A stretch of DNA of 64,000 bases, from contig CAVZPE010000008.1 of the NCBI GenBank assembly GCA_963776915.1, positions 34,124-98,123 of the forward strand, in the 5' to 3' direction. Source of the stretch: an uncultured Acidobacteriota bacterium. Lineage in GTDB: Bacteria; Acidobacteriota; Thermoanaerobaculia; UBA5066. Positions within the stretch are counted from its first letter, which is position 1, and each line of letters begins with the position of its first letter. The notes under the pieces are model-generated. The model was not told where the DNA came from and ran no database searches. It worked only from the letters and a program-made list of their open reading frames with translations. A program made the translations under genes and the position numbers. Positions 1 to 64,000 of this stretch are shown here, in pieces.

Positions 1-6
1 ACCGCG

Positions 7-420
7 ATGCCCCCGCCCGCACCCACGGGGCTTCCCAAGGCACCGGCCGAGCCCGCCGCGCCGGCTCCGGCCGCTCCCGCGACGGCGGCGACACCCGTCC
101 CCACGGCGCCCCCGCCTCCCGCCCCGGGACCGAAGGGAAAGACCGTCGTCGGAGCGTCCCACCTGACGGTACGCGGGACGATCAAGTCGATCGACAAGGA
201 GTCCGTGACGTTCGTGGCGGCGAACGGGAGGGAACTCACCCTGAAGATCGCCGGGAAGGCCGTCGTGGCCGAGGGGCTCGCACCGGGTGACGCCGTCGTC
301 GTGCGCGTCCCGCTGCAGAAGCCGTTCGACGGGAAGACGGCCGACCGCGTCGAGCGCCCGAAGCCGTCGAAGGCTCCGCCCGCGTCGAAGTTCAGCGAGG
401 CCCAGTCCCCGAAGAACTGA
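7..420 (+). CDS. hypothetical protein, Pro/Ala-rich N-terminus; C-terminal domain shared with the next gene (possibly 5'-partial at window edge)
   Basis: ORF 7..420 is protein-like after a low-complexity PAPA stretch. Motif TLKIAGKAVVAEGLAPGDAVVV recurs in the downstream paralog. ATG lies 6 nt from the window start with no upstream stop. Confidence 0.5.
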   Translation: MPPPAPTGLPKAPAEPAAPAPAAPATAATPVPTAPPPPAPGPKGKTVVGASHLTVRGTIKSIDKESVTFVAANGRELTLKIAGKAVVAEGLAPGDAVVVRVPLQKPFDGKTADRVERPKPSKAPPASKFSEAQSPKN

Positions 421-1010
421 TGCGCGCCACGCCCGCCGTCTTCCTCCTCGCGCTCGCGGCGGGCGCCGCCGCGCGCGCCGGAGGGCAGCCCACCGCGGTC
501 CCGACGTCCGCCGGCGCGGGCGCCGTCGCGCCGTCGGACCAGACGGCCGTCAGGCCGGCGCTCCCCGACCAGCGCGCGAACCGGACGGTCGAGCTCGGGT
601 CGGCGTCCCCGACGCCCGCGCCGCTCCCGGTCGCCGCTCCGACGCCGACGCCGACCGCGGCCGCGCCGCCGGCCGCCGTCGAGGAGCCCGGCCGTTCCGA
701 GCCGGACACGGGCACGTCGCCCGCGGCGGCAGGGAGCGTGCACCGCAAGCCCGGCGTCGCGGGGCGGCCCGTGAGCGTCGCGCGGGCGCTGCCGTACACG
801 GTCGTCGCCTTCGAGCCCGGCAGGAGCCTCACGCTTCGCCGCCCCGAGGGGACGACCGTCGCGTTCACCCTGGCGAAGAAGGCCGAGGTGCCGAAGGGCC
901 TCGCGCCCGGGCAGACCGTCACGATCCGCACGCGGACCGTGCACGGGAAAAGAGTCGTCACGCGCGTGCAGCGGGCGGGCGAGACTCCGGTCCTGACGAA
1001 CGTCAACTGA
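420..1010 (+). CDS. hypothetical secreted protein, paralog of upstream ORF
   Basis: ORF 420..1010 has a signal-peptide-like N-terminus (AVFLLALAAGAAARA) and a C-terminal region similar to gene 1 (FTLAKKAEVPKGLAPGQTVTIRT). Its ATG overlaps the upstream stop (TGATG). Confidence 0.55.
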   Translation: MRATPAVFLLALAAGAAARAGGQPTAVPTSAGAGAVAPSDQTAVRPALPDQRANRTVELGSASPTPAPLPVAAPTPTPTAAAPPAAVEEPGRSEPDTGTSPAAAGSVHRKPGVAGRPVSVARALPYTVVAFEPGRSLTLRRPEGTTVAFTLAKKAEVPKGLAPGQTVTIRTRTVHGKRVVTRVQRAGETPVLTNVN

Positions 1011-1074
1011 GCGCGGCGCGTCGGCGGGAACTTCCGCGCCGAAGCGCGGGTCTCTTCCGGGCGAGGAGACCGCC

Positions 1075-1809
1075 ATGTTCGAGCCCGCGCCCGCGCCCCG
1101 CCGCCGACCCATGTTCGCCGTCTCCGCCGCGGCGCACGCGGCGCTCGCGGCCGCGCTCGTCGTCCCGCCGCTCTTCGCGACGCAGGAGCCGCCGGAGCCG
1201 GACGGGTTCGTCCACATCGCACACCTGCCGCCCCTCGCGAGCGACGCCCCGATTCAGGAGACGGTGGTTTTTCTTAGAAAGGGTAATGAGGGAGGGGCGC
1301 CGGCGCCGAAATCCCGCGCGACGGATGCCCGCCCCGCCGCGAAACCACCAATCACGCAGCCGACGAGCTTCACGGAGGTGCTGCCGCCCGCCACTGGCGA
1401 TCAGCCCTCTTCACCCTTCGATGAAGCCGACGAGCGAAGCGAGTCGGGTATTCCCTCCGGAGGCGGTCGCGGCGGCGGAGCCGCAGGAGACGATGGTCCC
1501 GGCTGCGAGGGATGCAATGCGATCTCCGCGACCGCCCGCGGCGTCACGCCGCCGGTGGCGATCGAGACGATCGCGCCCGCGTACCCCGAGCTCGCGCGGC
1601 GCGCGCACGTCGAGGGCGCGGTGCTGCTCGAGGCGATCATCGGCCCGGACGGCAACGTCCGCGACGTGCGGGTCCTCCGCAGCGCGCACCCGCTCCTCGA
1701 CCCGGCGGCGCTCGAGGCGGTCCGCCACTGGCGCTACCGTGCCGCGCGCATCGGCGACAGGCCGGTCGCGGTCTACCTGAGCGTCGTCATCACGTTTTCG
1801 CTGCGCTGA
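1075..1809 (+). CDS. tonB: energy transducer TonB
   Basis: N-terminal TM helix, Pro-rich linker, and a C-terminal TonB_C domain (AYPELARRAHVEGAVLLEAIIGPDGNVRDVRVLRSAHPLLDPAALEAVRHWRY). Confidence 0.75.
   Translation: MFEPAPAPRRRPMFAVSAAAHAALAAALVVPPLFATQEPPEPDGFVHIAHLPPLASDAPIQETVVFLRKGNEGGAPAPKSRATDARPAAKPPITQPTSFTEVLPPATGDQPSSPFDEADERSESGIPSGGGRGGGAAGDDGPGCEGCNAISATARGVTPPVAIETIAPAYPELARRAHVEGAVLLEAIIGPDGNVRDVRVLRSAHPLLDPAALEAVRHWRYRAARIGDRPVAVYLSVVITFSLR
1268..1428 (+). repeat. AT-richer palindromic element copy E1 (TTCTTAGAAAGGGTAATGAGGGAGG ... CCCTCTTCACCCTTCGATGAAG) embedded in the tonB linker coding region
   Basis: Left arm at 1271-1295 and right arm at 1405-1426 are mutual reverse-complement-like. 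Both arms are low-GC against a 72% GC background. The same arms are seen at 52.6, 59.0 and 63.8 kb. Confidence 0.45.
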
Positions 1810-1848
1810 GTCTCGGTCGCGCCGGCGTGATACGTTGCGCGGCGCACG

Positions 1849-2916
1849 ATGGAGATTCGGATCGACGAGAGGATCCCGAGGGCGGCCACGCTCCCCGCGC
1901 GGGCCTACGTCGATCCGGCCGTCCTCGAGGCCGAGGAGGCACGCGTCTTCGGCGCGTCCTGGCAGCTCGTCGGACGCGCGGAGCAGGTCGCCTCCCCGGG
2001 AGGCTTCCTCACGGCGCGCGTCGCGGGCGAGGAGATCCTCGTCGTGCGGGACGGCGAGACGCTTCGCGCGCTCTCGAACGTCTGCCGCCACCGGGCGGGC
2101 CCGGTCGCCTCGGGCGCGGGAAGCTGCCGCGTGCTTTCGTGCGGCTACCATGGCTGGACCTACGGCCTGGACGGGCGGCTCCTCGGAACGCCGGAGTTCG
2201 ACGGCGTCGAGGATTTCCGCCGCGACGACGTGAGGCTGCCGTCCTTCCGCGCGGACTCCTGGATCGGCCTCGTCTTCGCGCACCTCGACCCGGCCGCGCC
2301 GGCGCTCGCGGCGACCCTCGACGCGCTCGGGCCGCGGCTCGAGAGCCGCGGGCTCGCCTCGATGCGCCTCGCCTTCCGCCGCGACTGGACGCTCGACTGC
2401 AACTGGAAGGTCTACGTCGACAACTACCTGGAGGGTTACCACATCCCCGTCGTGCATCCCGGGCTTCTCGGGGAGCTGGACTACGGCGCATACCGGACGG
2501 AGACCTTCCGCACCCACTCCCTGCAGATCGCGCCGATCCGGCGCCGCGAAGGGGGACCGCTCCGGACGTCGGACGGGGACGACGAGGCGGAATACTGGTG
2601 GATCTGGCCCAACCTGATGCTGAACGTGTACCCCGACAACTTCTCCACGAACCTCATCCTCCCGCTCGGGCCGAAGAAGACGCTCACGGTCTTCGAGTGG
2701 TACTTCCGGGATCCCGCGCACGCGGACGTCGCGGAGAAGGTCCGGGCGACCGTGGCCTTCAGCGACGAGATCCAGCGCGAGGACGTCGCCGTCTGCGAGG
2801 CCGTGCAGCGCGGCCTCGGCTCGGCGACGTACGAGAGGGGGCGCTACTCGCCGCGGCGCGAGACGGGCGTCCACCACTTCCACCGCCTGTGGGCGGACGC
2901 GATGGCGGACCGCTGA
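1849..2916 (+). CDS. Rieske (2Fe-2S) aromatic ring-hydroxylating oxygenase alpha-subunit-like protein
   Basis: Rieske motif CRHRAGPVASGAGSCRVLSCGYHGW. The ORF is intact at 355 aa. Confidence 0.75.
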   Translation: MEIRIDERIPRAATLPARAYVDPAVLEAEEARVFGASWQLVGRAEQVASPGGFLTARVAGEEILVVRDGETLRALSNVCRHRAGPVASGAGSCRVLSCGYHGWTYGLDGRLLGTPEFDGVEDFRRDDVRLPSFRADSWIGLVFAHLDPAAPALAATLDALGPRLESRGLASMRLAFRRDWTLDCNWKVYVDNYLEGYHIPVVHPGLLGELDYGAYRTETFRTHSLQIAPIRRREGGPLRTSDGDDEAEYWWIWPNLMLNVYPDNFSTNLILPLGPKKTLTVFEWYFRDPAHADVAEKVRATVAFSDEIQREDVAVCEAVQRGLGSATYERGRYSPRRETGVHHFHRLWADAMADR

Positions 2917-2917
2917 G

Positions 2918-4327
2918 GTGGCGCTGCGCAAGGTCCTCGGGTTCCGGGACCTCGTCTTCCTCTTCACCCTGACGTGCTTCTCGCTGCGGTGGATCGCGTC
3001 GGCGGCGGAGGCCGGACCCTCCGCCCTCGCCGTGTGGGTCCTCGCCGCGCTCGGTCTCTTCATCCCGCTCGCGGCCTCGGTGCTCGAGCTGTCGTCCCGC
3101 TATCCGGACGAGGGCGGCCTCTACGTCTGGACGCGCCGTGCGTTCGGCGACGGCCCCGGCTTCTTCGCGGGCTTCCTGTACTGGGCGAGCAACCTGCCGT
3201 TCTTTCCCGGCCTCCTCTACTTCACGGCCGCGAACGCCGTCGTCCTCGCGGGCCCGAGAGGAGCCGCGCTCGGCTCGAGCCCGACCTTCTTTCTCGCGTT
3301 CTCGTGCGTCGCGATCGCCGCGGCGACCGCCGCGAACGTCCGGGGCCTGAAGTTCGCGACGTGGCTGCACAACGCGGCGGCGGTGGCGACGTGGCTGCCG
3401 GCCCTCCTCCTCGTCGCCTGCGGGGCCGTCGTCCTCGTGCGTTCGGGCCCGGCGACGGCCTTCACGCGCGCGAGCCTGACGCCGTCCTTCTCCATGCGGG
3501 ACGCGCTCTTCCTGTCGACGATCGCGTTCGCGTTCGGGGGTCTCGAGGCCCCGTCGTTCCTCGGCGCCGAGATGCGGGACCCGCGCCGCGACCTGCCGCG
3601 AGCCCTCCTCCTCTCGGGCGCGCTCATCACGGGCGTTTACCTCGCCGGGACCGCGGCCGTCCTCGTCGCGATCCCGGCGCACGAGGCGAGCGGCCTCGAC
3701 GGCATCACGAAGGCGATCGTCGCCGCCAGCGCGCGCGCCGGGCTGCCCCCTCTCGGGGGCGTCGCCGCCCTCCTCATCACGCTCTCCGGAGTCGGCGTCA
3801 CGGGCGCCTGGCTCGCGGCCTCGGCGCGGCTCCCGTTCGTCGGCGGCCTCGACCGGTTCCTCCCTCCCGTCTTCGGCCGCATCGACCCGCGCTGGGGCAC
3901 TCCGGCGGTCGCCATCCTCGTCCAGTCCGCGCTCTCGCTCGGCTTCGTCCTTCTGAGCCAGGCCGGGACCGGAGTGAAGGGCGCCTACGATGCGCTCGTC
4001 GCGATGAGCGTCGTCGCCTACTTCGTTCCCTTCCTCTTCCTCTTCGCCGCCACGATCCGGCTCGCCGGAGAGGCGCCGCCGCCCGGGGCGTTCCGCGTTC
4101 CCGGAGGGCGGCCCGTCTCCATCCTCCTCGCGTGCGTCGGGTTCACGACGACGGCGCTGTCGCTCGGGCTCGCGTTCGTCCCGCCGGAGGACGCCACGGA
4201 CAGGCTCTTCGCCTTCGGGAAGCTCGTCGCGCTGACCGGGCTGCTCTTCGCCGGGGCCGGGGCGCTCTGGATCGCGGCGCGCCGGCGGCATGCGCGGGCG
4301 GCCGGCGGAGCCGGCGGCCGACCGTGA
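2918..4327 (+). CDS. APC-family amino acid permease
   Basis: 469 aa polytopic membrane protein (YVWTRRAFGDGPGFFAGFLYWASNLPFFPG). GTG start lies immediately after the upstream stop. Confidence 0.7.
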   Translation: MALRKVLGFRDLVFLFTLTCFSLRWIASAAEAGPSALAVWVLAALGLFIPLAASVLELSSRYPDEGGLYVWTRRAFGDGPGFFAGFLYWASNLPFFPGLLYFTAANAVVLAGPRGAALGSSPTFFLAFSCVAIAAATAANVRGLKFATWLHNAAAVATWLPALLLVACGAVVLVRSGPATAFTRASLTPSFSMRDALFLSTIAFAFGGLEAPSFLGAEMRDPRRDLPRALLLSGALITGVYLAGTAAVLVAIPAHEASGLDGITKAIVAASARAGLPPLGGVAALLITLSGVGVTGAWLAASARLPFVGGLDRFLPPVFGRIDPRWGTPAVAILVQSALSLGFVLLSQAGTGVKGAYDALVAMSVVAYFVPFLFLFAATIRLAGEAPPPGAFRVPGGRPVSILLACVGFTTTALSLGLAFVPPEDATDRLFAFGKLVALTGLLFAGAGALWIAARRRHARAAGGAGGRP

Positions 4328-5013
4328 TCCTCTTCGAGAACGCGGACGTCCTCGCACTGGACAAGCCGGCGGGCGTCTCGATGGCGACGTCGTCGCGGCC
4401 GGGCTCGGCCGAGGAAGCCGTGCGCCGCCTCCTCGCGGCGTGCGACCTCCCCGCGGACGAGCCGCTGCCGCTCCTCGTCCACCGCCTCGACGTCGGGACG
4501 AGCGGGGTCGTCCTCCTCGCGAAGAACGACGCGGCGCACCGGGCGCTCTCCCGCGCGCTCCAGCAGAGGACGGCGCAGAAGACCTACCGCGCGCTCGTCT
4601 GGGGCCACCCGGTGCCGGCCCGCGGCCGCATCGACCTCGCGCTCGCCCGGGACCCGAGGGACGGGCGGAAGATGCGGGCGGAGGCGGACGGAAAGCCCTC
4701 CGTCACGAACTACGAGACGCTGCGCCGGTACCCTTCGCTCGCGGACCTCAGGCTCTCGCCCGAGACGGGGCGCACCCACCAGATCCGCGTCCACCTCTCG
4801 GCGAAGGGCCACCCGATCGCGGGAGACGACTTCTACGGCGGCGCGACGCGCTGGCGGGGAGTCCAGGACGCCGCGCTCCGCGCGGCGCTCCGCCGCCTCG
4901 CGCGCCCCCTCCTCCACGCCGAGCGGATCGTGATTCCGGAGATGACGATCGACGTGACCTCTCCGTTGCCGAGGGAATACGAAGAGATCCTTCGGCTATG
5001 CGGCGGCTGCTGA
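4324..5013 (+). CDS. RluA-family pseudouridine synthase
   Basis: Motifs LDKPAGVSM, HRLDVGTSGVVLLAKN and THQIRVHL. GTG at 4324 overlaps the permease stop (GTGA). Confidence 0.75.
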   Translation: MILFENADVLALDKPAGVSMATSSRPGSAEEAVRRLLAACDLPADEPLPLLVHRLDVGTSGVVLLAKNDAAHRALSRALQQRTAQKTYRALVWGHPVPARGRIDLALARDPRDGRKMRAEADGKPSVTNYETLRRYPSLADLRLSPETGRTHQIRVHLSAKGHPIAGDDFYGGATRWRGVQDAALRAALRRLARPLLHAERIVIPEMTIDVTSPLPREYEEILRLCGGC

Positions 5014-5059
5014 TGCAGCCGCCGATAGATGAAAAATCTGCGGCCGTTCGGCCGGTGTC

Positions 5060-5105
5060 AAGGGTCTGCGACCGCTACGCGGCGCGCGCAGCGCGCCCTT
5101 GACTC
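5060..5105. terminator. stem-loop between convergent rluA-like and TonB-dependent receptor genes
   Basis: Inverted repeat GTCAAGGGTCTGCG ... CGCAGCGCGCCCTTGAC around 5062-5103, in the gap between convergent genes. Confidence 0.35.
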
Positions 5106-5132
5106 CGGCCGGACGGCGCGTATCCCCTCTTC

Positions 5133-8084
5133 CTAAAAAATTACCTTCGCGGCCAGCTGCACGATCCGCGCGCCGGCGGAGACGGTCGGGGAGCCGTACG
5201 CGGCGACGGGCGTCAGGGTCTGCCCCGAGACGGCCCAGTACGACTGCGTGACGCCGACGACGTTCGAACGGTTCAGGATGTTGAAGGCCTCGGCGATGAG
5301 CTGGAGGTTGACCGGCCCGATCGGGATGTCCTTCGTGATGCGCGGGTCCCACGACATGAACATCGGGTAGGTCTGGCTGTTGCGCGCGAAGCCCGGCGCG
5401 ATGTCGTTGCGGTTGTTGCCGTCGTTGTTGATGTCGGTGAGCGGGGCCAGGGTCGGCGTGTACGGCTGCCCGCTCGCGATCGTGAGGATGCCCGAGAGCG
5501 ACCAGCCGCCGAGGACCGCCTGCTGCCAGCCGCCGGCGTTCCGGAAGTACGGCATGCTCCAGTAGGCGGAGATCACGAGGCGGTGGCGCTGGTCCGCGTC
5601 GCCGACGGCGCGGTCCACGTTGAAGTTGCGCGGGTCGGAGGCGAACTTCCCGTCGTCGCCGCTGGCCGGGACGACGGCGGTCGCGTCCGGCTTCGTGTCG
5701 ATGACCTTCCCGTACGTGTAGGCGACGCGCATCTGCCAGTTGTGCGAGAAGCGCTTGTTGACCTCGAGCGTCGCGCCGTTGTACTCGGAGTCGGCCGTGC
5801 TCTGGAACTGGATGACGCGCCCGAAGTTCGCGAACGGCCGGTCGGCGCCGTACCGCACGACCGTGTACGTCCTGCCGGTCGAATCCGTGTACGTCGTCGT
5901 GCCGGGGGAGCCCACGTTGATGTCCGTCGAGCGCTGCAGGTGCGTGCCCTTCGCGTAGAGGTACGAGAGCGCGAGGGAGATGTCGGGCGTCAGGGCGTGC
6001 TCGATTCCGATGGACGCCTGGTGGACGAGCGGATTCTGGAAGCTCGGGTCGAACGTGAAGATCGTCGGCTTCGGAAGGACGACGCCGGTCGGGATCGACG
6101 GCAGGATGGTCGGGTACGTCGGGATCTGCGCGCCGGTGAACGTCAGCGTCTGGACGTTGATGCCGTTGTTCGACATCGCGGTCCCGATCATGATCGACGG
6201 CGTTCTTCCGTAGAACATTCCGTAGCCGCCGCGGACGACCGTCTTGTCCTGGCCCTTCGGCGACCACGCGAAGCCCGCGCGGAGCGCGAAGTTGTTGTCG
6301 TCCTCGGGGATGACGGACGTGTCGATCCCGGCCGCGAGGAGCTGCGCGTCGGGGTTCCTCACGGTCGGCTGGGCGATGCCCTGCTTGTCGTAACGGACGC
6401 CGAGGTTCAGCGTGAGGCTCGGGTTCGGCCGCCACTCGTCCTGGAGGAAGAAGGCGATCTCGGAGAGGTCGGGGTTCGTGTACGGGCCGCTCGTTCCGGG
6501 CCCGGGGAACGCCTGCACGTACCTCGACGCGATCCCGAGGTTGTAGTTCGCGACGGAGTTGAACGTGTAGCTGCCGGAGAAGTTGCCCGGGAACCAGTTC
6601 AGGATGAGGTCGCGGCTCCAGTCGAAGCCCGCCTTCAGGGAGTGGTTCCCGAAGAGGAACGTCGCGGCGTCCCCGACCTGGTAGCGCGTGATCGTCGTCT
6701 CGCGCGGGCTGAAGAAGTTCCGGCCGATCGTGAAGGCGAACGAGCCCTGCTGGATGAAGGCCTCCGGGTCCGCGCTGTTCGCGAGGCCGGGCTCGGAGTC
6801 CTTCGCGTACTGGCCGCGCAGCTCGTTGAACAGCGTGGGCGTGAACGTGTTCGTGACCGAGGCCGTCAGCGTGTCGGTGTTCACGAGCGAGTCGCCCGAG
6901 TGCTGGACGGACTGCGTCGGGCCGCCGTTCTCGTTGTTGACGCCCGTGAAGCGCTGGCGGTTGTAGCGCATCGAGACCTGGGCGTTCTCGGAGGCGTTCC
7001 AGTCGCCCTTGAGGAGGAAGACGTCCTGGTTCTGGCCCCGGTCGTACGGGGAGGTCAGGGGCTGGAGCTTCGCGAGGCCGGCCGCGGTGTTCGGGTCCGA
7101 GAGGTTCAGGCCGGACGTGTTCAGGATGACGGCCTGGCCGTTCGTGTTGCGCTGGCCGTCGTAGTTCGCGAAGAAGAAGAGGCGGTCCCTCACGATCGGG
7201 CCGCCGAGGCTCGCGCCGAACTGGTTGTAGTGGTAGTTGCTGATCGGGCGGCCGTTGATCACGTTGATGTAGTCGTTCGCGTTCAGCCCCTTGTCGCGGT
7301 AGAACTCGAACGCCGTGCCGTGGAACTCGTTCGTGCCGGACTTCGTGACGACGTTGATGACGGCGCCGCCCGCGCGGCCGTACTCGGCGGAGTAGGCGTT
7401 GCGGTTGACCTGGAACTCCTTGACGGCGTCCTGGCTGAACTGGTACGGCGCGCGGCCCGAGCCCGTGCGGCCGAGGGCCTGGCCGAAGAACGTGTTGTCG
7501 TTGTTCGCGCCGTCGATCACGATGCTGTTGAGCGTGCCGCGCTGGCCGGCGAAGCTGATGTCGCCGAGGCGCGGGTCCTTCGTGACGCCCGGCGTCGTGA
7601 GGACGAAGTCGATGAAGTTGCGGCCGTTCGTCGGAAGGTTCTGGATGTACTTCTCGTTGACGGCCGAGCCCTGCTCCGTCTTCGTCGTCTCGACGACCGG
7701 CGTCTCCTCGGTGACCGTCACGGTGGACTTGACGCCCGCGAGCGCCATCGCGAGCCGGAAGCCCGTGTCGGCTCCGACGGTGACGTCGGCCTTGCCGACG
7801 TTCGAGGGCGTGAAGCCCTGCAGGGTCGCCGAGACCTCGTAGAGGCCGACGGGAACGAGCGGGAACAGGAAGGCGCCGCTCACGTTCGTCGTCGCGTTCC
7901 GGACCGCGCCCGTCTTCACGTTCTTCGCGGTCACGGTCGCGCCGGGAAGCGGAGCGCCGCCCGTGTCGGAGACCGTGCCGGAGATGGTGCCGGTCGCGCT
8001 CTGCGCGAGCGCGGGGCCGGCGGGGGCGACGCACAGGAGAAGCGCCGCCACGAGAGCGATCGAGACTCGTTTCATTCGGACCAT
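5133..8084 (-). CDS. TonB-dependent receptor with N-terminal carboxypeptidase-regulatory-like domain
   Basis: 983 aa. Signal peptide, then GTISGTVSD..GAPLPGATVT (CarboxypepD_reg), a plug domain (NGRNFIDFVLTTPGV), a long beta-barrel, and a C-terminal aromatic residue F. GGAGGAGG RBS upstream. Confidence 0.8.
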   Translation of the reverse strand: MVRMKRVSIALVAALLLCVAPAGPALAQSATGTISGTVSDTGGAPLPGATVTAKNVKTGAVRNATTNVSGAFLFPLVPVGLYEVSATLQGFTPSNVGKADVTVGADTGFRLAMALAGVKSTVTVTEETPVVETTKTEQGSAVNEKYIQNLPTNGRNFIDFVLTTPGVTKDPRLGDISFAGQRGTLNSIVIDGANNDNTFFGQALGRTGSGRAPYQFSQDAVKEFQVNRNAYSAEYGRAGGAVINVVTKSGTNEFHGTAFEFYRDKGLNANDYINVINGRPISNYHYNQFGASLGGPIVRDRLFFFANYDGQRNTNGQAVILNTSGLNLSDPNTAAGLAKLQPLTSPYDRGQNQDVFLLKGDWNASENAQVSMRYNRQRFTGVNNENGGPTQSVQHSGDSLVNTDTLTASVTNTFTPTLFNELRGQYAKDSEPGLANSADPEAFIQQGSFAFTIGRNFFSPRETTITRYQVGDAATFLFGNHSLKAGFDWSRDLILNWFPGNFSGSYTFNSVANYNLGIASRYVQAFPGPGTSGPYTNPDLSEIAFFLQDEWRPNPSLTLNLGVRYDKQGIAQPTVRNPDAQLLAAGIDTSVIPEDDNNFALRAGFAWSPKGQDKTVVRGGYGMFYGRTPSIMIGTAMSNNGINVQTLTFTGAQIPTYPTILPSIPTGVVLPKPTIFTFDPSFQNPLVHQASIGIEHALTPDISLALSYLYAKGTHLQRSTDINVGSPGTTTYTDSTGRTYTVVRYGADRPFANFGRVIQFQSTADSEYNGATLEVNKRFSHNWQMRVAYTYGKVIDTKPDATAVVPASGDDGKFASDPRNFNVDRAVGDADQRHRLVISAYWSMPYFRNAGGWQQAVLGGWSLSGILTIASGQPYTPTLAPLTDINNDGNNRNDIAPGFARNSQTYPMFMSWDPRITKDIPIGPVNLQLIAEAFNILNRSNVVGVTQSYWAVSGQTLTPVAAYGSPTVSAGARIVQLAAKVIF

Positions 8085-8184
8085 CTAAACCTCCTCCAGC
8101 GAAATTCAGGGACGGGGCCGTCGGGCGCGACGGGAAGGGGGCGTCGGGAACCGCGCGGAGACTAATACAAGACGACGGCCTCCG

Positions 8185-9360
8185 TCAGCGGGCGTGGGCC
8201 GCGCCCGCCGGACGCAGGCGCGCGCAGCCGCGGACGGAGACGACCGTGACGCCGCCCACCACGAGGAGGAGCGCCGCCGCGAGAAAGAGAAGGAGGGGGC
8301 CCCGGCGGCCGGACCGCTCCACGCCCATGCCGGCGGTGCGCTTCGGGCGCGCGAGGGGCGCCGTCGACTCCGTGAGCGTCGCCGGGCCGGCGGCGGGGAC
8401 GGCGGTCACGGGAGAGACGCGCGGCGGCGCGGGAGCCGGGACGGCCGGGACTTCGCGCGTCACGGCGCCGCGGGCCGGCCGCGCGGCGAGCTCGCGCCGC
8501 GCCATGAGGAGATCGAGGATCATCTGTCCCGCGCTTCCGTAGCGCTCGGACGCGTCCTTGCGGAGCGCGCGGGCGACGATCTGCTTGAGGACGTCCGGCA
8601 CCCGGTCCGGCTCGGGCCACGGGTCCGCCTCCTTCGTCATCATCTTGGCCACCATCTGGGTCACGCTCGCTCCCGAGAACGGGTGCGTGCCCGCGAGCAT
8701 CTGGTAGAAGACGATCCCGAACGAGAAGAGGTCCGACCGCTCGTCGAGCGGGTTCCCGAGCGCCTGCTCGGGCGACAGGTAGTCGAGCGTCCCGACGATC
8801 ATCCCTTCGCCCGTGTGGCGGGGCCCCCTGGAGGAGTCGCGCGCGCCCTCGAGGAGGATCTTGCTCAGGCCGAAGTCGAGGAGCTTCGCGCGCCCCTCCG
8901 GGGTGAGCATCACGTTCGACGGCGTGATGTCGCGGTGGAGGATCCGGTTCTGGTGGGCGACCTTGAGCCCTTCGAGGACCTGGATCGCGACGTCGACGCA
9001 CTCGTCGACGGTGAGCCGGCGCGCGTCCATGACCTCGTCGAGACCCTTCCCCTCGAGGTACTCGAGGACGAGGTAGAGGGCGCCCGGGGGGAAGCCCGCG
9101 TCCCGCTCGTCCGTCACGGCGAGGTCGTGCAGCGTGATGACGTTCGGGTGGTTCAGGGCCGCGACGGCGCGCGCCTCGTTCACGAACCGCCCGCGCATCT
9201 TCGCGTCCTCCTGGAGGCCGGCCGGGAGGACCTTGATCGCGACGCGGCGCCCGAGCGCGGGATCCGTCGCGAGGTAAACCTCCCCCATCCCGCCCTTGCC
9301 GAGCAGGCGGACGATCTCGTACCGGCCGATGCTGCGGGGGAGAACGTCCGCGGCCGCCAC
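8185..9360 (-). CDS. Ser/Thr protein kinase with C-terminal transmembrane anchor
   Basis: Hanks kinase motifs: GKGGMGEVY, AIK, HRDITPSNVML, DFG and SPEQ. A C-terminal TM helix follows. The 9978 ORF start would overlap the acetyltransferase gene, so I chose the in-frame GTG at 9360. Confidence 0.65.
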   Translation of the reverse strand: MAAADVLPRSIGRYEIVRLLGKGGMGEVYLATDPALGRRVAIKVLPAGLQEDAKMRGRFVNEARAVAALNHPNVITLHDLAVTDERDAGFPPGALYLVLEYLEGKGLDEVMDARRLTVDECVDVAIQVLEGLKVAHQNRILHRDITPSNVMLTPEGRAKLLDFGLSKILLEGARDSSRGPRHTGEGMIVGTLDYLSPEQALGNPLDERSDLFSFGIVFYQMLAGTHPFSGASVTQMVAKMMTKEADPWPEPDRVPDVLKQIVARALRKDASERYGSAGQMILDLLMARRELAARPARGAVTREVPAVPAPAPPRVSPVTAVPAAGPATLTESTAPLARPKRTAGMGVERSGRRGPLLLFLAAALLLVVGGVTVVSVRGCARLRPAGAAHAR

Positions 9361-9386
9361 TCGGAGGGCAAGTATAGGCGGGGATG

Positions 9387-18450: not shown

Positions 18451-19622
18451 CGTCGGCCGAGGTCCTCCTCGTCGTCTTCTCGGGCGCGGCGGGGGCCATC
18501 GCGGGCTCGTTCGCGAACGTCTGCATCCACCGGCTCCCGCGCGGCGAGTCCGTGGTGCACCCGCCGTCGCGGTGCCCGAAGTGCGGCACGCGCGTCGCGT
18601 GGCACGACAACGTCCCGGTCCTCTCGTGGCTCCTCCTCGGCGGGCGCTGCCGCGCGTGCGGCGCGCCGATCTCTCCGCGCTATCCGCTCGTCGAGGCCGC
18701 GGGCGCCGGGATCTTCGCCGGCGCCGTTCTCCTGTGGGGCCCGACGCCGGTCGCCGCGGGCGGAGCGCTCCTCGCGCTCGCCGGGCTGATCCTCGTCGCG
18801 ACCGACCTCGGGGCCCGCACGCTCCCGGACGAGGTCACGCTCGGGACCCTCGCGCTCGGCCTCGTCGTGGCCGCGGTCCGCGACCGGGCCGCGGCGGTTG
18901 CGGGCGAGCCGTTCCTCTCCGCGCACGGCCACCTCGCCGAGGCCGTGCTCGGCGCCGCGGCGGGGGCCGCGTTCCTCGAGCTCGTGCGGCGCGCGTACCG
19001 CGCCGTCCGCGGCCAGGAGGGAATGGGAGGCGGAGACGTCAAGATGCTCGCGATGGCGGGGGCGTTCACCGGCCCGGCGGGCGTGTTCCTGACGCTCTTC
19101 TTCGCCTCGCTCGCGGGGACGGTGGTCGCGGGCGGCGCGTCCCTCGCGCGCCGCCTGAGGTGGGCGTCCGCCTTCGGCGCGGCGCGGCACGACGCGGCCC
19201 GCGCGAGCGCCGTCGCCCGGCAGGCCGGCCTCCTCGTGGGCGACGACGGACGCGTCGCCGCCGCGGGCGCGCGCTGGCGCGAGGTCCCCGGCGCCGCCGC
19301 GGAAGGGGAGCCCGTCGGGGCCGATCGCCGGGCCGCCGGCCGGCTCGTCGCGTTCGTCCGCCGCGCCCGCATCCGCGCGCGGAGAGGCGAGGGCTCCGCC
19401 TCGGGCCGCCTCCCGGTCGACGACGGCGCCGAGCTCTTCCGCGTCCTCGCGGCCCGCGCGGGAGGAACGCCCGCGGGCCTCCTCGTCCTCCTCGCGCGCG
19501 TGGACGTCCCGTTCGGCGTCTTCCTCGCGGCGGGAGCGGTCCTCGCGTTCGTCTTCGGGCGCGCGGCGCTCGCGGCGATCTTCGGCCCGCTGTCGCCGTT
19601 CCCCGCGAGGCTCCTCCCGTGA
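18447..19622 (+). CDS. pilD: prepilin peptidase (A24 family) with about 100 aa Ala/Arg-rich insertion before the last TM helix
   Basis: N-terminal CPKCGTRVAWHDNVPVLSWLLLGGRCRACG zinc finger, and catalytic region ...GGGDVKMLAMAGAF. GTG overlaps the upstream stop. Confidence 0.8.
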   Translation: MTSAEVLLVVFSGAAGAIAGSFANVCIHRLPRGESVVHPPSRCPKCGTRVAWHDNVPVLSWLLLGGRCRACGAPISPRYPLVEAAGAGIFAGAVLLWGPTPVAAGGALLALAGLILVATDLGARTLPDEVTLGTLALGLVVAAVRDRAAAVAGEPFLSAHGHLAEAVLGAAAGAAFLELVRRAYRAVRGQEGMGGGDVKMLAMAGAFTGPAGVFLTLFFASLAGTVVAGGASLARRLRWASAFGAARHDAARASAVARQAGLLVGDDGRVAAAGARWREVPGAAAEGEPVGADRRAAGRLVAFVRRARIRARRGEGSASGRLPVDDGAELFRVLAARAGGTPAGLLVLLARVDVPFGVFLAAGAVLAFVFGRAALAAIFGPLSPFPARLLP

Positions 19623-21394
19623 CGAGCCGCTCGTTCGAGCGCGAGGTCCGAAACGTGATCGTCGGCGGCCTCGTGACGCTCCTGTTCCTCGCGGGCACCG
19701 CGGCGGTCGTGCTCCGCAACACGACGGCGTGGGGCGTCGGCGAGAACGAGAGGCGCCTGGCGCGCGAGACGCGGTCCGCCGCCGAGGCCCTCGCGGCGAG
19801 CGCCGGTCCGGCGCGCGCGCTCCTCGAGGATGCGGGACCCGGGCGGGCCCTGCGCGAGGGCGGGGCCCGGAGCGCCGCGCTCTACGACGCGCACGGCGCC
19901 CGGCTCGCGGACGCCCCGTTCCTCCCCGGCGCCGGAGAGGCCCCCACGCTCCTCGGCCCGGAGGACCTCGCGACGTCCGAGCCGCTCGTGCGCGGCGGGG
20001 CCGCCGGGCCCGTCGTCCTCGTGGCCCTCCCGGGCGGCGGGCGCGTCCTGCGCGTGGCGTGGAACGACCCCGCCGTGGCCGCCGTCCGCCGCAACGCGCG
20101 GATCGTCCTCGTCGCGGTTCCGGCGGCGGCGGCGGTGCTCGTCGTGCTCGTCGTCCCGTTCCTCCGGCGCCTCATGGCTCCGATCGACGCGATCGCCCAG
20201 ACGGCGCGCGGGGCCGGGGACCTCGTCCCCCAGGTGGCGGCGCGCGCGGTGCGCGACGAGGCCGAGGGGGCGGCCGAGACGTTCGTGCGGACCGTCGAGG
20301 CCCTCAAGAAGCGCACGGAGGAGCTCGAGGGGCTGAGGCGCTCCGAGCAGCGCCGGGCCGACGTGCTCGCCGTGACGGCCGAGACGCTCGTGCGCTCGCA
20401 CCCGGGCGGCCTGCTCGTCGTCGACGCCGCGGGCCGCCTCGCCGAGGCGAACGGCCCCGCCCGCGCCGTCCTGGACCTCGCTCCGGAGGACGTGGGCCGC
20501 CCCGCCGCCGAGGCGCTCGCCGACGTCCCGGCCCTCGCGGCCGCGGCGGAACGGGCGCGGACGGGAGCCCCGACGCTCTCGACCGAGCTCGACCTCGGCG
20601 AGGGCACCGGGGCCCGCCTCCTCGAGGTCATCGCGGTGCCGATCCTCGACGCCACCGAGACCGTGCTCGGCGCGCTTCTCTTCGTCGAGGACCGGACCCG
20701 GACGCGGCGCCTGGAGCGCGAGCTGTCCTCGAGGCGGGAGCTCGCCGCTCTCGGCGAGATGTCCGCCGGGATCGCGCACGAGTTCCGCAACGCGACCGGG
20801 ACGATCCTCGGCTGGGCGCGGCTCGCGGCCCGGACGGACGATCCCCGGCTCCGGGCGCGGCATCTCGCCGCGATCCAGGCCGAGGCCGAGCACGTCGCGC
20901 GCGTGACGGGAGACTTCCTCTTCTTCGCGAAGCCCGAGAGGCTGGAGACGGCGCCCTGCGACCTCGAGGCGCTCGCGCGGGAGATCGCCGCCGAGCAGAA
21001 GGCGCTCACCCCGGCGCTTCACGTGGCCGTCCGCGGCACGTTCGCTCCCGCCCAGGCCGACGCGGCGCTCGTGAAGCGCGCGCTCGTGAACCTCGTCAAG
21101 AACGCGTGCGAGGCCGCCTCCGACCGTCCCGGCGGCGGCCGCGTCGTCCTGTCCGGAGAAGGGGGAGGCGCGGAGACCGTCCGCGTCGCCGTCGAGGACG
21201 ACGGGCCCGGCGTGCCGGAGGAGGCCGCCGCGAAGCTCTTCGTCCCGTTCTACTCGACGAAGGAGACGGGCACGGGCCTCGGGCTCGCGCTCGTCGCGAA
21301 GATCGCGGCGCTCCACCGCGGGAGCGTTTCGGTCGAGCGGTCGCGCGACCTCGGCGGCGCGCGCTTCGTGCTCTCTCTGCCCGCCGCGACCTGA
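19619..21394 (+). CDS. membrane sensor histidine kinase (PilS-like candidate)
   Basis: N-terminal TM helices, HisKA (EMSAGIAHEFRNATGTILG), and HATPase_c (GGGRVVLS...DDGPGVP...GTGLGLALV). The start overlaps the pilD stop. Confidence 0.7.
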   Translation: MTSRSFEREVRNVIVGGLVTLLFLAGTAAVVLRNTTAWGVGENERRLARETRSAAEALAASAGPARALLEDAGPGRALREGGARSAALYDAHGARLADAPFLPGAGEAPTLLGPEDLATSEPLVRGGAAGPVVLVALPGGGRVLRVAWNDPAVAAVRRNARIVLVAVPAAAAVLVVLVVPFLRRLMAPIDAIAQTARGAGDLVPQVAARAVRDEAEGAAETFVRTVEALKKRTEELEGLRRSEQRRADVLAVTAETLVRSHPGGLLVVDAAGRLAEANGPARAVLDLAPEDVGRPAAEALADVPALAAAAERARTGAPTLSTELDLGEGTGARLLEVIAVPILDATETVLGALLFVEDRTRTRRLERELSSRRELAALGEMSAGIAHEFRNATGTILGWARLAARTDDPRLRARHLAAIQAEAEHVARVTGDFLFFAKPERLETAPCDLEALAREIAAEQKALTPALHVAVRGTFAPAQADAALVKRALVNLVKNACEAASDRPGGGRVVLSGEGGGAETVRVAVEDDGPGVPEEAAAKLFVPFYSTKETGTGLGLALVAKIAALHRGSVSVERSRDLGGARFVLSLPAAT

Positions 21395-21397
21395 GAG

Positions 21398-21470
21398 CCC
21401 TGCCCGGGACCCGAAGGGCCGGGCCGGACCGGGCGCAGACAGGGTGGCGCCGCAGTCCGGCCCGGATGAC
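21398..21470. terminator. GC-rich hairpin between convergent genes
   Basis: GGGCCGGAC ... GTCCGGCCC inverted repeat between the HK stop (21394) and the DUF2231 gene stop (21486). Confidence 0.3.
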
Positions 21471-21485
21471 GGGCCGTCGTTGCGA

Positions 21486-22022
21486 TCAGTCGTCGTGCGC
21501 GGCGGGAGCCGTCGGGGATTCGGGCGAGGCCGGCATCAGGCTTCGAACGCCCAGCTCGTGGACGAGGCGACCGCCCTGGTGGGCCGTGTTCACGAGTGAA
21601 AAGGTGCCGGCGGCGTACATGAGAAGGAACAGGAGCGTGAAGGCGGTCGTCGGGACGCGCCTGAGCTCGCGCCTCATCAGCCGGGGAAGCGCGAGAAGGC
21701 CCGCGAAGACGATCGTCAGGAGAGTGAAGATCAGCCGCGTCCGCTCGGCGAGCTCCTCGTGGTGCTCGAGGACGCCCGCCACGGAGCCGGCGCGGTCGGC
21801 GAGTTTCCCCGCGGCCTCGCCGCTCGCCACGGCCACGAACGTCGCGGCGGTTCCGATCGCCATGAGAACGAGCGCCGCGAGCATCACCCCGCGCGACCGC
21901 TCGCCGAGAACGAGCCCGAGCAGGACGAGGAGCGGCGCGACGAGCAGGAGGGCGACCGGGAAGTGGACGACGAGCGGGTGAAGGCCGTCCAGCGAGCCCG
22001 GGAGGGGCGGGAGCCCGATCAT
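21486..22022 (-). CDS. DUF2231-like membrane protein
   Basis: 178 aa with four predicted TM helices (LHPLVVHFPVALLL...). Confidence 0.55.
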   Translation of the reverse strand: MIGLPPLPGSLDGLHPLVVHFPVALLLVAPLLVLLGLVLGERSRGVMLAALVLMAIGTAATFVAVASGEAAGKLADRAGSVAGVLEHHEELAERTRLIFTLLTIVFAGLLALPRLMRRELRRVPTTAFTLLFLLMYAAGTFSLVNTAHQGGRLVHELGVRSLMPASPESPTAPAAHDD

Positions 22023-22026
22023 CGGG

Positions 22027-22638
22027 TCACCCCACCTTCACGTAGCGGTCCTTCGGGTTGAAGCACGCGGGGCACTTCTCGAAATCGATCTTCGTCGTCG
22101 TGTAACCGCACACCGTGCAGACGTAAAGCGGTTCGGACGCCGAGCCCTTGGCTCCGTCGAGGCCGGCGAGCGCCGCCGTGTAGAGCTTGGCGTGCTCGGC
22201 CTCGGCCATCTTCGCCATGTTGAAGGTCTCGATGGCGTCGCGGTTCCCGTCCTGGCGCGCCTTCACGAGGAACTGCGGATACATCGTGTCGCGTTCGTAG
22301 GTCTCGCCCTCGAGGGCGGCCTTCAGGTTCTCGCGCGTCGACTTGACGTCCGCGGCCTTCAGGTCCGCTTTCGCCTCGACGCCGATCTTCTTCAGGACGT
22401 CGGCGTGGTTCTTCGCGTGGATCTCCTCGGCGCGCGCGGCGGCGCGGAAGAGGCTCGCCACCCGGCCGTAGCCTTCCTGGTCGGCCTTCGCGGCGAATGC
22501 GACGTAGCGCGCGCGGGCGTTGCTCTCGCCCTGGAAGGCGGCGAGCAGGTTCTCCTTCGTGGAGGTGGAGGTGGCGGCCGAGAGCGGGAGGGACGCGAGG
22601 GCCAGAGCGGTCACGACGAGGGTGGAGAAACGTTTCAT
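22027..22638 (-). CDS. rubrerythrin family protein with N-terminal signal peptide and C-terminal rubredoxin-like CxxC...CxxC
   Basis: Signal peptide MKRFSTLVVTALALASLPLSAA. Ferritin-like diiron motifs E...EEIHAKNH and E..AEAEH. C-terminal CTVCGY...CPAC. Confidence 0.75.
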   Translation of the reverse strand: MKRFSTLVVTALALASLPLSAATSTSTKENLLAAFQGESNARARYVAFAAKADQEGYGRVASLFRAAARAEEIHAKNHADVLKKIGVEAKADLKAADVKSTRENLKAALEGETYERDTMYPQFLVKARQDGNRDAIETFNMAKMAEAEHAKLYTAALAGLDGAKGSASEPLYVCTVCGYTTTKIDFEKCPACFNPKDRYVKVG

Positions 22639-22652
22639 CGGTGTGGACTCCT

Positions 22653-22694
22653 TTGCGCTCGATCGAGCGCAAGGGGCGTTTCAAGCCTCGTGCC
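22653..22694 (-). promoter_or_regulatory. candidate sigma-54 promoter (GGCACGAGGCTTGA on minus strand) plus perfect 20-bp palindrome TTGCGCTCGATCGAGCGCAA upstream of rubrerythrin
   Basis: Minus-strand motif with the same GGCACG-N4-TTGA spacing as the pilin promoters. The palindrome (22653-22672) sits between the motif and the AAGGAG RBS. Confidence 0.4.
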
Positions 22695-22793
22695 GAACGT
22701 CGCGCCGTGCCGGACTGCGTTCCTGCAGGGAGTTGCATCGGGCGCGGCCGCGTGCCGCGTCGAAATTTCCGGACGCCGTTCGGATTTTTCGAC

Positions 22794-24134
22794 TCAGTCG
22801 AGGCCGAGACGCCTGAGCCGGTACGACAGGTGGCTGCGCGAAACGCCGAGCCGGCGCGCCGCCTCCGCCTGGACTCCTCCGGCGTCGGCCAGCGCCCGCG
22901 CGACCAGCCCCCGCTCGAAGTGGTCGAGCTGCGCGCGAAGTCCGCCTTCGCTCTCCGGGGGGGCGGCCGATGGCGCGAGCGGCGGCAGGTCCCGGACCTC
23001 GATGCGGGGACCCCGTGCCAGGATCGCCGCGCGCTCCAGGAGATTTCGCAGCTCGCGGACGTTCCCGGGGAAGTCGTACGCCTGGAGCGCCGCGACGGCC
23101 TCCGGAGAGATGGACCGGGGCGCCAGCCGGAGGTCCCGCGTCACGGCCTCGAGCAGGTGCGCGGTCAGGAGCGGGACGTCCCCGCGCCGGGTGCGCAGCG
23201 GCGGCAGCGAGATCGGGACGACCGCGAGGCGGTAGTAGAGGTCCTCGCGGAACGTCCCGTCACGCACTCCCTGGAGGAGGTCGCGATGTGTCGCCGACAC
23301 GATTCTCACGTCCACGGTCCGCGAGGCGGTCGCGCCGATGTGCGTGACGCGCCCGTCCACGAGGACGCGCAGCATCTTGGCCTGGAGGGCCGGAGGCATC
23401 TCCCCGGCCTCGTCGAGGAAGAGCGTTCCCTTGTGCGCCGCCTCGAAGACGCCCGGGCGCGCGCGGTCGGCCCCCGTGAAGGCGCCGCGCTCGTGCCCGA
23501 AGAGCTCGCTTTCGAGCAGCGTCTCCGTGAAACCCGCGCAGTTCACGGCGAGAAACGGAGCGTTCGCGCGCCGGCTCGCGCGATGGAGGGCGCGCGCGAC
23601 GAGTTCCTTGCCCGTCCCGGTCTCGCCCGTGATCAGCACGGTCGCGTCCGTGGGGCCGACCCGGGCCACGAGCTCCTTGACGCGCGCCATCGACTCGCTT
23701 TCGCCGACGAGGTCCCCCCGGCCCGAGAGATCGCGAAGCTGGCCTTTCAGACGGTCGTTCTCGCGCAGGATCTCGGTGCGCTCCGCCGCACGGCCGATCG
23801 CGGCCAGGATCGTCTCGGGGACGAACGGCTTGCCGATCACGTCGAAAGCCCCCGCGCGCATCGCCGACACGGCGAGCTCGACCGTGGCGAACGCCGTGAG
23901 GACGAGGACGGGCACGAGCGGGTCCGCGGCGCGCATCTCCGCGAGGAGCGCGGTGCCGTCTCCGTCGGGGAGCTTCTGGTCGAGGACGATCGCGTCCCAG
24001 CTTCCGGCCGCGAAGGCACGCCGGGCGTCGGCGAGAGAACCCGCCTCGGACACCTCGTATCCCGCGGGGCGCAGGATCTCCACGAGGATCCGCCGGAGAT
24101 TGGGCTCGTCGTCAACCAGCAGCACGCGCGCCAC
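22794..24134 (-). CDS. sigma-54-dependent response regulator (NtrC family)
   Basis: Receiver (LLVDDE...D), AAA+ sigma-54 interaction domain (GETGTGKE, GAFTGA, ESELFGHERGAFTGA), and C-terminal HTH. I chose the GTG at 24134; the ORF ATG at 24242 adds a low-complexity N-terminus. Confidence 0.8.
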   Translation of the reverse strand: MARVLLVDDEPNLRRILVEILRPAGYEVSEAGSLADARRAFAAGSWDAIVLDQKLPDGDGTALLAEMRAADPLVPVLVLTAFATVELAVSAMRAGAFDVIGKPFVPETILAAIGRAAERTEILRENDRLKGQLRDLSGRGDLVGESESMARVKELVARVGPTDATVLITGETGTGKELVARALHRASRRANAPFLAVNCAGFTETLLESELFGHERGAFTGADRARPGVFEAAHKGTLFLDEAGEMPPALQAKMLRVLVDGRVTHIGATASRTVDVRIVSATHRDLLQGVRDGTFREDLYYRLAVVPISLPPLRTRRGDVPLLTAHLLEAVTRDLRLAPRSISPEAVAALQAYDFPGNVRELRNLLERAAILARGPRIEVRDLPPLAPSAAPPESEGGLRAQLDHFERGLVARALADAGGVQAEAARRLGVSRSHLSYRLRRLGLD

Positions 24135-25344
24135 GGGAGGCCTCCGGTTCGAGAGCGACGGACGGCGGAAGGGTGAGGGTGAACCGGACGTGCCCCGCGG
24201 CGTTCGAGGCGAGATGCACGTCTCCGCCGTGCTGCCTCGCAATCCCGCGCGCGATCGCGAGGCCGAGCCCGGTGCCGCGCGGACGGGTCGTGAAGAACGG
24301 CTCGAAGAGGCGCGGGACGGCCTCGGCGGGGACTCCCGGCCCGTCGTCCTCCACCTCGAGGGTCACGGAGTCCGGCCCGTGCCGGCAGACCAGGGAGACG
24401 CGGCCGCCGCGTCCGGCCGCCTCGACGCCGTTGAGGACGAGGTTCAGGAGAGCCTGCTGGAGCTGGTGCGGGTCGGCGTGCAGCACGAGCGCGTCGGGAG
24501 CCGAGCCTTCGACCGCGACGCCGCGGGCGTCCGCGTGCGCGCGGGCGAGCTCGACGACGTACCCGACGAGCGTCGTGGCGGCGGTCGGAGCCAGCCTCGG
24601 AGCCTTCGGGCCGGCGTAGGACAGGAAGTCGCCCGTGAGCGTCTCGAGGCGTCGGGCCTCCTGTGAGGCGATGGCACAGAGGGGCTCTGCGCCGGGGGTC
24701 GCGCAGCCCTTGCGTCGCGCGAGGTCGAGTGACGATACGATCATCGCAACCGGGTTCCGGATTTCGTGGGCGATCGCCGACGAGAGCCGTCCCACGGCGG
24801 CGAGCTTCTCCTCCTCCACGAGTCGATCGCGGGCCCGGCCCAGGTCGAGGAGGGACTCCGCGAGGCGAGCGCGTTCGTCACGGAGCTCCGAGACCAGGAT
24901 CGCGACGACGGCCGCCACCACGATGTAGATGAGGGCGACGCTCACCGCCTCGAACCACTCGTCCATCGTCACCGTGGCGTGAGTCCGCCCCCAGATGACG
25001 AGCTTGAGGAACGTCAGGCCGGTCACGATGGTGACGACGAACGCGATCCACGCGGGGGGCTTGCGGGCCGCGGCGGCGATGACCGGCAGGAGGAGAAGGA
25101 CGACGTAGTGGCTGTGCTCGAGCCCGCCCAGGAGCGAGAGGACGAACGCGAACGCGATGTTGAGCCCGATCGAGACGTCGGCCCACGCCGCAAGCGGTGC
25201 CGCCGCCGCCCCGTCGAGCCACGTGAGCTCGAGTGCCTGCATGAGAAAACGGCCCAGGAGCATGAAGAAGAAGGCGCGGGGCGGGGTCCCGAGGGCCGGT
25301 CCGAAGACGAGGTGGGCGACGACGATTCCCGCGAGCATCGTCAT
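24112..25344 (-). CDS. membrane sensor histidine kinase, partner of the downstream sigma-54 regulator
   Basis: Five or six TM helices, then HisKA (LSSAIAHEIRNP) and HATPase_c (DDGPGVP, GTGLGLAI). It overlaps the RR gene by 23 nt. Confidence 0.75.
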   Translation of the reverse strand: MTMLAGIVVAHLVFGPALGTPPRAFFFMLLGRFLMQALELTWLDGAAAAPLAAWADVSIGLNIAFAFVLSLLGGLEHSHYVVLLLLPVIAAAARKPPAWIAFVVTIVTGLTFLKLVIWGRTHATVTMDEWFEAVSVALIYIVVAAVVAILVSELRDERARLAESLLDLGRARDRLVEEEKLAAVGRLSSAIAHEIRNPVAMIVSSLDLARRKGCATPGAEPLCAIASQEARRLETLTGDFLSYAGPKAPRLAPTAATTLVGYVVELARAHADARGVAVEGSAPDALVLHADPHQLQQALLNLVLNGVEAAGRGGRVSLVCRHGPDSVTLEVEDDGPGVPAEAVPRLFEPFFTTRPRGTGLGLAIARGIARQHGGDVHLASNAAGHVRFTLTLPPSVALEPEASRGARAAG

Positions 25345-25495
25345 GTTCAGGAGGACGAGAAATTCCTCCTGTCGGCGGAGAGCGACGGCGCCGGAGGAGG
25401 GAGAAGGCAGATCGCGTGGAGGGCGGACCAGGCCAAAATCTTACGCTCGGAGGCCGGCGCAGCCGGCCATCGGACCGGGGCGGCTCCCGATCGCG

Positions 25496-26623
25496 TCAGC
25501 CGGCGGCCGGAGCCTGCGACGTCGGGCGGGCCGCGGCCTTCGTGCGCTTCTCGAGGAGGCCCTTGAACTGGTCCTTGTCGAGCGACTTCTCGAAGGCCTC
25601 CTCGGCGTCCACGGTGCCCGCGACGACGAGGTCCGCGAGGCTCTGGTCCATCCCGATCATCCCGGACGTGCGGCCCGTCTGGATGAGGGTGTTGATCATC
25701 GCCGTCTTGCCCTCGCGGATGTTGTTCGAGAGGGCGGACGACCCCCTCAGGACCTCGAACGCCGCGGCGCGGCCGCCGCCCTTCTTCTTGAGGAGCACCT
25801 GCGCGACGACGCCCTTGAGCACCTCGGCGAGCACCGTGCGCACCTGCTCCTGCTCCTCGGCCGGGAAGCTGTCGATGAGCCGGTCGACGGCCTTCGCGGC
25901 GGAGTTCGTGTGGAGGGTGCCGAAGACGAGGAGCCCGGTTTCGGCGGCCTGGAGCGCCATCGACATCGTGTCGAGGTCCCGGAGCTCGCCGACGAGGACG
26001 ACGTCGGGGTCCTCGCGGAGGGCCGCCTTGAGGGCGCCGGCGAACGTCGGCGTGTCGAAGCCGAGCTCGCGGTGGGAGATGACGGACTTCTGCGGCCGGT
26101 GGAGGAACTCGACGGGGTCCTCGATCGTGATGATGTGGGACGCCCGCGTCCGGTTGATCCAGTCGAGGAGCGCCGCGAGCGTCGTCGACTTGCCCGAGCC
26201 CGTGGGTCCCGTCACGAGGACGAGCCCGCGCGTGATGCGCGCGACGTTCGCGACGAGCGCGGGCAGCCCGAGCTCCTCGATCGCGAGGACGCGCGGCGGG
26301 ATCATGCGGAGGACGGCCCCGGAGCCGTGCTCCTGCCGGAAGAGGTTCACGCGGAAGCGCGCGATGTCGCCCATCGCGTACGCGAAGTCCGTGTCGCCCG
26401 TCGCCCGCCATTCGCGGAGCGGCTTCTCCGGCGCGATCGGAACGACGAGGCTCTCGTACTCCTCCTCCGTGAGCGTGCGCCACTTGAGGCGCTCGAGGTC
26501 TCCGTCCACGCGGATCATGGGCGGCGAGCCGACGGCGAGGTGGAGGTCCGACGCCTTCTTGTCGACCATGACCCTCAGGAGCTTGTCGACGCGGTTGACG
26601 CCCGGCTGGATGGAGGACTTCAT
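25496..26623 (-). CDS. pilT: twitching motility ATPase PilT
   Basis: ASDLHL, GPTGSGKSTT (Walker A), DPVEF, PilT signature. 375 aa. ATG overlaps the upstream stop (ATGA). Confidence 0.85.
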   Translation of the reverse strand: MKSSIQPGVNRVDKLLRVMVDKKASDLHLAVGSPPMIRVDGDLERLKWRTLTEEEYESLVVPIAPEKPLREWRATGDTDFAYAMGDIARFRVNLFRQEHGSGAVLRMIPPRVLAIEELGLPALVANVARITRGLVLVTGPTGSGKSTTLAALLDWINRTRASHIITIEDPVEFLHRPQKSVISHRELGFDTPTFAGALKAALREDPDVVLVGELRDLDTMSMALQAAETGLLVFGTLHTNSAAKAVDRLIDSFPAEEQEQVRTVLAEVLKGVVAQVLLKKKGGGRAAAFEVLRGSSALSNNIREGKTAMINTLIQTGRTSGMIGMDQSLADLVVAGTVDAEEAFEKSLDKDQFKGLLEKRTKAAARPTSQAPAAG

Positions 26624-27732
26624 TCGAGCGCCTGCCTCTCCTCGGCGAGGAGCTTCTCGAACGGCTCCTTCTTGACGGCCTTCTCCATCGCGAGCTCCGG
26701 GTCCACCTTGCCCTCCTCGCAGAGCTTCATGAGGGACTGGTCCATCGTGCACATGCCCGCGAGCTGGCCGGTCTGGAGCGCGGACGGGATCTGGTGCGTC
26801 TTGCCCTCGCGGATGAGCGCGGCGACCGCCGGCGTCGACCGGAGGATCTCGAACGCGGCGACGCGCCCGGCGAAGCCGCGCCGCGGGAGGAGCGCCTGCG
26901 AGAGCACGGCCTTCAGCGAGTCCGCGAGCATGACGCGGATCTGGCCCTGCTGGCCGGGCGGGAACGAGCTGATGACGCGGTCCACGGTGGAGGGCGCGTT
27001 CGTCGTGTGGAGCGTCCCGAGGACGAGGTGGCCCGTCTCGGAGGCCGTGATCGCGAGCGAGATCGTCTCGAGGTCGCGCATCTCGCCGACGAGGATGACG
27101 TCGGGGTCCTCGCGCAGGGCGGCCTTCAGGGCGCGCGCGAAGGAGGCGGTGTGGTGCGGCACCTGCCGCTGGTTCACGAGCGCCTCCTTGTTCAGGTGGA
27201 CGAACTCGACGGGGTCCTCGACCGTGATGATGTGGCAGGGCCGCGTCTCGTTGATGCGGTCGATGAGGGCCGCGAGGGTCGTGGACTTGCCGCAGCCCGA
27301 GGGCCCCGTCACGAGCACGAGGCCCTGCGTGAGCTTCAGGATGTCCGCGACCGTCGCCGGCGGGAGGCCGATCTCCTCGATCGTCGGAATCGTCTTCGGG
27401 ACGACGCGGAAGCAGGCGTCGAAGCCCCCGCGCTGCGAGAAGAAGTTCGCGCGGAAGCGTCCGAGGCCGGGCAGCTTGAGGCAGACGTCGATCTGGCGCT
27501 CGCGCTCGAGCCTCTTCCAGTCGTCCTCCGGCAGGACCTCGCGGATGAGCTGGGAGGCGCGGGCCCGCGTCATGACCGGCGCGTCGACGACCTCGAGGAG
27601 GCCCTGCATGCGCCGGTGCGGGATGAAGCCCGTCGCGAGGTGGAGGTCCGAGGCGCCGCGCTTGACCGTGTCCGCGAGGTACTCGACGAGGCGCGCCGAG
27701 TCGTTTCCCGCGAGCTCGACCGTCTGGACCTC
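26620..27732 (-). CDS. pilU: PilT/PilU-like retraction ATPase; no start codon in frame, N-terminus apparently continuous with the upstream HEAT-repeat ORF after a 1-nt shift
   Basis: GASDLHL, GPSGCGKSTT, HIITVEDPVEF. The ORF track starts at M 27609, but PilT-like homology (EVQTVELAGNDSARLVEYLADTVKRGASDLHLATGFIPHRR) continues upstream to about 27732 with no ATG/GTG/TTG. Confidence 0.7.
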   Translation of the reverse strand, partial: EVQTVELAGNDSARLVEYLADTVKRGASDLHLATGFIPHRRMQGLLEVVDAPVMTRARASQLIREVLPEDDWKRLERERQIDVCLKLPGLGRFRANFFSQRGGFDACFRVVPKTIPTIEEIGLPPATVADILKLTQGLVLVTGPSGCGKSTTLAALIDRINETRPCHIITVEDPVEFVHLNKEALVNQRQVPHHTASFARALKAALREDPDVILVGEMRDLETISLAITASETGHLVLGTLHTTNAPSTVDRVISSFPPGQQGQIRVMLADSLKAVLSQALLPRRGFAGRVAAFEILRSTPAVAALIREGKTHQIPSALQTGQLAGMCTMDQSLMKLCEEGKVDPELAMEKAVKKEPFEKLLAEERQALE

Positions 27733-29145
27733 GCGCCTCGACCTCGGGCAGCGCGTCGCGTGCCTCGGTCCCCTTGAGGACGCCGACGAGACGGCGCGCC
27801 TTCTCGCGCACGCGCCCGTCCAGGGCGGGCATCTGGGAGACGCGCGAGCAGATGCCGGCGATCTGCGTCGCGATCTTCTCGTCGGACGCGAGCTTCGCCA
27901 TCGAGTCGAGGATCTCCATCTGGACGTCGGGCTGCGTCACGGCGGCCTTGAACGCGTCGAGGAGCGGCTGCGCGGCCCGCGGGTCGCCGAGATCGCCGAG
28001 CGCGGACGCGGCCGGGATCGCGAGCTCCGGCTCCCTCAGGGCGGCGAGGACGCGCGTCAGGACGGCGTCGTCGCCCTTCCCGAGGCGGCCGAGGGTCTCG
28101 AGCGCGCGCGTCTTGACCCAGAAGTCCTTGTCGTCGACGAGCTGGACCCAGATCGGGAGGGCCTTCGCGTCCGCGAGCGCGAGCGTCATCTCGGAGGCCG
28201 CCTTGGCGAGCAGCGGGATCCGGCGTCGCGCGTGAGCTTCAGGAGCGCGTTCACGAAGCCCGGGAGCCCGTCCCGCGCCGTCTCGACGGCCCGGTCGCGC
28301 ACCCAGACGAACGAGCCCCGGAAGTGCTCGAGGATCCGCCGGGCGAGGAGATCCGGCGCGTAGGGGAGCAGGAGACCGACCGTCCCGTTGCGGACGAGGG
28401 CGTTCCCGTCCGCGAGGAGCGGGACGATCTCGGGCGTGTGGTCCTGCTTGGCGCCCGCGAGGAGCTTCTTGAGCGCCGCGAACGACGCCTCCATCACCCG
28501 CCCGCCGCCCGTCCGCGCCATCTGGAGGACGTCGGGGAAGTAGCTCTCGTTCGGGTTCTTCTCGAGGACCGCGAGCGCCGAGTAGCGGATCTCCTCGTTC
28601 TCGTCCTGCAGGAGAGGGACGGCGAGGCTCGCCGCGACGTCCGCGCTCTCCTCGAAGTTCATCTCGCTGACGGCCTTCAGGGCGCGGGCGCGCACGGTCG
28701 GGTTCGAGGCGGTCAGGACGCGCCGCGCGATGTCGAACGCGGTCTGCGCCGGAAGCTCGCGGGCGAGCTCGAGCGCCGCGAGGCGGGCGAAGTCGTCGCC
28801 GCGCGAGGCGATCTCCTGCAGGAAGGGCGGGAGCTGCGGCCCCGCGAGCTCCTTCAGGAACCGCATGACGGCCCGGCGCACGGCCTCCGAGCGCGTCTTG
28901 AGGAGCGGGACGAGCGCCTCGAGGCCGGCGCGGTCGTGCCGCCGCTTCAGGATCGCGAGGCCCGCGGTGCGGATCTCGGGCACGGAGTCGACGGCCGTCC
29001 AGGCGACCCACTCGACCTCGGGCTTCGGGAGCGACTGGAACTTCTCGAGGAGGTCCTTCTTCTGCTCCTCGCTCGACCACTTGTGCTCGCGCAGCTGCAC
29101 GACGAACGCCGGCTCCGACCGAAGCCCGCGCAGCTTCTCTAGCAC
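27733..29145 (-). CDS. HEAT/PBS-repeat protein (frameshift about 28215; may be fused to the pilU-like ATPase)
   Basis: Repeating ALxxLGDxxAxxxL HEAT-like units in two frames (ORF 28186..29340 and 27733..28230, the latter inside ORF 25496..29572). I chose the GTG at 29145 because the ATG 29340 N-terminus is GPGPGP low-complexity. No stop before the pilU-like region. Confidence 0.5.
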
Positions 29146-29325
29146 GTCGTCCCGGGCTCCATCGTGCCCGTATCGTAGCCGAGGCCGGCGGGCGAGCCCC
29201 TCCGGGGCGGCTCCGCTGTCCGGACACGTTGTTACGAAAAGTGTCAGGTGGCCGGAGGGCGGCCGGTGCCGTTCCGGGCCGGGCCCGGGACCAGGCCCTT
29301 GTGAGACAATGAGTTGCGATCCCGA

Positions 29326-29340
29326 ACGAGGCCCCGGCAC
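29326..29340 (+). promoter_or_regulatory. candidate sigma-54 promoter (GGCACGAAGCTCGC) upstream of minor pilin operon
   Basis: GG-N10-GC spacing satisfied. It lies 30 nt upstream of the ATG at 29370. The divergent region also carries the inverted repeat GACACGTTGTTACGAAAAGTGTC (29226-29248). Confidence 0.35.
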
Positions 29341-29369
29341 GAAGCTCGCGTAGAAGGGAGCGGGAATCC

Positions 29370-30119
29370 ATGGTGATGAGCGTTCCGAAGGCTGTCCGGC
29401 GCTTCCGCCTCCGCGTCCATCCGGTCCGCGGCGGGCGCGGCTTCTCGCTCGTCGAGCTCCTCGTCGTGATCGCGATCCTCGCGATCGTCTTCATCGTCGG
29501 GGGGATGCAGGTCACGAAGGCGTGGCAGCGCCAGAAGCTCCAGAGCGCGTCGGCGGACATCAAGATCCTCATGCAGCGCGCGCTGCCCGAGATGCAGCGC
29601 CGCGGGATGGCGACCTTCGTCCGGGTCGGGCCTCTCGTGACCGCCGGCGCCGTCCGTTACCTTCCGATCTACCTCATCGGCGACGCGAACGCGAACGGCG
29701 CGGTCGACGCCTTCGCGAACCCGCCGACGGTGGCGGCTCCGGACCTCCTGATCGACGAGTACGACATCATGGTGGTCGGCCAGACCGGCGTGAAGGGCAC
29801 GACGGGCGTGACGCAGGAATTCTGCCTGTCCGACGCGGACATCACGCAGATCCAGTCGACCCTCTGGTCGGACAACACGACGAACTGGACCAACGGGCGC
29901 ACCCTCATGTGCGACTTCCAGGGCCGGGCGATCGACATCGCGAGCGGCCTGCAGATCGCCGGGCCCGCCACGCTCGTCCTGACGCACGTGAACATGGTGG
30001 TCGGCGACCTCCTGCCGCGCACGCGCTACGTCCTCAGCATCAACCCCGTCTGGAGCGTCCGGATCCGGAAACAGGTCCAGGACGCCACGAGCACCTGGGT
30101 GGACCAGTCCGGTGGGTGA
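29370..30119 (+). CDS. minor pilin / pseudopilin (FimT/FimU/GspH-like), prepilin N-terminal domain
   Basis: Leader ...GGRG then FSLVELLVVIAILAIVFIV. 249 aa, intact. Confidence 0.7.
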   Translation: MVMSVPKAVRRFRLRVHPVRGGRGFSLVELLVVIAILAIVFIVGGMQVTKAWQRQKLQSASADIKILMQRALPEMQRRGMATFVRVGPLVTAGAVRYLPIYLIGDANANGAVDAFANPPTVAAPDLLIDEYDIMVVGQTGVKGTTGVTQEFCLSDADITQIQSTLWSDNTTNWTNGRTLMCDFQGRAIDIASGLQIAGPATLVLTHVNMVVGDLLPRTRYVLSINPVWSVRIRKQVQDATSTWVDQSGG

Positions 30120-30700
30120 CGCCGTGAAGGGCCGCCTCTCGTGTCGCCCGTCCCGGCGCCCCGCGCGCGGGTCGAGCTTCGTCGAGGTCCTCCTCGCGAT
30201 GACGATCATGGCGCTCGTCCTCGTCGGGATCCTCCAGATGTTCTCGGTCTCCCTCGTGATCAACAAGGGCTCGGCCGCCCGCACGCAGATGCTCTTCCGC
30301 TGCCAGCAGGTCGTCGAGAACATCCGGTACTTCTACTTCCTGAACCGCAACGCGACCGCCACGCCCGCGCTCCTGACGGACACGGCGGCACGTGTCCGCG
30401 TCGCCGATGACGGTGCCCGGGACGCTGCCGATTCCCCTGAGCGACGTCGCGCAGACGTTCCTGCCCTACGCCGCGACGGACGCGACGTGGCCCTACTGGG
30501 GCCCGACCGGGGCCAACGTCATGGAGCAGGAGAACGGCCCGTACAAGATCTCGTACACGATCCAGAGGGACGCGGCCCAGAGCACGCTGGGTCGTGACGG
30601 TGTCCGCGATCCCGACCGACGTCGGGACGGCGACGCGCTATTTCGGAGTCGGCCTCACGGGCGGCGGCAAGCGGGTGGACTATGTGGCGCAGTTCCAGTA
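30112..30700 (+). CDS. minor pilin (PilV-like), two frameshifts (about 30395, about 30590)
   Basis: SSFVEVLLAMTIMALVLVGIL prepilin helix in frame 1. It continues as TVPGTLPIPLSDVAQTFLPYAATDATWPYWGPTGANVMEQENGPYKISYTIQRDAAQSTLG in frame 2, then VTVSAIPTDVGTATRYFGVGLTGGGKRVDYVAQFQ stop in frame 3. Confidence 0.55.
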
Positions 30701-31978
30701 GGCGTCCGGTGCGCGCCGCGGGCGGCTTCACGCTCATCGAGGCGATGGTGTCGCTGCTGCTCCTCGTCATCGTCCTCACGGTCGCGATGACGATGCTCTT
30801 CCAGATGCGCGCCTTCGCCGAGCGGCAGCAGTTCTACATGCTGCCCCGCCAGACGGCGCGGCGGGTCGCCGACTACCTCTCGTACTACGTCGCGGGCGCC
30901 TCGGACCTGAACGACCGCACGACCCCGCGCACGAGCCCGAACGCGCTCGTCATGTACTACAACCTCGCGGGCGCCCCGGTCCAGGCGTCGTACGACAACC
31001 TCAGCGGCGGCGAGGCGGGCAACGCGATCACGGTGGCCGGCGTCTCGACGAAGTTCGGGGACATCGGGACGGACGTCCTCACGCTCGTCGCGCCCACGAA
31101 CCCGGCGAAGTACCTCGTGTCGCCGCCGTTCCCGGCGCTCGGGACCGGCGTCGATCTCTACTTCAACTTCCGGGGCGGATGCGCCGGAGGCGATGCGGCG
31201 AACATGACGGCGTTCCAGGCCGCGACGGGCTTCGACGGCACGCAGAGCGCGCTCCTCACGCTCATCGACCGCAACGGCAACTGGATCTACTTCCGCATCC
31301 CGGCGGCGGGCTACGTCGCCGGCGGCCTGTGCACGGACGTCACGACGTTCCGGAACATCCACGTCCAGGCCGACACCCAGGCGGCGGGCCTCCCGGCGCC
31401 TCCGAACGGCACGGCGAACCTCGCGGATCCCGTCTCGCTCGTCACGGGCATCCAGGTCATCTCCTTCCGCATCCTGACGGATCCGGTGGACAACGTGCCG
31501 AAGCTCCAGCAGAAGCTCGACCTCTTCGATCCCGCCACCGACAATCCGGGAACCGCGTTCGTGAACGTCATGGAGAACGTCGAGGACCTGCAGGTCACGT
31601 ACGTCTACGCGACCGAGCCCGCCGCCGGCACCGGGACGTTCTGGAACACGGCGAGCCAGACGCTCGCCGGGGACGCCGTGCCCCCGCAGGCCGGGCCCGT
31701 GGCCATCCCCGGCCCGACGGACATCACGAACGTGATCGGCATCCGGTTCTCGGTCACGTCCCGCTCGCCGCGGCTCAGCCTCGGCGCCCAGGGCCTGACG
31801 AACGTGCGCAGCACGGAGGACCTCTCGACGACGACGAGCCTGCACTTCCGGCCCGCGTCGGAGAACCACCCGGTGACGATGGACCCGTTCGTGCCGACGC
31901 GGCCCGCTCTACGACCTCTTCGACCACTATCGGGCGACGGCGATGCTCATGCTGCGCAACCGGACGCTCGGGAGCTGA
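30682..31978 (+). CDS. minor pilin PilW-like (frameshift about 31900)
   Basis: Leader ...AAGG then FTLIEAMVSLLLLVIVLTVAM. The long body runs to ...PVTMDPFVPTRPA. The C-terminus LYDLFDHYRATAMLMLRNRTLGS is in the +1 frame, with its stop at 31976-31978. Confidence 0.6.
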
Positions 31979-31983
31979 CGGCG

Positions 31984-32634
31984 ATGACATCGATGACCAC
32001 GAAGAACCGCGGCAGCGCCCTCGTCTCGGTCATCCTCGTGCTCCTCGTCCTCACGATCGTGGGCGTCGGCATCGCGTACTTCACGTCGATGGAGGACCGC
32101 CTCTCGGGCAACACGCGGATCGCGAAGGCGGCGTTCTACGCCGCGGACGCGGGCCTCCGCCGCGCCGAGCTCGCGTTGAGCGACACGGCCGGCCTCACGA
32201 GCACCTGCGCGCCGATCACGCTCACCCAGATCCTGAGCACCGGCTCGACGCCCGTGCTCAACGTGCCGGGCGGCGGCAACGCCGCGATCCCCCTGGACCT
32301 CACGAGCTTCAACGCGGTCGGGTGCCTCCCGGCGGTGGACCAGATCAAGTACCTCGACATCCCGGTTCCCGTCGTGGCCGGGACGCCGGTGGTGGACCGC
32401 GCGACGTACTCGCTCTACGTGAGGAACAACCTCGACGACACGGCGGGCACGCCGACGACCGACGCGGACAACATCGTCAACATCGTGGCCGGTCGGGACG
32501 GTGCAGCTCGTGGCCGGCACGTCCTTCACGCGCATCCTCGAAGAGCAGGTCATCCTCTCGGTGGGAGGTTCGTTCGGCAGCAGCCAGAAGAACCTGAACG
32601 CCGGAGGCACGGGCACCGCGCAAAGGAGAGCTCC

Positions 32635-32638
<4 letters not shown>
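31984..32638 (+). CDS. PilX-like pilus assembly protein (frameshift about 32495)
   Basis: N-terminus MTSMTTKNRGSALVSVILVLLVLTIVGVGIAYFTSMEDRLSGNTRIAKAAFYAADAGL (PilX N-domain). The C-terminus ...GTVQLVAGTSFTRILEEQVILSVGGSFGSSQKNLNAGG is in another frame. The stop overlaps the pilY1-like ATG (ATGA). Confidence 0.6.
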
Positions 32639-37816
<5,178 letters not shown>

Positions 37817-37849
37817 GCGCGCCGGGCCGGTCCCGATAAGATCCCGCGC

Positions 37850-39062
37850 ATGGACGCGGGGCCGGCCCGTCGGCGCTCCACCGGCTTCTCCCTGGCGGAG
37901 CTGCTCCTGACGCTGGTCGCGCTCGGCCTCGTCGTGTGGGTCGCGCTGCGGATCGTGGACCGCGGGACCCGGATCCCCGCCGACGCGCCGGCGACGTCCG
38001 GGCCCGAGGCGGTGCTCGGGGCGGCGGTCCGGACGATCGCGAAGGACGTGCGGGCCGCCGCGGCGGGAGGCCTGCCGGGCGAAGAGGCCCTCCGGCCCGT
38101 CGCCGACAACACCCGGCCGCCTTCGCCCTCCTCCTACCGTACGGTCGCGGGCGGGATCGTGACCGTCCGGCCCGGCACGGACCAGCTCGGCCTGAGGGGG
38201 GTGGTCCGGACGCCGTTCCTCGCCCTGGACCCGCGGTCTCCCGGAACGGCGGATTCCGTGTCCGACCGGATCCGCTCCCGGCCGACGGAGGTGCCGGTCC
38301 GCGCGCCGGCGAGCCGGGCCCGTCGGCGCCGTGCGCGCACGCCTCGGCGAGGCGCCGGCCGGCGCCAAGACGTTCTTCCTCGTCCGGGACGCCGCGGGGC
38401 GGTGGGCCGTGGGGCGCGTCGCGTCCGTCGCCGCGGGGGCGCCGGGCGGCCCGCTCGACCTCGTCCTCGACTTCGCCGACGCCGACGCGCGCGCGCGAAA
38501 CGCGGGACCGGACGCCGCGTCCGCCCTGGGCGATCCCGTCAGCGGAGGCGTCTTCGACGACCTCGTGTGGTTCGTCGCGGAGGGCAACCCGGGCAACCCG
38601 CCCGACTACGCGAGCGCGAGCGATCCCGATTCGCTTCGCCATCCGCATCCGTACCTCGCCGTCGCCGCCTCGGCGGGGGGCGGCCGCTGGGACGTCCGCG
38701 GCTCGGGGGAGGACGTCGAGGACTTCCAGGTGGCCTGGGGGCTGTCGGGGCCCACCGGGGCGCTGGAGTGGCACGGCGACACGCCGGGGAGCCAGGCCCC
38801 GGCCGCCGGTGATCTCGTCGATCCCCAGGGCCATTCGCGGCTCCGGGCGCTCCGCCTCGCGCTCGTCGCCCGTTCGCCGCAGCGTCTTCCGCGCAGCTCG
38901 GGGTCGCCGGCCCCGGAATTCGCGGTCCCGCTGAACGGCCCCGTGCCGGGCACGCTCCCGGGCGCGGCGCCGATCGGATGGGACCCCTTCCCGCAGCGGC
39001 GGATCCGGTTCGACCGCGAGACGCGCGAGGAGCTCGTCACGCTGCCGCCGCCCGCCCCCTGA
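37850..39062 (+). CDS. prepilin-type N-terminal domain protein (pilin-like, about 400 aa; frameshift about 38310)
   Basis: STGFSLAELLLTLVALGLVVWVAL N-terminal pilin helix. The C-terminal part (ORF 38331..39062) is protein-like, ending RIRFDRETREELVTLPPPAP. Confidence 0.55.
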
Positions 39063-39111
39063 CCGGCGCGGGTGTAAAATCACGGGGCATATCGTCTGGA
39101 GGGAGGGCCTC

Positions 39112-40014
39112 ATGCGTCGGCTTCTGATCGCCACGGCGCTCTTCGCGGGCTGGGCGGCTTTCGCCTCGGCCGACGAGATCTGGCTGAAGGACGGCCGCGC
39201 GATCGCGACGAACAAGCCGGTCGTCACGAAGGGCCGGAACGCCCTCATCACGACGACCGACGGCGTCCTCGTGTCGGTCCCGCTCTCGGAGATCGACCAG
39301 GCGAGGACGGCCGAGGCGAAGGCGCGCGCGGCCGCCCCGACGCCGGCGCCGACCCCGAACCTGATGAAACCGATGTCGCCCGCGGAGGCCGCCCGGCAGA
39401 AGTCCGGGAAGAAGGCCGTCGTCGTCCTCACGGACGATTCCGTCGCGCACGGGTTCGGCGACGAGGGAGGCGAGGCCAAGGCGTCGGACGGCGAGGGCCG
39501 CGTGGACGTCGCGAACACGTCGGCGACGCGCACCCAGGACGGTTACGCGTTCACGGGCACGGTCATCAACAACGGGTCGGCGCCCGTCTCGGGCGTGTCC
39601 GTCACGATCGAGTCCGTCGGAAGGGACGGCAAGACGTTCTCGTCCGCGTACGCGAACGTGGCGAAGGACTCGCTCGAGCCCGGCGAGAAGTCCACGTTCA
39701 CGGCGAGCGCGCCCCTCGAGGGCGAAGCGGCCTCGTTCCGGTACATGCCGCGCTGGCAGGTCCCGATCCCGCCGAAGACGGCGGACGAGAAGGCGAAGGG
39801 CGCCGCGCCGGGCGGCGCGGCCAAGGGCGAGGGCTCGGCCGAGGCGGAGCCGACGGCGGCTCCGACGCCGGCCCCCGTGCCGACGCTCGTGCCGATCCCT
39901 CGGCCCGACGTGGCCCCGCCGACGGCGAACGCGCCGGTGGGCAACCCGGCGAGCGGGGCGTTCCTCCCGCCGCCGGACGGATCGCAGACGACGGCCAAGC
40001 CGCCGTCCACCTGA
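39112..40014 (+). CDS. secreted hypothetical protein
   Basis: Signal peptide MRRLLIATALFAGWAAFASA. 300 aa, intact, with an Ala/Pro-rich tail. Confidence 0.6.
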   Translation: MRRLLIATALFAGWAAFASADEIWLKDGRAIATNKPVVTKGRNALITTTDGVLVSVPLSEIDQARTAEAKARAAAPTPAPTPNLMKPMSPAEAARQKSGKKAVVVLTDDSVAHGFGDEGGEAKASDGEGRVDVANTSATRTQDGYAFTGTVINNGSAPVSGVSVTIESVGRDGKTFSSAYANVAKDSLEPGEKSTFTASAPLEGEAASFRYMPRWQVPIPPKTADEKAKGAAPGGAAKGEGSAEAEPTAAPTPAPVPTLVPIPRPDVAPPTANAPVGNPASGAFLPPPDGSQTTAKPPST

Positions 40015-40036
40015 CCGCGCGGCCGGACCGGCCCTG

Positions 40037-41398
40037 ATGAGCGCGGAGATCCTGCTCGTCGAGGACCGCGAGTCCCTGCGCGCGATGCTCGCGGAAACGC
40101 TCGCGGGCGAGGGCTACACCGTGGAGCCCGTCGCGACGGGAGAGGAGGCCGTGCGGCGCCTGGGCGAGGGCCGCCGCTACGGTCTCGTCCTGACGGATCT
40201 CAAGCTGCCGGGAGCCGACGGGATCGCCGTCCTTAGGGCCGCGATCGCCTCGGACCCTTCGGTCCCGGTCGTCGTCCTCACCGGATTCGGCACCGTCGAG
40301 ACGGCCGTCGTCGCGATGAAGGCCGGCGCGGCGGACTTCCTGAGCAAGCCCGTCGACCCGGACCTCCTGCTCCTGCTCGTCGAGCGGCACGTGCGCGCGC
40401 GCCGCTCGGCCGTGGCGCGCGTCCTCCTCGCCGAGGAGGCCGGGCTTGCGGGGATGCCCGAGATCGTCGGGTCCTCGCGCGCCCTCGCCGAGGCCCTCGA
40501 ACGGGTGCGCCAGGCGGCGCCCTCCGACGTCACGGTCCTCCTGACCGGGGAGTCGGGCACGGGCAAGGAGCTCTTCGCGCGCGCTCTCCACGCTCTCTCT
40601 CCCCGCGCGCCCGGGCCCTTCGTCGCGGTGAACGTCGCGGCGCTGCCGGAGAGCCTCGTCGAGAACGAGCTCTTCGGCCACGAGCGCGGCGCCTACACGG
40701 GCGCGACGGACCGCCGCGCGGGGCGCTTCGAGCTGGCGGACGGCGGGACTCTCTTTCTCGACGAGATCGGCGAGCTCCCGGCCGCCGCGCAGGCGAAGCT
40801 CCTCAGGATCGTCGAGGAGCGGACGTTCCTGCGTGTGGGCGGGACCGCGTCCATCACCGTCGACGTGCGCCTCGTCGCCGCGACGAACAGCGACCTCGCG
40901 CAGCGCGTGAAGGCCGGCGCCTTCCGCGAAGACCTCTTCTACCGTCTCGACGTGTTCCCCGTGCGGCTCCCGCCGCTGCGCTCGCGGACCGAGGACATTC
41001 CGGCTCTCGCGAAGGCCTTCGCCGCGGCCGCCGCGCGGCAGGTCAAGAAGCGGGACGTCGCGCTCTCCCCGGGGGCGCTCGAGCGGCTCGCGGCGCACGA
41101 CTGGCCCGGGAACGTCCGCGAGCTCCGCAACGTGATCGAGCGGGCGGTCCTGCTCGCGCCCGGCGGCGTCGTCCGCCCCGCGGACATCGTCGTGGGTCTG
41201 CCGGGCGAGAGCCCGGCACCTTATCCGTCCCTGGACGGCACGCTCGAGGAGGCCGCCGAACGGTGGCGGCGGGCGGGGGAAGCCGCCCGGATCCGGCGCG
41301 CGCTCGACGAGACCGGCGGGGACAAGCCCCGCGCGGCCGAGGAGCTCGGCGTCAACGTCCGGCGCCTCGTTCAGCGCATGAAGGAGCTGGGTCTTTGA
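40037..41398 (+). CDS. sigma-54-dependent response regulator (NtrC/PilR family)
   Basis: Receiver domain, AAA+ (GESGTGKE, ENELFGHERGAYTGA), and C-terminal Fis-type HTH. 453 aa, intact. Confidence 0.8.
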   Translation: MSAEILLVEDRESLRAMLAETLAGEGYTVEPVATGEEAVRRLGEGRRYGLVLTDLKLPGADGIAVLRAAIASDPSVPVVVLTGFGTVETAVVAMKAGAADFLSKPVDPDLLLLLVERHVRARRSAVARVLLAEEAGLAGMPEIVGSSRALAEALERVRQAAPSDVTVLLTGESGTGKELFARALHALSPRAPGPFVAVNVAALPESLVENELFGHERGAYTGATDRRAGRFELADGGTLFLDEIGELPAAAQAKLLRIVEERTFLRVGGTASITVDVRLVAATNSDLAQRVKAGAFREDLFYRLDVFPVRLPPLRSRTEDIPALAKAFAAAAARQVKKRDVALSPGALERLAAHDWPGNVRELRNVIERAVLLAPGGVVRPADIVVGLPGESPAPYPSLDGTLEEAAERWRRAGEAARIRRALDETGGDKPRAAEELGVNVRRLVQRMKELGL

Positions 41399-41479
41399 CC
41401 TCGAGGCGGGAACCCGTCATGCGGGTTCCCGCACTCTCCGCTCGGCGTGCTTCGCCCGGCTGCGCTTGCGCTCGCCGGC

Positions 41480-42870
41480 TCAGCCGCCTGCGCCGGCGGA
41501 ACCGACACCCCGGAGCGCCTCTGCGAGCTCCGCGTCCTCCTCCTCCGCGACGCTGCGGAGGTCGAGAAGGACGCGGCCGTCCTCGATCCGTGCGACGACC
41601 GGGAGCGCTCCCGCGCGGAGGGCCGCGGCGAGCGCGTCGGCGGTGAGTCCGCTCCGCCTCAGGGCGACCGCCGCGGACGGGAGAGTCGACTCGGCGCCGG
41701 CGCCACCGCCCGCGATCGCCGTCGACTCCACGGCCTCGGCCTCGAAGCCGGCGGTCCGGGCCAGCGCGGCCAGCCGTTCCGCACGGACTCGCAGGGAATC
41801 CAGGGACAGCGCCGACCATCCGGAAGAACGGGACCTCGCCGCTCCGGCCCGAGAGGTGGAGGTCGAGCGTGGCGGCCAGTGCGCCGAGAACGAGCTTGTC
41901 CGGCCTCAGGGCGCGCGCGAGGGGGTTGCGTGCGGCGCGCGCGACGAGGTCCGGCGCGGCCGAGGAGGATTCCCGCCTGCGGGCCGCCGAGGACCTTGTC
42001 GCCCGAGAAGCACACGAGGTCGGCGCCCGCGTCGAGCGCCTCGAGCGGAACGGGCTCGTCGGCGAGGCCGGGCTCGTCGAAGCGGCGGGGCGCGCCCGAG
42101 CCCGCGTCGTAGACGAGGGGCACGCCCCGCGCGCGCGTGAGCGCGGCGAGGTCCGCGAGGGACGACCTCCTCCGTGAACCCGACGATCCGGTAGTTCGAG
42201 GGGCGCACCTTGAGGACCGCGCCGGCGCCCGCGTCGAGCGCCTCGACGTAGTCGCGCGCGGTGGTCCTGTTCGTCGTCCCGACCTCGAGGAGCGAGGCGC
42301 CGCTCTTCGCGAGGATCGACGGGACGCGGAAGTCGCCGCCGATCGCGACGAGCTCGCCGCGCGAGACGGCGACGGGCTTCCCGTTCGCGAGCGTGTCGAG
42401 GGCGAGAAGGAGGGCGGCGGCCGCGTTCGTGACGGCGAGCGCGTCGACGTCCGGGCGGCCGCGCGCGAAGAGCTCGAGGAGGAGCGGGCGGACGTGCTCG
42501 CCGCGGCGCCCGCGCCCGCCGGTCGCGAGGTCGAACTCGAGCGTCGAGAAGCCCGCGGCGCGCGCGGCGGCGTCGACGGCGGCGCGCGGCCAGCGGGGCG
42601 CGCCCGAGGTTCGTGTGGAGGAGGACGCCCGTCGCGTTCACGACGCGCGCGGGGCCCGGCACGGGGCCGCCCGGCGAGGCGGGCGTCCGCGTCGCGGAGG
42701 ATCGCGTCCTCCGGGGGGCCGGCGGGCGCCTCGCGCCAGCGCGCCGCGGCCTCGCGCAGGGCGGCCTTGGCGCGCTCGCGGCCGTGGCGCTCGCGACAGG
42801 GCGCGGCCGGCCGGGCTCCCGAGGAGCCGGTCCATCGGCGGGGGTCGCGTGCCGGGTCCATGGTCACGGA
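41480..42870 (-). CDS. selA: L-seryl-tRNA(Sec) selenium transferase, fragmented by several frameshifts
   Basis: SelA motifs are spread over four minus-strand frames: VVNATGVLLHTNLGRA (42662 ORF), RPSNYRIVGF (42208 ORF), DLVCFSGDKVLGGPQAGILLG (42867 ORF), and the C-terminus ALPVVARIEDGRVLLDLRSV (41731 ORF). Confidence 0.6.
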
Positions 42871-42888
42871 ATGTAGACTACTTTGTGG

Positions 42889-43517
42889 CCATGCCGGTCT
42901 CGATCGAGCGCGACCTCGACCTCCTCGAGAGGAGCCTCACGGCGCTCAAGGTCGACTACGAGCGGTTCTTCACGGGCGAGCTCCGCACGCCGCCCGTGGC
43001 GGCCCGCCGGAAGGTCGACGAGCTGCTGCGGCGCGTCGGCAACGTCGAGATCGAGCGCGGCGGCCGAGCGGTTCCGTCTCCAGGCGCTCGAGGGCCGGTA
43101 CACCGCGATGACGGAGCTCTGGGACAAGCGCCTGTCGGCGAAGGAGGAGGGGCGGGGCCTCTTCCGCGTGGTCCGGCACGGCCGCCGCCGCCGCGAAGGC
43201 GCCTCCGCCTGCGCCCCCGCCCGCCCCGGCGGCCGAAGTCGGTCTCCTCCGACGGCGAGAGCTCGACCTCCGTAAAAGCGGTCGGACGGGGCGACATGAA
43301 GTCGCTCTTCGACCGTTTCTGCGCGGCGCGCGCGTCGGCCGGGGAGGACGTGTCGAAGCTCCGGTACGACCGATTCGAGGACCTCGTGAAGAAACAGGCC
43401 GCCGAGATCCGCCGGACGACGGGCGCGACACGCCTCGCGTTCGAGGTCCAGACCCGCGAGGGGAAGGTCCGTCTCGTCGGCCGGCCGCTGCCGGCGCCCG
43501 CGAAAGGGAATCCATGA
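42889..43517 (+). CDS. conserved hypothetical protein (two frameshifts)
   Basis: MPVSIERDLDLLERSLTALKVDYERFF..., then a middle part in ORF 42883..43275 (AAERFRLQALEGRYTAMTELWDKRLSAKEEGRGLF), then the C-terminus MKSLFDRFCAARASAGEDVSKLRYDRFEDLVKKQAAEIRRTTGATRLAFEVQTREGKVRLVGRP. Confidence 0.45.
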
Positions 43518-44500
43518 CGATCGCCCGCTTCCTGCGTCCCGCCGCCGTCCTCGCTCCTCGCGCTCGCGATTCCCGCGGCGGCCAAGGACGTCTACAAGGC
43601 CTTCCTCGACCCGGGCATTCCGCAGCACAAGGCGACGCTCGACATCCTCGCGCGCCTGGAGCAGACCCCGAACGACGCGACGCTCCACAACGACCTCGGC
43701 TGCCTGATCGCGCGGGACGGCTTCTGGCGCGACGCCCTGCGCGAGTTCGAGACGGCCGAGAAGCTCGACAAGAAGGACGGGCGCGCTCCCTACAACGCGG
43801 GTCTCGTCGAGACGACGCGCGGGGAGTGGGGCGCGGCGCGCTCCGCGTTCAAGAAGGCGGTCTCGCGGAACCCGGGCAACTGGCCCGCCTGGTGGATGCT
43901 CGGGTTCGCCGAGGAGAAGCTCGGGAACCCGGACGCGGCCGTGGACGCGTACGCGACCGTCGCTGCGCGTCGACACGTCGCTCTTCGACGTGAAGCGCAA
44001 TCCCTACGCGGTGCAGTCGCGTCTGAAGGCGCGCGTCCTCCTCAAGACGTACGACGCCCGCTTCGCCCGCGCCGCCCTTCCGGTCACGGAGCAGCTCGCC
44101 CGGCCCGACATCCTGACCTCGTTCCAGGCCGGCCACGTGTCGGTCACGTCGGCGCCCGGCGCCGCCGTTCCCGAAGACGCCCTCGTGCGGACGTCGCGCG
44201 GCAGCGGGCCCGGCGGCGGCGCCGTCGCGGTCCCCTCCTCGGGCGGCGCGGTCGTGACGTCCGTTCCCCCGGTGAGCTCGAGCCGTCCCGCGGCGCCGGC
44301 GGCACCCGTGACCGGCGCGCCCGCGGCGCCGGGCCGGCCCGGCGGCCTGGAGGAGGCTCCGCCGTGGTTCCCCGCAGACGTCGCCCGCCGGGCCCGCGCC
44401 CGTGCGGACGCCCCGCCCGGCGGGCAACCCGGATCCCGGGGGCGCCTCCGCCCGACCCCGGCCCCGACGGCCCGCCGCCCCGGGCCCCGGCATCGGCTGA
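43514..44500 (+). CDS. TPR-repeat lipoprotein/secreted protein (at least two frameshifts; 3' end uncertain)
   Basis: Signal-peptide-like MTIARFLRPAAVL(LLALAIPAAA), restored by a 1-nt shift near 43550. TPR-like body (NDLGCLIARDGFWRDALREFETAEKLDKKDGRAPYNAGLVETTRGEWGAARSAFKKAVSRNPGNWPAWWMLGFAEEKLGNPDAAVDAYATV). A Pro/Ala-rich tail follows in another frame. Confidence 0.45.
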
Positions 44501-44504
44501 CGAG

Positions 44505-45847
44505 TCAGCCCTTCCACTTCGGCACGAAGAGCGTCGGGGCGCCGGCACCGCCGCCGGCGGCCGGGATGAACTTCAGGTCGTCCCCGACCGCCTCGACGCC
44601 GCGCAGGAGCTCCGAGAGCCGCCCCGAGAGGAGCGTCTCGGAGACGGCGTCGGTCGCGCGCCCCTTCTCGACCCAGTAGCCGGCGACGTGCAGGCGGAAC
44701 CGGTCCGCCGCGAGGTCGACCTGGGGCCGCGAGAGAAGCACGGCCGCGTAGAACCCCTTGACGAGGGCGCGGAGGAGGTCGAGGGGCGGAACGCCGGACG
44801 AGGGGTCGACGAAGAAGTTCGTGACGCCGATCGCGGGCGGCTCGGAGAACGCGCGGCGGAACGCGTTGCCCGTGGGCTCGGTCCCGAGACGCTGCGCGGC
44901 GGCGACGTCCGTGAGGCGCGACGCGAGGCGCCCGCGGTCGAGGACGACCGTCCGGCGCTGCGGGGTGCCCTCGCCGTCGTGCGTGGTCCGCACGGGACCG
45001 CCCGGCGCGCTCGCGGCGTCCACGAGGGTGAGGGCCGGCGCGGCGAGCGCGTCGCGCCCCTCGCGCGTTCGGGCCGCGAGGAGGCCGTCCTCGTCCTCCC
45101 CGAAGAAGGCCGGCGCCACGCGTGCGACGAGCGGCGCGGCGACGAGCGGATCGAGCAGGAGGTCCCAGCGCCCCGGCTCGAGGGGCCGGCCCTTCAGCGG
45201 GAGGAGCACGCGGTCGACCGCGTGGTGCGCGAGGCGCGCGAGCGCGAGCTCCTCCGGGCGCGCGGCGGCCGCGACGACGCGCGCGGACGCGCGGCCCGCG
45301 CCCGTGCGGGCCGACACCGTCGCGACGAGGGTCGCGAAGGCGCTTCCGAACGTGACGTCGCGCCCGGCCGTCGTCGCGACGCGCTCGGTGCGCGCTCCGA
45401 GCGCGAGCGCCGCCTCGCCGAGGAGGACCGCGCCGTCGCTCGCGGCCGCGAGCGCGCGGCGGAACGCGACGAGGAGCGCGCGCGCGGCGATCTCGTCGGG
45501 ACGCGGGGGCGGCGCGAGGGGCGCGGGGGGACGCGGCTTCGGGCAGCGGCGGGCGACGGGCGGGCTCCGCGGCGCGTGCGGGCCCGGGCCAGGAGGAGGC
45601 GCGCCTCCGCGGGCAGGGCCCGGGCGCCGTCGGCCCCGGACGCCGCGAACGACGTGCGGCCCGCCCGGAACTGGCGCACGGCGAAGCCGCGCTCGGACGA
45701 GACGCTCGCGTGGAGGCCGCGCTCGTCCTCGACGAGCTCGAGCGCCGTCCCGCGGCGCTCGTAGACCTCGCCGCCCTCGCCGTCGTGCGCGAAGGAGGAC
45801 GCCGCGGCGAGGACGTCCTCGAAGAGGCCGTCGGAGGGCGCCCTCAC
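44505..45847 (-). CDS. pmbA: TldD/PmbA-family metalloprotease PmbA (frameshift about 45550)
   Basis: The N-terminus starts at GTG 45847 ([49 protein letters not shown]; the ORF track begins at ATG 45844, MRAPSDG...). The C-terminal half is in ORF 44505..45317 (...GFYAAVLL...LKFIPAAGGGAGAPTLFVPKWKG). Confidence 0.6.
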
Positions 45848-47199
45848 GGCCGCCCCCGAGGGCCGTGAGGCCGCGCAGGAGAACGGCCGGGGAGGCGCCG
45901 CCGACGGGCAGCGGCTCGCCGCGCTTGACGCACAGGCCGAGGCCGCTCGCGGGCGCGGCGGCCTCGCCCGGCTCGCCGTAGAGCTGGCGCAGCGCCGTCA
46001 GGACGTCGGACGTCAGGAGGAACGGGCGCGACCGGGGCGCCGAGGCGCCCGCGCCGCACGAGGTCGGCGCTCTCGACGAAGAGCGAGAACCGGCCGGACT
46101 CGGGATCCGTGTGGCCGGCCGAGATCTCGCGGACGTAGAGGCCGTTCCCGCAGGCGTCGAGGAGCTCGTCGCGGCTCGCGCGGCCGGCCGCCACGAGGAG
46201 CGTCGAGAGGCGGGGGCGCGGAGGCCGGCGGAAGTCGCCGCAGCGGCCGTGCCCGTTCGAGGCGGCGCCGGACGTCCGGCGGTCCGTGAGGACTCCCGTC
46301 ACGCGGCCCTCCTCGAGGAGCGGGACGGGACGCGCGGGCGTCCCCTCGTCGTCCGCGAGATAGGAGCCCGGCAGGTCGCGGCGCGTCGGGTCGCACGTCA
46401 CGGAGAACCCGGGCGGCGCGACCGCGGCGCGCGCGACGCGCGTGAGGACCGAGGAACGCTCGCCGCTCTCGGCCTCCAGCGGGTGGCCGACCGCCTCGTG
46501 CCAGAAGACGGAGGCCGCTTCCGGCGAGAGGACGACGTCCACCCGGCCGTCGGGCGCGCGGTGCGCCGGCACGGGTCGCGTCGCCTCCGCGAGGGCCTTC
46601 GCGAAGGCGTCGCACGCGGCGGAAAAGGGGGCCGAGGACTGGAAGGCGAAGCTGCGGCTCGCGGCCGTCCGGCGCAGCACGCCCGTCGCCTCCAGCCGGG
46701 TGGCGTCGCCGCACGGGACGAAGTCCCGGCCCGTGACGACCGCGCGCGAGACCGTCACGCGCGCGATCGCGAGCGTCAGCGAGAGGCCGCGGGGGTCGGG
46801 GAGGGCGCGGGCGAGCGCGGCCGCGAGCTGCGTCGCGCGTCCCTCCTCGTCCGGGCCGGACGGACCGCGATCGTCGCGGCGGGGCGGCGGGTTCTTCGTC
46901 TTGAAGAACGGCGCGCCGCCGGCGCGCTGCGAGGCCTCGCGCACGGCCTCGCGAAGCGCCTCGGCTCCGTCGCCGTCGCAGGCGACGAGGAGCGAGTCCC
47001 TGCCCTTCGAGACGCGCACCGCGGTCCCGCGCTCCTCGACGATCGACGGCGCCTGGAGCCCCGCCTCGGTCGCGCTCCAGGTGATCGCGCGGCGCCGCTC
47101 GCGGAAGGCCTCGCCTCCCTCGCCGCGGCGCAGCATCCCCGAGACGATGCGGACCGCGTCCTCCGCGTCCTCGCGGAAGACCGTGACGTCGTCGCTCAA
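45844..47199 (-). CDS. tldD: metalloprotease TldD (two frameshifts near the 3' end, one in a GGGGG run)
   Basis: HEAVGHPLE motif. The C-terminal segment [55 protein letters not shown] is in another frame. Its stop TGA overlaps the pmbA GTG. Confidence 0.65.
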
Positions 47200-47313
47200 C
47201 GAGGGGGATTGTAGGAGCGCGGCGCGATCCCACGGGAGCGTTCCGGTTGCCGGCTGCGACTCAATCCGTAGACGCGCCGTCGAGCGGAGGCGTGGGATAT
47301 CCTCGTTCGTCCT

Positions 47314-47592
47314 ATGGCCCTCTCAGACGCCCGGCTGGCCGCGCAGGCCGCCTACGTGGCGCGCCGTCTCCTCGCCGAAGGGCTCGTCAAGACGCCCGCG
47401 GCGGCGGAGCTGCGGCGGGCTCTCGAGGCCGCCCTCGTCGAGGACCGCGACCGCGAGCGGGCGCTGGACGACGAGGTCAAGAAGCTCCTCGCCCAGAACG
47501 CGGCCACGATCCGCGGCGCGGGCGTGGACTACGCGGAGATGTTCCGCAAGGCGAAGAAGATGCTCGCCGACAAGAAGAAGATCCCCCTGTGA
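47314..47592 (+). CDS. small conserved hypothetical protein (92 aa)
   Basis: Intact, charged-helical ORF directly upstream of the carboxylase operon. Confidence 0.45.
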
Positions 47593-47599
47593 GGCACGC

Positions 47600-49162
<1,563 letters not shown>

Positions 49163-49216
49163 GCGATGGATCTCCGTGGCGATGTCAGGGACGACCGCTG
49201 CGCGCCGCGCCGAGCG

Positions 49217-49262
49217 CCCTCTTGACCCTTTCGTGCAGAAGATCTTCATCTGTCGGTGCTTC
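49217..49262 (+). repeat. solo half-copy of the palindromic element family plus perfect palindrome GAAGATCTTC in the accC leader
   Basis: CCCTCTTGACCCTTTCGTGCAGAAGATCTTCAT resembles the right arms at 1405, 52654 and 63824. It lies 25 nt upstream of the accC ATG. Confidence 0.35.
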
Positions 49263-49273
49263 TTTCACTCCGC

Positions 49274-50766
49274 ATGAGTAATCCCCCCGTCTCCTCATCG
49301 CGAACCGCGGCGAGATCGCCGTCAGGATCATCCGGGCCTGCCGCGACCTCGGGATCTCGCCCGTGGCGGTCTACTCCGAGGCCGACCGCGGCTCGCTCCA
49401 CGTGCGCCTCGCCGACCACGCGGTGGCGATCGGGCCGCCGCCCGCGCGCGAGAGCTACCTCGTCCCGGAGAAGCTCATCGCCGCCGCCCGCAAGACGGGC
49501 GCGACGATGATCCACCCCGGGTTCGGCTTCCTCTCCGAGAACGCCGCGTTCGCCCAGACCGTGATCGACGCCGGCCTCACGTGGGTCGGCCCGCGCCCGT
49601 TCTCGATCGCCGCGATGGGGAGCAAGACGGAGTCCCGCCAGCGGATGCTCGCGGCGGGCGTCCCGGTCGTCCCCGGCATGACGACGCCCGCGGCGTCGGC
49701 CGCCGAGGTCGCGGCGTTCGGCCGCGAGAACGGCTTCCCGCTCCTCCTGAAGGCGGCGGCCGGCGGAGGCGGCAAGGGAATGCGCGTCGTGCGCGCCGAG
49801 TCCGAGGTCGCGGAGGCCTTCGTCAGGACGCAGAGCGAGGCGAAGTCGTACTTCGCGGACGACCGCGTCTACGCCGAGCTCTTCGTCGAGCTCCCGCGCC
49901 ACATCGAGGTCCAGGTCCTGGGCGACGCGACGGGCAAGGTCCTCGCGATCGGCGAGCGCGAGTGCTCGCTCCAGCGGCGACACCAGAAGGTCCTCGAGGA
50001 GTGTCCGTCGGCCGCCGTGTCGCCGGAGCTCCGGGCGAAGATGGAGGCCGTCGCGATCGCGGCCGCGAAGGCGGTCGACTACGTCTCCGCCGGGACGGTC
50101 GAGTTCCTCCTCTCCCGGGACGGACGCTTCTTCTTCCTCGAGATGAACACCCGCATCCAGGTCGAACACCCCGTCACCGAGATGGTGTACGGCGTCGACC
50201 TCGTCGCCGAGATGATCCGGATCGCGCAGGGCCAGCCCATGTCCCTGCGCGCCAAGCCCGAGGCGCGCGGCCACGCGATCGAGTGCCGCGTCTACGCCGA
50301 GGATCCGGGGCGGGCCTTCGCGCCGTCACCGGGGCGGATCACGGCCCTGCGGTGGCCCGGCGGACCCGGCATCCGCGTGGACGCGGGCCTCACGGCCGGC
50401 GACGTCGTCCCGCTCGACTACGACCCGATGGTCGCGAAGATCACGGCGTGGGGCCTCGACCGCGACGAGGCGAGGCGCCGGATGCTGCGCGCGCTCGCCG
50501 AGACGCGCATCCAGGGCATCCAGACGTCCGTCCCGTTCTTCGTCTCCCTCCTGAACGACGCGCGCGTCGCGACGAACGACGTCTCGACGCAGTTCCTCGA
50601 CACGTACCGGTACGAGCCGCCCGTCCCGGAGGAGGGCCAGCGGGATCTCGCGCTCGCCGCGGCCGTTCTCGAGGCCCTCGAGCAGACGAAGAGCGTCCGC
50701 CCGCAGACGAAGGGGACGGCCCCGGCGCCGTGGCGGACGGCCCGGCCGACGCACGGGGTTCGATGA
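49274..50766 (+). CDS. accC: biotin carboxylase (acyl-CoA carboxylase alpha subunit); 1-nt indel in a C7 homopolymer at 49282-49288
   Basis: ATG 49274 MSN.., then with one extra C the sequence reads RLLIANRGEIAVRIIRACRDLGISPVAVYSEADRG. The rest is intact: ATP-grasp, EMNTRIQVEHPVTE. Confidence 0.8.
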
Positions 50767-51290
50767 AATACCACGCCCGGTTCCCCGGCACCGGCCCCGG
50801 CGGGGTCGCCCTCAGGGTGGAGGCGCCGCAGCCGTCCTACGAGATCGAGGCCGAGGGGCGCGTCCTCCGGGGGAACGCCCGGCGGCTCGGCGACGGCGTG
50901 TGGTCCCTCGTGACGTCCGACGGCCGCCAGGCCGAGGCGCGGATCGAGCGGACGCCGGACGGCGGCATGCGCGTCCGCATCGGCGCCGTGACGTTCGAGT
51001 TCGACCTCCTGGACGAGCTGACGGCACGGGCCCTCCTCGCGACCGGCGGGCGCGCCGTGCGAAAGGCCAAGCACGTCGCCGCCGCGATGCCGGGGCGCGT
51101 CCTGCGCGTGCTCGTCGCCGCGGGCGACGCCGTGGTCGCCGGGCAGCCCCTCGTCGTCCTCGAGGCGATGAAGATGGAGAACGAGGTCAAGTCCCCGCAG
51201 GACGGCATCGTCTCGGGCGTCGCCGTCGAGGCGGGGCAGCCCGTGAACGCCGGCGAGATCCTCGTGCGGTTCGCGTCGGACCCGGCCTGA
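50763..51290 (+). CDS. biotin carboxyl carrier domain protein
   Basis: C-terminal biotinyl domain with EAMKMENEV. The ATG overlaps the accC stop (ATGA). Confidence 0.75.
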   Translation: MKYHARFPGTGPGGVALRVEAPQPSYEIEAEGRVLRGNARRLGDGVWSLVTSDGRQAEARIERTPDGGMRVRIGAVTFEFDLLDELTARALLATGGRAVRKAKHVAAAMPGRVLRVLVAAGDAVVAGQPLVVLEAMKMENEVKSPQDGIVSGVAVEAGQPVNAGEILVRFASDPA

Positions 51291-51337
51291 CCCGCGACGG
51301 GTTCACGGCGCCGGGGGAATCGCTTAATCTCCGCTCC

Positions 51338-52528
51338 ATGAAGACGACCGTCCGCACGGCTCTCGCGCTGTCCTTCGTCCTCGGGCTCTCCTGCAACGCC
51401 GCCCAGCCGGCGGCCCCCAAGCCGGCCGCGGCGAAGCCGGCCGCCGCTCCCGCGAAGGCCGACCCGCTGACGGAGTGGGTCGACGGGCTCTTCGCGTGGG
51501 GGGCCGGGCAGACGACGCTCGAGGAGATCACGACCGTCAAGATCCCGGGAACGCGGATCTACCTCGCGAAGCGGACGTACACGGCCGACCCGCGGATGAA
51601 CGACCAGGCCCACCTCTTCGTCGAGGACGGGGGCAAGGTCCTCATCGGGGACATCTTCTACGACGAGGACCGGGCGAAGAATCCCGCGCCCGTGAGGACG
51701 GACGACGATCTCGCGAGCATGCGCTCGAAGGTGCGGCAGTTCCTGATCGGCGGCTTCACCATGACGCTCGACCCCGCCGGCGACCGCAGGAACTGGAAGG
51801 GCGTCACCGTCCGGACCGACACGGGTTACGGCACGACGCCGATGACCGCCTTCATCAAGGCGGACGACGGGACGCTCCTCGTCCTCGGCCGCTTCTGGGA
51901 CCGCAACCGGCCGATCGCCGAGCAGCGGCGCGAGATGATCAAGCTCGCCGGCGCACCGATGACCGGCCCGGCGGATGCCAGGGTCACGGTCGTCGAGTAC
52001 TCGGACATGGAGTGCGGCTTCTGCAAGAAGCGGACGGCGGACTTCGACGCGCTCGTCGCGAAGCTCGGCAAGGAGCTCAAGATCAAGCGCTACATCAAGC
52101 TGTTCCCGCTGACGGGCGTGCACCCGTGGGCCTTCCGCGCGGCGTCGGCGGGCCGCTGCTTCTTCGACCTCCAGGGCGCCGACTCCTTCTTCCGCTGGAA
52201 GGCGCAGGTCTACGCGAAGCAGGATGAGATGTCCGTGCCCGGGATCGACGCCTTCGCGATCGACTACGCGTACGCGAACGAGATCCCGGACGCGAAGTTC
52301 CGCGCGTGTTATCTGCAGGCGAAGTCGAACGACAAGATCAACGCCGATCTCACGGAAGGCTGGGCGCTCCGCGTCCGCTCGACGCCGAGCTACTACATCG
52401 ACGGCGTCTTCGTCTCCTGGTTCACGGACAACATCATGGAAGAGTTCCTCCGCACGACGTACCTCGGCGGCAGGGGCCTCCCGCTGCCGGCGGCGCCGGC
52501 GGCGCCGGCCGGCGCCGCGAAGCACTGA
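51338..52528 (+). CDS. DsbA/thioredoxin-like thiol-disulfide oxidoreductase lipoprotein
   Basis: Lipoprotein signal (LALSFVLGLSC). Thioredoxin-fold CxxC (ECGFCKK). 396 aa. Confidence 0.6.
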   Translation: MKTTVRTALALSFVLGLSCNAAQPAAPKPAAAKPAAAPAKADPLTEWVDGLFAWGAGQTTLEEITTVKIPGTRIYLAKRTYTADPRMNDQAHLFVEDGGKVLIGDIFYDEDRAKNPAPVRTDDDLASMRSKVRQFLIGGFTMTLDPAGDRRNWKGVTVRTDTGYGTTPMTAFIKADDGTLLVLGRFWDRNRPIAEQRREMIKLAGAPMTGPADARVTVVEYSDMECGFCKKRTADFDALVAKLGKELKIKRYIKLFPLTGVHPWAFRAASAGRCFFDLQGADSFFRWKAQVYAKQDEMSVPGIDAFAIDYAYANEIPDAKFRACYLQAKSNDKINADLTEGWALRVRSTPSYYIDGVFVSWFTDNIMEEFLRTTYLGGRGLPLPAAPAAPAGAAKH

Positions 52529-52530
52529 GA

Positions 52531-52712
52531 CGGAAGAGAGAACGGAAGAAGAGACGGATTGGAAGACAATAGAAGAGGAAGATTTTCCTAGAAGGGTGTG
52601 TGGGGCCGTGGCAGTTCGCTTCGGCGGCACATCCCCGCGGCGCCGGCGCCTTCCCCTCTTCACCTTCTAAGAAAACCCTTTCTTCTCTCTCTTTCTCTCT
52701 CTCTTCTCTCTC
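52531..52712. repeat. palindromic element copy E2 filling the convergent intergenic gap: arms TTTTCCTAGAAGGGTG / CACCTTCTAAGAAAA flanked by a long homopurine tract (left) and homopyrimidine tract (right)
   Basis: Left arm 52584-52600, right arm 52654-52676. GA-rich tract 52531-52583 mirrors the CT-rich tract 52677-52710. The region is markedly AT-richer than its surroundings. Confidence 0.55.
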
Positions 52713-52715
52713 GCC

Positions 52716-54653
52716 CTAATTCTTGAAGGGCACCTCGACGGCGAGCCAGGTCTTCACCTTCACGCCGTTCTTCGTCGCGGGCTTCCAGCGCCACTGCTGG
52801 AGCGCCTGGACGCTCGAGGCCCCGAGGCCGACGACCGGGGTCACGTCCCTCAGGAGCTCGACCTTGGCCGGCTTGCCGTTCTCGTCGATGAGGACGCGCA
52901 GGAGGACGGTGCCCGAGACCCGCCTCTGCCTCGCCATCGGCGGAACGAGGGGGCTGACCTGACGCGTCGGGACCGGCGGCGTGTCGCAGTTCTCGATGTC
53001 GACGAAGTCTCCTTCCTTCACGGCGGGCGCGGTCGGCACGGCGGCGGCCGCCGCCTGGGCCTCCTCGCGCCGCTTCGCGGCGCCCGCGCGGGCGAGACGC
53101 GCGGCCTCCTCGCGGTCGGCCCGGTCGCGCGCGAGGCGCGCCGCGTCCTCGACGTCGCGGGCCTTGTGCGCCTCCTCGGCGGCCGCTTCGATGTCGGCCT
53201 GTTTCTTCTTCGAGGCGGCGTCCTGCTGCCGGGCGGTTCGCGCCTCCTGTTTCCGGAGCTCCTCGTCGAGCCGCTTCTGGACGGCCGCCTGGAAGAGAGG
53301 GTCGTCCTTGCCGACGACGACGGGCGCGGGCGTCGGGACCGGCGTCGGCGGCGCCGCGGTCGGCCGGGGCAGGGGCGTCGGCGCCGGGGCCCGGGCGGGA
53401 GCCGAGGGCCTCAGCGCGAAGTAGGCGCCCGCCGCGAGGACCGCGGCGCCGCCGAGCGCGACGGCCCAGACCGGCACGCCGCCCATCGGCTTCTTCGGCG
53501 GTCCGGTCATCATCCTCACGGGCGCCGTGCCCTTCGCGGGCGCGGGCCGGGCGGGCGGCGGAGGCACGACCGGCTGGCGGCGCGAGCCCGTGGTCGAGTC
53601 CGCCTTGCGGCCGGGCCCCGTCGCGTCGGGCTTCGCTTCCCCGCCGCTCGCCTCGACACGCCGTCGCCCGGTCGTCTCGGCGCCGGATCGGGCGGCCGCG
53701 AGCGCCGCGGGGTCGAGCGCCTCCTCGGCGTCCATCTCCGCCCTCTCGCGCTGGATCGCGCGATCGAAGTTCTTCTGGAGGAAGAACGCGAGGTTGAAGG
53801 TCGAGGGGGCGTACGGGCCCCCGTAGAGGAGGGCCGAGAGGTCGCGCCGGTATCCGGCGACGCTGCGGTCGCGCGTCTCCGGGTCGGGGTGGAGCGCGCG
53901 GCGCAGGAGGCGCCGGATGTCCTCGGGGACGGGCGTCCCGTCGATCGCGAGGGTCGACGTCTCGACCGCCTCGAGGGCGACGCCCGGGAGAGGAGGCTTG
54001 CCGGTGAGCATCTCGAAGAGGATGGCGCCGACGCCGTAGATGTCGCCGGGCGTCCCCGGCTTGCCGGAGGCCAGCACCTCCGGGGCGACGTAGGGCGCGA
54101 AGGCCTGCCGTGCGCGCGGCGAGGCGAGCGAGGGCAGGAGTCCGGCTCCGAGGCCGTACCCGAACACGCGGGCCTCGCCCTCGTTCGACACGGAGACGAA
54201 CGCCGGGACGAGGAACCCGTGCGGGGCGCCCGTGTAGCGCTCGACGGCGGCTCCGGACTCGAGAGCGGTCATCAGGCGCTCGGCGATCAGGAGGCCGTGC
54301 TCGGCGGGCATCGCCGCTCCGAGGAGACGCGCCGCGAGGAGGACGTCGAGCGTGCGGCCCTCGACGTACTCGACCGCGAGGAACGGCGTGTCGTCGATGA
54401 CGCCGAGGACCGTGCCGCGCGCCACCGCGGGGCCCCTGGTCTCGTCGACGAGGGCGACGGCCGTCTCCATCGCGGCCAGGAGCGCCGTCCGGTCGACGGC
54501 CGCCGACGTGAAGGTCCGGACGAGGTGGAAAGGCTGCAATCGCGGGGCTCCCGCCGTGCCGCCGCGCCACACCTCGCCGAGCGGGTCGCTCCCGATCGCG
54601 CGCGTGAGGATGTACGGCCCGAAGGGCCGCGGGCTGGCTGCGGATGCGCTCAT
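52716..54653 (-). CDS. Ser/Thr pseudokinase domain - TM helix - TonB C-terminal domain fusion protein
   Basis: N-terminal kinase-like fold with an APE motif but no GxGxxG, HRD or DFG. TM helix VPVWAVALGGAAVLAAGAYFAL. Pro-rich region and charged coil. C-terminal TonB_C (VSGTVLLRVLIDENGKPAKVELLRD...QWRWKPATKNGVKVKTWLAVEVPF). 645 aa, intact. Confidence 0.65.
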   Translation of the reverse strand: MSASAASPRPFGPYILTRAIGSDPLGEVWRGGTAGAPRLQPFHLVRTFTSAAVDRTALLAAMETAVALVDETRGPAVARGTVLGVIDDTPFLAVEYVEGRTLDVLLAARLLGAAMPAEHGLLIAERLMTALESGAAVERYTGAPHGFLVPAFVSVSNEGEARVFGYGLGAGLLPSLASPRARQAFAPYVAPEVLASGKPGTPGDIYGVGAILFEMLTGKPPLPGVALEAVETSTLAIDGTPVPEDIRRLLRRALHPDPETRDRSVAGYRRDLSALLYGGPYAPSTFNLAFFLQKNFDRAIQRERAEMDAEEALDPAALAAARSGAETTGRRRVEASGGEAKPDATGPGRKADSTTGSRRQPVVPPPPARPAPAKGTAPVRMMTGPPKKPMGGVPVWAVALGGAAVLAAGAYFALRPSAPARAPAPTPLPRPTAAPPTPVPTPAPVVVGKDDPLFQAAVQKRLDEELRKQEARTARQQDAASKKKQADIEAAAEEAHKARDVEDAARLARDRADREEAARLARAGAAKRREEAQAAAAAVPTAPAVKEGDFVDIENCDTPPVPTRQVSPLVPPMARQRRVSGTVLLRVLIDENGKPAKVELLRDVTPVVGLGASSVQALQQWRWKPATKNGVKVKTWLAVEVPFKN

Positions 54654-54702
54654 CGACTCCGAGACGATTGCGCCTCAGTCTACCAGCCGGCGGCGGGCGG
54701 CG

Positions 54703-55773
54703 TCAGGGCGTCGCGCGTTCCTCGCGTGCCGCGCGCCTCGCCTCGTGGTATCGGGCCGCATTGCGCTGCTGCTCCTCGTAGTCGGTCGCGAACAGGTGCG
54801 ATCCGTCGCCCGCGGCCACGAAGTAGCGGTAGTCGACGTCGGCGGGCGCGACCGCCGCGCGCAGCGACGCGAGCCCGGGATTGCAGATCGGCCCCGGCGG
54901 GAGCCCCGCCCGCACGTAGGTGTTGTAGGGCTCGTCGACCGTGAGCTCCGAGCGCGCGAGCGAGCCGCGCCACCGCCCGAGCCTCTTCAGCGCGTAGATC
55001 GTGGTCGGATCGCACTGGAGGAGCATCCCGGCGCGGAGGCGGTTGCGATAGACGGCCGCGACGACCGGGCGCTCGGCCGCGAGCGACGTCTCCTTCTCGA
55101 CGAGCGACGCGAGCGTCGTCGCCTCGAGGACGCCGAGGTTCATCGCCTTCGCCTTCTCGGCGAAGTCGGCGGGGAGCCGGCGCGCGAACTGGCGCGTCAT
55201 GGAGGCGAGGATCTCGCGCGCCGTCATCGAGCGCGTGATCGTGTAGGTGTCGGGGAAGAGGAACCCCTCGAGCGTCGGGGAGCCCGCGGGGACGCCCTCG
55301 AACTCGGCCGGGCGCGTGAAGAGGAACTCGTAGTCCTTCTGGGCCGCGAAGCCCTGCGACGAGAAGAGCGAGAAGACCTCGTCCGCCGTGAACCCCTCGG
55401 GCACCGTGATCCGGTACGTCACGACGTCCCCGGCCACGAGGGACAGGACGACCTGGTCGGGGGCGCGCGGCCCCGCGAAGCGGTACTCCCCGGCCTTGAG
55501 GGTCTTGCCGCGATGGAAGACCTTCAGCGCGACCATCCCGAGCCGCCAGTCGCGCAGGACGCCGAGGCTCTCGAGCCGGGTGAACACGGCCGCCGAGGGC
55601 GTCCGCGGCGCGATCGAGACGATGACCTCGTCTTCCGCGTAGCCCTTGTACGGGGCGTGGACGCCGTACATGAGGAGGCCGAAGCCGACCGCGCCCGCGA
55701 GCAGCGTGAAGAGCGCGACCCAGAGCAGCAGGGGGACGAGGTGGCGCTTGTGGATCGCCGGCGCGCGGCTCAC
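54703..55773 (-). CDS. mltG: endolytic murein transglycosylase MltG (YceG family)
   Basis: N-terminal TM helix, then a YceG-like domain (LQCDPTTIYAL, EPYNTYVRAGLPPGPICNPG). Confidence 0.8.
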   Translation of the reverse strand: MSRAPAIHKRHLVPLLLWVALFTLLAGAVGFGLLMYGVHAPYKGYAEDEVIVSIAPRTPSAAVFTRLESLGVLRDWRLGMVALKVFHRGKTLKAGEYRFAGPRAPDQVVLSLVAGDVVTYRITVPEGFTADEVFSLFSSQGFAAQKDYEFLFTRPAEFEGVPAGSPTLEGFLFPDTYTITRSMTAREILASMTRQFARRLPADFAEKAKAMNLGVLEATTLASLVEKETSLAAERPVVAAVYRNRLRAGMLLQCDPTTIYALKRLGRWRGSLARSELTVDEPYNTYVRAGLPPGPICNPGLASLRAAVAPADVDYRYFVAAGDGSHLFATDYEEQQRNAARYHEARRAAREERATP

Positions 55774-55783
55774 CAGAGTCGCC

Positions 55784-56215
55784 TCACGCCGCGCCGCCGG
55801 CCCGCGCCGCGAGCCAGTCCCGAAGGAGAACGGCGGCGGCCTCGGCGTCCCTGAGGCCGACCCGGTCCCGCGCGGCGACCCCCGCCGCGTCGAGAGCGGC
55901 GTCGGCGGCGACCGAGGTCAGCGCCTCTCCGTGGAGGTCGACGGGCAGGCCGCAGGCCTCCCCGACGCGGCGCGCGAAGTTGCGGGCCCGCCGTGCGATC
56001 GGGCCTTCGCTGCCGTCGAGGTTGCGCGGGAGCCCGACGACGACGCGGGCGACCTCGCGCTCTTTCGCGGCGCGGGCGACGTCCGCGGCCGCCTGGGCGT
56101 CGCTCGTGCGCGCCACGGCACCGACGGGCACGACGACGCGTCCGGTCTCGTCCGAAACCGCGAGGCCGATCCGCTTCTCGCCGAAGTCGACCGCGAGGAC
56201 GCGCACGAGTCTCAT
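55784..56215 (-). CDS. ruvX: Holliday junction resolvase-like RuvX/YqgF
   Basis: MRLVRVLAVDFGEKRIGLAVSDETG... 143 aa. Confidence 0.8.
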   Translation of the reverse strand: MRLVRVLAVDFGEKRIGLAVSDETGRVVVPVGAVARTSDAQAAADVARAAKEREVARVVVGLPRNLDGSEGPIARRARNFARRVGEACGLPVDLHGEALTSVAADAALDAAGVAARDRVGLRDAEAAAVLLRDWLAARAGGAA

Positions 56216-56299
56216 CGTAGGAGGCCCCCTCGGTGAAGTCCACTCCGGATACAATCGGCGTCCTTCGGCGGCGCCCGCCGCCTCGGAGAGTCCAGGACC

Positions 56300-57481
56300 A
56301 TGAGTCAAGACGTCTTCATCCTTTCCGCCGCCCGCACGCCGATCGGGACCTTCCTCGGCTCGCTCTCGTCGCTCCCCGCGCATGCCCTCGGGGCCGTCGC
56401 GATCCGGTCCGCCGTCGAGCGCGCGGAGGTTCCCGCCGCGCGCGTCGAGCACGTCTGGATGGGCAACGTCCTGCAGGCCGGGCAGGGCCAGGCGCCCGCC
56501 CGGCAGGCGCTCCTTTCCGCCGGCCTTCCGAAGAGCACGGGCGCGGTCACGCTCCACAAGGTCTGCGGCTCCGGGATGCGCGCCGTCATGGACGCCGCGA
56601 ACGCGCTCCGCACGAACGAGTTCGAGCTCGTGGTCGCGGGCGGCATGGAGTCCATGTCGAACGCGCCCTACCTTCTCCCGAAAGGCCGCCTCGGCCTGAG
56701 GATGGGCCACGGCCAGCTCCTCGACTCGATGATCTCGGACGGGCTGTGGGACCCCTACAAGAACATCCACATGGGCAACTGCGCCGAGATGTGCGCCGAG
56801 AAATACGCCTTCACGCGCGAGGCGCAGGACGCGTTCGCGCTCGAGAGCTACCAGCGGGCGCGGCGCGCGAACGAATCGGGGGACTTCAACGCCGAGTTCG
56901 CGCCCGTCACGATCGAGGGCAAGAAAGGCTCGACCGTCGTGGACCGCGACGAGGAGCCTTTCGCGACGCCGCTCGAGAAGCTCGAGAAGATGGGCACGCT
57001 CAAGCCGGCCTTCCAGAAGGAGGGCACGGTCACGGCCGCGAACTCCTCGAAGGTCAACGACGGCGCCTGCGCCCTCGTCCTCGCGGGCGAGAAGGCCGCG
57101 GCCGCGGCCCGGCCGATCGCGCGGATCCTGTCGCAGGCGTCCTTCGCACAGGAGCCCGAGTGGTTCACGACGGCGCCGATCGCGGCCGCGAAGAAGGCGG
57201 CCGAGCGCGCGGGCATCCCGCTCGCCTCGATCGACCTCTTCGAGGTGAACGAGGCGTTCGCGGTCGTCGCGATGGCCTTCGTGAAGGACCTCGACCTCGA
57301 TCCGAACAAGGTGAACGTGAACGGCGGGGCCGTCGCCCTCGGGCACCCGATCGGGGCCTCCGGGGCCCGGATCGTCACGACGCTCGTCCACTCCCTCAAG
57401 GCGCGGAAGAAGAAGTACGGGCTCGCATCCATCTGCATCGGGGGAGGTGAGGCGACGGCCGTGGTCGTGGAAGCGCTGTGA
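56300..57481 (+). CDS. acetyl-CoA C-acetyltransferase (thiolase II)
   Basis: 393 aa. Thiolase active-site regions (VCGSGMRAV, NVNGGAVALGHPIGASGAR, CIGGGEA). Confidence 0.85.
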   Translation: MSQDVFILSAARTPIGTFLGSLSSLPAHALGAVAIRSAVERAEVPAARVEHVWMGNVLQAGQGQAPARQALLSAGLPKSTGAVTLHKVCGSGMRAVMDAANALRTNEFELVVAGGMESMSNAPYLLPKGRLGLRMGHGQLLDSMISDGLWDPYKNIHMGNCAEMCAEKYAFTREAQDAFALESYQRARRANESGDFNAEFAPVTIEGKKGSTVVDRDEEPFATPLEKLEKMGTLKPAFQKEGTVTAANSSKVNDGACALVLAGEKAAAAARPIARILSQASFAQEPEWFTTAPIAAAKKAAERAGIPLASIDLFEVNEAFAVVAMAFVKDLDLDPNKVNVNGGAVALGHPIGASGARIVTTLVHSLKARKKKYGLASICIGGGEATAVVVEAL

Positions 57482-57558
57482 ACGTTGCGAGACGTCGGGG
57501 GGCCCGGGGGGCGGCGATTAGCGCCCCCGGAGAGCCCCTCTGACCGGATAATCGGCCC

Positions 57559-58274
57559 GTGATCGACAAGGTCGTGCGAGGGGCGAGCCCGGCGGAGGCG
57601 GCGGCGAGGGCCGTCGCGGACGTCCCGTCGGGCGCGACGCTGGTCGTCGGCGGCTTCGGGCTCTGCGGGATCCCCGAGAACCTGATTTCCGCGCTCGCGG
57701 CCTCTCCCGTGACGGGCCTGACCTGCGTCTCGAACAACTGCGGCGTGGACGACTGGGGCCTGGGCCTCCTCCTCGGGAAGAAGAAGATCCGGAAGATGCT
57801 CTCGTCGTACGTCGGCGAGAACGCGGAGTTCGAGCGCCAGTACCTCGCGGGCGAGCTCGAGCTCGAGTTCTGCCCGCAGGGCACGCTCGCCGAGCGCATG
57901 CGCGCCGGCGGCGCGGGGATCGCCGGCTTCTACACGCCGACGGGCGTCGGGACGATCGTCGCCGACGGCAAGGAGACGAAGGTCTTCGACGGCAAGGAAT
58001 ACCTCCTCGAGCGCGGGCATCGTCGGCGATTTCGCGCTCGTCGCCGCGTGGAAGGGCGACCGGCTCGGCAACCTCGTCTACCGCAAGACGGCCCGCAACT
58101 TCAACCCGATGGCCGCGACGGCGGGCCGGATCACGATCGCCGAGGTCGAGGTGCTCGTCGAGCCGGGGCAGATCGACGCCGACGCGGTCGACACACCGGG
58201 TGTCTTCGTCCAGCGCGTCGTCGTGGCGCCGCGCGTCAAGCGCATCGAGCGCCGGACGGTGAGGAAGGGCTGAT
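57559..58274 (+). CDS. scoA: 3-oxoacid CoA-transferase subunit A (frameshift in a GGG run about 58027)
   Basis: N-terminal part [19 protein letters not shown]. The C-terminal part [53 protein letters not shown]...RKG stop is in the +2 frame. Confidence 0.7.
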
Positions 58275-58935
58275 GCCGAGGCTCGACCGCGACGGGATCA
58301 TCAGGCGCGCCGCGCAGGAGCTGCGCGACGGGATGTACGTGAACCTCGGGATCGGCATGCCGACGCTCGTCTCGAACTTCATCCCGAAGGGCATGGACGT
58401 CATCCTCCAGTCGGAGAACGGCATCCTCGGGATGGGTCCCTATCCGACGGAGAGCGAGGTCGACCCCGACCTCATCAACGCGGGCAAGGAGACGGTCACG
58501 GTCATCCCCGGCGCCGCGTTCTTCTCCTCGGCGGATTCCTTCGCGATGATCCGCGGCGGGCACATCGACCTCTGCATCCTCGGCGCGATGCAGGTCGACG
58601 CCGAAGGGTCCATCGCGAACTGGATGATCCCGGGCCGGCTCGTGAAGGGGATGGGCGGCGCGATGGACCTCGTCGCGGCCGCGCGGCGGATCGTCGTGAC
58701 GATGGAGCACGTCGCGAAGAACGGCGAGAAGAAGATCCTGAACCGGTGCACCCTGCCGCTGACGGGCCGTGGCTGCGTGCACCGCATCGTGACGGACCTC
58801 GCCGTCCTCGACGTGAAGGCGGGAGGGGGCCTGAGGCTCGTCGAGCGCGCTCCCGGCGTCTCGGTGGACGAGATCCGCGCCGCGACCGAGCCTCCGCTGG
58901 ACGCCGCCGCCGACGTGCCCGAGATGCGGGTCTGA
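58273..58935 (+). CDS. scoB: 3-oxoacid CoA-transferase subunit B
   Basis: 220 aa. [19 protein letters not shown] ... ENGILGMGP. The ATG overlaps the scoA stop. Confidence 0.8.
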
Positions 58936-58974
58936 CTGGCGCTGCACTTGCTGCGCCGCGGCACGTGTGCCGTT

Positions 58975-59034
58975 CTGGAAATTTCTTAGAGGGTGAAGAT
59001 GGCTCTGCCGCCCGTTTACCCTTCTAAGAAATCG
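58975..59034 (+). repeat. compact palindromic element copy E3 (TTCTTAGAGGGTGAAG ... ACCCTTCTAAGAA) straddling the annotated lptD start
   Basis: Arms at 58984-58999 and 59018-59030 can pair as a stem of about 13 bp around a 20-nt loop. A TTG at about 59054 would give the signal peptide MRRRLPFWLILAV. Confidence 0.45.
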
Positions 59035-61285
59035 CGGCGCGGCGGGTTGCGAAGAAGGCTGCCTTTCTGGCTGATCCTTGCCGTCTGCACGGGAGCAAAC
59101 CTCTCCTTCTCCCAGTCCTCCTTCGACACCGACCCGTTCGCGGCGCGGTTCCGCGAGAAGGGCGGGTTCGAGCCGAAGTTCAGGCTGCCCGAGAAGACCG
59201 GCACGATCACGATCCGGATCGACGCGGGGGAGGAGGGCGGCCCGCAGGGCCGGCAGACGATCGTCGACGAGGACCTCTTCACGGCCGACGCCCCCCCGGG
59301 CGGGTTCGTCACGGTGGAGTACCAGGACATCCGCCTCAGGGCGCGGCGCGTCACCGGAAGCTACAAGCGCCACACGGTCGTCGCCGAGGGCGACGTCACG
59401 CTCGTGCAGGGCCTCTCGCGGATGAGCGGCGCGCGCCTCGACCTCGACCTGAACGACAAGGTCGGCGTCCTCCTCGACGGGCGCGTGGACCTCGAGGGGG
59501 GGCTCCACCTCAAGGGAGCCACGCTCGCGAAGGTGGGCCCGAAGAGCTTCACGATCACGGAGGGGACGGTCACCGCGTGCGAGGGGGACGACCCCGCGTG
59601 GAAGTTCACCGTGAAGAGCGGGCGCGTGACGCTCGAGGACTACGCGCGGCTCAAGAACGCGACGTTCACGCTCGGCGGGGTCCCCCTCCTCTGGACGCCC
59701 TACATCCTCTGGCCCGCGCTGCGCGACCGCGCGTCCGGCTTCCTCGTCCCCGGCCTCGGTTACAACTCGACCCGCGGCGGGTACTTCGGCCTCTCGTACT
59801 ACTGGGCGATCGGCCGCTCGTGGGACGCGACGTTCTCCGGCGACTTCTACACCGAGAAGTACTACGGCCTCGGCGCCGAGCTGCGCGGGCAGCCGTCGCT
59901 CGGCACGCGGTTCGCGGGCTCCTACTACACGATCTGGGACCCGACCGTCGAGCACTGGCGGTGGCAGACGCTGGGCCAGCTGGTCTCGGACGACATCGCG
60001 CCGCGGGTGCGCGGCGTCGTGACGTGGCTGAACTTCTCGGACCCGGGGTTCTTCCAGGACTTCAACCGGAACTTCGCGCTCGGCTCGACGCGCTCGCTCA
60101 AGAGCGAGGGCTTCCTGACCTGGGGCCCGGACCCGTGGGCCCTCAACCTGCGTCTCTCGCGCGAGGAGGCGATCGGATTCGGGGACGGGAACTCGGTCGT
60201 CAGCGAGCGCCTCCCGACCCTGGAGATGCGCCTGAGGCCGACCCCGATCTTCGGGCAGGCCGCCTTCGTCGAGGTCGCCGCGCAGGGCGGCGTCCTCCGC
60301 GTGGACCGCGGGGCGGGCCAGCCCGGAGGCACCTACGACCGCTTCGACCTCTTCCCGCAGGTCAGCGTGCCGCTCTCGATCGCGCCGTGGCTCTCGCTCG
60401 ACGCGTCCGCGGGCGGACGCGTCACGACGTACGGCATGTCGCTCTCGGCGGACGGGACGACGCTGCTGCCGGAGCGCTACACGCGCGAGGCGCTCGTGAC
60501 GGACGTCGCGCTCACGGGGCCGTCCTTCTCCCGCCTCTTCGACTGGAAGGTCGGCTCGCTCACGAAGTGGAAGCACGTCCTCGAGCCGAGGGCCGAGTGG
60601 GCCTGGCTCGCGGGCCGCGACGATTTCGGTTCCACGCCGCTGTTCGACGAGATCGACTCGCTCACCCCCACGAATGCGCTCCGCTACTCGCTCTTCCAGC
60701 ATCTCCTCGCGAAGGGGGAGACGGGCGGCTCGCGCGAGCTCGCCTCGTTCGAGATCGCGCGGTTCTACTACTTCCGGCTGCCGGGCGAAGGCACGCCCGC
60801 GGGGCCGAATCCCGTGTCGCAGCGCTCCTCGCCGACCGACTTCATCCTGCGCGTGAACGCGGCGCAGGGATTCAACCTCGACAGCCGGGTCACGTGGGAC
60901 ACCCACTTCGGCCAGGTGACGGCGGCGAGCGTGACGGCGATCCTCACGGGCGGCGAGCGTTCTCTCGCGCTCTCGCTGTTCGACAGCCACCCGGTGGTCA
61001 TTCCCGCCGCGTCCGACCCCGGCGCGTCCGCGCAGCTGCGGATCTCGGGCGGGATGCCGATCGTCCCGAGGCGCCTGAGGTTCGACGTCGAGGCGAACTA
61101 CGACCTCACGAAGGGCAAGATGCTCGAGTCCCGCTCGCTGTTGACCCTCCAGGCGGCGTGTTTCAAGATCCTCGTCGAATATCGCGACCTGCGCACCGGG
61201 GAACACGCCCTCGCGGGACTACCGGGTGGCCCTGACCCTCCGGAACGTGGGGAGCTTCCTCGACTTCACCGGCAGCCTGCCTTGA
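58993..61285 (+). CDS. lptD: LPS-assembly outer membrane protein LptD (OstA family); frameshift about 61200, true start possibly the TTG about 59054
   Basis: OstA N-domain and a large beta-barrel. The C-terminus is restored in another frame as ...DYRVALTLRNVGSFLDFTGSLP stop at 61283-61285. Confidence 0.65.
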
Positions 61286-61500
61286 CGAGAGATCGATCCC
61301 CCGGGGGACACTTCCTTCCGGAGAACCTGCCGATCAGGCCCGGATTCAAAAAACCGTAGAGGAGCCTTCCCATTCACCCTTCCCGGATCCTTCGAACGCT
61401 TTCCGCCGCGGCCCTGGTCGCCTCGGCAGCCCTGGCGCTCGCGGACAGGGCCACCGCCGACGCGGCGACCCTCGTCGCGGCCTCGTGCTCGGCCCCGATC

Positions 61501-62694
61501 GTGATCGACGCCTCGTCCCTGCCGGCCTCCGCGGCGGCGGTCGACACGCGGTCGATGCCGCCCGATCCGGCGGTGCCCACCTTCCCGTGCTACGGCAAGC
61601 TCCTTCTCCCGACCGGAGGACAGGTCCAGCCGTCGAAGCTCGTCTGGTTCTCGTTCACGCCGACCACGACGGACACGTACCGGATCGACACGCTGGGCTC
61701 GACGCCGGCGGACTACGACACCATCCTCGCCGCGTACACGGGCAGCTGCGGGACGCTCGCGCCGGTGTCGGGCATCTGCGGCCGGAACGGCTTCTACGCG
61801 GACGACGCGCCCGGCTCCCTCCAGTCCTCGATCACGCTCAACCTCGCGGCGGGGACGACCTACCTGTTCGCGGTCGGCGCGATCGGCGCGCCGAACTCGT
61901 ACACCGGGCAGGTCGACGCCTCGGCCGGCGGATCTCTCCGCTTCAACGTCGCGCGCGTCGCCGTGTCGTATCCCTACCTCTATCTCGTGCCGTCGATCGC
62001 GCGCACGGGCGGCTTCGTGAGCGACCTCTACGTCACGAACCTCGAGGGCGCCGACGGCGTCTTCCTCGCGCAGTACCTCACGCACGGCAACGACGGCGAC
62101 CAGACGATTCCGGCCCGGCAGGTGCAGCCCGCCCCGCTCTTCGTCGCGGCGAACGGGACCCGGCTGTTCGCGGACGCCGTCGGGCTGCTCGGGTTCTCGG
62201 ACGACTGGGGGGCGCTCGTCCTGCAGTCGACGCGCCGTCTTCTCGTCGGAGCGCGCACCTGGGCGCCCGTCGCGGGCGGCGGAACGATCGCGCAGTACAC
62301 GGCCGGCGTCGACGTGTCGCCGGGCCTCGCGGCGCCCGAAGCCGTCGCGACGGGAGAGACCGGTCGCTTCACGGGCGTCCGCGAGGACGCGGGCGCCCGG
62401 ACGAGCCTCGTCTTCGCGAACACGGCGACGGTGCCGTGCACGCTGCGCGCCGAGGTGCGCGACGGCACGGGCGCGCTCCTCGGGGCGACGCGCTCGCTCG
62501 TCGTGCCGCCCTGGACCGCGATGCAGAAGAACCGGCTCAAGGACACGTTCGCGATCTCCGGGGACGTGCGGGACGCGTCCGTGGTCGTCCGGAACGTGAC
62601 CGCGGGGTGCTCGGTCGTGGGCGTCGCGTACGTCGTCGACGGGAACACGACGCCCGGGACGAACGATCCCTACGCGGTTCGCCTGCTCAAGTAG
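61501..62694 (+). CDS. secreted hypothetical protein (signal-peptide-like sequence extends upstream to about 61384 without a canonical start)
   Basis: The ORF 61501..62694 is protein-like. The in-frame upstream stretch RTLSAAALVASAALALADRATADAATLVAASCSAPIV has no ATG/GTG/TTG. Confidence 0.5.
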   Translation: MIDASSLPASAAAVDTRSMPPDPAVPTFPCYGKLLLPTGGQVQPSKLVWFSFTPTTTDTYRIDTLGSTPADYDTILAAYTGSCGTLAPVSGICGRNGFYADDAPGSLQSSITLNLAAGTTYLFAVGAIGAPNSYTGQVDASAGGSLRFNVARVAVSYPYLYLVPSIARTGGFVSDLYVTNLEGADGVFLAQYLTHGNDGDQTIPARQVQPAPLFVAANGTRLFADAVGLLGFSDDWGALVLQSTRRLLVGARTWAPVAGGGTIAQYTAGVDVSPGLAAPEAVATGETGRFTGVREDAGARTSLVFANTATVPCTLRAEVRDGTGALLGATRSLVVPPWTAMQKNRLKDTFAISGDVRDASVVVRNVTAGCSVVGVAYVVDGNTTPGTNDPYAVRLLK

Positions 62695-62733
62695 AGCCGG
62701 CCGGCGCGCCGCTTCCGGTACACTGCCGGTCCC

Positions 62734-63591
62734 GTGCAGACGGTGATCCTCGGAGCCGGCGGCATGCTGGGCCGCGCCCTCGGGCGCGAGTTCCCGGCGG
62801 CCGAGCGGTTCACGCACGCCGCCCTCGACATCACGGATGTCCCGGCGGTTCATGCCGCGCTCCAGCCGGGCGTGCGACTCGTCCTGAACGCCGCGGCCGA
62901 CACGCGCGTGGACGCGGCCGAAACCGATCCCCGGCACACCCGCGTGAACCACGTCGCCGTCGGGCTCCTCGCGGCCCGCTGCAGCGAGATCGGCGCGACG
63001 CTCGTCCACGTCTCGACGGACTACGTCTTCAGCGGAAAGGCGATCCGCCCCTACCGCGAGGACGACCCCGTCGACCCGGTGAACGCCTACGGCCGCGGCA
63101 AGCTCGCGGGGGAGCGCCGCGCCTTCGAGGAAGGCGACGAAGTCCTCGTCGTCCGCACGTCCTGGGTCTTCGGGACGGGGGGCGCGAACTTCGTGGACAC
63201 GATCCTCAAGCGCGTCGAGGCCGGCGGGCGCGAGCTCTCGGTCGTGAACGACCAGGTCGGGCGGCCGACGTTCGCCGGAGACCTCGCCGCCGCGGTCCGC
63301 GCGCTCGTCGAGCGGCGCGTGACCGGCATCGTCCACTTCGCGAACGCCGGCGACGCGACCTGGTACGAGGTGGCGCGCGAGGCCCTGCGGCTCTCGGGGC
63401 GCACGGACGTCGCGCTCAGGCCGGTCACGACGGGGGACTTTCCGCGGCCGGCGCGCCGGCCGCGGCACTCGGTCCTCGACACGGCGCTCTACGAGCGGCT
63501 CACGAAGACGGCGCCGCGGCCCTGGAGCGAGGCCCTCGCGGCCTACCTCGAGGAGAGGCGCGCGGTCGTCTCGCCGGGCCCGTTCGCATGA
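62734..63591 (+). CDS. rmlD: dTDP-4-dehydrorhamnose reductase
   Basis: Rossmann GxxGxxG (ILGAGGMLG), YxxxK region (NAYGRGKLAGE), RmlD_sub_bind-like. Confidence 0.75.
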   Translation: MQTVILGAGGMLGRALGREFPAAERFTHAALDITDVPAVHAALQPGVRLVLNAAADTRVDAAETDPRHTRVNHVAVGLLAARCSEIGATLVHVSTDYVFSGKAIRPYREDDPVDPVNAYGRGKLAGERRAFEEGDEVLVVRTSWVFGTGGANFVDTILKRVEAGGRELSVVNDQVGRPTFAGDLAAAVRALVERRVTGIVHFANAGDATWYEVAREALRLSGRTDVALRPVTTGDFPRPARRPRHSVLDTALYERLTKTAPRPWSEALAAYLEERRAVVSPGPFA

Positions 63592-64000
63592 CGCCGCTGC
63601 CACGCGAGGAGATCCTCCGCAAGGCGGTGCACGTCGGGATGGCGGGGTTCGCGCTCCTCCTGCGGACGCTGACGTGGCAGCAGGCGGCGGCCGCGGCGGG
63701 GGTCGCCCTCGCCTTCAATGCGGCGATCTTCCCGCGGGTTTCGCCGCATGTTCTTAGAAAGGAAGAGAGGGCGGCTCGCTTCTCCCTCGGGATCACGCTT
63801 TATGCGGCCACCGTGCTTCTGCTCATCTTCACCTTTCGAAGAAATCTCCCTCTCGCCGCCGCCGGATGGGGCTACCTGGCATTTGGGGACGGGTTCGCGA
63901 CCCTCGTCGGGATGACCGTGGGGGGGGCGCGTCTGCCCTGGAACCCGAAGAAGTCCTTCTCCGGCTTCCTCGGCTATCTCGTCTTCGGTTTCCTCGGCGC
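63588..64000 (+). CDS. integral membrane protein, 3'-partial at window end (possibly CTP-dependent lipid kinase/cytidylyltransferase-like)
   Basis: The ATG overlaps the rmlD stop. Hydrophobic helices; KKSFSGFLGYLVFGFLG at the window end. It contains element copy E4. Confidence 0.4.
   Translation, partial: MTPLPREEILRKAVHVGMAGFALLLRTLTWQQAAAAAGVALAFNAAIFPRVSPHVLRKEERAARFSLGITLYAATVLLLIFTFRRNLPLAAAGWGYLAFGDGFATLVGMTVGGARLPWNPKKSFSGFLGYLVFGFLG
63749..63858 (+). repeat. palindromic element copy E4 (TTCTTAGAAAGGAAGAGAGGGCGG ... CATCTTCACCTTTCGAAGAAATCTCCCTCTCGCC) embedded in-frame in the final membrane-protein CDS
   Basis: Left arm 63751-63774, right arm 63824-63858. It encodes ...HVLRKEERAARFSLGITLYAATVLLLIFTFRRNLP... 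inside the ORF. Confidence 0.45.

Follow-up and report, generated by a model that had tools for sequence, protein, structure and literature searches.

Rickettsia palindromic elements (RPEs) are units of about 150 bp that carry a conserved encoded peptide and occur as in-frame fusions into genomic ORFs, as summarized in a passage of PMC10969869 (citing Ogata 2000, 2002). Uptake sequences are another class of short repeat dispersed over bacterial genomes; one section of PMC2817400 counts 1,471 and 1,892 of them per genome in Haemophilus and Neisseria. Inverted copies can also be written in place by template switching: in the account given in part of PMC8794818, one event writes a reverse-complement copy over nearby sequence, with length unchanged, and such events create or repair a stem around native sequence. 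Palindromic repeats found in frame are commonly taken for selfish insertions to which proteins are tolerant. The comparative data presented here point in the opposite direction.

In this study, we analyzed a palindromic repeat located in a tonB gene, on a 64-kb stretch of DNA (hereafter the window, GC content 72.6%) from an uncultivated acidobacterial lineage. The original prediction had placed a copy of a palindromic family in frame in the linker region of this gene, and this was borne out. Both arms of the copy (1270-1292 and 1405-1426) lie inside ORF 1075-1809, and both are translated as it had quoted, VVFLRKGNEGG corresponding to codons 64-74 and QPSSPFDEAD to codons 110-119. The features of the gene are as follows:

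1075..1809, + strand: CDS of the tonB family (244 aa: TM helix, Pro/Ala-rich linker, TonB_C domain), defined by the ORF list, Pfam and orthologues.
1270..1292, + strand: left arm of the pair named E1, TTTCTTAGAAAGGGTAATGAGGG (profile score 18.9 bits; DNA kept in 8 orthologues; rare codons).
1293..1404, + strand: inter-arm sequence of tonB, native linker coding (APAPKSR...TQPTSFTEVLPPATGD) and not element-borne, as judged by conserved residues, GC content and codons.
1405..1426, - strand: right arm of E1, CCCTCTTCACCCTTCGATGAAG on the + strand, reverse complement CTTCATCGAAGGGTGAAGAGGG (profile score 16.1 bits).

The Pfam domain TonB_C covers residues 167-243 of the window TonB (E = 1.7e-17), and the TM segment is N-terminal and hydrophobic. 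More than 90 TonB orthologues were recovered by protein search; full-length ones are mostly 234-253 aa long, and several are labelled Thermoanaerobaculia. Within this 73% GC gene, the E1 arms form AT-rich islands. The left arm encodes F L R K G N E with very rare codons (TTT CTT AGA .. GGT AAT), the right arm gives P S S P F D E on the + strand, and the sequence between them is GC-rich with normal codon usage. The two arms are mutually inverted, pairing being possible at 17 of 21 positions, and their outer-to-outer span is 156 nt, a multiple of 3 as the original prediction had suggested checking. In the right arm, TTCGAAGAA is found where the family has TTCTAAGAA; this change avoids an in-frame TAA stop, and the A·G mismatch it gives is kept in all tonB orthologues.

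The family to which these arms belong was described with 32 aligned arms from the window and related loci, which yield the consensus WTTTCTTAGAAGGGTGAATGGGG. Its best-conserved positions are the outer TTTCTTAGAA and GG..GAA. Four arm pairs (8 arms) are present in the window, that is about one arm per 8 kb. The 12-mer TTCTTAGAAAGG, allowing up to 2 mismatches, has 6 matches versus 0.43 expected, and the paired-arm pattern 1 match versus 0.00 expected. With up to 4 mismatches, the 21-23-mer consensus has 16 matches in 206 kb of clade DNA, whereas the 1.35 Mb of loci from other Acidobacteriota, a negative control composed of distant loci with a generic TonB_C pattern, have none. In profile searches, arms scored 12-24 bits and the top control 11.1 bits. 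Taken together, match counts and controls exclude a chance resemblance. The family was found only in a subclade of Thermoanaerobaculia, of which about 270 kb of DNA were covered; the sequences come from MAGs, and gene calls of the L091/L095 assembly are fragmented. A solo arm at 49217-49239, with a profile score of merely 4.9 bits, was dropped as a family member. Among Rfam covariance models, none reached its gathering score, and none up to E = 5 overlapped any copy. The other sites of the window are:

5020..5140, no strand assigned: degenerate remnant (…GATGAAAAATCTGCGG, CCCCTCTTCCTAAAAAA) at the position of the short hairpin that relatives have downstream of rluA (comparison with relatives).
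52584..52674, no strand assigned: arm pair E2, 52584-52605 and 52654-52674, between convergent genes (consensus scan).
58982..59031, no strand assigned: tight hairpin E3 at the 5' end of lptD, arms 58982-59002 and 59010-59031 (RNA fold, orthologous copy).
63750-63771 and 63823-63844, no strand assigned: arm pair E4, in the CDS of a dolichol-kinase-like membrane protein, 63588 to past the window end (scan, homologues).

The right arm of E2 has 0 mismatches to the 21-mer consensus, and the pair is flanked by a GA-rich tract (52532-52583) and a CT-rich tract (52675-52716), which extend outward. E3 encloses the lptD ATG (58999) together with a probable ribosome-binding site; its right arm lies in lptD codons 6-12 and encodes Y P S K K, and PSKK is conserved among LptD orthologues. 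As also predicted, both arms of E4 fall inside a membrane-protein CDS (ORF start 63588) and are translated as quoted; its right arm is in another reading frame than that of tonB. The hairpin 3' of rluA is 49 nt long and adjoins a convergent gene. It is found in L001, L087, L088, L089 and L090, and mere remnants of it persist in L091 and in the window. All three coding-associated copies are near the N-termini of envelope proteins. Pair sizes range from 49 to 157 nt; the interiors are unrelated, from about 8-11 nt (E3) to 112 nt (tonB), and the arms alone define the family.

The tonB DNA was retrieved for nine arm-clade orthologues and one armless outgroup (L092). Both arms are present in 8 Thermoanaerobaculia orthologues read as DNA, at 59-80% aa identity. 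In a codon alignment of eight sequences (the window, L001, L087, L083, L084, L089, L090 and L091, for which the 59-80% identity was counted outside the arms), the left-arm codons TTT CTT AGA AAG GGT AAT are common to all with few changes, and the right-arm codons are TCT TCA or GAA TTA, followed by CCC TTC GAA GAA. At the protein level, VVFLRKGNGGG (or SLRRVREGG) and (E/S)(L/S)PFEE.GERSEP are common to TonB orthologues at about 53-80% identity. In distant TonBs (40-48% identity), the arm-encoded motifs are absent and overall length is unchanged. The nearest relative (L088/P0031) has undergone a 123-nt in-frame deletion, by which the left arm is gone and the right arm retained, with the gene intact, so that the arm pair is dispensable in at least one lineage.

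Positions of the copies are stable. In about 140 kb of relatives, which include the tonB, rluA-downstream, lptD 5' end and E4 sites (the E2 site falls outside the retrieved loci), every arm is at the orthologous site and no lineage-specific copy was found. No consistent direct repeat suggestive of a target-site duplication flanks any of the 8 copies, and in the relatives examined no presence/absence polymorphism was seen other than by deletion. The lptD copy of L095, the most distant in-group genome, has both arms, with a 56-nt loop versus about 8-11 nt in the window. The E4 left arm is conserved in L094 and L095, and the E4 right arm is nearer to the consensus in the window than in its orthologues.

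We quantified constraint on the arms at the nucleotide level. The GC3 of tonB is 0.43-0.51 in the arms, versus 0.87 in the rest of the gene. Among window genes, arm codons represent 0-4% of their synonymous families (TTT 2.4%, CTT 3.6%, AGA 1.6%, GGT 3.1%, TCT 1.7%, TCA 0% and TTA 0%), except AAT (9.5%) and GAA (11%). Pairwise synonymous codon identity in tonB is 0.84 in the arms versus 0.70 elsewhere (permutation p = 0.015). Among AT-ending codons of the window, counted where the orthologue has the same residue, 38/45 are still AT-ending in the arms versus 32/92 elsewhere (Fisher p = 2.8e-8). At four-fold sites in the remainder of the gene, identity is no more than 58-72%, against a floor of 39% set by composition. 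The left arm of L090 reads TCT CTT AGA AGG GTA AGA GAG GGC and has undergone -1 and +1 shifts seven bases apart: the DNA of TCTCTTAGAAGGGTAAGAGAGGG is retained, and the peptide passes from FLRKGNEG to SLRRVREG. This SLRRVREG variant marks an entire subclade (P0041, P0044, P0048, P0062 and P0065). As this subclade keeps the DNA and alters the peptide, the conserved entity is the DNA and not the peptide. These alignments reveal a constraint on the arms at the nucleotide level, which opposes a strong GC3 bias and persists even through a peptide-changing frameshift.

The original prediction further held that the copy had been inserted in the manner of RPEs, in which case some 35-55 element-encoded residues should be absent from orthologues. 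This part did not survive comparison: orthologues share the arms, and no residues are added at tonB or E4. The tonB segment of codons 60-124 has the same length of 195 nt in L092, the armless outgroup (where tonB is syntenic with rluA), as in the window and six orthologues with arms; in L090 it measures 192 nt. Full-length TonBs are 240-253 aa in the in-group versus 234-244 aa in outgroups, and the spacing of the anchors I..T.V, then RP..V.QPT.I...LPP, then FEE is equal in both, in a comparison that has one armless outgroup as DNA per gene and a linker of low complexity, which leaves its alignment soft. Between the tonB arms, QP...LP is conserved in all, and the 26 aligned TonBs, those of outgroups among them, show little or no variation at P96, L103 and P104, from which it follows that the inter-arm stretch is native linker. 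The linker of the outgroup TonB also contains a slippage-prone Gly run (GGC GGC GGC GGG).

The case is clearer for E4. Its protein aligns with 20 homologues (down to 41% identity, one being annotated as dolichol kinase) without insertion at the arms, and under or between these lie the invariant residues R57, G68, Y72 and V76 and the near-invariant F83. The armless E4 orthologue of L093 has CTC TTC CGC GAC GAC GAC CGG, versus CTT AGA AAG GAA GAG AGG in the window, and is one codon longer, not shorter. Hamming and profile scans detected no arm in L093 (11.8 kb) or in L092 (16 kb). Since no length has been added at either tonB or E4, the arms replace pre-existing codons and add no peptide module, an outcome that the original prediction had itself listed as refuting insertion. 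By these comparisons, the arms are established as family members which are ancient in the clade and add no residues.

We also asked what structures the copies could form. The RNA fold of E3 reaches -25.8 kcal/mol (z = -4.7), and the hairpin downstream of rluA has z = -6.4 in L090 and z = -3.7 in L088. In the minimum-energy fold of tonB, the arms are unpaired with each other (z = -1.2), and the fold of E4 has z = -0.6. Over eight orthologues, the helix proposed for tonB is 76% paired, and no covariation above column shuffles was detected. A selected arm-arm helix in the tonB mRNA was therefore rejected, covariation being that of shuffles and the minimum-energy fold leaving the arms unpaired; with this helix unsupported, it seems to be the individual sequence of each arm that is maintained. 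Mimicry of the Shine-Dalgarno or anti-Shine-Dalgarno sequence was a weak candidate and was rejected, as the arms rank only among the top 3-20% of window 30-mers by duplex energy, computed with a canonical 16S tail that may not be the clade's own. Left arms have a high purine content, and there is a loose likeness between right arms and the 3' tail of the 16S.

On balance, we lean towards a reading in which the tonB arms are an ancient, fixed pair of motifs acting at the nucleic acid level over pre-existing codons, and not a peptide-adding insertion. Each arm overlies some 7 linker codons that were already there, and the roughly 110 nt that separate the two are ordinary linker. The arm itself would be a putative sequence-specific recognition unit on DNA or RNA, with the outer TTTCTTAGAA as its core. 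Pairs with a short loop are predicted to form a very stable hairpin. At lptD, where the left arm would contribute the start codon as well as a probable ribosome-binding site (AGAGGGTGAAG-ATG), occlusion of translation initiation by the hairpin would be the natural reading, and the activity would most likely be translational or mRNA-stability control. In tonB, the arms seem too distant to dominate the predicted fold, each being probably retained as a site of its own for a putative protein or RNA partner. As to their origin, the most likely course is one in which the arms formed where they now lie, in tonB and E4 over codons able to accommodate them, through substitution or short templated conversion such as template switching, and not through transposition; template switching could produce the second arm from the first. 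An in-place origin of a 22-nt motif needs a driving process behind a consensus that is common to unlinked loci. A more ambitious proposal, to which we attach little probability, would be that a 22-nt signal was overwritten in place and then selected as a cis element of a post-transcriptional or DNA-binding regulon of envelope genes, whose members would not descend from mobile elements. Candidate genes for such a regulon are tonB, lptD, the dolichol-kinase-like gene, and neighbours of outer-membrane barrel and TonB_C proteins.

How do other explanations fare against the same observations? An ancient insertion resembling an RPE or a MITE, either as an element or as two arm units, may have taken place in the clade ancestor, with compensating deletions in the linker restoring length, and likewise at E4. 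The arms are indeed unmistakably related to the intergenic hairpin copies, and they stand out as AT-rich in a gene of 73% GC. The length of TonB linkers may moreover be under stabilising selection, so that the equal length of the tonB segment could alternatively reflect such selection, and the Gly run seen in the outgroup could shrink by slippage. This explanation, which may hold for the low-complexity TonB linker, is nevertheless unlikely in our opinion. It does not fit E4, which sits on the invariant R57 and the near-invariant F83 of a membrane protein that is compact and has gained no residues. In both genes the inter-arm sequence is native, the anchor-to-anchor spacing of TonB is the same in in-group and outgroup, family interiors of about 8 to 112 nt are unrelated, and copies have no target-site duplications and differ in presence or absence by deletion only. 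A molecular drive without any cis function may instead have spread the motif, through an uptake bias (as for USS/DUS) or biased conversion, proteins tolerating it where permissive. In its favour, the arms lie on existing positions with length unchanged, the intergenic copies seen are short-loop hairpins (E2 between convergent genes, the rluA-downstream copy, E3 at a 5' end), and positions are stable across relatives. PMC2817400 attributes such properties to uptake sequences located in coding regions and in terminators. The E4 right arm of the window, being nearer to the consensus than those of its orthologues, also fits. Against this, an uptake bias does not predict inverted pairs with a spacing of 50-110 nt, which is how both coding copies are built. 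Haemophilus and Neisseria have roughly one uptake sequence per 1.2 kb, whereas the window has one arm for about every 8 kb. Uptake sequences also favour preferred codons, according to one part of PMC2817400, and the arms use the rarest ones. We thus regard a drive of this kind as distinctly unlikely.

Selection on the product, rather than on the nucleic acid, would keep the FLRKGN and PFEE peptides, or else a rare-codon pause located about 35-40 codons past the TM helix, the resemblance to the family then being incidental. The peptides are conserved in many orthologues, and the three coding-associated copies are all near N-termini of envelope proteins, as this explanation would have it. However, the frameshifted L090 subclade has altered the peptide and retained the DNA, tonB and E4 differ in the frame of their right arms, a pause would not need a 22-nt consensus common to intergenic hairpins, and controls exclude the chance match that an incidental resemblance calls for. 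A protein- or codon-level explanation is already largely refuted by the frameshifted variant, and we hold it to be very improbable. Finally, inverted repeats around a 156-nt in-frame segment might suggest an intragenic inverton, with the arms as recombination sites and a segment flipping so as to recode TonB or switch it off. This is barely credible, as in silico inversion generates at least one stop codon in 8/8 orthologues and family members with loops of 8-11 nt cannot invert; incidentally, no recombinase gene was noted in the vicinity. The motif pair over pre-existing codons is the reading we favour. If it is general in the clade, it would mean that membership of a 'repeat family' need not imply transposition, and that a defined 22-nt cis signal is present in envelope-biogenesis genes of an uncultivated acidobacterial lineage. 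An RPE-style reading is impossible from a single genome alone.

Compared with described systems, the family shares with RPEs a palindromic repeat translated in frame in unrelated genes, in a permissive protein region, and common to related species; E1 and E4 are both in frame within a CDS and translated. It differs from them in that the arms of about 22 nt alone are common, with a native interior of variable length and no residues added, so that the homologous interior and conserved encoded peptide of RPEs have no counterpart in this family. Like the terminal inverted repeats of MITEs, the 22-nt arms are inverted at four loci, but target-site duplications, a uniform size, a common interior and insertion polymorphism are all missing from the family. 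With USS/DUS, as these are presented in part of PMC2817400, it shares the use of existing codons, an unchanged length, inverted pairs at gene 3' ends and stable positions. Unlike them, its density is far lower (8 arms in 64 kb, always paired, against roughly one uptake sequence per kb), its coding copies are always paired, and its codons are rare rather than preferred. Template switching fits arms that flank native coding sequence; it explains a second arm that matches the first, but not one 22-nt consensus at unlinked loci. Closest in form are REP/REPIN sequences, which are also short inverted arm pairs, hairpin-capable, dispersed and lineage-specific. As with REP/REPIN and MITE-type repeats, intergenic copies are located between convergent genes, by the 3' end of a convergent gene, or at a 5' end. 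Unlike the extragenic REP/REPIN, 2/4 window pairs are in CDSs and E3 overlaps the lptD start codon. Judging from its sequence, the family is a dispersed palindromic repeat with conserved 22-nt arms lying on coding sequence, apparently selected as DNA or RNA.

In the nearest relative (locus L088), positions 10086-10135 are orthologous to 1184-1310 of the window, and tonB carries there an in-frame deletion of 123 nt, bounded by short GC-rich repeats. Lost in this deletion are 41 codons together with the left arm of the arm-family pair (inverted AT-rich arms of ~22 nt) that lies within the gene; the right arm and the remaining gene are intact. Immediately 5' of tonB, the window contains two small Pro/Ala-rich ORFs (7-420 and 420-1010), for which no Pfam match was found. 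Syntenic relatives have ORFs of comparable size at the same place before tonB, likewise without Pfam match, the gene calls being fragmented in one of these loci (L091).

Another arm pair, E2, is located between convergent genes (region 52532-52716), with a GA-rich tract of ~50 nt on its 5' side and a CT-rich tract of ~40 nt on its 3' side, so that the entire intergenic region constitutes a purine/pyrimidine inverted repeat of ~185 nt. E2 lies directly beyond the 3' end of a gene on the minus strand (52716-54653), whose product fuses two Pfam domains, a Ser/Thr protein kinase domain (Pkinase) and, at the C-terminus, TonB_C.

Repeated sequence also occurs elsewhere in the window. A ~1.1-kb array at 32850-33950, with periods of 6, 12 and 18 nt (ACGCCGAC...), translates in a plus-strand frame (32945-33862) as a long Thr-Pro repeat linker. 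Two pseudopilin-like genes with an N-terminal KGFTLIE motif stand in tandem at 14916-16066 and have blocks in common at 74-87% identity; a weaker third copy is present near 29435. A 300-nt direct repeat (25906-26205 and 27003-27302, 77% identity, spacing 1097 nt) probably corresponds to neighbouring paralogous genes.

Upstream of a biotin-carboxylase-like gene, a lone sequence resembling a right arm, CCCTCTTGACCCTTTCGTGCAGA (49217-49239), was considered as a member of the arm family, which it probably is not, its score with the arm profile being only 4.9 bits. Downstream of rluA (5040-5110), the window has a GC-rich inverted repeat, GCCGTTCGGCCGGTGTCAAGGG ... CCCTTGACTCCGGCCGGACGGC, unrelated to the arm family; at the same site, relatives have a 49-nt arm-family copy.

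Follow-up and report, generated by a model that had tools for sequence, protein, structure and literature searches.

PilU has been described as an accessory retraction motor, dependent on PilT and stacked head-to-tail upon it (bioRxiv 10.1101/2025.10.30.685630; PMC6762196; PMC13584747), and PilU genes have been reported downstream of pilT (PMC13584747). In M. xanthus, MXAN_6705 and MXAN_6706 are adjacent PilT paralogs conserved across Myxococcales, and the N-terminal extension of MXAN_6705 has been described as intrinsically disordered (PMC13584747). Extension ATPases of the PilB/MshE type carry N-terminal docking or regulatory domains (MshEN, GSPII) on the secretion-ATPase hexamer.

Here, we analysed a 64,000-nt stretch of DNA from an uncultured Acidobacteriota bacterium (hereafter, the window), the minus strand of which very likely carries, from 29145 to 26620, a single gene for a full-length 840-aa HEAT-PilT protein, coupled to a pilT gene, interrupted by assembly errors and probably contributing to a two-motor retraction module. 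Similar to PilU, HEAT-PilT is a second PilT-family ATPase encoded beside pilT, but the gene order is reversed, with the paralog preceding pilT rather than following it. Furthermore, PilU contacts PilT by its C-terminal region, whereas the distinguishing appendage of HEAT-PilT is the N-terminal HEAT domain. The MXAN_6705/MXAN_6706 pair also consists of adjacent PilT paralogs, one of which has a long N-terminal extension, but the published description of that extension as disordered sets it apart from the HEAT domain described here. With the PilB/MshE-type ATPases, HEAT-PilT shares the principle of an N-terminal domain mounted on a secretion-ATPase hexamer, although its core is PilT-type (145 bits against PilB models with a cutoff of 676) and its appendage consists of HEAT repeats. 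Literature searches retrieved no description of a HEAT-PilT protein.

Reading frames and inserted bases of the HEAT-PilT gene

The coding signal on the minus strand runs in frame a from 29145 to 28222, in frame b from 28219 to 27734 and again in frame a from 27732 to 26620, and three-frame translation and a GC3-periodicity HMM agree on this succession (28221–29155 in frame −a, 27734–28220 in frame −b and 26624–27733 in frame −a). A tblastn search with an intact 840-aa ortholog recovered residues 1–307, 310–470 and 466–840 in alternating frames, at 29145–28225, 28216–27734 and 27747–26623, respectively. Translation would start at GTG 29145–29143, which is preceded by GGAG 11 nt upstream and yields an N-terminus, MLEKLRGLRSEP, in agreement with the orthologs P0001 and P0002; the stop codon is TGA 26620–26622. 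Codons 1–308 (28222–29145, minus strand, frame −a) encode a HEAT-repeat domain matched by the Pfam HEAT_2 and HEAT models, codons ~309–470 (27734–28219, minus strand, frame −b in the window) cover the rest of this domain and the start of a flexible linker, and codons 471–840 (26620–27732, minus strand) correspond to a PilT-type ATPase module comprising the N2 domain and the ATPase core (Pfam T2SSE).

The first change of frame coincides with two single-base insertions (28212–28221, minus strand), which together shift the reading by +2, and the second with a single C inserted within the linker (27733–27735, minus strand), which brings the reading back into frame −a. DNA alignments of three and four sequences place the upstream pair at an extra G at ~28221 (GCCG[G]ATCC) and an extra T at ~28212 (CGC[T]GCTC), where the relatives read GAC GCC GAT CCC GCG CTC (D-A-D-P-A-L), and the junction insertion at an extra C (GAGG[C]GCGAGG), where the relatives have GAG-GGC/AGC/GCN-GAG. 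A previous sequence-only reading, based on the window without database searches, had postulated one 1-nt indel near 27735 and another at about 28215; the former is indeed a 1-nt insertion, whereas the latter resolves into the two insertions with a net shift of +2. None of the three insertions is found in the aligned relatives L001, L002 and L003 or in the contig L087. Deletion of the three bases produces an 840-aa ORF with no internal stops, in which the junction peptide reconstructed in the sequence-only reading (...LPEVEAEVQTVELAGNDSARLVEYL...) is exactly the sequence of P0001.

Two further observations of that reading, namely, that no stop closes the HEAT ORF ahead of the ATPase and that the ATPase homology begins upstream of the first start codon, hold as well. 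Frame −b, which contains the end of the HEAT domain, is stop-free through the ATPase region and open as far as 25496. The frame −a ORF contains no ATG, GTG or TTG from its upstream stop (28186–28188) to ATG 27609, and homology to PilT begins at ~27690, 27 codons 5' of this ATG, in an alignment with residues 3–345 of P. aeruginosa PilT. At either junction, no usable stop or start codon was found. A 1358-codon ORF spanning 25496–29572 was considered as a real gene and rejected, with the ATPase region being read out of frame in it; this ORF is stop-free because of high G+C content and nothing else.

Architecture of HEAT-PilT and its relatives

In over 90 protein clusters from the database, with lengths of 837–843 aa, HEAT (PF13646/PF02985) and T2SSE (PF00437) domains are encoded by one ORF, with 54%–94% identity to and 100% coverage of the reconstructed protein. 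The fusion of approximately 840 aa proposed from the sequence alone is therefore real. Of the 150 best-matching representatives at 50% identity, most are colinear full-length fusions of 814–1336 aa, and the gene is an uninterrupted single ORF in the syntenic contigs L002, L003, L084 and L087. In no relative does a stop codon end the HEAT ORF ahead of a separate pilU start. The HEAT-PilT architecture is conserved, widespread and common in metagenomes; the earlier description of the ATPase as unusual is valid only in comparison with the PilTs that have been studied. A scan of genome contigs with the family alignment, from which only ATPase motifs served as patterns, returned 80 loci of generic PilTs and none of the fusion. 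Public databases label HEAT-PilT proteins merely as 'PilT/PilU family'.

The HEAT arm matches HEAT_2 (PF13646) over five stretches with 84.1 bits against a cutoff of 27.7. The AlphaFold2 model of P0001 (overall pLDDT 81.8) contains ~29 consecutive helices in residues 2–464, with pLDDT mostly 84–94, followed by a linker (residues 465–484) and an ATPase half that superimposes on PilT4 with a TM-score of 0.9; the relative orientation of the two halves is uncertain in this monomer model (pTM 0.53). A Foldseek search of the PDB with the model matched the ATPase half only, yielding nothing specific for the HEAT half. The N-terminal domain has the same repeat type (PF13646, PF03130) as PBS-lyase-type HEAT proteins, such as NblB, CpcE/CpeY and the designed alphaRep proteins, with alphaRep chains matching at E-values down to 1e-84, but the scores of the HEAT arm are far below the equivalog cutoffs (44 vs 300 for NblB). 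The likeness to the PBS-lyase-type proteins is one of repeat chemistry only, with no functional link.

The ATPase half, previously called PilT/PilU-like, is closer to PilT than to PilU: the ATPase piece of the window, aligned over residues 3–345 of P. aeruginosa PilT (3jvu), scores 331 bits and is 48% identical to PilT, against 222 bits and 35% identity for PilU (9n32). The C-terminal 355 residues align end-to-end with PilTs of P. aeruginosa (PDB 3JVU) and Geobacter metallireducens (PilT4, PDB 6OJX) at 46%–48% identity, and TIGR01420 matches the 94%-identical ortholog P0001 with 435.1 bits (cutoff 319.1), over model positions 2–341 of 343. The motifs shared with PilTs, all on the minus strand, are Walker A (GPSGCGKST, 27306–27280), the Asp box (ITVEDPVEF, 27228–27202), Walker B (DPDVILVGEMRD, 27108–27073), the His box (ETGHLVLGTLHT, 27039–27004) and the ...LIRE(G/D)K segment, represented by AVAALIREGK (26829–26800) at the position of AIRNLIRE in PilT; the first four are invariant in an alignment of 45 sequences. 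The ATPase half is of the PilT type, with all catalytic motifs intact. HEAT-PilT nevertheless is neither a canonical PilT nor a PilU. It has AVAALIRE instead of AIRNLIRE and 840 aa, including a 465-aa HEAT domain, against ~345–375 aa in canonical PilTs, and the HEAT solenoid and linker are absent from the solved or studied PilTs that we found; from PilU it differs in its closer similarity to PilT and in the position of its gene upstream of pilT.

Probable sequence errors versus decay and recoding

The HEAT-PilT gene sits at the left edge of a tract of poor sequence (27733–46021), which was delineated with the GC3 HMM, a boundary test, tblastn and Pfam and contains about two dozen frameshift-like switches of frame. 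Of the 29 frameshift-like transitions, 26 fall inside 27.7–46.0 kb (binomial p ~1e-11). The most likely explanation is that the gene appears broken solely through the three inserted bases, which would be consensus errors of the assembly; very probably, the organism makes the full-length HEAT-PilT protein. A pattern scan of JGI metagenomes over the 27735 junction recovered one contig (L087), with the in-frame form only, a single match that supports the sequence-error reading, if thinly. A methylation motif was considered as the source of the errors, the first insertion creating GGATCC around GATC, and rejected, given that neither a common motif nor a homopolymer context emerges among the other window-specific insertions.

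If the frameshifts were real, HEAT-PilT could be a young pseudogene, inactivated recently and perhaps together with the PilY1 and minor-pilin genes beside it. The three independent lesions within one 2.5-kb gene and the frameshifts in the adjoining pilus accessory genes fit this scenario, which we nevertheless regard as unlikely, for the substitutions within the gene speak of purifying selection: the window lineage has accumulated 29 synonymous and 3 non-synonymous changes, against a neutral N/S ratio of 2.9 (p ~2e-14), which corresponds to dN/dS of ~0.04, and the corrected ORF lacks nonsense codons. Moreover, the breaks extend beyond pilus genes. When probed by tblastn with the intact proteins of L002, the tract disrupts not only the PilY1-like and minor-pilin genes but also the housekeeping genes selA and tldD/pmbA, and the Pfam models SelA and PmbA_TldD match it in fragments that lie in different frames, whereas the flanking genes give full-length Pfam matches and the borders of the tract are sharp. 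Decay in bacteria is expected to favour deletions. By contrast, the lesions in HEAT-PilT are all single-base, and the window-specific short indels comprise 16 insertions and 7 deletions, a skew resembling that of L001, a related and also frameshift-rich 'contig_N'-named contig (22 insertions and 7 deletions); L002, a k141-named contig with an intact ORF, has seven specific short indels altogether. The absence of the insertions from the related contigs L001, L002, L003 and L087 also argues against inactivation.

Two other scenarios accept the nucleotide sequence as it stands and fare worse. Fission into a HEAT ORF ending at TGA 28186, a second ORF starting at ATG 28189 and a truncated pilU starting at ATG 27609 could draw on the ATGA stop/start overlap at 28186–28189 and on the presence of an ATG at 27609, but is very improbable: the middle ORF, being open to 25496, would run on into pilT as a nonsense read-through, an ATPase initiated at 27609 would lack at least the first 27 conserved PilT residues, the GASDLHL segment included, and the relatives continue through 28186–28189 in the other frame (...KAASEMTLAL...). 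Programmed ribosomal frameshifting is the least credible possibility. The net shift of the three insertions is +3, so that two recoding events could restore the frame and produce the fusion; however, the first site would require a pair of shifts separated by 9 nt, neither GCCGGATCCCGCTGC nor GAGGCGCGAGG contains a visible slippery heptamer, unrelated genes in the vicinity have similar breaks by the dozen, and all orthologs examined are in frame at both sites. Recoding is effectively refuted because the frameshift sites are not conserved. A compensated double frameshift giving a functional variant was likewise rejected, on account of stops in frame −a in the segment between the sites.

The partner pilT and the proposed two-motor module

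As the sequence-only reading had stated, the gene lies just upstream of a canonical pilT, which is intact (25496–26623, minus strand; 375 aa; 439 bits against TIGR01420) and 92% identical to its counterpart in L002; the pilT ATG overlaps the TGA of the fusion gene (ATGA). We examined seven loci, the window along with L002, L084, L085, L086, L088 and L089, among which are four closer relatives (Thermoanaerobaculia, where a name is given), one contig named Archangium and one named 'Deltaproteobacteria'. A PilT of 358–376 aa directly follows the fusion gene in all seven, with the 4-nt overlap present in four, including the window. In a rough neighbour-joining tree, the fused ATPases and their partners form matching sub-clades. 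In several lineages, no pilus locus surrounds the gene pair, in some it adjoins a Ser/Thr kinase gene, and one relative, named Archangium, combines MshEN, HEAT and PilT domains.

The presence of a second PilT-family ATPase beside pilT makes a two-motor arrangement the natural model, and HEAT-PilT is probably one half of such a module. The 840-aa protein consists of an N-terminal PBS-lyase-type HEAT alpha-solenoid (residues ~1–465), a flexible linker of ~20 residues and a complete module of the PilT-type hexameric secretion ATPases (residues ~485–840), and its gene is translationally coupled, through the ATGA overlap, to that of the ordinary 375-aa PilT just downstream. The ATPase half would assemble into a PilT-like, ATP-hydrolysing hexamer, with six HEAT arms tethered on its N-terminal face as protein-binding scaffolds, which could dock or regulate the motor by binding to the hexamer of the partner PilT, to the base of the pilus or to a regulator; together, HEAT-PilT and PilT would form a retraction module of two motors, similar to PilT-PilU. 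The assembly into hexamers, the part played in retraction and the binding target of the HEAT arms are inferred. Because the pair lies outside pilus loci in several lineages, it may alternatively have a function that is unconnected with pilus retraction. We tentatively entertain a more far-reaching and rather less likely proposal, in which HEAT-PilT and its coupled PilT form an ancient, distinct two-motor module, with the HEAT arms clamping or gating the partner hexamer or recruiting a regulator. If so, the coordination of the two motors would differ from that through the C-terminal contact of PilU, and, as the pair often lies outside pilus loci, its function might differ from the classical retraction of type IVa pili. 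The same proposal takes note of the c-di-GMP-type nature of the MshEN domain in the one lineage and of the kinase neighbour.

The 18-kb stretch of the window is unreliable and gene calls within it, including the 1358-codon stop-free ORF, are unfit for biological reading; the same caution applies to P0090, P0100 and other chimeric database proteins that come from related assemblies. How several PilT-family motors are combined to make or tune retraction force is an active question, with models of PilT-PilU stacking dating from 2025–2026 only. HEAT-PilT and PilT, known from contigs named Thermoanaerobaculia (Acidobacteriota), Archangium (Myxococcota) and 'Deltaproteobacteria', would present a new, testable case of motor coordination or regulation, in which a solenoid-bearing PilT is paired with a plain one.

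Reading frames and inserted bases in the HEAT–PilT gene

On the minus strand of the window, which has a G+C content of 72.6%, the coding signal switches frame twice between 29145 and 26620, as both three-frame translation and a GC3-periodicity HMM indicate. HEAT repeats begin in one frame (28221–29155; start GTG at 29145, with GGAG 11 nt upstream), continue in a second (27734–28220) and are followed, in the first frame again, by a PilT-type ATPase (26624–27733). The middle segment lacks a stop, and the ORF of the third contains no ATG, GTG or TTG before 27609, an ATG located 27 codons downstream of the point where the alignment to P. aeruginosa PilT (PDB 3JVU residues 3–345) starts. The next gene is an undamaged pilT of 375 aa (25496–26623), whose ATG overlaps the TGA of the fusion gene as ATGA. 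Given this three-segment pattern, the missing stop and start and the intact downstream pilT, the sequence-only reading was correct in describing a HEAT-repeat protein apparently fused to a PilT/PilU-like ATPase, with no stop or start at the junction. The frame of the middle segment stays open as far as 25496, yielding a spurious stop-free ORF of 1358 codons (25496–29572, minus strand, pilT frame), which spans part of the HEAT gene and reads the ATPase region in the wrong frame; it was dismissed as a product of the high G+C content. Comparable chimeras have been called as genes in related assemblies (P0090, 506 aa; P0100, 509 aa).

The lesions were located by alignment with four contigs, namely L001, a close relative (~97% identical within the fusion gene, 91% over 9 kb), L002 and L003, two identical copies on short-read-style contigs with an intact 840-aa ORF, and L087, a single JGI contig. 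Compared to these relatives, the window has single-base insertions at three points: G at ~28221 (GCCG[G]ATCC), T at ~28212 (CGC[T]GCTC) and C at ~27735 (GAGG[C]GCGAGG). The indel previously suspected near 27735 is indeed a single base, whereas the one placed at ~28215 resolves, in these alignments, into two insertions 9 nt apart. Removal of the three bases restores an 840-codon ORF with zero internal stops, and the corrected window is identical to L001 at the first site (...LTRDADPALAKAASEM...).

Sequence error or biology

Five lines of evidence indicate that the three frameshifts are most likely sequence artefacts. Of the 29 frameshift-like transitions in the window, 26 fall within 27.7–46.0 kb (HMM and boundary test; binomial p ~1e-11). 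Searches with intact L002 proteins (tblastn) revealed about seven frame switches within the PilY1-like gene and others in three minor-pilin-type genes, one pilin gene and a further partial gene at 37.8–38.7 kb. Housekeeping genes unrelated to pili are affected as well: Pfam matches place SelA model positions 30–157 and 160–226 in different frames (41953–42578) and likewise split the TldD/PmbA genes. In this 18-kb tract (27733–46021), about two dozen such switches break the PilY1-like, minor-pilin, selA and tldD/pmbA genes, as if consensus quality had collapsed locally; both flanks (1–27 kb and 47–64 kb) carry intact genes with full-length Pfam matches. Across 9 kb aligned three ways, private indels of 1–2 nt number 23 in the window (16 insertions, 7 deletions), a pattern resembling that of the error-prone L001 (29; 22 insertions, 7 deletions), a contig with a ‘contig_N’ name that is riddled with frameshifts; L002, a k141-named contig whose ORFs are intact, has seven. 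None of the relatives carries any of the three insertions.

The reading that the fusion gene in the window is a recent pseudogene appears quite improbable. Window-lineage private substitutions in the gene comprise 29 synonymous and 3 nonsynonymous changes (neutral N/S expectation 2.9; dN/dS ~0.04), pointing to selection that is still strong, and the corrected ORF contains no nonsense codon; both observations likewise favour sequence error. Programmed frameshifting as the source of the fusion is rejected, since the sites lack conservation and no slippery sequence is present at them. Fission into separate HEAT and ATPase genes could invoke an ATGA at 28186–28189 as a gene boundary, but all relatives read through it in the other frame; this explanation also fails, since the middle ORF is stop-free and initiation of the ATPase at 27609 would omit conserved N-terminal residues.

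L001 (ERZ25039489 contig_96906, 10001–13171) carries its own, different frameshifts in the fusion gene, with extra bases opposite window 28396 and 27469, while its pilT was called as two pieces of 232 and 262 aa; errors at the locus thus recur in several public assemblies of this high-GC lineage. Within the tract, the PilY1-like gene has at its start, or just ahead of it, a low-complexity GC-rich repeat (32900–34750) whose translation gives DADADRD- or VGVGV-type runs according to frame; HMM strand and frame calls are unreliable there and relatives align poorly. The frameshifts as such are most likely of no biological interest, though they mark out 18 kb of unreliable sequence.

Distribution and domain structure of the fusion

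Judging from sequence comparisons, the HEAT–PilT fusion itself is real. With the reconstructed protein as a query, more than 90 clusters of 837–843 aa were retrieved at 54–94% identity and 100% query coverage, all carrying HEAT (PF13646/PF02985) and T2SSE (PF00437) domains and, where the source gives a name, annotated as ‘PilT/PilU family type 4a pilus ATPase’ or ‘twitching motility protein PilT’ of Thermoanaerobaculia. The fusion of ~840 aa predicted from the sequence is thereby borne out, its proposed junction peptide exactly matches the intact 94%-identical ortholog P0001, and the suggested search for PilT homologues with N-terminal HEAT repeats returned many full-length fusions. More distant full-length relatives (827–844 aa) show 31–42% identity, and when 1.84 billion cluster representatives were searched with a profile, colinear full-length matches of 814–1336 aa made up most of the top 150, the matches including a ‘Deltaproteobacteria bacterium’ protein (956 aa) and an Archangium sp. 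protein (1336 aa) with an extra MshEN domain. Generic HEAT proteins, at E-values no better than 1e-11, are the nearest HEAT-only matches, so the N-domain is known to date solely within the fusion. The architecture is already present in public databases, labelled merely as PilT/PilU family; our literature searches found no published description of it.

TIGR01420 (PilT/PilU family; cutoff 319 bits) scores the ortholog at 435 bits, essentially equal to the neighbouring plain pilT (439 bits). The family assignment of the sequence-only reading therefore stands, but its ‘PilU-like’ label needs refining: among solved structures the window ATPase piece matches PilT best (46–48% identity; 331 bits for P. 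aeruginosa PilT) and PilU clearly less well (222 bits, 35% identity), and a profile from the family alignment likewise ranks PilT chains first. Walker A (GPSGCGKST), Asp box, Walker B and His box are intact in the window and invariant across a 45-sequence family alignment; the AIRNLIRE motif of PilT reads AVAALIRE. In an AlphaFold2 model of the ortholog (mean pLDDT 81.8), a solenoid of ~29 helices (residues 2–464) and an unstructured linker (465–484) precede a PilT fold (485–840; target-normalised TM-score 0.9 to G. metallireducens PilT4); the pTM of 0.53 leaves the relative placement of the halves undefined. The HEAT half consists of PBS-lyase-type repeats, which match alphaRep chains strongly but score far below any equivalog cutoff.

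Gene context and possible mechanism

A PilT of 358–376 aa directly follows the fusion gene in all seven loci examined (window, L002, L084, L085, L086, L088 and L089), with a 4-nt overlap in four, including the window. The pair resides inside a pilus cluster (pilins, prepilin peptidase, minor pilins, PilY1) in the window, L002 and L084, and outside any such cluster in the other four, with a Ser/Thr kinase next in L086 and L089. A rough neighbour-joining tree places the ATPase domains of the fusions and the PilTs that accompany them in sub-clades that mirror each other, which fits a pair of long standing. At L088 (Archangium sp. GCA_016793525.1, 5001–9011), a 1336-aa MshEN–HEAT–PilT protein is followed by a 358-aa PilT; this MshEN and the kinase neighbours of L086 and L089 suggest that the module may receive c-di-GMP and phosphorylation signals.

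Between pilT and a PAS histidine kinase, the window contains ~4 kb (21394–25479) missing from the syntenic L002 and L087, which encodes a DUF2231 membrane protein, a sigma-54-dependent response regulator (22797–24134) and a histidine kinase (24115–25344); the latter two may form a PilS/PilR-like pair beside the pilus genes. Downstream of the PilY1-like region come a protein of 300 aa without a Pfam match (39112–40011) and, after it, a second sigma-54-dependent response regulator, of the NtrC type (40037–41395).

PilT and PilU have been modelled, and partly shown, to stack as head-to-tail hexamers, with PilU requiring PilT for access to the machine (bioRxiv 10.1101/2025.10.30.685630; M. xanthus PilU, PMC13584747). 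By analogy, the fusion protein would form a PilT-like hexamer acting with its partner PilT, and its six tethered HEAT arms could serve as docking or regulatory scaffolds. Compared by description, the adjacent M. xanthus paralogs MXAN_6705/MXAN_6706 may be the nearest studied parallel, although the long N-terminal extension on one of them is described as disordered, whereas that of the fusion protein is HEAT. Once its errors are recognised, the window itself is unsurprising; what it offers is a variant of the PilT-type motor that bears a large N-terminal HEAT domain and is conserved as a pair with a plain PilT, an architecture that merits a specialist's experiment.

Follow-up and report, generated by a model that had tools for sequence, protein, structure and literature searches.

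What are the AT-richer arms that recur in inverted pairs along the 64,000-nt stretch of Thermoanaerobaculia DNA analysed here (the window)? A preliminary description regarded them as a dispersed family of inverted arms around GC-rich cores, resembling MITE, REP, Correia or RPE elements, or alternatively as the operator of a dimeric regulator. Thermoanaerobaculia are abundant uncultured Acidobacteriota of soil and sediment, and we found no description of their repeat content; the literature on repeats or MITEs in Thermoanaerobaculia and Acidobacteria offered nothing specific, and a full-text search with the arm sequence returned no paper. Together with the lack of any Rfam match at gathering score over the whole window, this bears out the initial impression that no known element family is involved. 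Scans for tRNA and tmRNA genes in the window also gave none.

Copies in the window

Four doublets, E1 to E4, lie where they had been placed at first, each with an L arm on the forward strand and an R arm on the reverse strand. The features are, in order of position:

1268-1292, + strand: L arm of E1, TTTTTCTTAGAAAGGGTAATGAGGG, in the linker of a TonB-like CDS (1027-1809, + strand); peptide VFLRKGNEG
1405-1428, - strand: R arm of E1, CCCTCTTCACCCTTCGATGAAGCC, inside the TonB-like CDS 1027-1809; peptide PSSPFDEA
49163-49282: 120-nt insert lying after the carboxyltransferase stop and before the accC start, carrying a degenerate R-like 'solo arm' (49217-49249)
52529-52582, + strand: homopurine (GA-rich) flank of E2, beginning right at the TGA stop of a DsbA-like gene
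52583-52605, + strand: L arm of E2, degenerate, TTTTCCTAGAAGGGTGTGTGGGG
52606-52650: GC-rich core of E2, unrelated to the cores of other copies
52651-52674, - strand: R arm of E2, in which 52654-52673 is a perfect 20-mer TTCTTAGAAGGTGAAGAGGG on the - strand
52675-52712, + strand: homopyrimidine (TC-rich) flank of E2, reaching the stop (52716-52718) of a convergent kinase/TonB_C gene
58979-59002, + strand: L arm of E3, AAATTTCTTAGAGGGTGAAGATGG, between a CoA-transferase gene and lptD
59003-59010: loop of E3, 8 nt
59011-59034, - strand: R arm of E3, CCCGTTTACCCTTCTAAGAAATCG
63751-63771, + strand: L arm of E4, weak (4 mismatches), in a membrane-protein CDS running from 63588 to the window end; peptide VLRKEER
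63823-63843, - strand: R arm of E4, weak (4 mismatches), in the same membrane-protein CDS; peptide IFTFRRN

The gap between two convergent genes is wholly occupied by E2, whose homopurine and homopyrimidine flanks had been recognised from the outset, and the L arm of E3 holds possible starts of lptD (GTG at 58993, ATG at 58996). The L arm of E4 is conserved in L024. Taken in the narrow sense, the arms span 1271-1292 and 1405-1425 in E1, 52585-52605 for the L arm of E2, and 58983-59002 and 59011-59030 in E3. The copy list needs some pruning: the 'solo arm' is a very degenerate R-like arm within an insert, and its membership of the family is weak, and the candidate at about 61330-61400 was recovered by no scan. 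Between 2 and 49 kb there are no further copies, which makes a 47-kb stretch without any.

A two-part arm scan (TTCTTAGAA and GGTGAAGAGGG with a small gap between them) gave 6 arms in the window against 0.46 in Markov-2 controls, and the motif TTCTWAGAA was seen 4 times where 0.02 occurrences are expected. With at most 3 mismatches, TTTCTTAGAAGGT has 8 matches (1.2 expected), two of which (63748-63760 and 63750-63762, each with 3 mismatches) overlap and constitute one near-palindromic site. All of the approximately seven distinct sites fall where copies had originally been reported.

The family, its unit and its hosts

How far does the family extend beyond the window? Its arm consensus is the 20-mer TTCTTAGAAGGTGAAGAGGG, found in 88 of 102 pattern matches and superseding the longer AAAGGG form of the arm proposed earlier; upstream of it lies a polypurine tract of about 20-25 nt. 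Across the sampled loci and the window (846 kb) we count 201 arms against 0-1 in shuffled controls, in roughly balanced orientation (105 L arms, 96 R arms). The k-mer ATTTCTTAGAAGG tops the enrichment, and the short arm core is more than 400-fold over-represented, occurring about once per 11 kb; the overall arm density is about 1 per 8-11 kb, and perfect 20-mers are sparse and uneven, at about 1 per 100 kb. Unrelated metagenomic loci totalling 770 kb contained no arm. This control came from a metagenome scan with the CoA-transferase, which returned almost only distant relatives (~43-63% identity) along with one short contig at 78% identity; L183, with its empty E3 site, comes from the same scan.

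An absence of further copies, named beforehand as the outcome that would speak against a family, is not what we found: the exact 20-mer occurs in at least 22 Thermoanaerobaculia/Acidobacteriota species genomes, produced by different studies and with different assemblers. Since these assemblies are independent, an assembly artefact is ruled out. Four exact pattern matches on viral contigs come from low-GC phages, in a conserved protein-coding context (FLDGEEG), and are unrelated. The repeat is apparently an undescribed one, distributed clade-wide in many Thermoanaerobaculia species.

The unit of repetition is smaller than the doublet. Non-orthologous copies are alike over about 35-47 nt only, covering the flank and the arm (44 of 44 positions between L001 and L105), and the GC-rich core, already seen to differ between the copies of the window, is never common to unrelated copies. 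The doublet is therefore not the replicating unit, unlike in MITEs and REPINs; what repeats is a half element, about 45 nt in length, composed of the polypurine tract and the 20-mer.

Doublet arrangement and folding

Neighbouring arms in the loci and the window follow the order LR in 32 cases, RR in 8, LL in 3 and RL in 2, and solo arms are common. The inverted pairing first described is thus a property of the family, but the spacing of 20-110 nt is not, being 8 nt in E3 and 8-250 nt overall. In 24 of 29 folds the two arms of an element are base-paired to one another; whole elements have a mean folding z of -3.0 and cores of 0.03, no more structured than shuffled sequence. By itself the half unit forms no hairpin (-0.7 to -1.3 kcal/mol, z about 0). 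Folding of the individual copies, suggested as a check, yielded long hairpins for E2 and E3 (z about -2.9) but an unremarkable result for E1 (z = -0.9). The arms within an element need not be complementary: the L195 element joins a consensus L arm to a CACAC-variant R arm.

Such hairpins raise the possibility of a structural or regulatory element selected by the host, which would terminate or stabilise transcripts or whose 20-mer would be bound by a clade-specific protein, much as the BIMEs of E. coli are bound by gyrase and IHF. The conservation of the arm sequence across many species is in keeping with this, as is E2, which fills a convergent gap and folds well on both strands. We nevertheless hold it to be unlikely: the cores are unstructured, the loop under the stem can reach 250 nt, which sets these hairpins apart from intrinsic terminators, and the two arms of L195 do not match. 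The position of the arms and their turnover bear on it further.

Position relative to genes

Within the limits of the purpose-made GC3-based caller applied to the loci, which is crude at gene starts, 87 of the 201 arms (~43%) lie in GC3-supported coding sequence, where they are read through in frame in either orientation. Arm density in intergenic DNA is about eight times that in coding DNA, with 1.7 arms per kb in convergent, 0.9 in tandem and 0.7 in divergent intergenic regions. The peak between convergent genes would suit elements selected by the host, and so would the overall density, which is of the same order as that of REP/BIME sequences in E. coli; the large intragenic share, essential genes included, and the 47 kb of the window devoid of copies would not.

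Could the arms instead be operator sites, at which a dimeric transcription factor recognises the near-palindrome TTCTnAGAA? The best conserved segment of the arm, TTCTTAGAA, is indeed palindromic over 9 bp, with half-sites of 4 bp, and start codons are in some cases overlapped or closely preceded by an arm, as at lptD in the window and at aroB-like and NagZ-like genes. Conservation is asymmetric, however, extending over 20 nt and the polypurine flank; the most variable position disrupts the 9-bp palindrome, and the commonest arm variants, TTCGAAGAA and TTCAAAGAA, break it. The arms show no bias in orientation or position relative to the neighbouring genes, nearly half of them are in coding sequence, and occupied sites are empty in close relatives. 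This alternative of the preliminary description is already largely refuted, and we give it next to no credence.

A promoter reading was also dropped, as inspection by eye revealed no sigma-70 -35/-10 spacing in either orientation, and orientation bias is lacking. The arm bears a loose resemblance to a Shine-Dalgarno sequence or a mimic of the 16S 3' end. A classical hairpin with a T run does occur in single cases such as L022.

Intragenic arms are found in the TonB linker of the window and in MurE, DnaE and IspE of other genomes, the coding location being confirmed for TonB, IspE and MurE; further in-frame copies occur in L053/L076 and in a hydrolase with a 36-nt insert. The MurE with an in-frame copy has about 53 residues more than MurE of M. 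tuberculosis. In coding phase 0 the R-arm core TTCNAAGAA has G or A in nine of nine cases where T would create TAA. In IspE both arms fall within native sequence that aligns gaplessly to E. coli IspE, and the R-like arm covers a conserved GHMP-kinase motif, written in rare, A/T-ending codons; as judged from this alignment, simple insertion does not explain these arms. Arms are embedded without indels in aroB-like genes too, again with rare codons. Four species with flanks 73-77% identical have kept perfect 20-mers at orthologous places in coding sequence, a persistence behind which ascertainment and coding constraint could lie.

Native coding sequence spelling out the arm in rare codons would be compatible with host selection. 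It is also what would be expected of a driven recognition motif of the DUS/USS type, or another target of DNA processing, accumulating by biased uptake or conversion and not by transposition. A short core so over-represented in nearly equal orientations, common to many species, present in coding and non-coding DNA with depletion in the former, and arranged in inverted pairs after genes would fit such a motif, and the consensus arm of E2 beside its variant partner hints at conversion to consensus. We still consider a motif of this kind improbable, because drive acting on point mutations does not yield insertions of 45-190 nt or identity of up to 44 nt that includes the flank. Density is low and uneven besides, the arms decay quickly in close relatives, and neither the L...R polarity nor the variable cores would be explained.

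Turnover between relatives

Do related genomes carry the same copies? Variation in position, which the preliminary description suggested testing between related strains, is evident. In the 97% relative L193, flanks are 96.5-97.8% identical to the window, yet E2 is unalignable by BLAST: its core is strongly different and the homopurine flank is about 51 nt longer in the window. The E2 site is occupied in five genomes and empty in L196 and L198. At the E3 site, L183, L196 and L198 are empty, L194 and L197 carry the L arm alone, and the window carries L and R; L194 lacks a 26-column block, GCCGCCCGTTTACCCTTCTAAGAAAT (~59006-59031), corresponding to the E3 R arm and the preceding 8-nt loop. Where E2 or E3 is missing, the genes simply overlap or abut. 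The 120-nt insert at 49163-49282 is absent from L193 (97% identical), L194 and L196, and the carboxyltransferase/accC junction received independent inserts in the window and in L197. Elsewhere an element is present in L100 and L107 and absent in L030, another is present in L102 and absent in L045, and an arm of L066 has decayed relative to L068. Where elements are gained, the inserted DNA measures 45-190 nt and its flanks resemble microsatellites.

Between orthologous pairs, cores are 72.5% identical, inner partner arms 67% and outer flanks 82%. The partner core TTCNAAGAA is conserved somewhat better than the cores (85% against 72.5%), which a host-selected element would predict; the inner arms, on the other hand, evolve like neutral DNA, and the empty E2 and E3 sites show such copies to be dispensable. 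With its fast gain, loss and remodelling, the repeat looks like selfish DNA rather than a regulator binding site.

Search for a mobiliser

How might such an element move? In 108 loci of 8 kb there was no autonomous IS with matching terminal repeats, and clustering of all predicted locus proteins revealed no multi-copy gene accompanying the arms; genes and ORFs between the longer arm pairs are housekeeping. A RAYT query found the sole Y1 transposase of the sampled loci, in L073 (Y1_Tnp PF01797, E = 9e-11), whose terminal repeats, GGTCAGGTCTGTGTTATGTGTTAT, are unrelated to the arms. The best comparisons of empty with occupied sites (CACTAATTC for E2, CTGTGACGG for the 49163-49282 insert) gave no clean target-site duplication, the junctions being remodelled.

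Conserved inverted arms of about 20 bp around arbitrary segments of variable length, some of them intragenic, are also reminiscent of invertons, in which a shared site-specific recombinase would use the arms for crossover and flip the cores, within genes as well. We reject this reading as scarcely credible: cores are collinear in all six aligned orthologous doublet pairs, spacings as short as the 8 nt of E3 cannot invert, the repeating unit is the half element, solo arms are common, and the loci contained no recombinase gene associated with the arms.

Proposed explanation

Overall, we think it somewhat more likely than not that the copies represent a clade-specific, non-autonomous interspersed repeat of Thermoanaerobaculia that propagates as half elements. 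The propagating unit, about 45 nt long, would consist of (A/T)T-TTCTTAGAAGGTGAAGAGGG with a GA-rich polypurine tract before it, and would land mainly at gene boundaries, often across overlapping stop/stop or stop/start junctions, and also in tolerant protein loops. An inverted partner arm would often be added nearby, so that most copies are L...R doublets in which the two arms pair around an arbitrary GC-rich core. Polypurine and polypyrimidine tracts presumably lengthen and shorten in the manner of microsatellites, and arms and cores change far more rapidly than the genes on either side. Since the arm contains stop codons, an intragenic copy would be retained only if its reading frame, or point changes in it, keep clear of them. 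Spread may depend on a trans-acting enzyme, or on template switching and recombination; if an existing arm were copied by fold-back, both the L...R polarity and the presence of doublets with unrelated cores would be accounted for. Once transcribed, the long hairpins of doublets between convergent genes may act incidentally as terminator-like or 3'-end structures, and the doublets may supply stop or start codons.

We also entertain, as a rather doubtful proposition, that the half element is a new self-propagating or enzyme-written motif of about 45 nt, which has no transposase of its own and makes its inverted partner locally. Short-patch conversion or template switching would place copies of it at gene boundaries and even within native coding sequence; alternatively, a clade-specific recombination or uptake system would write it. 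If true, this would explain the indel-free arms over the conserved IspE motif, single arms converted to consensus, and doublets around unrelated cores.

If, as we favour, the copies are a non-autonomous interspersed repeat, its presence has practical consequences. Hundreds of copies per genome would mark gene boundaries and disturb gene calling; the repeat can provide stop and start codons, makes proteins longer and separates genes that would otherwise overlap. As a fast-evolving marker it separates genomes with 97% identical flanks. The addition of low-complexity peptides to essential enzymes (MurE, DnaE, TonB) offers a parallel to Rickettsia in a GC-rich lineage.

Comparison with known systems

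Which of the known repeat classes comes closest? The REP, BIME and REPIN sequences of Proteobacteria, mobilised by RAYT tyrosine transposases (survey, PMC3733652), share several properties with the present family: they are short interspersed repeats in inverted doublets or small clusters that form long hairpins, lie mostly after genes in convergent or tandem settings with occasional intragenic copies, and have spacers less conserved than the repeat. However, each REP is an imperfect palindrome (a stem-loop of 20-40 nt) with a GTAG or CGTC tag, whereas the half unit here is non-folding and untagged; REPIN spacing is fixed per family, in contrast to 8-250 nt with unrelated cores; the sampled loci contained no RAYT gene bordered by these arms; and with 87 of 201 arms in coding sequence the family is not extragenic in the manner of these repeats.

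The comparison with RPEs of Rickettsia, suggested initially, is an apt one. In both cases palindromic repeats lie in frame within genes for proteins, some of them essential, where the low-complexity peptide segments that they add are tolerated, and related species carry them at orthologous sites. The RPE is nevertheless a unit of 100-150 bp conserved throughout, whereas here the arm and its flank alone are conserved. The two are not related in sequence, nor would homology be expected in an acidobacterium of 70% G+C, and their hosts differ in phylum and base composition.

The MITEs (Correia/NEMIS of Neisseria, RUP, Nezha) are likewise non-coding elements of 60-200 bp that end in inverted repeats of about 20-26 bp, are present in some relatives and absent from others, and have the capacity to provide transcription or translation signals to neighbouring genes; the excess of LR over RL orders (32 to 2) with arm pairing in 24 of 29 folds gives our doublets inverted repeats at their ends as well. 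Yet MITEs have a common interior and size classes, in place of which we see no common core and widely varying spacing, and they have target-site duplications and related autonomous IS, neither of which appeared in the sampled loci. The ERIC/IRU sequences of Enterobacteriaceae resemble the family as imperfect palindromes in transcribed intergenic regions, with sequence conserved across genera, occupancy varying between species and no known transposase, but ERIC is a 127-bp unit conserved throughout and essentially extragenic. DUS/USS of Neisseriaceae and Pasteurellaceae are also clade-wide short motifs in both orientations and in coding and non-coding DNA, forming inverted pairs after genes and embedded in coding sequence via codon choice; the density here is much lower and uneven, the flanking insertions are long and decay is fast in close relatives. 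Intrinsic bidirectional terminators are compact GC-rich hairpins with a U tract, whereas here it is the AT-richer arms that pair, around large loops.

Taken together, the behaviour of the repeat resembles that of non-autonomous palindromic elements such as REPINs and RPEs; with neither a transposase nor a target-site duplication nor a conserved core found in the sampled loci and the window, it is no classical MITE or REP, and no Correia element. A conserved half unit, a microsatellite-like flank, partner arms acquired later, unrelated cores and no visible transposase place it outside the standard MITE/REP models, and for that reason the repeat could inform how such repeats arise and spread.

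A clade-wide repeat built from half elements

The AT-richer inverted doublets E1-E4 lie in the window where the preliminary description placed them, and the sequence there matches what it described. With L denoting the orientation TTCTTAGAAGG... and R its reverse complement, the AT-rich ends face outward in each doublet.

Arms of the four inverted doublets in the window
E1: L arm 1271-1292; R arm 1405-1425
E2: L arm 52585-52605, degenerate; R arm 52654-52673, a perfect 20-mer
E3: L arm 58983-59002; R arm 59011-59030
E4: L arm 63751-63771, weak; R arm 63823-63843, weak

TTCTWAGAA occurs four times in the window against 0.02 expected, and a scan that requires TTCTTAGAA with GGTGAAGAGGG at most a few bases after it recovers six arms against 0.46 in Markov-2 controls. 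At up to 3 mismatches TTTCTTAGAAGGT has eight matches against 1.2 expected, all at the reported places, with two overlapping at one near-palindromic site, which leaves about seven distinct sites. The solo arm proposed at 49217-49249 is R-like and very degenerate; the weak candidate near 61.35 kb was recovered by none of the scans, and scans of the window found zero copies at 2-49 kb. E2 takes up all the space from the stop of a DsbA-like gene (52528) to that of a convergent kinase/TonB_C gene (52716), its flanks being polypurine on one side (about 54 nt) and polypyrimidine on the other (about 38 nt). E2 and E3 fold as long hairpins on either strand (z about -2.9); E1 does not.

The window also contains a 1-kb tandem array (32928-33928; period 6/12, CGACGCCGACGC, about 83 copies, 72% matches), which covers the 3' end of an ORF of about 1,000 codons (open frame 30598-33609), extends some 320 nt past its stop and lies where the AT skew is extreme (0.57). 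One frame, not necessarily that of the ORF, would give a long Asp-Ala dipeptide repeat. At 33600-47000, where G+C reaches 0.78-0.82, our GC3-based caller yields few confident genes; long overlapping ORFs occupy both strands, with zero repeat copies.

One genome per species was scanned for TTCTTAGA-N(0-3)-GGTGAAGAGGG, giving more than 108 loci. Apart from a few low-GC chance matches (3 among the 80 matches listed, 4 among 108 loci), these belong to MAGs with the label Thermoanaerobaculia or Acidobacteriota. The motif is carried by the genomes of at least 22 different species, and since these stem from several studies that differ in assembler and sequencing technology, it is neither an artefact nor private to the window genome. 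No arm was found in 770 kb of unrelated metagenomic loci, and four viral matches were dismissed as coding coincidences in low-GC phages. Rfam gave no match for the window, a tRNA scan found no tRNAs near copies, and a literature search found no paper containing the arm sequence. The family is real and clade-wide, and apparently undescribed; its modular architecture is unusual and its turnover fast.

Its anatomy was derived from 846 kb, made up of 104 high-GC loci and the window. Most arms (88 of 102 matches) are exactly the 20-mer TTCTTAGAAGGTGAAGAGGG, preceded by 20-25 nt of 75-93% purine with T at position -1 and followed by GC-rich sequence without consensus. With ascertained copies masked, the most enriched core k-mer is ATTTCTTAGAAGG, and TTTCTTAGAA occurs 55 times where 0.12 are expected, about once per 11 kb; a tolerant scan of the 846 kb finds 201 arms against 0-1 in controls. 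Adjacent arms are ordered LR in 32 cases, RR in 8, LL in 3 and RL in 2, with an inner spacing of 8-250 nt. Non-orthologous copies have about 35-47 nt in common, comprising polypurine flank and arm (44 of 44 identical between loci L001 and L105), and never the core, which identifies the half element as the repeat unit. Isolated half elements do not fold, and cores have no structure beyond that of shuffled sequence (mean z 0.03); whole doublets average z -3.0, with arm-to-arm pairing in 24 of 29 folds. Relative to L024, locus L089 (about 3640-3704) has an L arm and polypurine flank that are partly tandem-duplicated, in its species only (GAAGATTTTCTTAGAAGG ... GAAGATCTTCTTAGAAGGTGAAGAGGGG), and the 11 direct LL and RR pairs of the sample probably arose by such tandem duplication.

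Arms within and between genes

By the calls of the GC3-based caller, made for this analysis and crude at gene starts, 87 of the 201 arms fall within coding sequence, where both orientations occur. Coding sequence has about 0.12 arms per kb, divergent or tandem intergenic sequence 0.7-0.9 and convergent intergenic sequence 1.7, with no bias of arm orientation relative to neighbouring genes. E1 falls in the linker of a TonB-like protein with an N-terminal anchor (apparent SxxxH motif, read from the translation) and a C-terminal TonB_C domain, and E4 in a membrane-protein gene. Whole doublets are translated in frame (FLEGEEG ... PSSPSKK, for example L053/L076); MurE has about 53 extra residues around the arms compared with M. 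tuberculosis MurE, a hydrolase contains an in-frame R-arm insert of 36 nt that its orthologue lacks, and DnaE-like genes carry arms at two sites, one species having a solo arm and two others a doublet. Three of the six reading frames of the 20-mer contain stop codons, and where the R-arm core TTCNAAGAA stands in coding phase 0, nine of nine copies have G or A at the position where T would create TAA.

The R arm (CCCTCTTCACC(C)TT(T)CTAAGAA) loosely resembles the 3' end of 16S rRNA and the start of the spacer (TCACCTCCTTTCTAAGGA), and the L arm accordingly looks like an extended Shine-Dalgarno sequence; the likeness could be a coincidence of purine richness. Arms occur on or just before the starts of an aroB-like gene (GTG within the arm), a NagZ-like gene (2-3 nt downstream) and lptD in the window.

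Some coding copies argue against simple insertion. In IspE (L004, L095) an L arm, read as FLEGEEG, and an R-like arm overlying the conserved GHMP-kinase motif (IHLSKRIP-GGGLGGGSS) both fall in a gap-free alignment with E. coli IspE and are written in codons ending in A or T, which these genomes seldom use. The aroB-like gene appears to follow this pattern too, judging by an eye comparison with E. coli AroB. Perfect 20-mers are kept at orthologous coding positions in four species with flanks 73-77% identical, which may be due to ascertainment on perfect copies together with coding constraint.

Turnover at orthologous sites

The element is missing in L030 and present in L100 and L107, and likewise missing in L045 and present in L102. 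For the window copies, syntenic loci were obtained via homologues of the DsbA-like protein. In L196 and L198 the E2 site is empty and the two convergent genes overlap (CACTAATTC); it is occupied by 187 nt in the window, 117 in L193, 93 in L194 (a decayed L arm only), 102 in L195 and 135 in L197. Window and L193, its closest relative, are 96.5-97.8% identical in the flanks of E2, and the BLAST alignment is interrupted over 52529-52687: the L193 copy has a polypurine tract 51 nt shorter, a different core and differences in both arms. At E2 one arm is the consensus and its partner a GTGTG or CACAC variant, on a side that differs between genomes, which hints that single arms are rewritten. The E3 site is empty in L183, L196 and L198; L194 and L197 have an L arm alone, at the 5' end of lptD and in its frame (TAG to TCG), and the window has an L arm with a 26-nt R arm.

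The solo-arm region (49163-49282) is a 120-nt insert missing in L193, L194 and L196, where the carboxyltransferase stop overlaps the accC start; in L197 this junction bears an independent 154-nt doublet. No target-site duplication could be defined at this insert or at E2 by comparing empty and occupied sites. After the insert, accC of the window has a new ATG (49274) whose frame is not that of the conserved N-terminus (PRLLIANRGEI), and an in-frame TAA at 49279-49281. The frame would be restored if the C6 run at 49283-49288 were one C longer (MSNPPRLLIANRGEI), and the break is probably a homopolymer error of long-read assembly; if it is not, the insert damaged the accC start. L197 alone has a further 70-nt insert (8356-8425), GC-rich, hairpin-like by eye and without family arms, between accC and the biotin-carrier gene, which overlap in relatives; small insertions thus seem to favour gene junctions in general in this clade. 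The 47-nt spacer from the biotin-carrier to the DsbA-like gene (51291-51337) is an AT-richer island with GGATCGCTTAATCTCCGC directly before the start codon, conserved at the junction in L193-L198: most relatives have the motif, L198 with one mismatch (GCATAAT).

Orthologous doublets change like unconstrained DNA, with identities of 72.5% in cores, 67% in inner partner arms (85% for the partner TTCNAAGAA alone) and 82% in outer flanks. An arm has decayed in L066 compared with L068, the flanks being far better conserved than the element (mean of 89% over the whole alignment). This near-neutral decay, the sites empty in relatives, the unstructured cores and the non-complementary arms all weigh against a structural element selected by the host, which the enrichment between convergent genes and the IspE case would favour; we regard it as unlikely, though worth keeping in mind. 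A driven motif resembling an uptake signal would suit the embedded copies but not insertions of such length, a density so low and uneven or decay so rapid; it is quite improbable. Cores are collinear in six orthologous pairs and hence show no sign of inversion; an inverton is poorly supported and scarcely credible, as is the operator for a dimeric regulator suggested in the preliminary description.

Possible origin and relation to known repeats

The best-supported reading, to which we lean with some reserve, is an interspersed repeat that is non-autonomous and specific to the clade. As its unit, the half element would colonise gene boundaries and tolerant protein loops, inverted doublets would arise by local addition of a partner arm, and flanks would expand through slippage, with fast turnover of the repeat. 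Copying might involve an unknown enzyme, conversion or fold-back template switching, and the hairpins may play a role in transcripts. The family would be of greater interest if the half element turned out to spread with no dedicated transposase, or if some unknown DNA-processing system acts on it.

In the sampled loci the arms have no accompanying transposase. The sole Y1 transposase of the sample (L073, 5700-6700; IS200-like, 320 aa, PF01797, E = 9e-11) has its own terminal inverted repeats of about 24 bp (GGTCAGGTCTGTGTTATGTGTTAT), unrelated to the arms; a perfect arm lies about 450 nt from its gene. This transposase with its inverted repeats resembles the 'TIRtron' arrangement described for Acidobacteria (PMC3733652).

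Of the MITE-, REP-, Correia- or RPE-like affinities first proposed, the likeness to REP doublets and RPE holds, and membership fails for each family. Unlike a REP, the unit forms no hairpin and lacks a GTAG or CGTC tag; unlike MITE and Correia elements, the copies have neither a core nor a size class in common, and the loci sampled showed no target-site duplication and no parent IS; and conservation is limited to the arms, which separates it from RPE- and ERIC-type units. We therefore place the family among the small palindromic interspersed repeats: in working it is closest to REP/BIME/REPIN doublets (surveyed in PMC3733652), it shares in-frame intragenic copies with the Rickettsia palindromic elements, and ERIC, for which no transposase is known, offers a precedent for cross-genus sequence conservation.

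What the first reader, a model, noticed from the sequence alone, without database searches (positions are those of the whole stretch)
52716..54653. Pseudokinase - TM - TonB-C-terminal-domain fusion protein
The intact 645-aa protein has a cytoplasmic Hanks-type kinase fold lacking the GxGxxG, HRD and DFG catalytic motifs (only APE retained). It also has a single TM helix and a periplasmic Pro-rich spacer ending in a TonB_C domain. Such an architecture suggests a signalling protein that couples outer-membrane TonB-box partners to a cytoplasmic pseudokinase scaffold. It is not one of the classic TonB/anti-sigma architectures.
Basis: partly seen in the sequence, partly recalled or inferred. Interest (0 to 1): 0.55.

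Follow-up and report, generated by a model that had tools for sequence, protein, structure and literature searches.

The report
Membrane-spanning dead kinase with TonB end
This intact gene encodes an inner-membrane protein with a catalytically dead kinase domain inside the cell and a TonB-type binding domain reaching towards the outer membrane; it belongs to a large, unstudied Acidobacteriota family that databases mislabel as the energy transducer TonB and that usually sits beside cell-wall genes.

Summary
ORF 52716..54653(-) is a real 645-aa gene (GC3 0.95). It encodes a Hanks-kinase fold (aa 8-283), a single TM helix (392-415), a Pro-rich stretch, an 84-residue helix and a TonB_C domain (560-645). 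Both domain calls pass curated cutoffs, and PDB searches and AlphaFold/Foldseek confirm the kinase fold.

The catalytic residues are gone: GxGxxG is GSDPLG, the β3 Lys is Arg, HRD is HGF, the catalytic Asn is Phe and DFG is GYG. An active Hanks kinase and an ordinary short TonB in the same window provide direct contrasts.

It is not a fusion artefact. The family has 887 clusters (50% identity) at E≤1e-30, named only from Acidobacteriota (Thermoanaerobaculia, Holophagae including cultured Geothrix). None of 489 members has HRD or GxGxxG. All but one share a post-kinase motif, PTTFNLAFFMH.

The TM helix lacks TonB's SxxxH motif, and no exbBD or TonB-dependent receptor lies beside the gene in any locus. 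In Thermoanaerobaculia the gene follows ruvX-mltG. Distant members sit beside LysM, Slt/FtsEX or LpoB-like genes.

Best reading: a non-catalytic envelope-spanning adaptor tied to cell-wall upkeep, not an energy transducer. I found no publication describing it. The mechanism is inferred.

The parts
52716..54653 (-). Complete CDS, 645 aa plus stop: bitopic inner-membrane pseudokinase-TonB_C protein
   Evidence: ORF list; GC3 0.95; full-length homologues at 86% down to ~22% identity
53805..54632 (-). Cytoplasmic Hanks-type pseudokinase domain (aa 8-283). Motifs: G21-S-D-P-L-G26, R46 for the β3 Lys, H145-G-F147 for HRD, F152 for the catalytic Asn, G165-Y-G167 for DFG; A190-P-E192 retained
   Evidence: Pfam Pkinase 32.7 bits; PDB phmmer E~1e-10; family profile vs PDB E=1.6e-14 with alignment; AF2 pLDDT >90; Foldseek PknA/Stk1/PknI/PknB E~1e-13; alignment to the in-window active kinase; per-clade motif table
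53754..53825 (-). Post-kinase signature motif (aa 277-300, YGGPYAPSTFNLAFFLQKNFDRAI; family consensus PTTFNLAFFMHxLFR). It is the most conserved segment of the family and is predicted helical
   Evidence: G279, F286, A289 and F296 invariant across both classes. Between-clade identity 0.45 here, against 0.24-0.30 for the kinase lobes and TonB_C. Motif found in 488 of 489 full-length family proteins. AF2 helices 285-295 and 297-311, pLDDT ~90
53481..53669 (-). Disordered cytoplasmic linker (aa 329-391)
   Evidence: AF2 pLDDT <50 for 326-392; low conservation
53409..53480 (-). Single transmembrane helix (aa 392-415, GVPVWAVALGGAAVLAAGAYFALR). Gly/Ala-rich, with no His and no SxxxH
   Evidence: Only hydrophobic peak in the protein; AF2 helix 395-413; a TM-strength hydrophobic segment after the kinase domain in 129 of 132 representatives, and the only such segment in the protein for 114; SxxxH in 0 of 129
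53316..53408 (-). Periplasmic Pro-rich spacer (aa 416-446, 27% Pro)
   Evidence: Composition; AF2 disordered 420-443
53049..53315 (-). Conserved VVGKxDPLF motif followed by one long Ala/Arg/Glu/Lys-rich helix (aa 447-535), resembling TolA domain II
   Evidence: AF2 helix 452-535, pLDDT ~80-89; G448, D451, P452 and F454 invariant in the Thermoanaerobaculia clade; composition
52719..52976 (-). Periplasmic TonB_C domain (aa 560-645)
   Evidence: Pfam TonB_C 48.9 bits vs 24.6; TIGR01352 39 bits vs 27.1; TonB2 structure 2k9k E=3.8e-7 with the family profile; 32% identity to the TonB_C of the window's short TonB, E=6e-14; AF2 pLDDT 88-95
54703..55773 (-). mltG (YceG-family endolytic murein transglycosylase), 49 bp upstream on the same strand; probable operon partner
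   Evidence: Pfam YceG E=9.5e-77. The ruvX-yceG-X order is kept in 13 loci plus the P0264 contig, down to ~35% identity of X and with different outer flanks
55784..56236 (-). ruvX (YqgF), first gene of the ruvX-mltG-X string
   Evidence: Pfam RuvX E=2.8e-35; synteny

Best explanation
The gene encodes a bitopic inner-membrane protein that spans the cell envelope without catalysing anything.

Shown here:
- The N-terminal ~285 residues adopt the Hanks protein-kinase fold but have lost every residue needed to bind Mg-ATP and transfer phosphate.
- A highly conserved helical motif (PTTFNLAFFMH-type) follows.
- Then come a disordered linker and one Gly/Ala-rich TM helix.
- The periplasmic part is a Pro-rich segment, an 84-residue charged helix and a canonical TonB_C domain.
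- The protein is the founding example, in this window, of a large family named only from Acidobacteriota (Thermoanaerobaculia and Holophagae).

Inferred:
- By standard geometry the spacer is about 9 nm (Pro-rich, extended) plus about 12.6 nm (helix). That is long enough to place TonB_C at the peptidoglycan or outer-membrane face.
- There the domain binds a partner the way TonB_C domains do, by β-strand addition to a TonB-box-like strand of an outer-membrane or periplasmic protein.
- The dead kinase domain and its signature helix serve as a docking or allosteric platform for a cytoplasmic or membrane partner.
- The protein therefore physically links the outer envelope to the cytoplasmic face, as a scaffold or signal relay in peptidoglycan and envelope homeostasis. 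This rests on its probable co-transcription with the glycan-strand terminase gene mltG.
- It is not a proton-motive-force-driven TonB energy transducer.
For: Fold and domains.

Loss of catalytic residues:
- Alignments to StkP and to the intact kinase in the same window.
- Among 489 full-length family proteins, HRDxK occurs in 0, GxGxxG in 0, DFG in 4 and a VAIK-like motif in 4. HG-x-φ-x-P occurs in 471 and the post-kinase motif in 488.
- The replacements themselves are conserved, which indicates selection for a non-catalytic role. H145, G146 and P150 are invariant or nearly so, R46 is ~97% conserved in both classes, and F147/F152 are conserved in the Thermoanaerobaculia clade.
- The pseudokinase is as conserved as TonB_C.

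Family size and range:
- 887 clusters (50% identity) at E≤1e-30, with the top 150 almost all full length.
- Of 70 diverse representatives, 63 match TonB_C and 54 match Pkinase.
- Source names are only Acidobacteriota, including cultured Geothrix species.

Not a classic TonB:
- A TM-strength hydrophobic segment follows the kinase domain in 129 of 132 representatives. SxxxH is found in 0 of 129, and only 4 of 132 TM segments contain any His.
- The short TonB in the same window carries VSAAAH in its N-terminal anchor.
- No exbBD or TonB-dependent receptor neighbours occur in any locus.

Cell-wall link:
- ruvX-mltG-X is kept in 13 loci plus one more contig while X falls to ~35% identity and the outer flanks differ.
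- Other members lie next to a LysM protein and BamD, a TPR-Slt lytic transglycosylase with FtsE/FtsX and a LapB-like protein, or an LpoB-like lipoprotein.

Precedents:
- GltJ has a cytosolic region, one TM helix, a flexible region and a periplasmic TonB-C domain (PMC11135422).
- EssB/YukC is a monotopic membrane pseudokinase that recruits secretion machinery (PMC12599244).
- MltG is a target of the Hanks kinase IreK in Enterococcus faecalis, by the paper's title and abstract (PMC12369325).
Against: - No partner has been identified on either side of the membrane, so the mechanism rests on domain logic and gene neighbourhood.
- The mltG linkage is absent in Holophagae. There the conserved upstream gene is a 210-222-aa protein with no family match. 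In L022 the neighbours are uninformative.
- ruvX-mltG is itself a common gene pair (my own knowledge, not tested here), so X may simply have landed beside it.
- The MltG here has only a ~12-residue cytoplasmic tail. Regulation through a cytoplasmic MltG domain, as in Firmicutes, is therefore unlikely.
- Several neighbour names score below the curated cutoffs.
- ExbB/ExbD encoded elsewhere cannot be excluded from a 64-kb window.
- Holophagae members keep an Asp at the DFG position.
- Sequence alone cannot rule out nucleotide binding or a non-canonical activity.
Confidence: 0.5

Rival explanations
1. It is a genuine energy-transducing TonB paralogue, as NCBI's annotation names many members ('energy transducer TonB'). 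It would couple ExbB/ExbD and the proton-motive force to TonB-dependent receptors, with the cytoplasmic pseudokinase as an added regulatory module.
For: A bona fide TonB_C domain above the curated cutoffs. A Pro-rich periplasmic spacer of TonB-like length. Source names 'energy transducer TonB' and 'TonB family protein'. A TonB-dependent-receptor-like outer-membrane protein exists elsewhere in the window. tonB genes are often unlinked to exbBD (my own knowledge).
Against: The TM helix lacks the SxxxH signature in 0 of 129 representatives, whereas the short TonB in the same window has it. The anchor is internal, behind ~390 cytoplasmic residues, while TonB proteins in general lack a cytoplasmic domain (PMC8262864). 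No exbB/exbD or receptor is adjacent in ~20 loci. The database names follow from the only domain that reliably passes Pfam.
Confidence: 0.13
2. It is a purely structural envelope tether, TolA-like. It would staple the inner membrane to the outer membrane or peptidoglycan for envelope integrity or during division. The kinase-like domain would be only a folded cytoplasmic plug or oligomerisation module, with no signalling role.
For: The long Ala/Glu/Lys/Arg-rich helix followed by a TonB_C-type domain resembles TolA domains II and III (TolA anatomy from my own knowledge). Neighbours include FtsE/FtsX, Slt, LysM, BamD and LpoB-like genes. The Gly-rich TM helix has a small-xxx-small motif with Gly in 107 of 129 representatives, which is compatible with helix-helix packing.
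Against: There is no tolQ/tolR/tolB/pal neighbourhood and no SxxxH motif. The pseudokinase and the post-kinase motif are the best-conserved parts of the protein. Such conservation is more than a passive plug would need.
Confidence: 0.2
3. It is a cryptically active enzyme. The kinase fold would use migrated or non-canonical residues to phosphorylate, AMPylate or glutamylate a substrate, as seen for SelO and SidJ, in response to periplasmic binding.
For: Some proteins called pseudokinases turned out to be active, for example SidJ glutamylation (10.1101/2021.04.13.439722, listed). R46 is conserved at the β3 Lys position, E63 is kept in the window's clade, and Holophagae keep an Asp at the DFG position.
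Against: All four catalytic positions are lost together: the HRD Asp, the catalytic-loop Lys, the Asn and, in this clade, the DFG Asp. They are replaced by conserved hydrophobic residues or Gly (Phe, Val, Phe, Gly). The Gly-rich loop carries an invariant Asp. No alternative conserved acidic or basic cluster was apparent in the invariant-column lists.
Confidence: 0.08
4. The ORF is an artefact that joins two genes, a kinase-like gene and a tonB gene, through a frame error.
For: One database relative (P0003, 1020 aa) does look like a fusion with YceG.
Against: The same uninterrupted architecture recurs in hundreds of independent assemblies, including complete genomes of cultured Geothrix. GC3 is uniform at 0.95. 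P0003 is explained by a frameshift inside its mltG: the sequence turns to Arg/Ser/Thr/Pro-rich nonsense from about residue 270. It says nothing about the window gene.
Confidence: 0.01

Closest known systems
TonB (energy transducer of the ExbB-ExbD-TonB system)
   Same: C-terminal TonB_C domain above the Pfam and TIGRFAM cutoffs. Pro-rich periplasmic spacer. Single membrane anchor with the C-terminus in the periplasm.
   Different: A ~390-residue cytoplasmic region with a kinase fold precedes the anchor. The anchor lacks SxxxH. An additional 84-residue helix sits in the spacer. No exbBD linkage was seen.
GltJ/AgmX and GltG/PglI of the Myxococcus xanthus Agl-Glt gliding machinery
   Same: The closest known architecture: a cytosolic effector region, one TM helix, a flexible periplasmic region and a TonB-C domain. 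GltJ's cytosolic part acts as a partner-binding switch (PMC11135422).
   Different: The cytosolic modules of GltJ are ZnR and GYF domains, not a kinase fold. The AgmX/PglI C-terminal model scores only 14.1 bits against a cutoff of 40. There is no agl/glt gene cluster nearby. The phylum differs.
EssB/YukC, the membrane pseudokinase hub of the type VIIb secretion system
   Same: A monotopic membrane protein whose cytoplasmic pseudokinase, degraded in all three catalytic motifs, works as a recruitment scaffold (PMC12599244).
   Different: Firmicutes, a secretion-system context and a different extracytoplasmic domain. No significant similarity beyond the kinase fold was observed; the top structural matches here are PknA, Stk1, PknI and PknB.
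PASTA-type Hanks kinases (PknB, StkP, Stk1, IreK)
   Same: The nearest relatives of the kinase-like domain by sequence and by fold. They share the overall logic of a cytoplasmic kinase fold, one TM helix and an extracytoplasmic cell-wall-facing module. IreK phosphorylates MltG (PMC12369325), and the gene here lies directly downstream of mltG.
   Different: Those kinases are active enzymes with PASTA repeats. This protein has lost all catalytic residues and carries TonB_C instead of PASTA. The MltG here has almost no cytoplasmic tail.
MviN (MurJ)-linked pseudokinase of Mycobacterium tuberculosis
   Same: A bacterial membrane-tethered pseudokinase that controls peptidoglycan synthesis by acting as a phospho-dependent docking site for an FHA protein (my own knowledge; not tested here).
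   Different: That pseudokinase is fused to a flippase, not to TonB_C. It is actinobacterial. No FHA or active-kinase gene neighbours were seen here.
Described bacterial pseudokinase families (ActPs1-3, GLW, CP1, DLHK, DYD)
   Same: [quoted passage not shown]
   Different: GLW replaces HRD with GLW and the β3 Lys with Leu/Trp, and is mainly proteobacterial. This family has HG-φ and Arg. The review never mentions TonB or Acidobacteria. The underlying atlas paper was not available, so assignment to one of its 42 families could not be checked.
TolA
   Same: A long charged helical periplasmic domain followed by a small C-terminal domain of TonB-like fold. A role in envelope integrity and division would fit the neighbours (my own knowledge for TolA anatomy).
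   Different: No tolQRB-pal context, no SxxxH motif, and a large cytoplasmic domain.

Membership tests
TonB energy transducer | C-terminal TonB_C domain | tested here: met
   Pfam PF03544 48.9 bits vs 24.6; TIGR01352 39 bits vs 27.1
TonB energy transducer | N-terminal signal-anchor TM helix carrying the SxxxH (SHLS) motif that couples to ExbB/ExbD | tested here: not met
   The TM helix is at aa 392-415 and contains no His. SxxxH is found in 0 of 129 family TM helices, and only 4 of 132 TM segments contain any His. The short TonB in the same window has VSAAAH
TonB energy transducer | No substantial cytoplasmic domain | tested here: not met
   ~390 cytoplasmic residues including a folded kinase-like domain. 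The general rule is stated in PMC8262864
TonB energy transducer | Genetic or physical association with ExbB/ExbD and TonB-dependent receptors | tested here: inconclusive
   None adjacent in ~20 loci. Unlinked genes cannot be excluded from a 64-kb window
TonB energy transducer | Proton-motive-force-dependent energy transduction to outer-membrane transporters | not testable with these tools
   Requires genetics and biochemistry
Active Hanks-type Ser/Thr protein kinase | Bilobal protein-kinase fold | tested here: met
   AF2 model with Foldseek E~1e-13 to PknA/Stk1/PknB; PDB profile E=1.6e-14
Active Hanks-type Ser/Thr protein kinase | GxGxxG loop, β3 Lys (VAIK), HRD Asp, catalytic Asn and DFG Asp | tested here: not met
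   GSDPLG, LVR, HGF, Phe152 and GYG. Family-wide, HRDxK occurs in 0 of 489 and GxGxxG in 0 of 489
Pseudokinase (sequence definition: kinase fold lacking at least one of the β3 Lys, HRD Asp or DFG Asp) | Kinase fold with catalytic-triad residues missing | tested here: met
   All three are missing in the window protein. The state is conserved across the family
Pseudokinase | Absence of nucleotide binding and phosphotransfer | not testable with these tools
   Needs purified protein
GLW bacterial pseudokinase family | GLW in place of HRD, and Leu/Trp in a poly-Leu motif in place of the β3 Lys | tested here: not met
   HGF and LVR here; family definition from PMC12599244
GltJ/GltG (AgmX/PglI) gliding-motility TonB-like proteins | Cytosolic region, single TM helix, flexible region, periplasmic TonB-C domain | tested here: met
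   Same order of parts; GltJ description in PMC11135422
GltJ/GltG (AgmX/PglI) gliding-motility TonB-like proteins | AgmX/PglI C-terminal domain model; ZnR/GYF cytosolic modules; agl/glt gene cluster | tested here: not met
   NF033768 scores 14.1 bits against a cutoff of 40. The cytosolic part is a kinase fold. No such cluster appears in the neighbourhoods
TolA | tolQ-tolR-tolA-tolB-pal context and an SHLS-type anchor | tested here: not met
   Neighbourhoods; TM motif counts

The most novel reading that the evidence does not exclude
This family could be the diderm counterpart of the Gram-positive PASTA-kinase cell-wall sensor, rebuilt without catalysis.

In this reading the TonB_C domain reports the state of the peptidoglycan or outer-membrane layer by binding or releasing a TonB-box-like strand of an envelope protein. 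The signal passes through the single TM helix. The dead kinase domain and its invariant PTTFNLAFF helix then allosterically switch a cytoplasmic partner, such as an active Hanks kinase, an FHA-type reader of the conserved Thr-Thr, or the cell-wall synthesis and turnover machinery around MltG.

That would be a previously unknown mode of trans-envelope signalling in Acidobacteriota.
Probability: 0.2. Interest if true: 0.8.

Novelty: new variant of a known kind. Interest (0 to 1): 0.55.

Why it matters
Acidobacteriota are among the most abundant soil bacteria, yet their envelope biology is almost unexplored.

- **A mislabelled family.** This family has at least 887 clusters (50% identity) at E≤1e-30. 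It is routinely labelled 'energy transducer TonB' or 'protein kinase', and both labels are probably wrong. That distorts counts of TonB systems and kinases in these genomes.
- **An unreported combination.** It joins two well-understood modules, a kinase-fold scaffold and a TonB-box-binding domain. I found no paper describing this combination, and a 2025 review of bacterial pseudokinase families does not mention TonB or Acidobacteria.
- **A precedent extended.** The closest precedent, GltJ, shows that a TonB_C domain tethered to a cytoplasmic switch can connect the two sides of the envelope. A pseudokinase version next to mltG would extend that principle to cell-wall control.
- **A route to experiments.** Cultured Geothrix species carry orthologues, so the question can be tested directly.

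Tried and rejected
- **Adjacent TonB-dependent transducer or exbBD.** I looked in the window and in ~20 related loci and found none.
- **YceG-X fusion protein P0003.** It looked like evidence for a physical MltG link. It is a frameshift artefact inside mltG, and the fusion would also be topologically impossible.
- **Exact look-up of the window protein in the assembly index.** Not on record.
- **Conserved upstream gene in Holophagae (210-222 aa).** No match in Pfam, NCBIfam or PDB, and no copy in the window or the Thermoanaerobaculia loci.
- **Literature searches.** 'pseudokinase + TonB' gave nothing relevant, 'TonB_C + Pkinase' gave 0 papers, and 'TonB/Hanks-type/pseudokinase domain/Acidobacteria' gave nothing relevant. 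One search was poorly targeted and uninformative.
- **Kinase atlas paper (PMC12233097).** Not held, so assignment to one of its 42 families is unchecked.
- **Foldseek against AFDB50.** I wanted it for the taxonomic spread, but the library was not available.
- **Promoter and terminator scan of 52300-56600.** Nothing found, which is uninformative in a 72% GC genome.
- **Membership in the GLW pseudokinase family.** Considered and rejected.
- **TM helix as unusually poorly conserved.** I had thought this might argue against a motor partner. Its conservation is similar to the rest of the protein, so only the absence of SxxxH is used.
- **One comparison run out of frame.** One search is discarded and was repeated correctly.


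Full report

The ORF 52716..54653 on the minus strand exists, starts with ATG and encodes 645 aa. Its codon-position GC (GC3 0.95, GC2 0.56) is that of genuine genes in this ~72% GC window. A GGAG lies 4 nt before the ATG.

Both domain calls pass the curated cutoffs:
- Pfam TonB_C covers aa 571-644 at 48.9 bits against a cutoff of 24.6.
- TIGR01352 scores 39 bits against 27.1.
- Pfam Pkinase scores only 32.7 bits against 31.7, over the C-lobe alone.

The kinase fold is secured independently:
- phmmer against PDB sequences finds StkP, PknE and PknB at E~1e-10, covering aa 7-283.
- A family profile improves this to 1.6e-14.
- An AlphaFold2 model built on 114 homologues has mean pLDDT 80.5, and above 90 over most of aa 11-320. 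Its best Foldseek matches in the PDB are bacterial Hanks kinases (PknA, Stk1, PknI, PknB; E~1e-13; target TM 0.67-0.76).

**2. Anatomy**

| Residues | Feature |
|---|---|
| 8-283 | kinase-like domain |
| 277-300 | conserved motif YGGPYAPSTFNLAFFLQKNFDRAI, predicted helical |
| 326-392 | disordered linker |
| 392-415 | the only hydrophobic segment (GVPVWAVALGGAAVLAAGAYFALR) |
| 416-446 | Pro-rich stretch, 27% Pro |
| 447-454 | clade-invariant VVGKxDPLF motif |
| 452-535 | one uninterrupted helix rich in Ala, Arg, Glu and Lys |
| 560-645 | TonB_C |

With no N-terminal signal sequence, the kinase-like part must be cytoplasmic and TonB_C periplasmic. The TM flanks across the family agree weakly, with 2.75 K/R on the N-side against 1.70 on the C-side.

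By standard helix and polyproline geometry, the spacer is roughly 12.6 nm plus 9 nm. That is enough to cross a periplasm. This is an inference, not a measurement.

**3. The kinase domain is dead, and has been for a long time**

The window provides its own control. A canonical Hanks kinase lies in frame 8188..10023(-), scoring 166.8 bits against Pfam Pkinase. It aligns with the protein over the whole domain (22% identity, E=9e-14).

| Motif | Active kinase in the window | This protein |
|---|---|---|
| Gly-rich loop | GKGGMG | GSDPLG |
| β3 strand | VAIK | LVR |
| Catalytic loop | HRDITPSN | HGFLVPAF |
| Mg-binding | DFG | GYG |
| Activation segment end | SPE | APE |

The profile alignment to StkP gives the same equivalences. 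The His of HRD, the two outer Gly of the loop, D204 and R261 are retained.

- None has HRDxK and none has GxGxxG.
- 4 have DFG and 4 have a VAIK-like motif.
- 471 have HG-x-φ-x-P.

The two classes share H145-G146 and R46 but differ elsewhere: GxG against DAP at the DFG position, and Phe against Val/Leu/Ile at the HRD Asp position. The pseudokinase state therefore predates their split. The replacement residues are themselves under selection.

**4. It is a large, coherent family, not a one-off or an artefact**

- The first homologue search gave 396 hits, full length from 86% to ~49% identity. All named ones come from Acidobacteriota or Thermoanaerobaculia metagenome-assembled genomes.
- A genome scan found full-length relatives at 28-29% identity in Holophagaceae.
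- Searching with one of those recovered the Holophagae branch. It includes cultured Geothrix fermentans, G. limicola, G. oryzisoli and complete Geothrix genomes.
- A profile search of 1.84 billion representatives found 887 clusters (50% identity) at E≤1e-30. The best 150 are almost all matched end to end and are 560-770 aa long.
- Of 70 diverse representatives, 63 match TonB_C and 54 match Pkinase.
- A third search seeded with distant members found 1221 proteins at E≤1e-20, again named only from Acidobacteriota.

Source names are 'TonB family protein', 'energy transducer TonB', 'outer membrane biosynthesis protein TonB', 'protein kinase' or 'serine/threonine-protein kinase'. In many members only TonB_C passes Pfam, which explains the TonB label.

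The most conserved element of the whole family is the post-kinase motif, consensus PTTFNLAFFMHxLFR:
- It is present in 488 of 489 proteins.
- Its between-class identity is 0.45, against 0.24-0.30 for the kinase lobes and TonB_C.

The one apparent YceG-X fusion (P0003) is a frameshifted mltG.

**5. Not a classic TonB**

The window again supplies the comparator. A 244-aa TonB-family protein at 1075..1809(+) has TonB_C at 63.8 bits. Its N-terminal anchor FAVSAAAHAALAAALVV carries the SxxxH signature. Its TonB_C is 32% identical to that of the protein under study.

The protein under study has its anchor at residue ~395 with no His. SxxxH occurs in 0 of 129 family TM helices. A review-style statement in PMC8262864 notes that TonB proteins generally lack a cytoplasmic domain.

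No exbB/exbD and no TonB-dependent receptor is adjacent in any locus examined. The window's one receptor-like outer-membrane protein (CarboxypepD_reg + OMP_b-brl_4, 5133..8084) is 45 kb away.

**6. Gene neighbourhood**

In the window the gene lies 49 bp downstream of mltG (YceG, E=9.5e-77), which follows ruvX. A convergent thioredoxin/DsbA-like gene ends the string.

The order ruvX-yceG-X is found in the window, L001-L008, L015, L016, L019, L020 and the P0264 contig. In the last three, X is only ~35% identical to the window protein or belongs to another subgroup, and the outer flanks differ: an NRPS, an LpoB-like lipoprotein, a short-chain fatty-acid transporter and an E1 dehydrogenase. The linkage is therefore not just general synteny.

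Other divergent members show these neighbours:
- L023 has a PASTA protein, BamD and a LysM protein immediately upstream.
- L021 has a LapB-like TPR protein upstream, with HIT, TPR-Slt lytic transglycosylase, FtsE and FtsX downstream.
- L022 is uninformative.
- Holophagae lack the mltG link. Instead they keep a 210-222-aa protein with no family match directly upstream in 4 of 4 loci.

The recurring theme is peptidoglycan and envelope machinery, but several neighbour names are below their curated cutoffs. ruvX-mltG is a common pair in its own right (my own knowledge).

**7. Mechanism**

Shown: the fold, the loss of catalytic residues, the topology elements, the family conservation and the neighbourhood.

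Inferred:
- TonB_C reaches the peptidoglycan or outer-membrane layer and binds a TonB-box-like strand by β-augmentation. This is the established behaviour of TonB_C domains.
- The pseudokinase plus signature helix is a docking or allosteric surface.
- The protein links the two sides as a scaffold or relay in cell-wall and envelope homeostasis.

Precedents:
- GltJ has a cytosolic switch, one TM helix, a flexible region and a TonB-C domain (PMC11135422).
- EssB/YukC is a membrane pseudokinase scaffold (PMC12599244).
- Hanks kinases that act on MltG are known, IreK in Enterococcus faecalis by the paper's title and abstract (PMC12369325). A pneumococcal StkP phosphoproteomics paper (PMC7011611) also mentions MltG, but I did not open it.

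I put 0.5 on this reading overall. The anatomy is near certain; the partner logic is much less so.

Rivals and my estimates:

| Rival | Confidence |
|---|---|
| Real ExbBD-coupled TonB with a regulatory add-on | 0.13 |
| Purely structural TolA-like tether | 0.20 |
| Cryptically active enzyme | 0.08 |
| Fusion artefact | ~0.01 |

**8. Comparison with the known, and novelty**

The protein fails defining features of each family considered:
- TonB: anchor motif, and absence of a cytoplasmic domain.
- Active Hanks kinases: all catalytic motifs.
- The GLW pseudokinase family: GLW and poly-Leu motifs.
- GltJ/GltG: domain model at 14.1 bits against 40, ZnR/GYF modules, and gene cluster.
- TolA: gene context and anchor.

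It meets the sequence definition of a pseudokinase, and it contains a genuine TonB_C domain.

The 2025 review of bacterial pseudokinase families lists ActPs1-3, GLW, CP1, DLHK and DYD. It never mentions TonB or Acidobacteria. Three literature searches found no description of this architecture. The underlying atlas paper could not be read.

The domain combination is visible in database annotations, so the sequences are not new. The family as a functional entity appears undescribed. I rate it a new variant of known kinds (TonB_C-tethered trans-envelope adaptors; membrane pseudokinase scaffolds), with interest 0.55.

The most novel reading not excluded is a catalysis-free diderm analogue of the PASTA-kinase cell-wall sensor. 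I give it probability ~0.2 and interest 0.8 if true.

Noticed in passing
window 1075..1809 (+): An ordinary short TonB-family protein (244 aa). TonB_C scores 63.8 bits, and the N-terminal anchor FAVSAAAHAALAAALVV carries the SxxxH motif. I used it as an in-window comparator. Rieske oxygenase and amino-acid permease genes follow it; no exbBD was seen next to it.
   Followed up: partly
window 8188..10023 (-), kinase domain ~8530..9339: A canonical, apparently active Hanks Ser/Thr kinase with GKGGMG, VAIK, HRD, DFG and SPE intact and a C-terminal hydrophobic segment. It lies directly beside the TonB-dependent-receptor-like outer-membrane protein at 5133..8084 (-). Its true start codon was not determined.
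   Followed up: partly
window 32928..33928: A 1-kb tandem array of a 12-bp unit (CGACGCCGACGC, ~83 copies, 72% matches), overlapping the 3' end of the PilX_N-containing ORF 30682..33609. In that ORF's frame it reads as Asp/Ala-rich repeats; another frame would give Thr-Pro repeats. The long ORF may merge more than one gene.
   Followed up: no
L017 9245..9913, L018 9282..9914, L009 ~9269..9865, L010 ~430..1026: In Holophagae a 210-222-aa protein sits immediately upstream of the family gene on the same strand in 4 of 4 loci, at 55-59% identity. It has no Pfam, NCBIfam or PDB match. It is a possible clade-specific partner.
   Followed up: partly
P0003 (database protein, 1020 aa): An apparent YceG-pseudokinase-TonB_C fusion is a frameshift artefact. 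The MltG part turns into Arg/Ser/Thr/Pro-rich nonsense from about residue 270 and reads through into the next gene.
   Followed up: yes
L021 6543..14330; L023 2753..7833; L019 10099..10728: Distant family members sit next to envelope genes. L021 has LapB-like, HIT, TPR-Slt lytic transglycosylase, FtsE and FtsX. L023 has a PASTA-domain protein, BamD and a LysM protein. L019 has an LpoB/CsgG-like lipoprotein. Several of these names score below their curated cutoffs.
   Followed up: partly
window 16001..20000 and 44001..46000: Stretches of unusually high GC (0.785-0.798). The first also has strong negative AT skew (-0.29 to -0.37). The 16-18 kb part holds a 777-aa ORF with only a C-terminal YfhO match, and few confident ORFs were called between 18.5 and 21.4 kb.
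   Followed up: no
window 22794..25344 (-): A sigma-54-dependent two-component pair: a response regulator with AAA+ and HTH_8 domains, and a HisKA/HATPase_c histidine kinase. The called ORFs overlap, so the start sites need revision.
   Followed up: no
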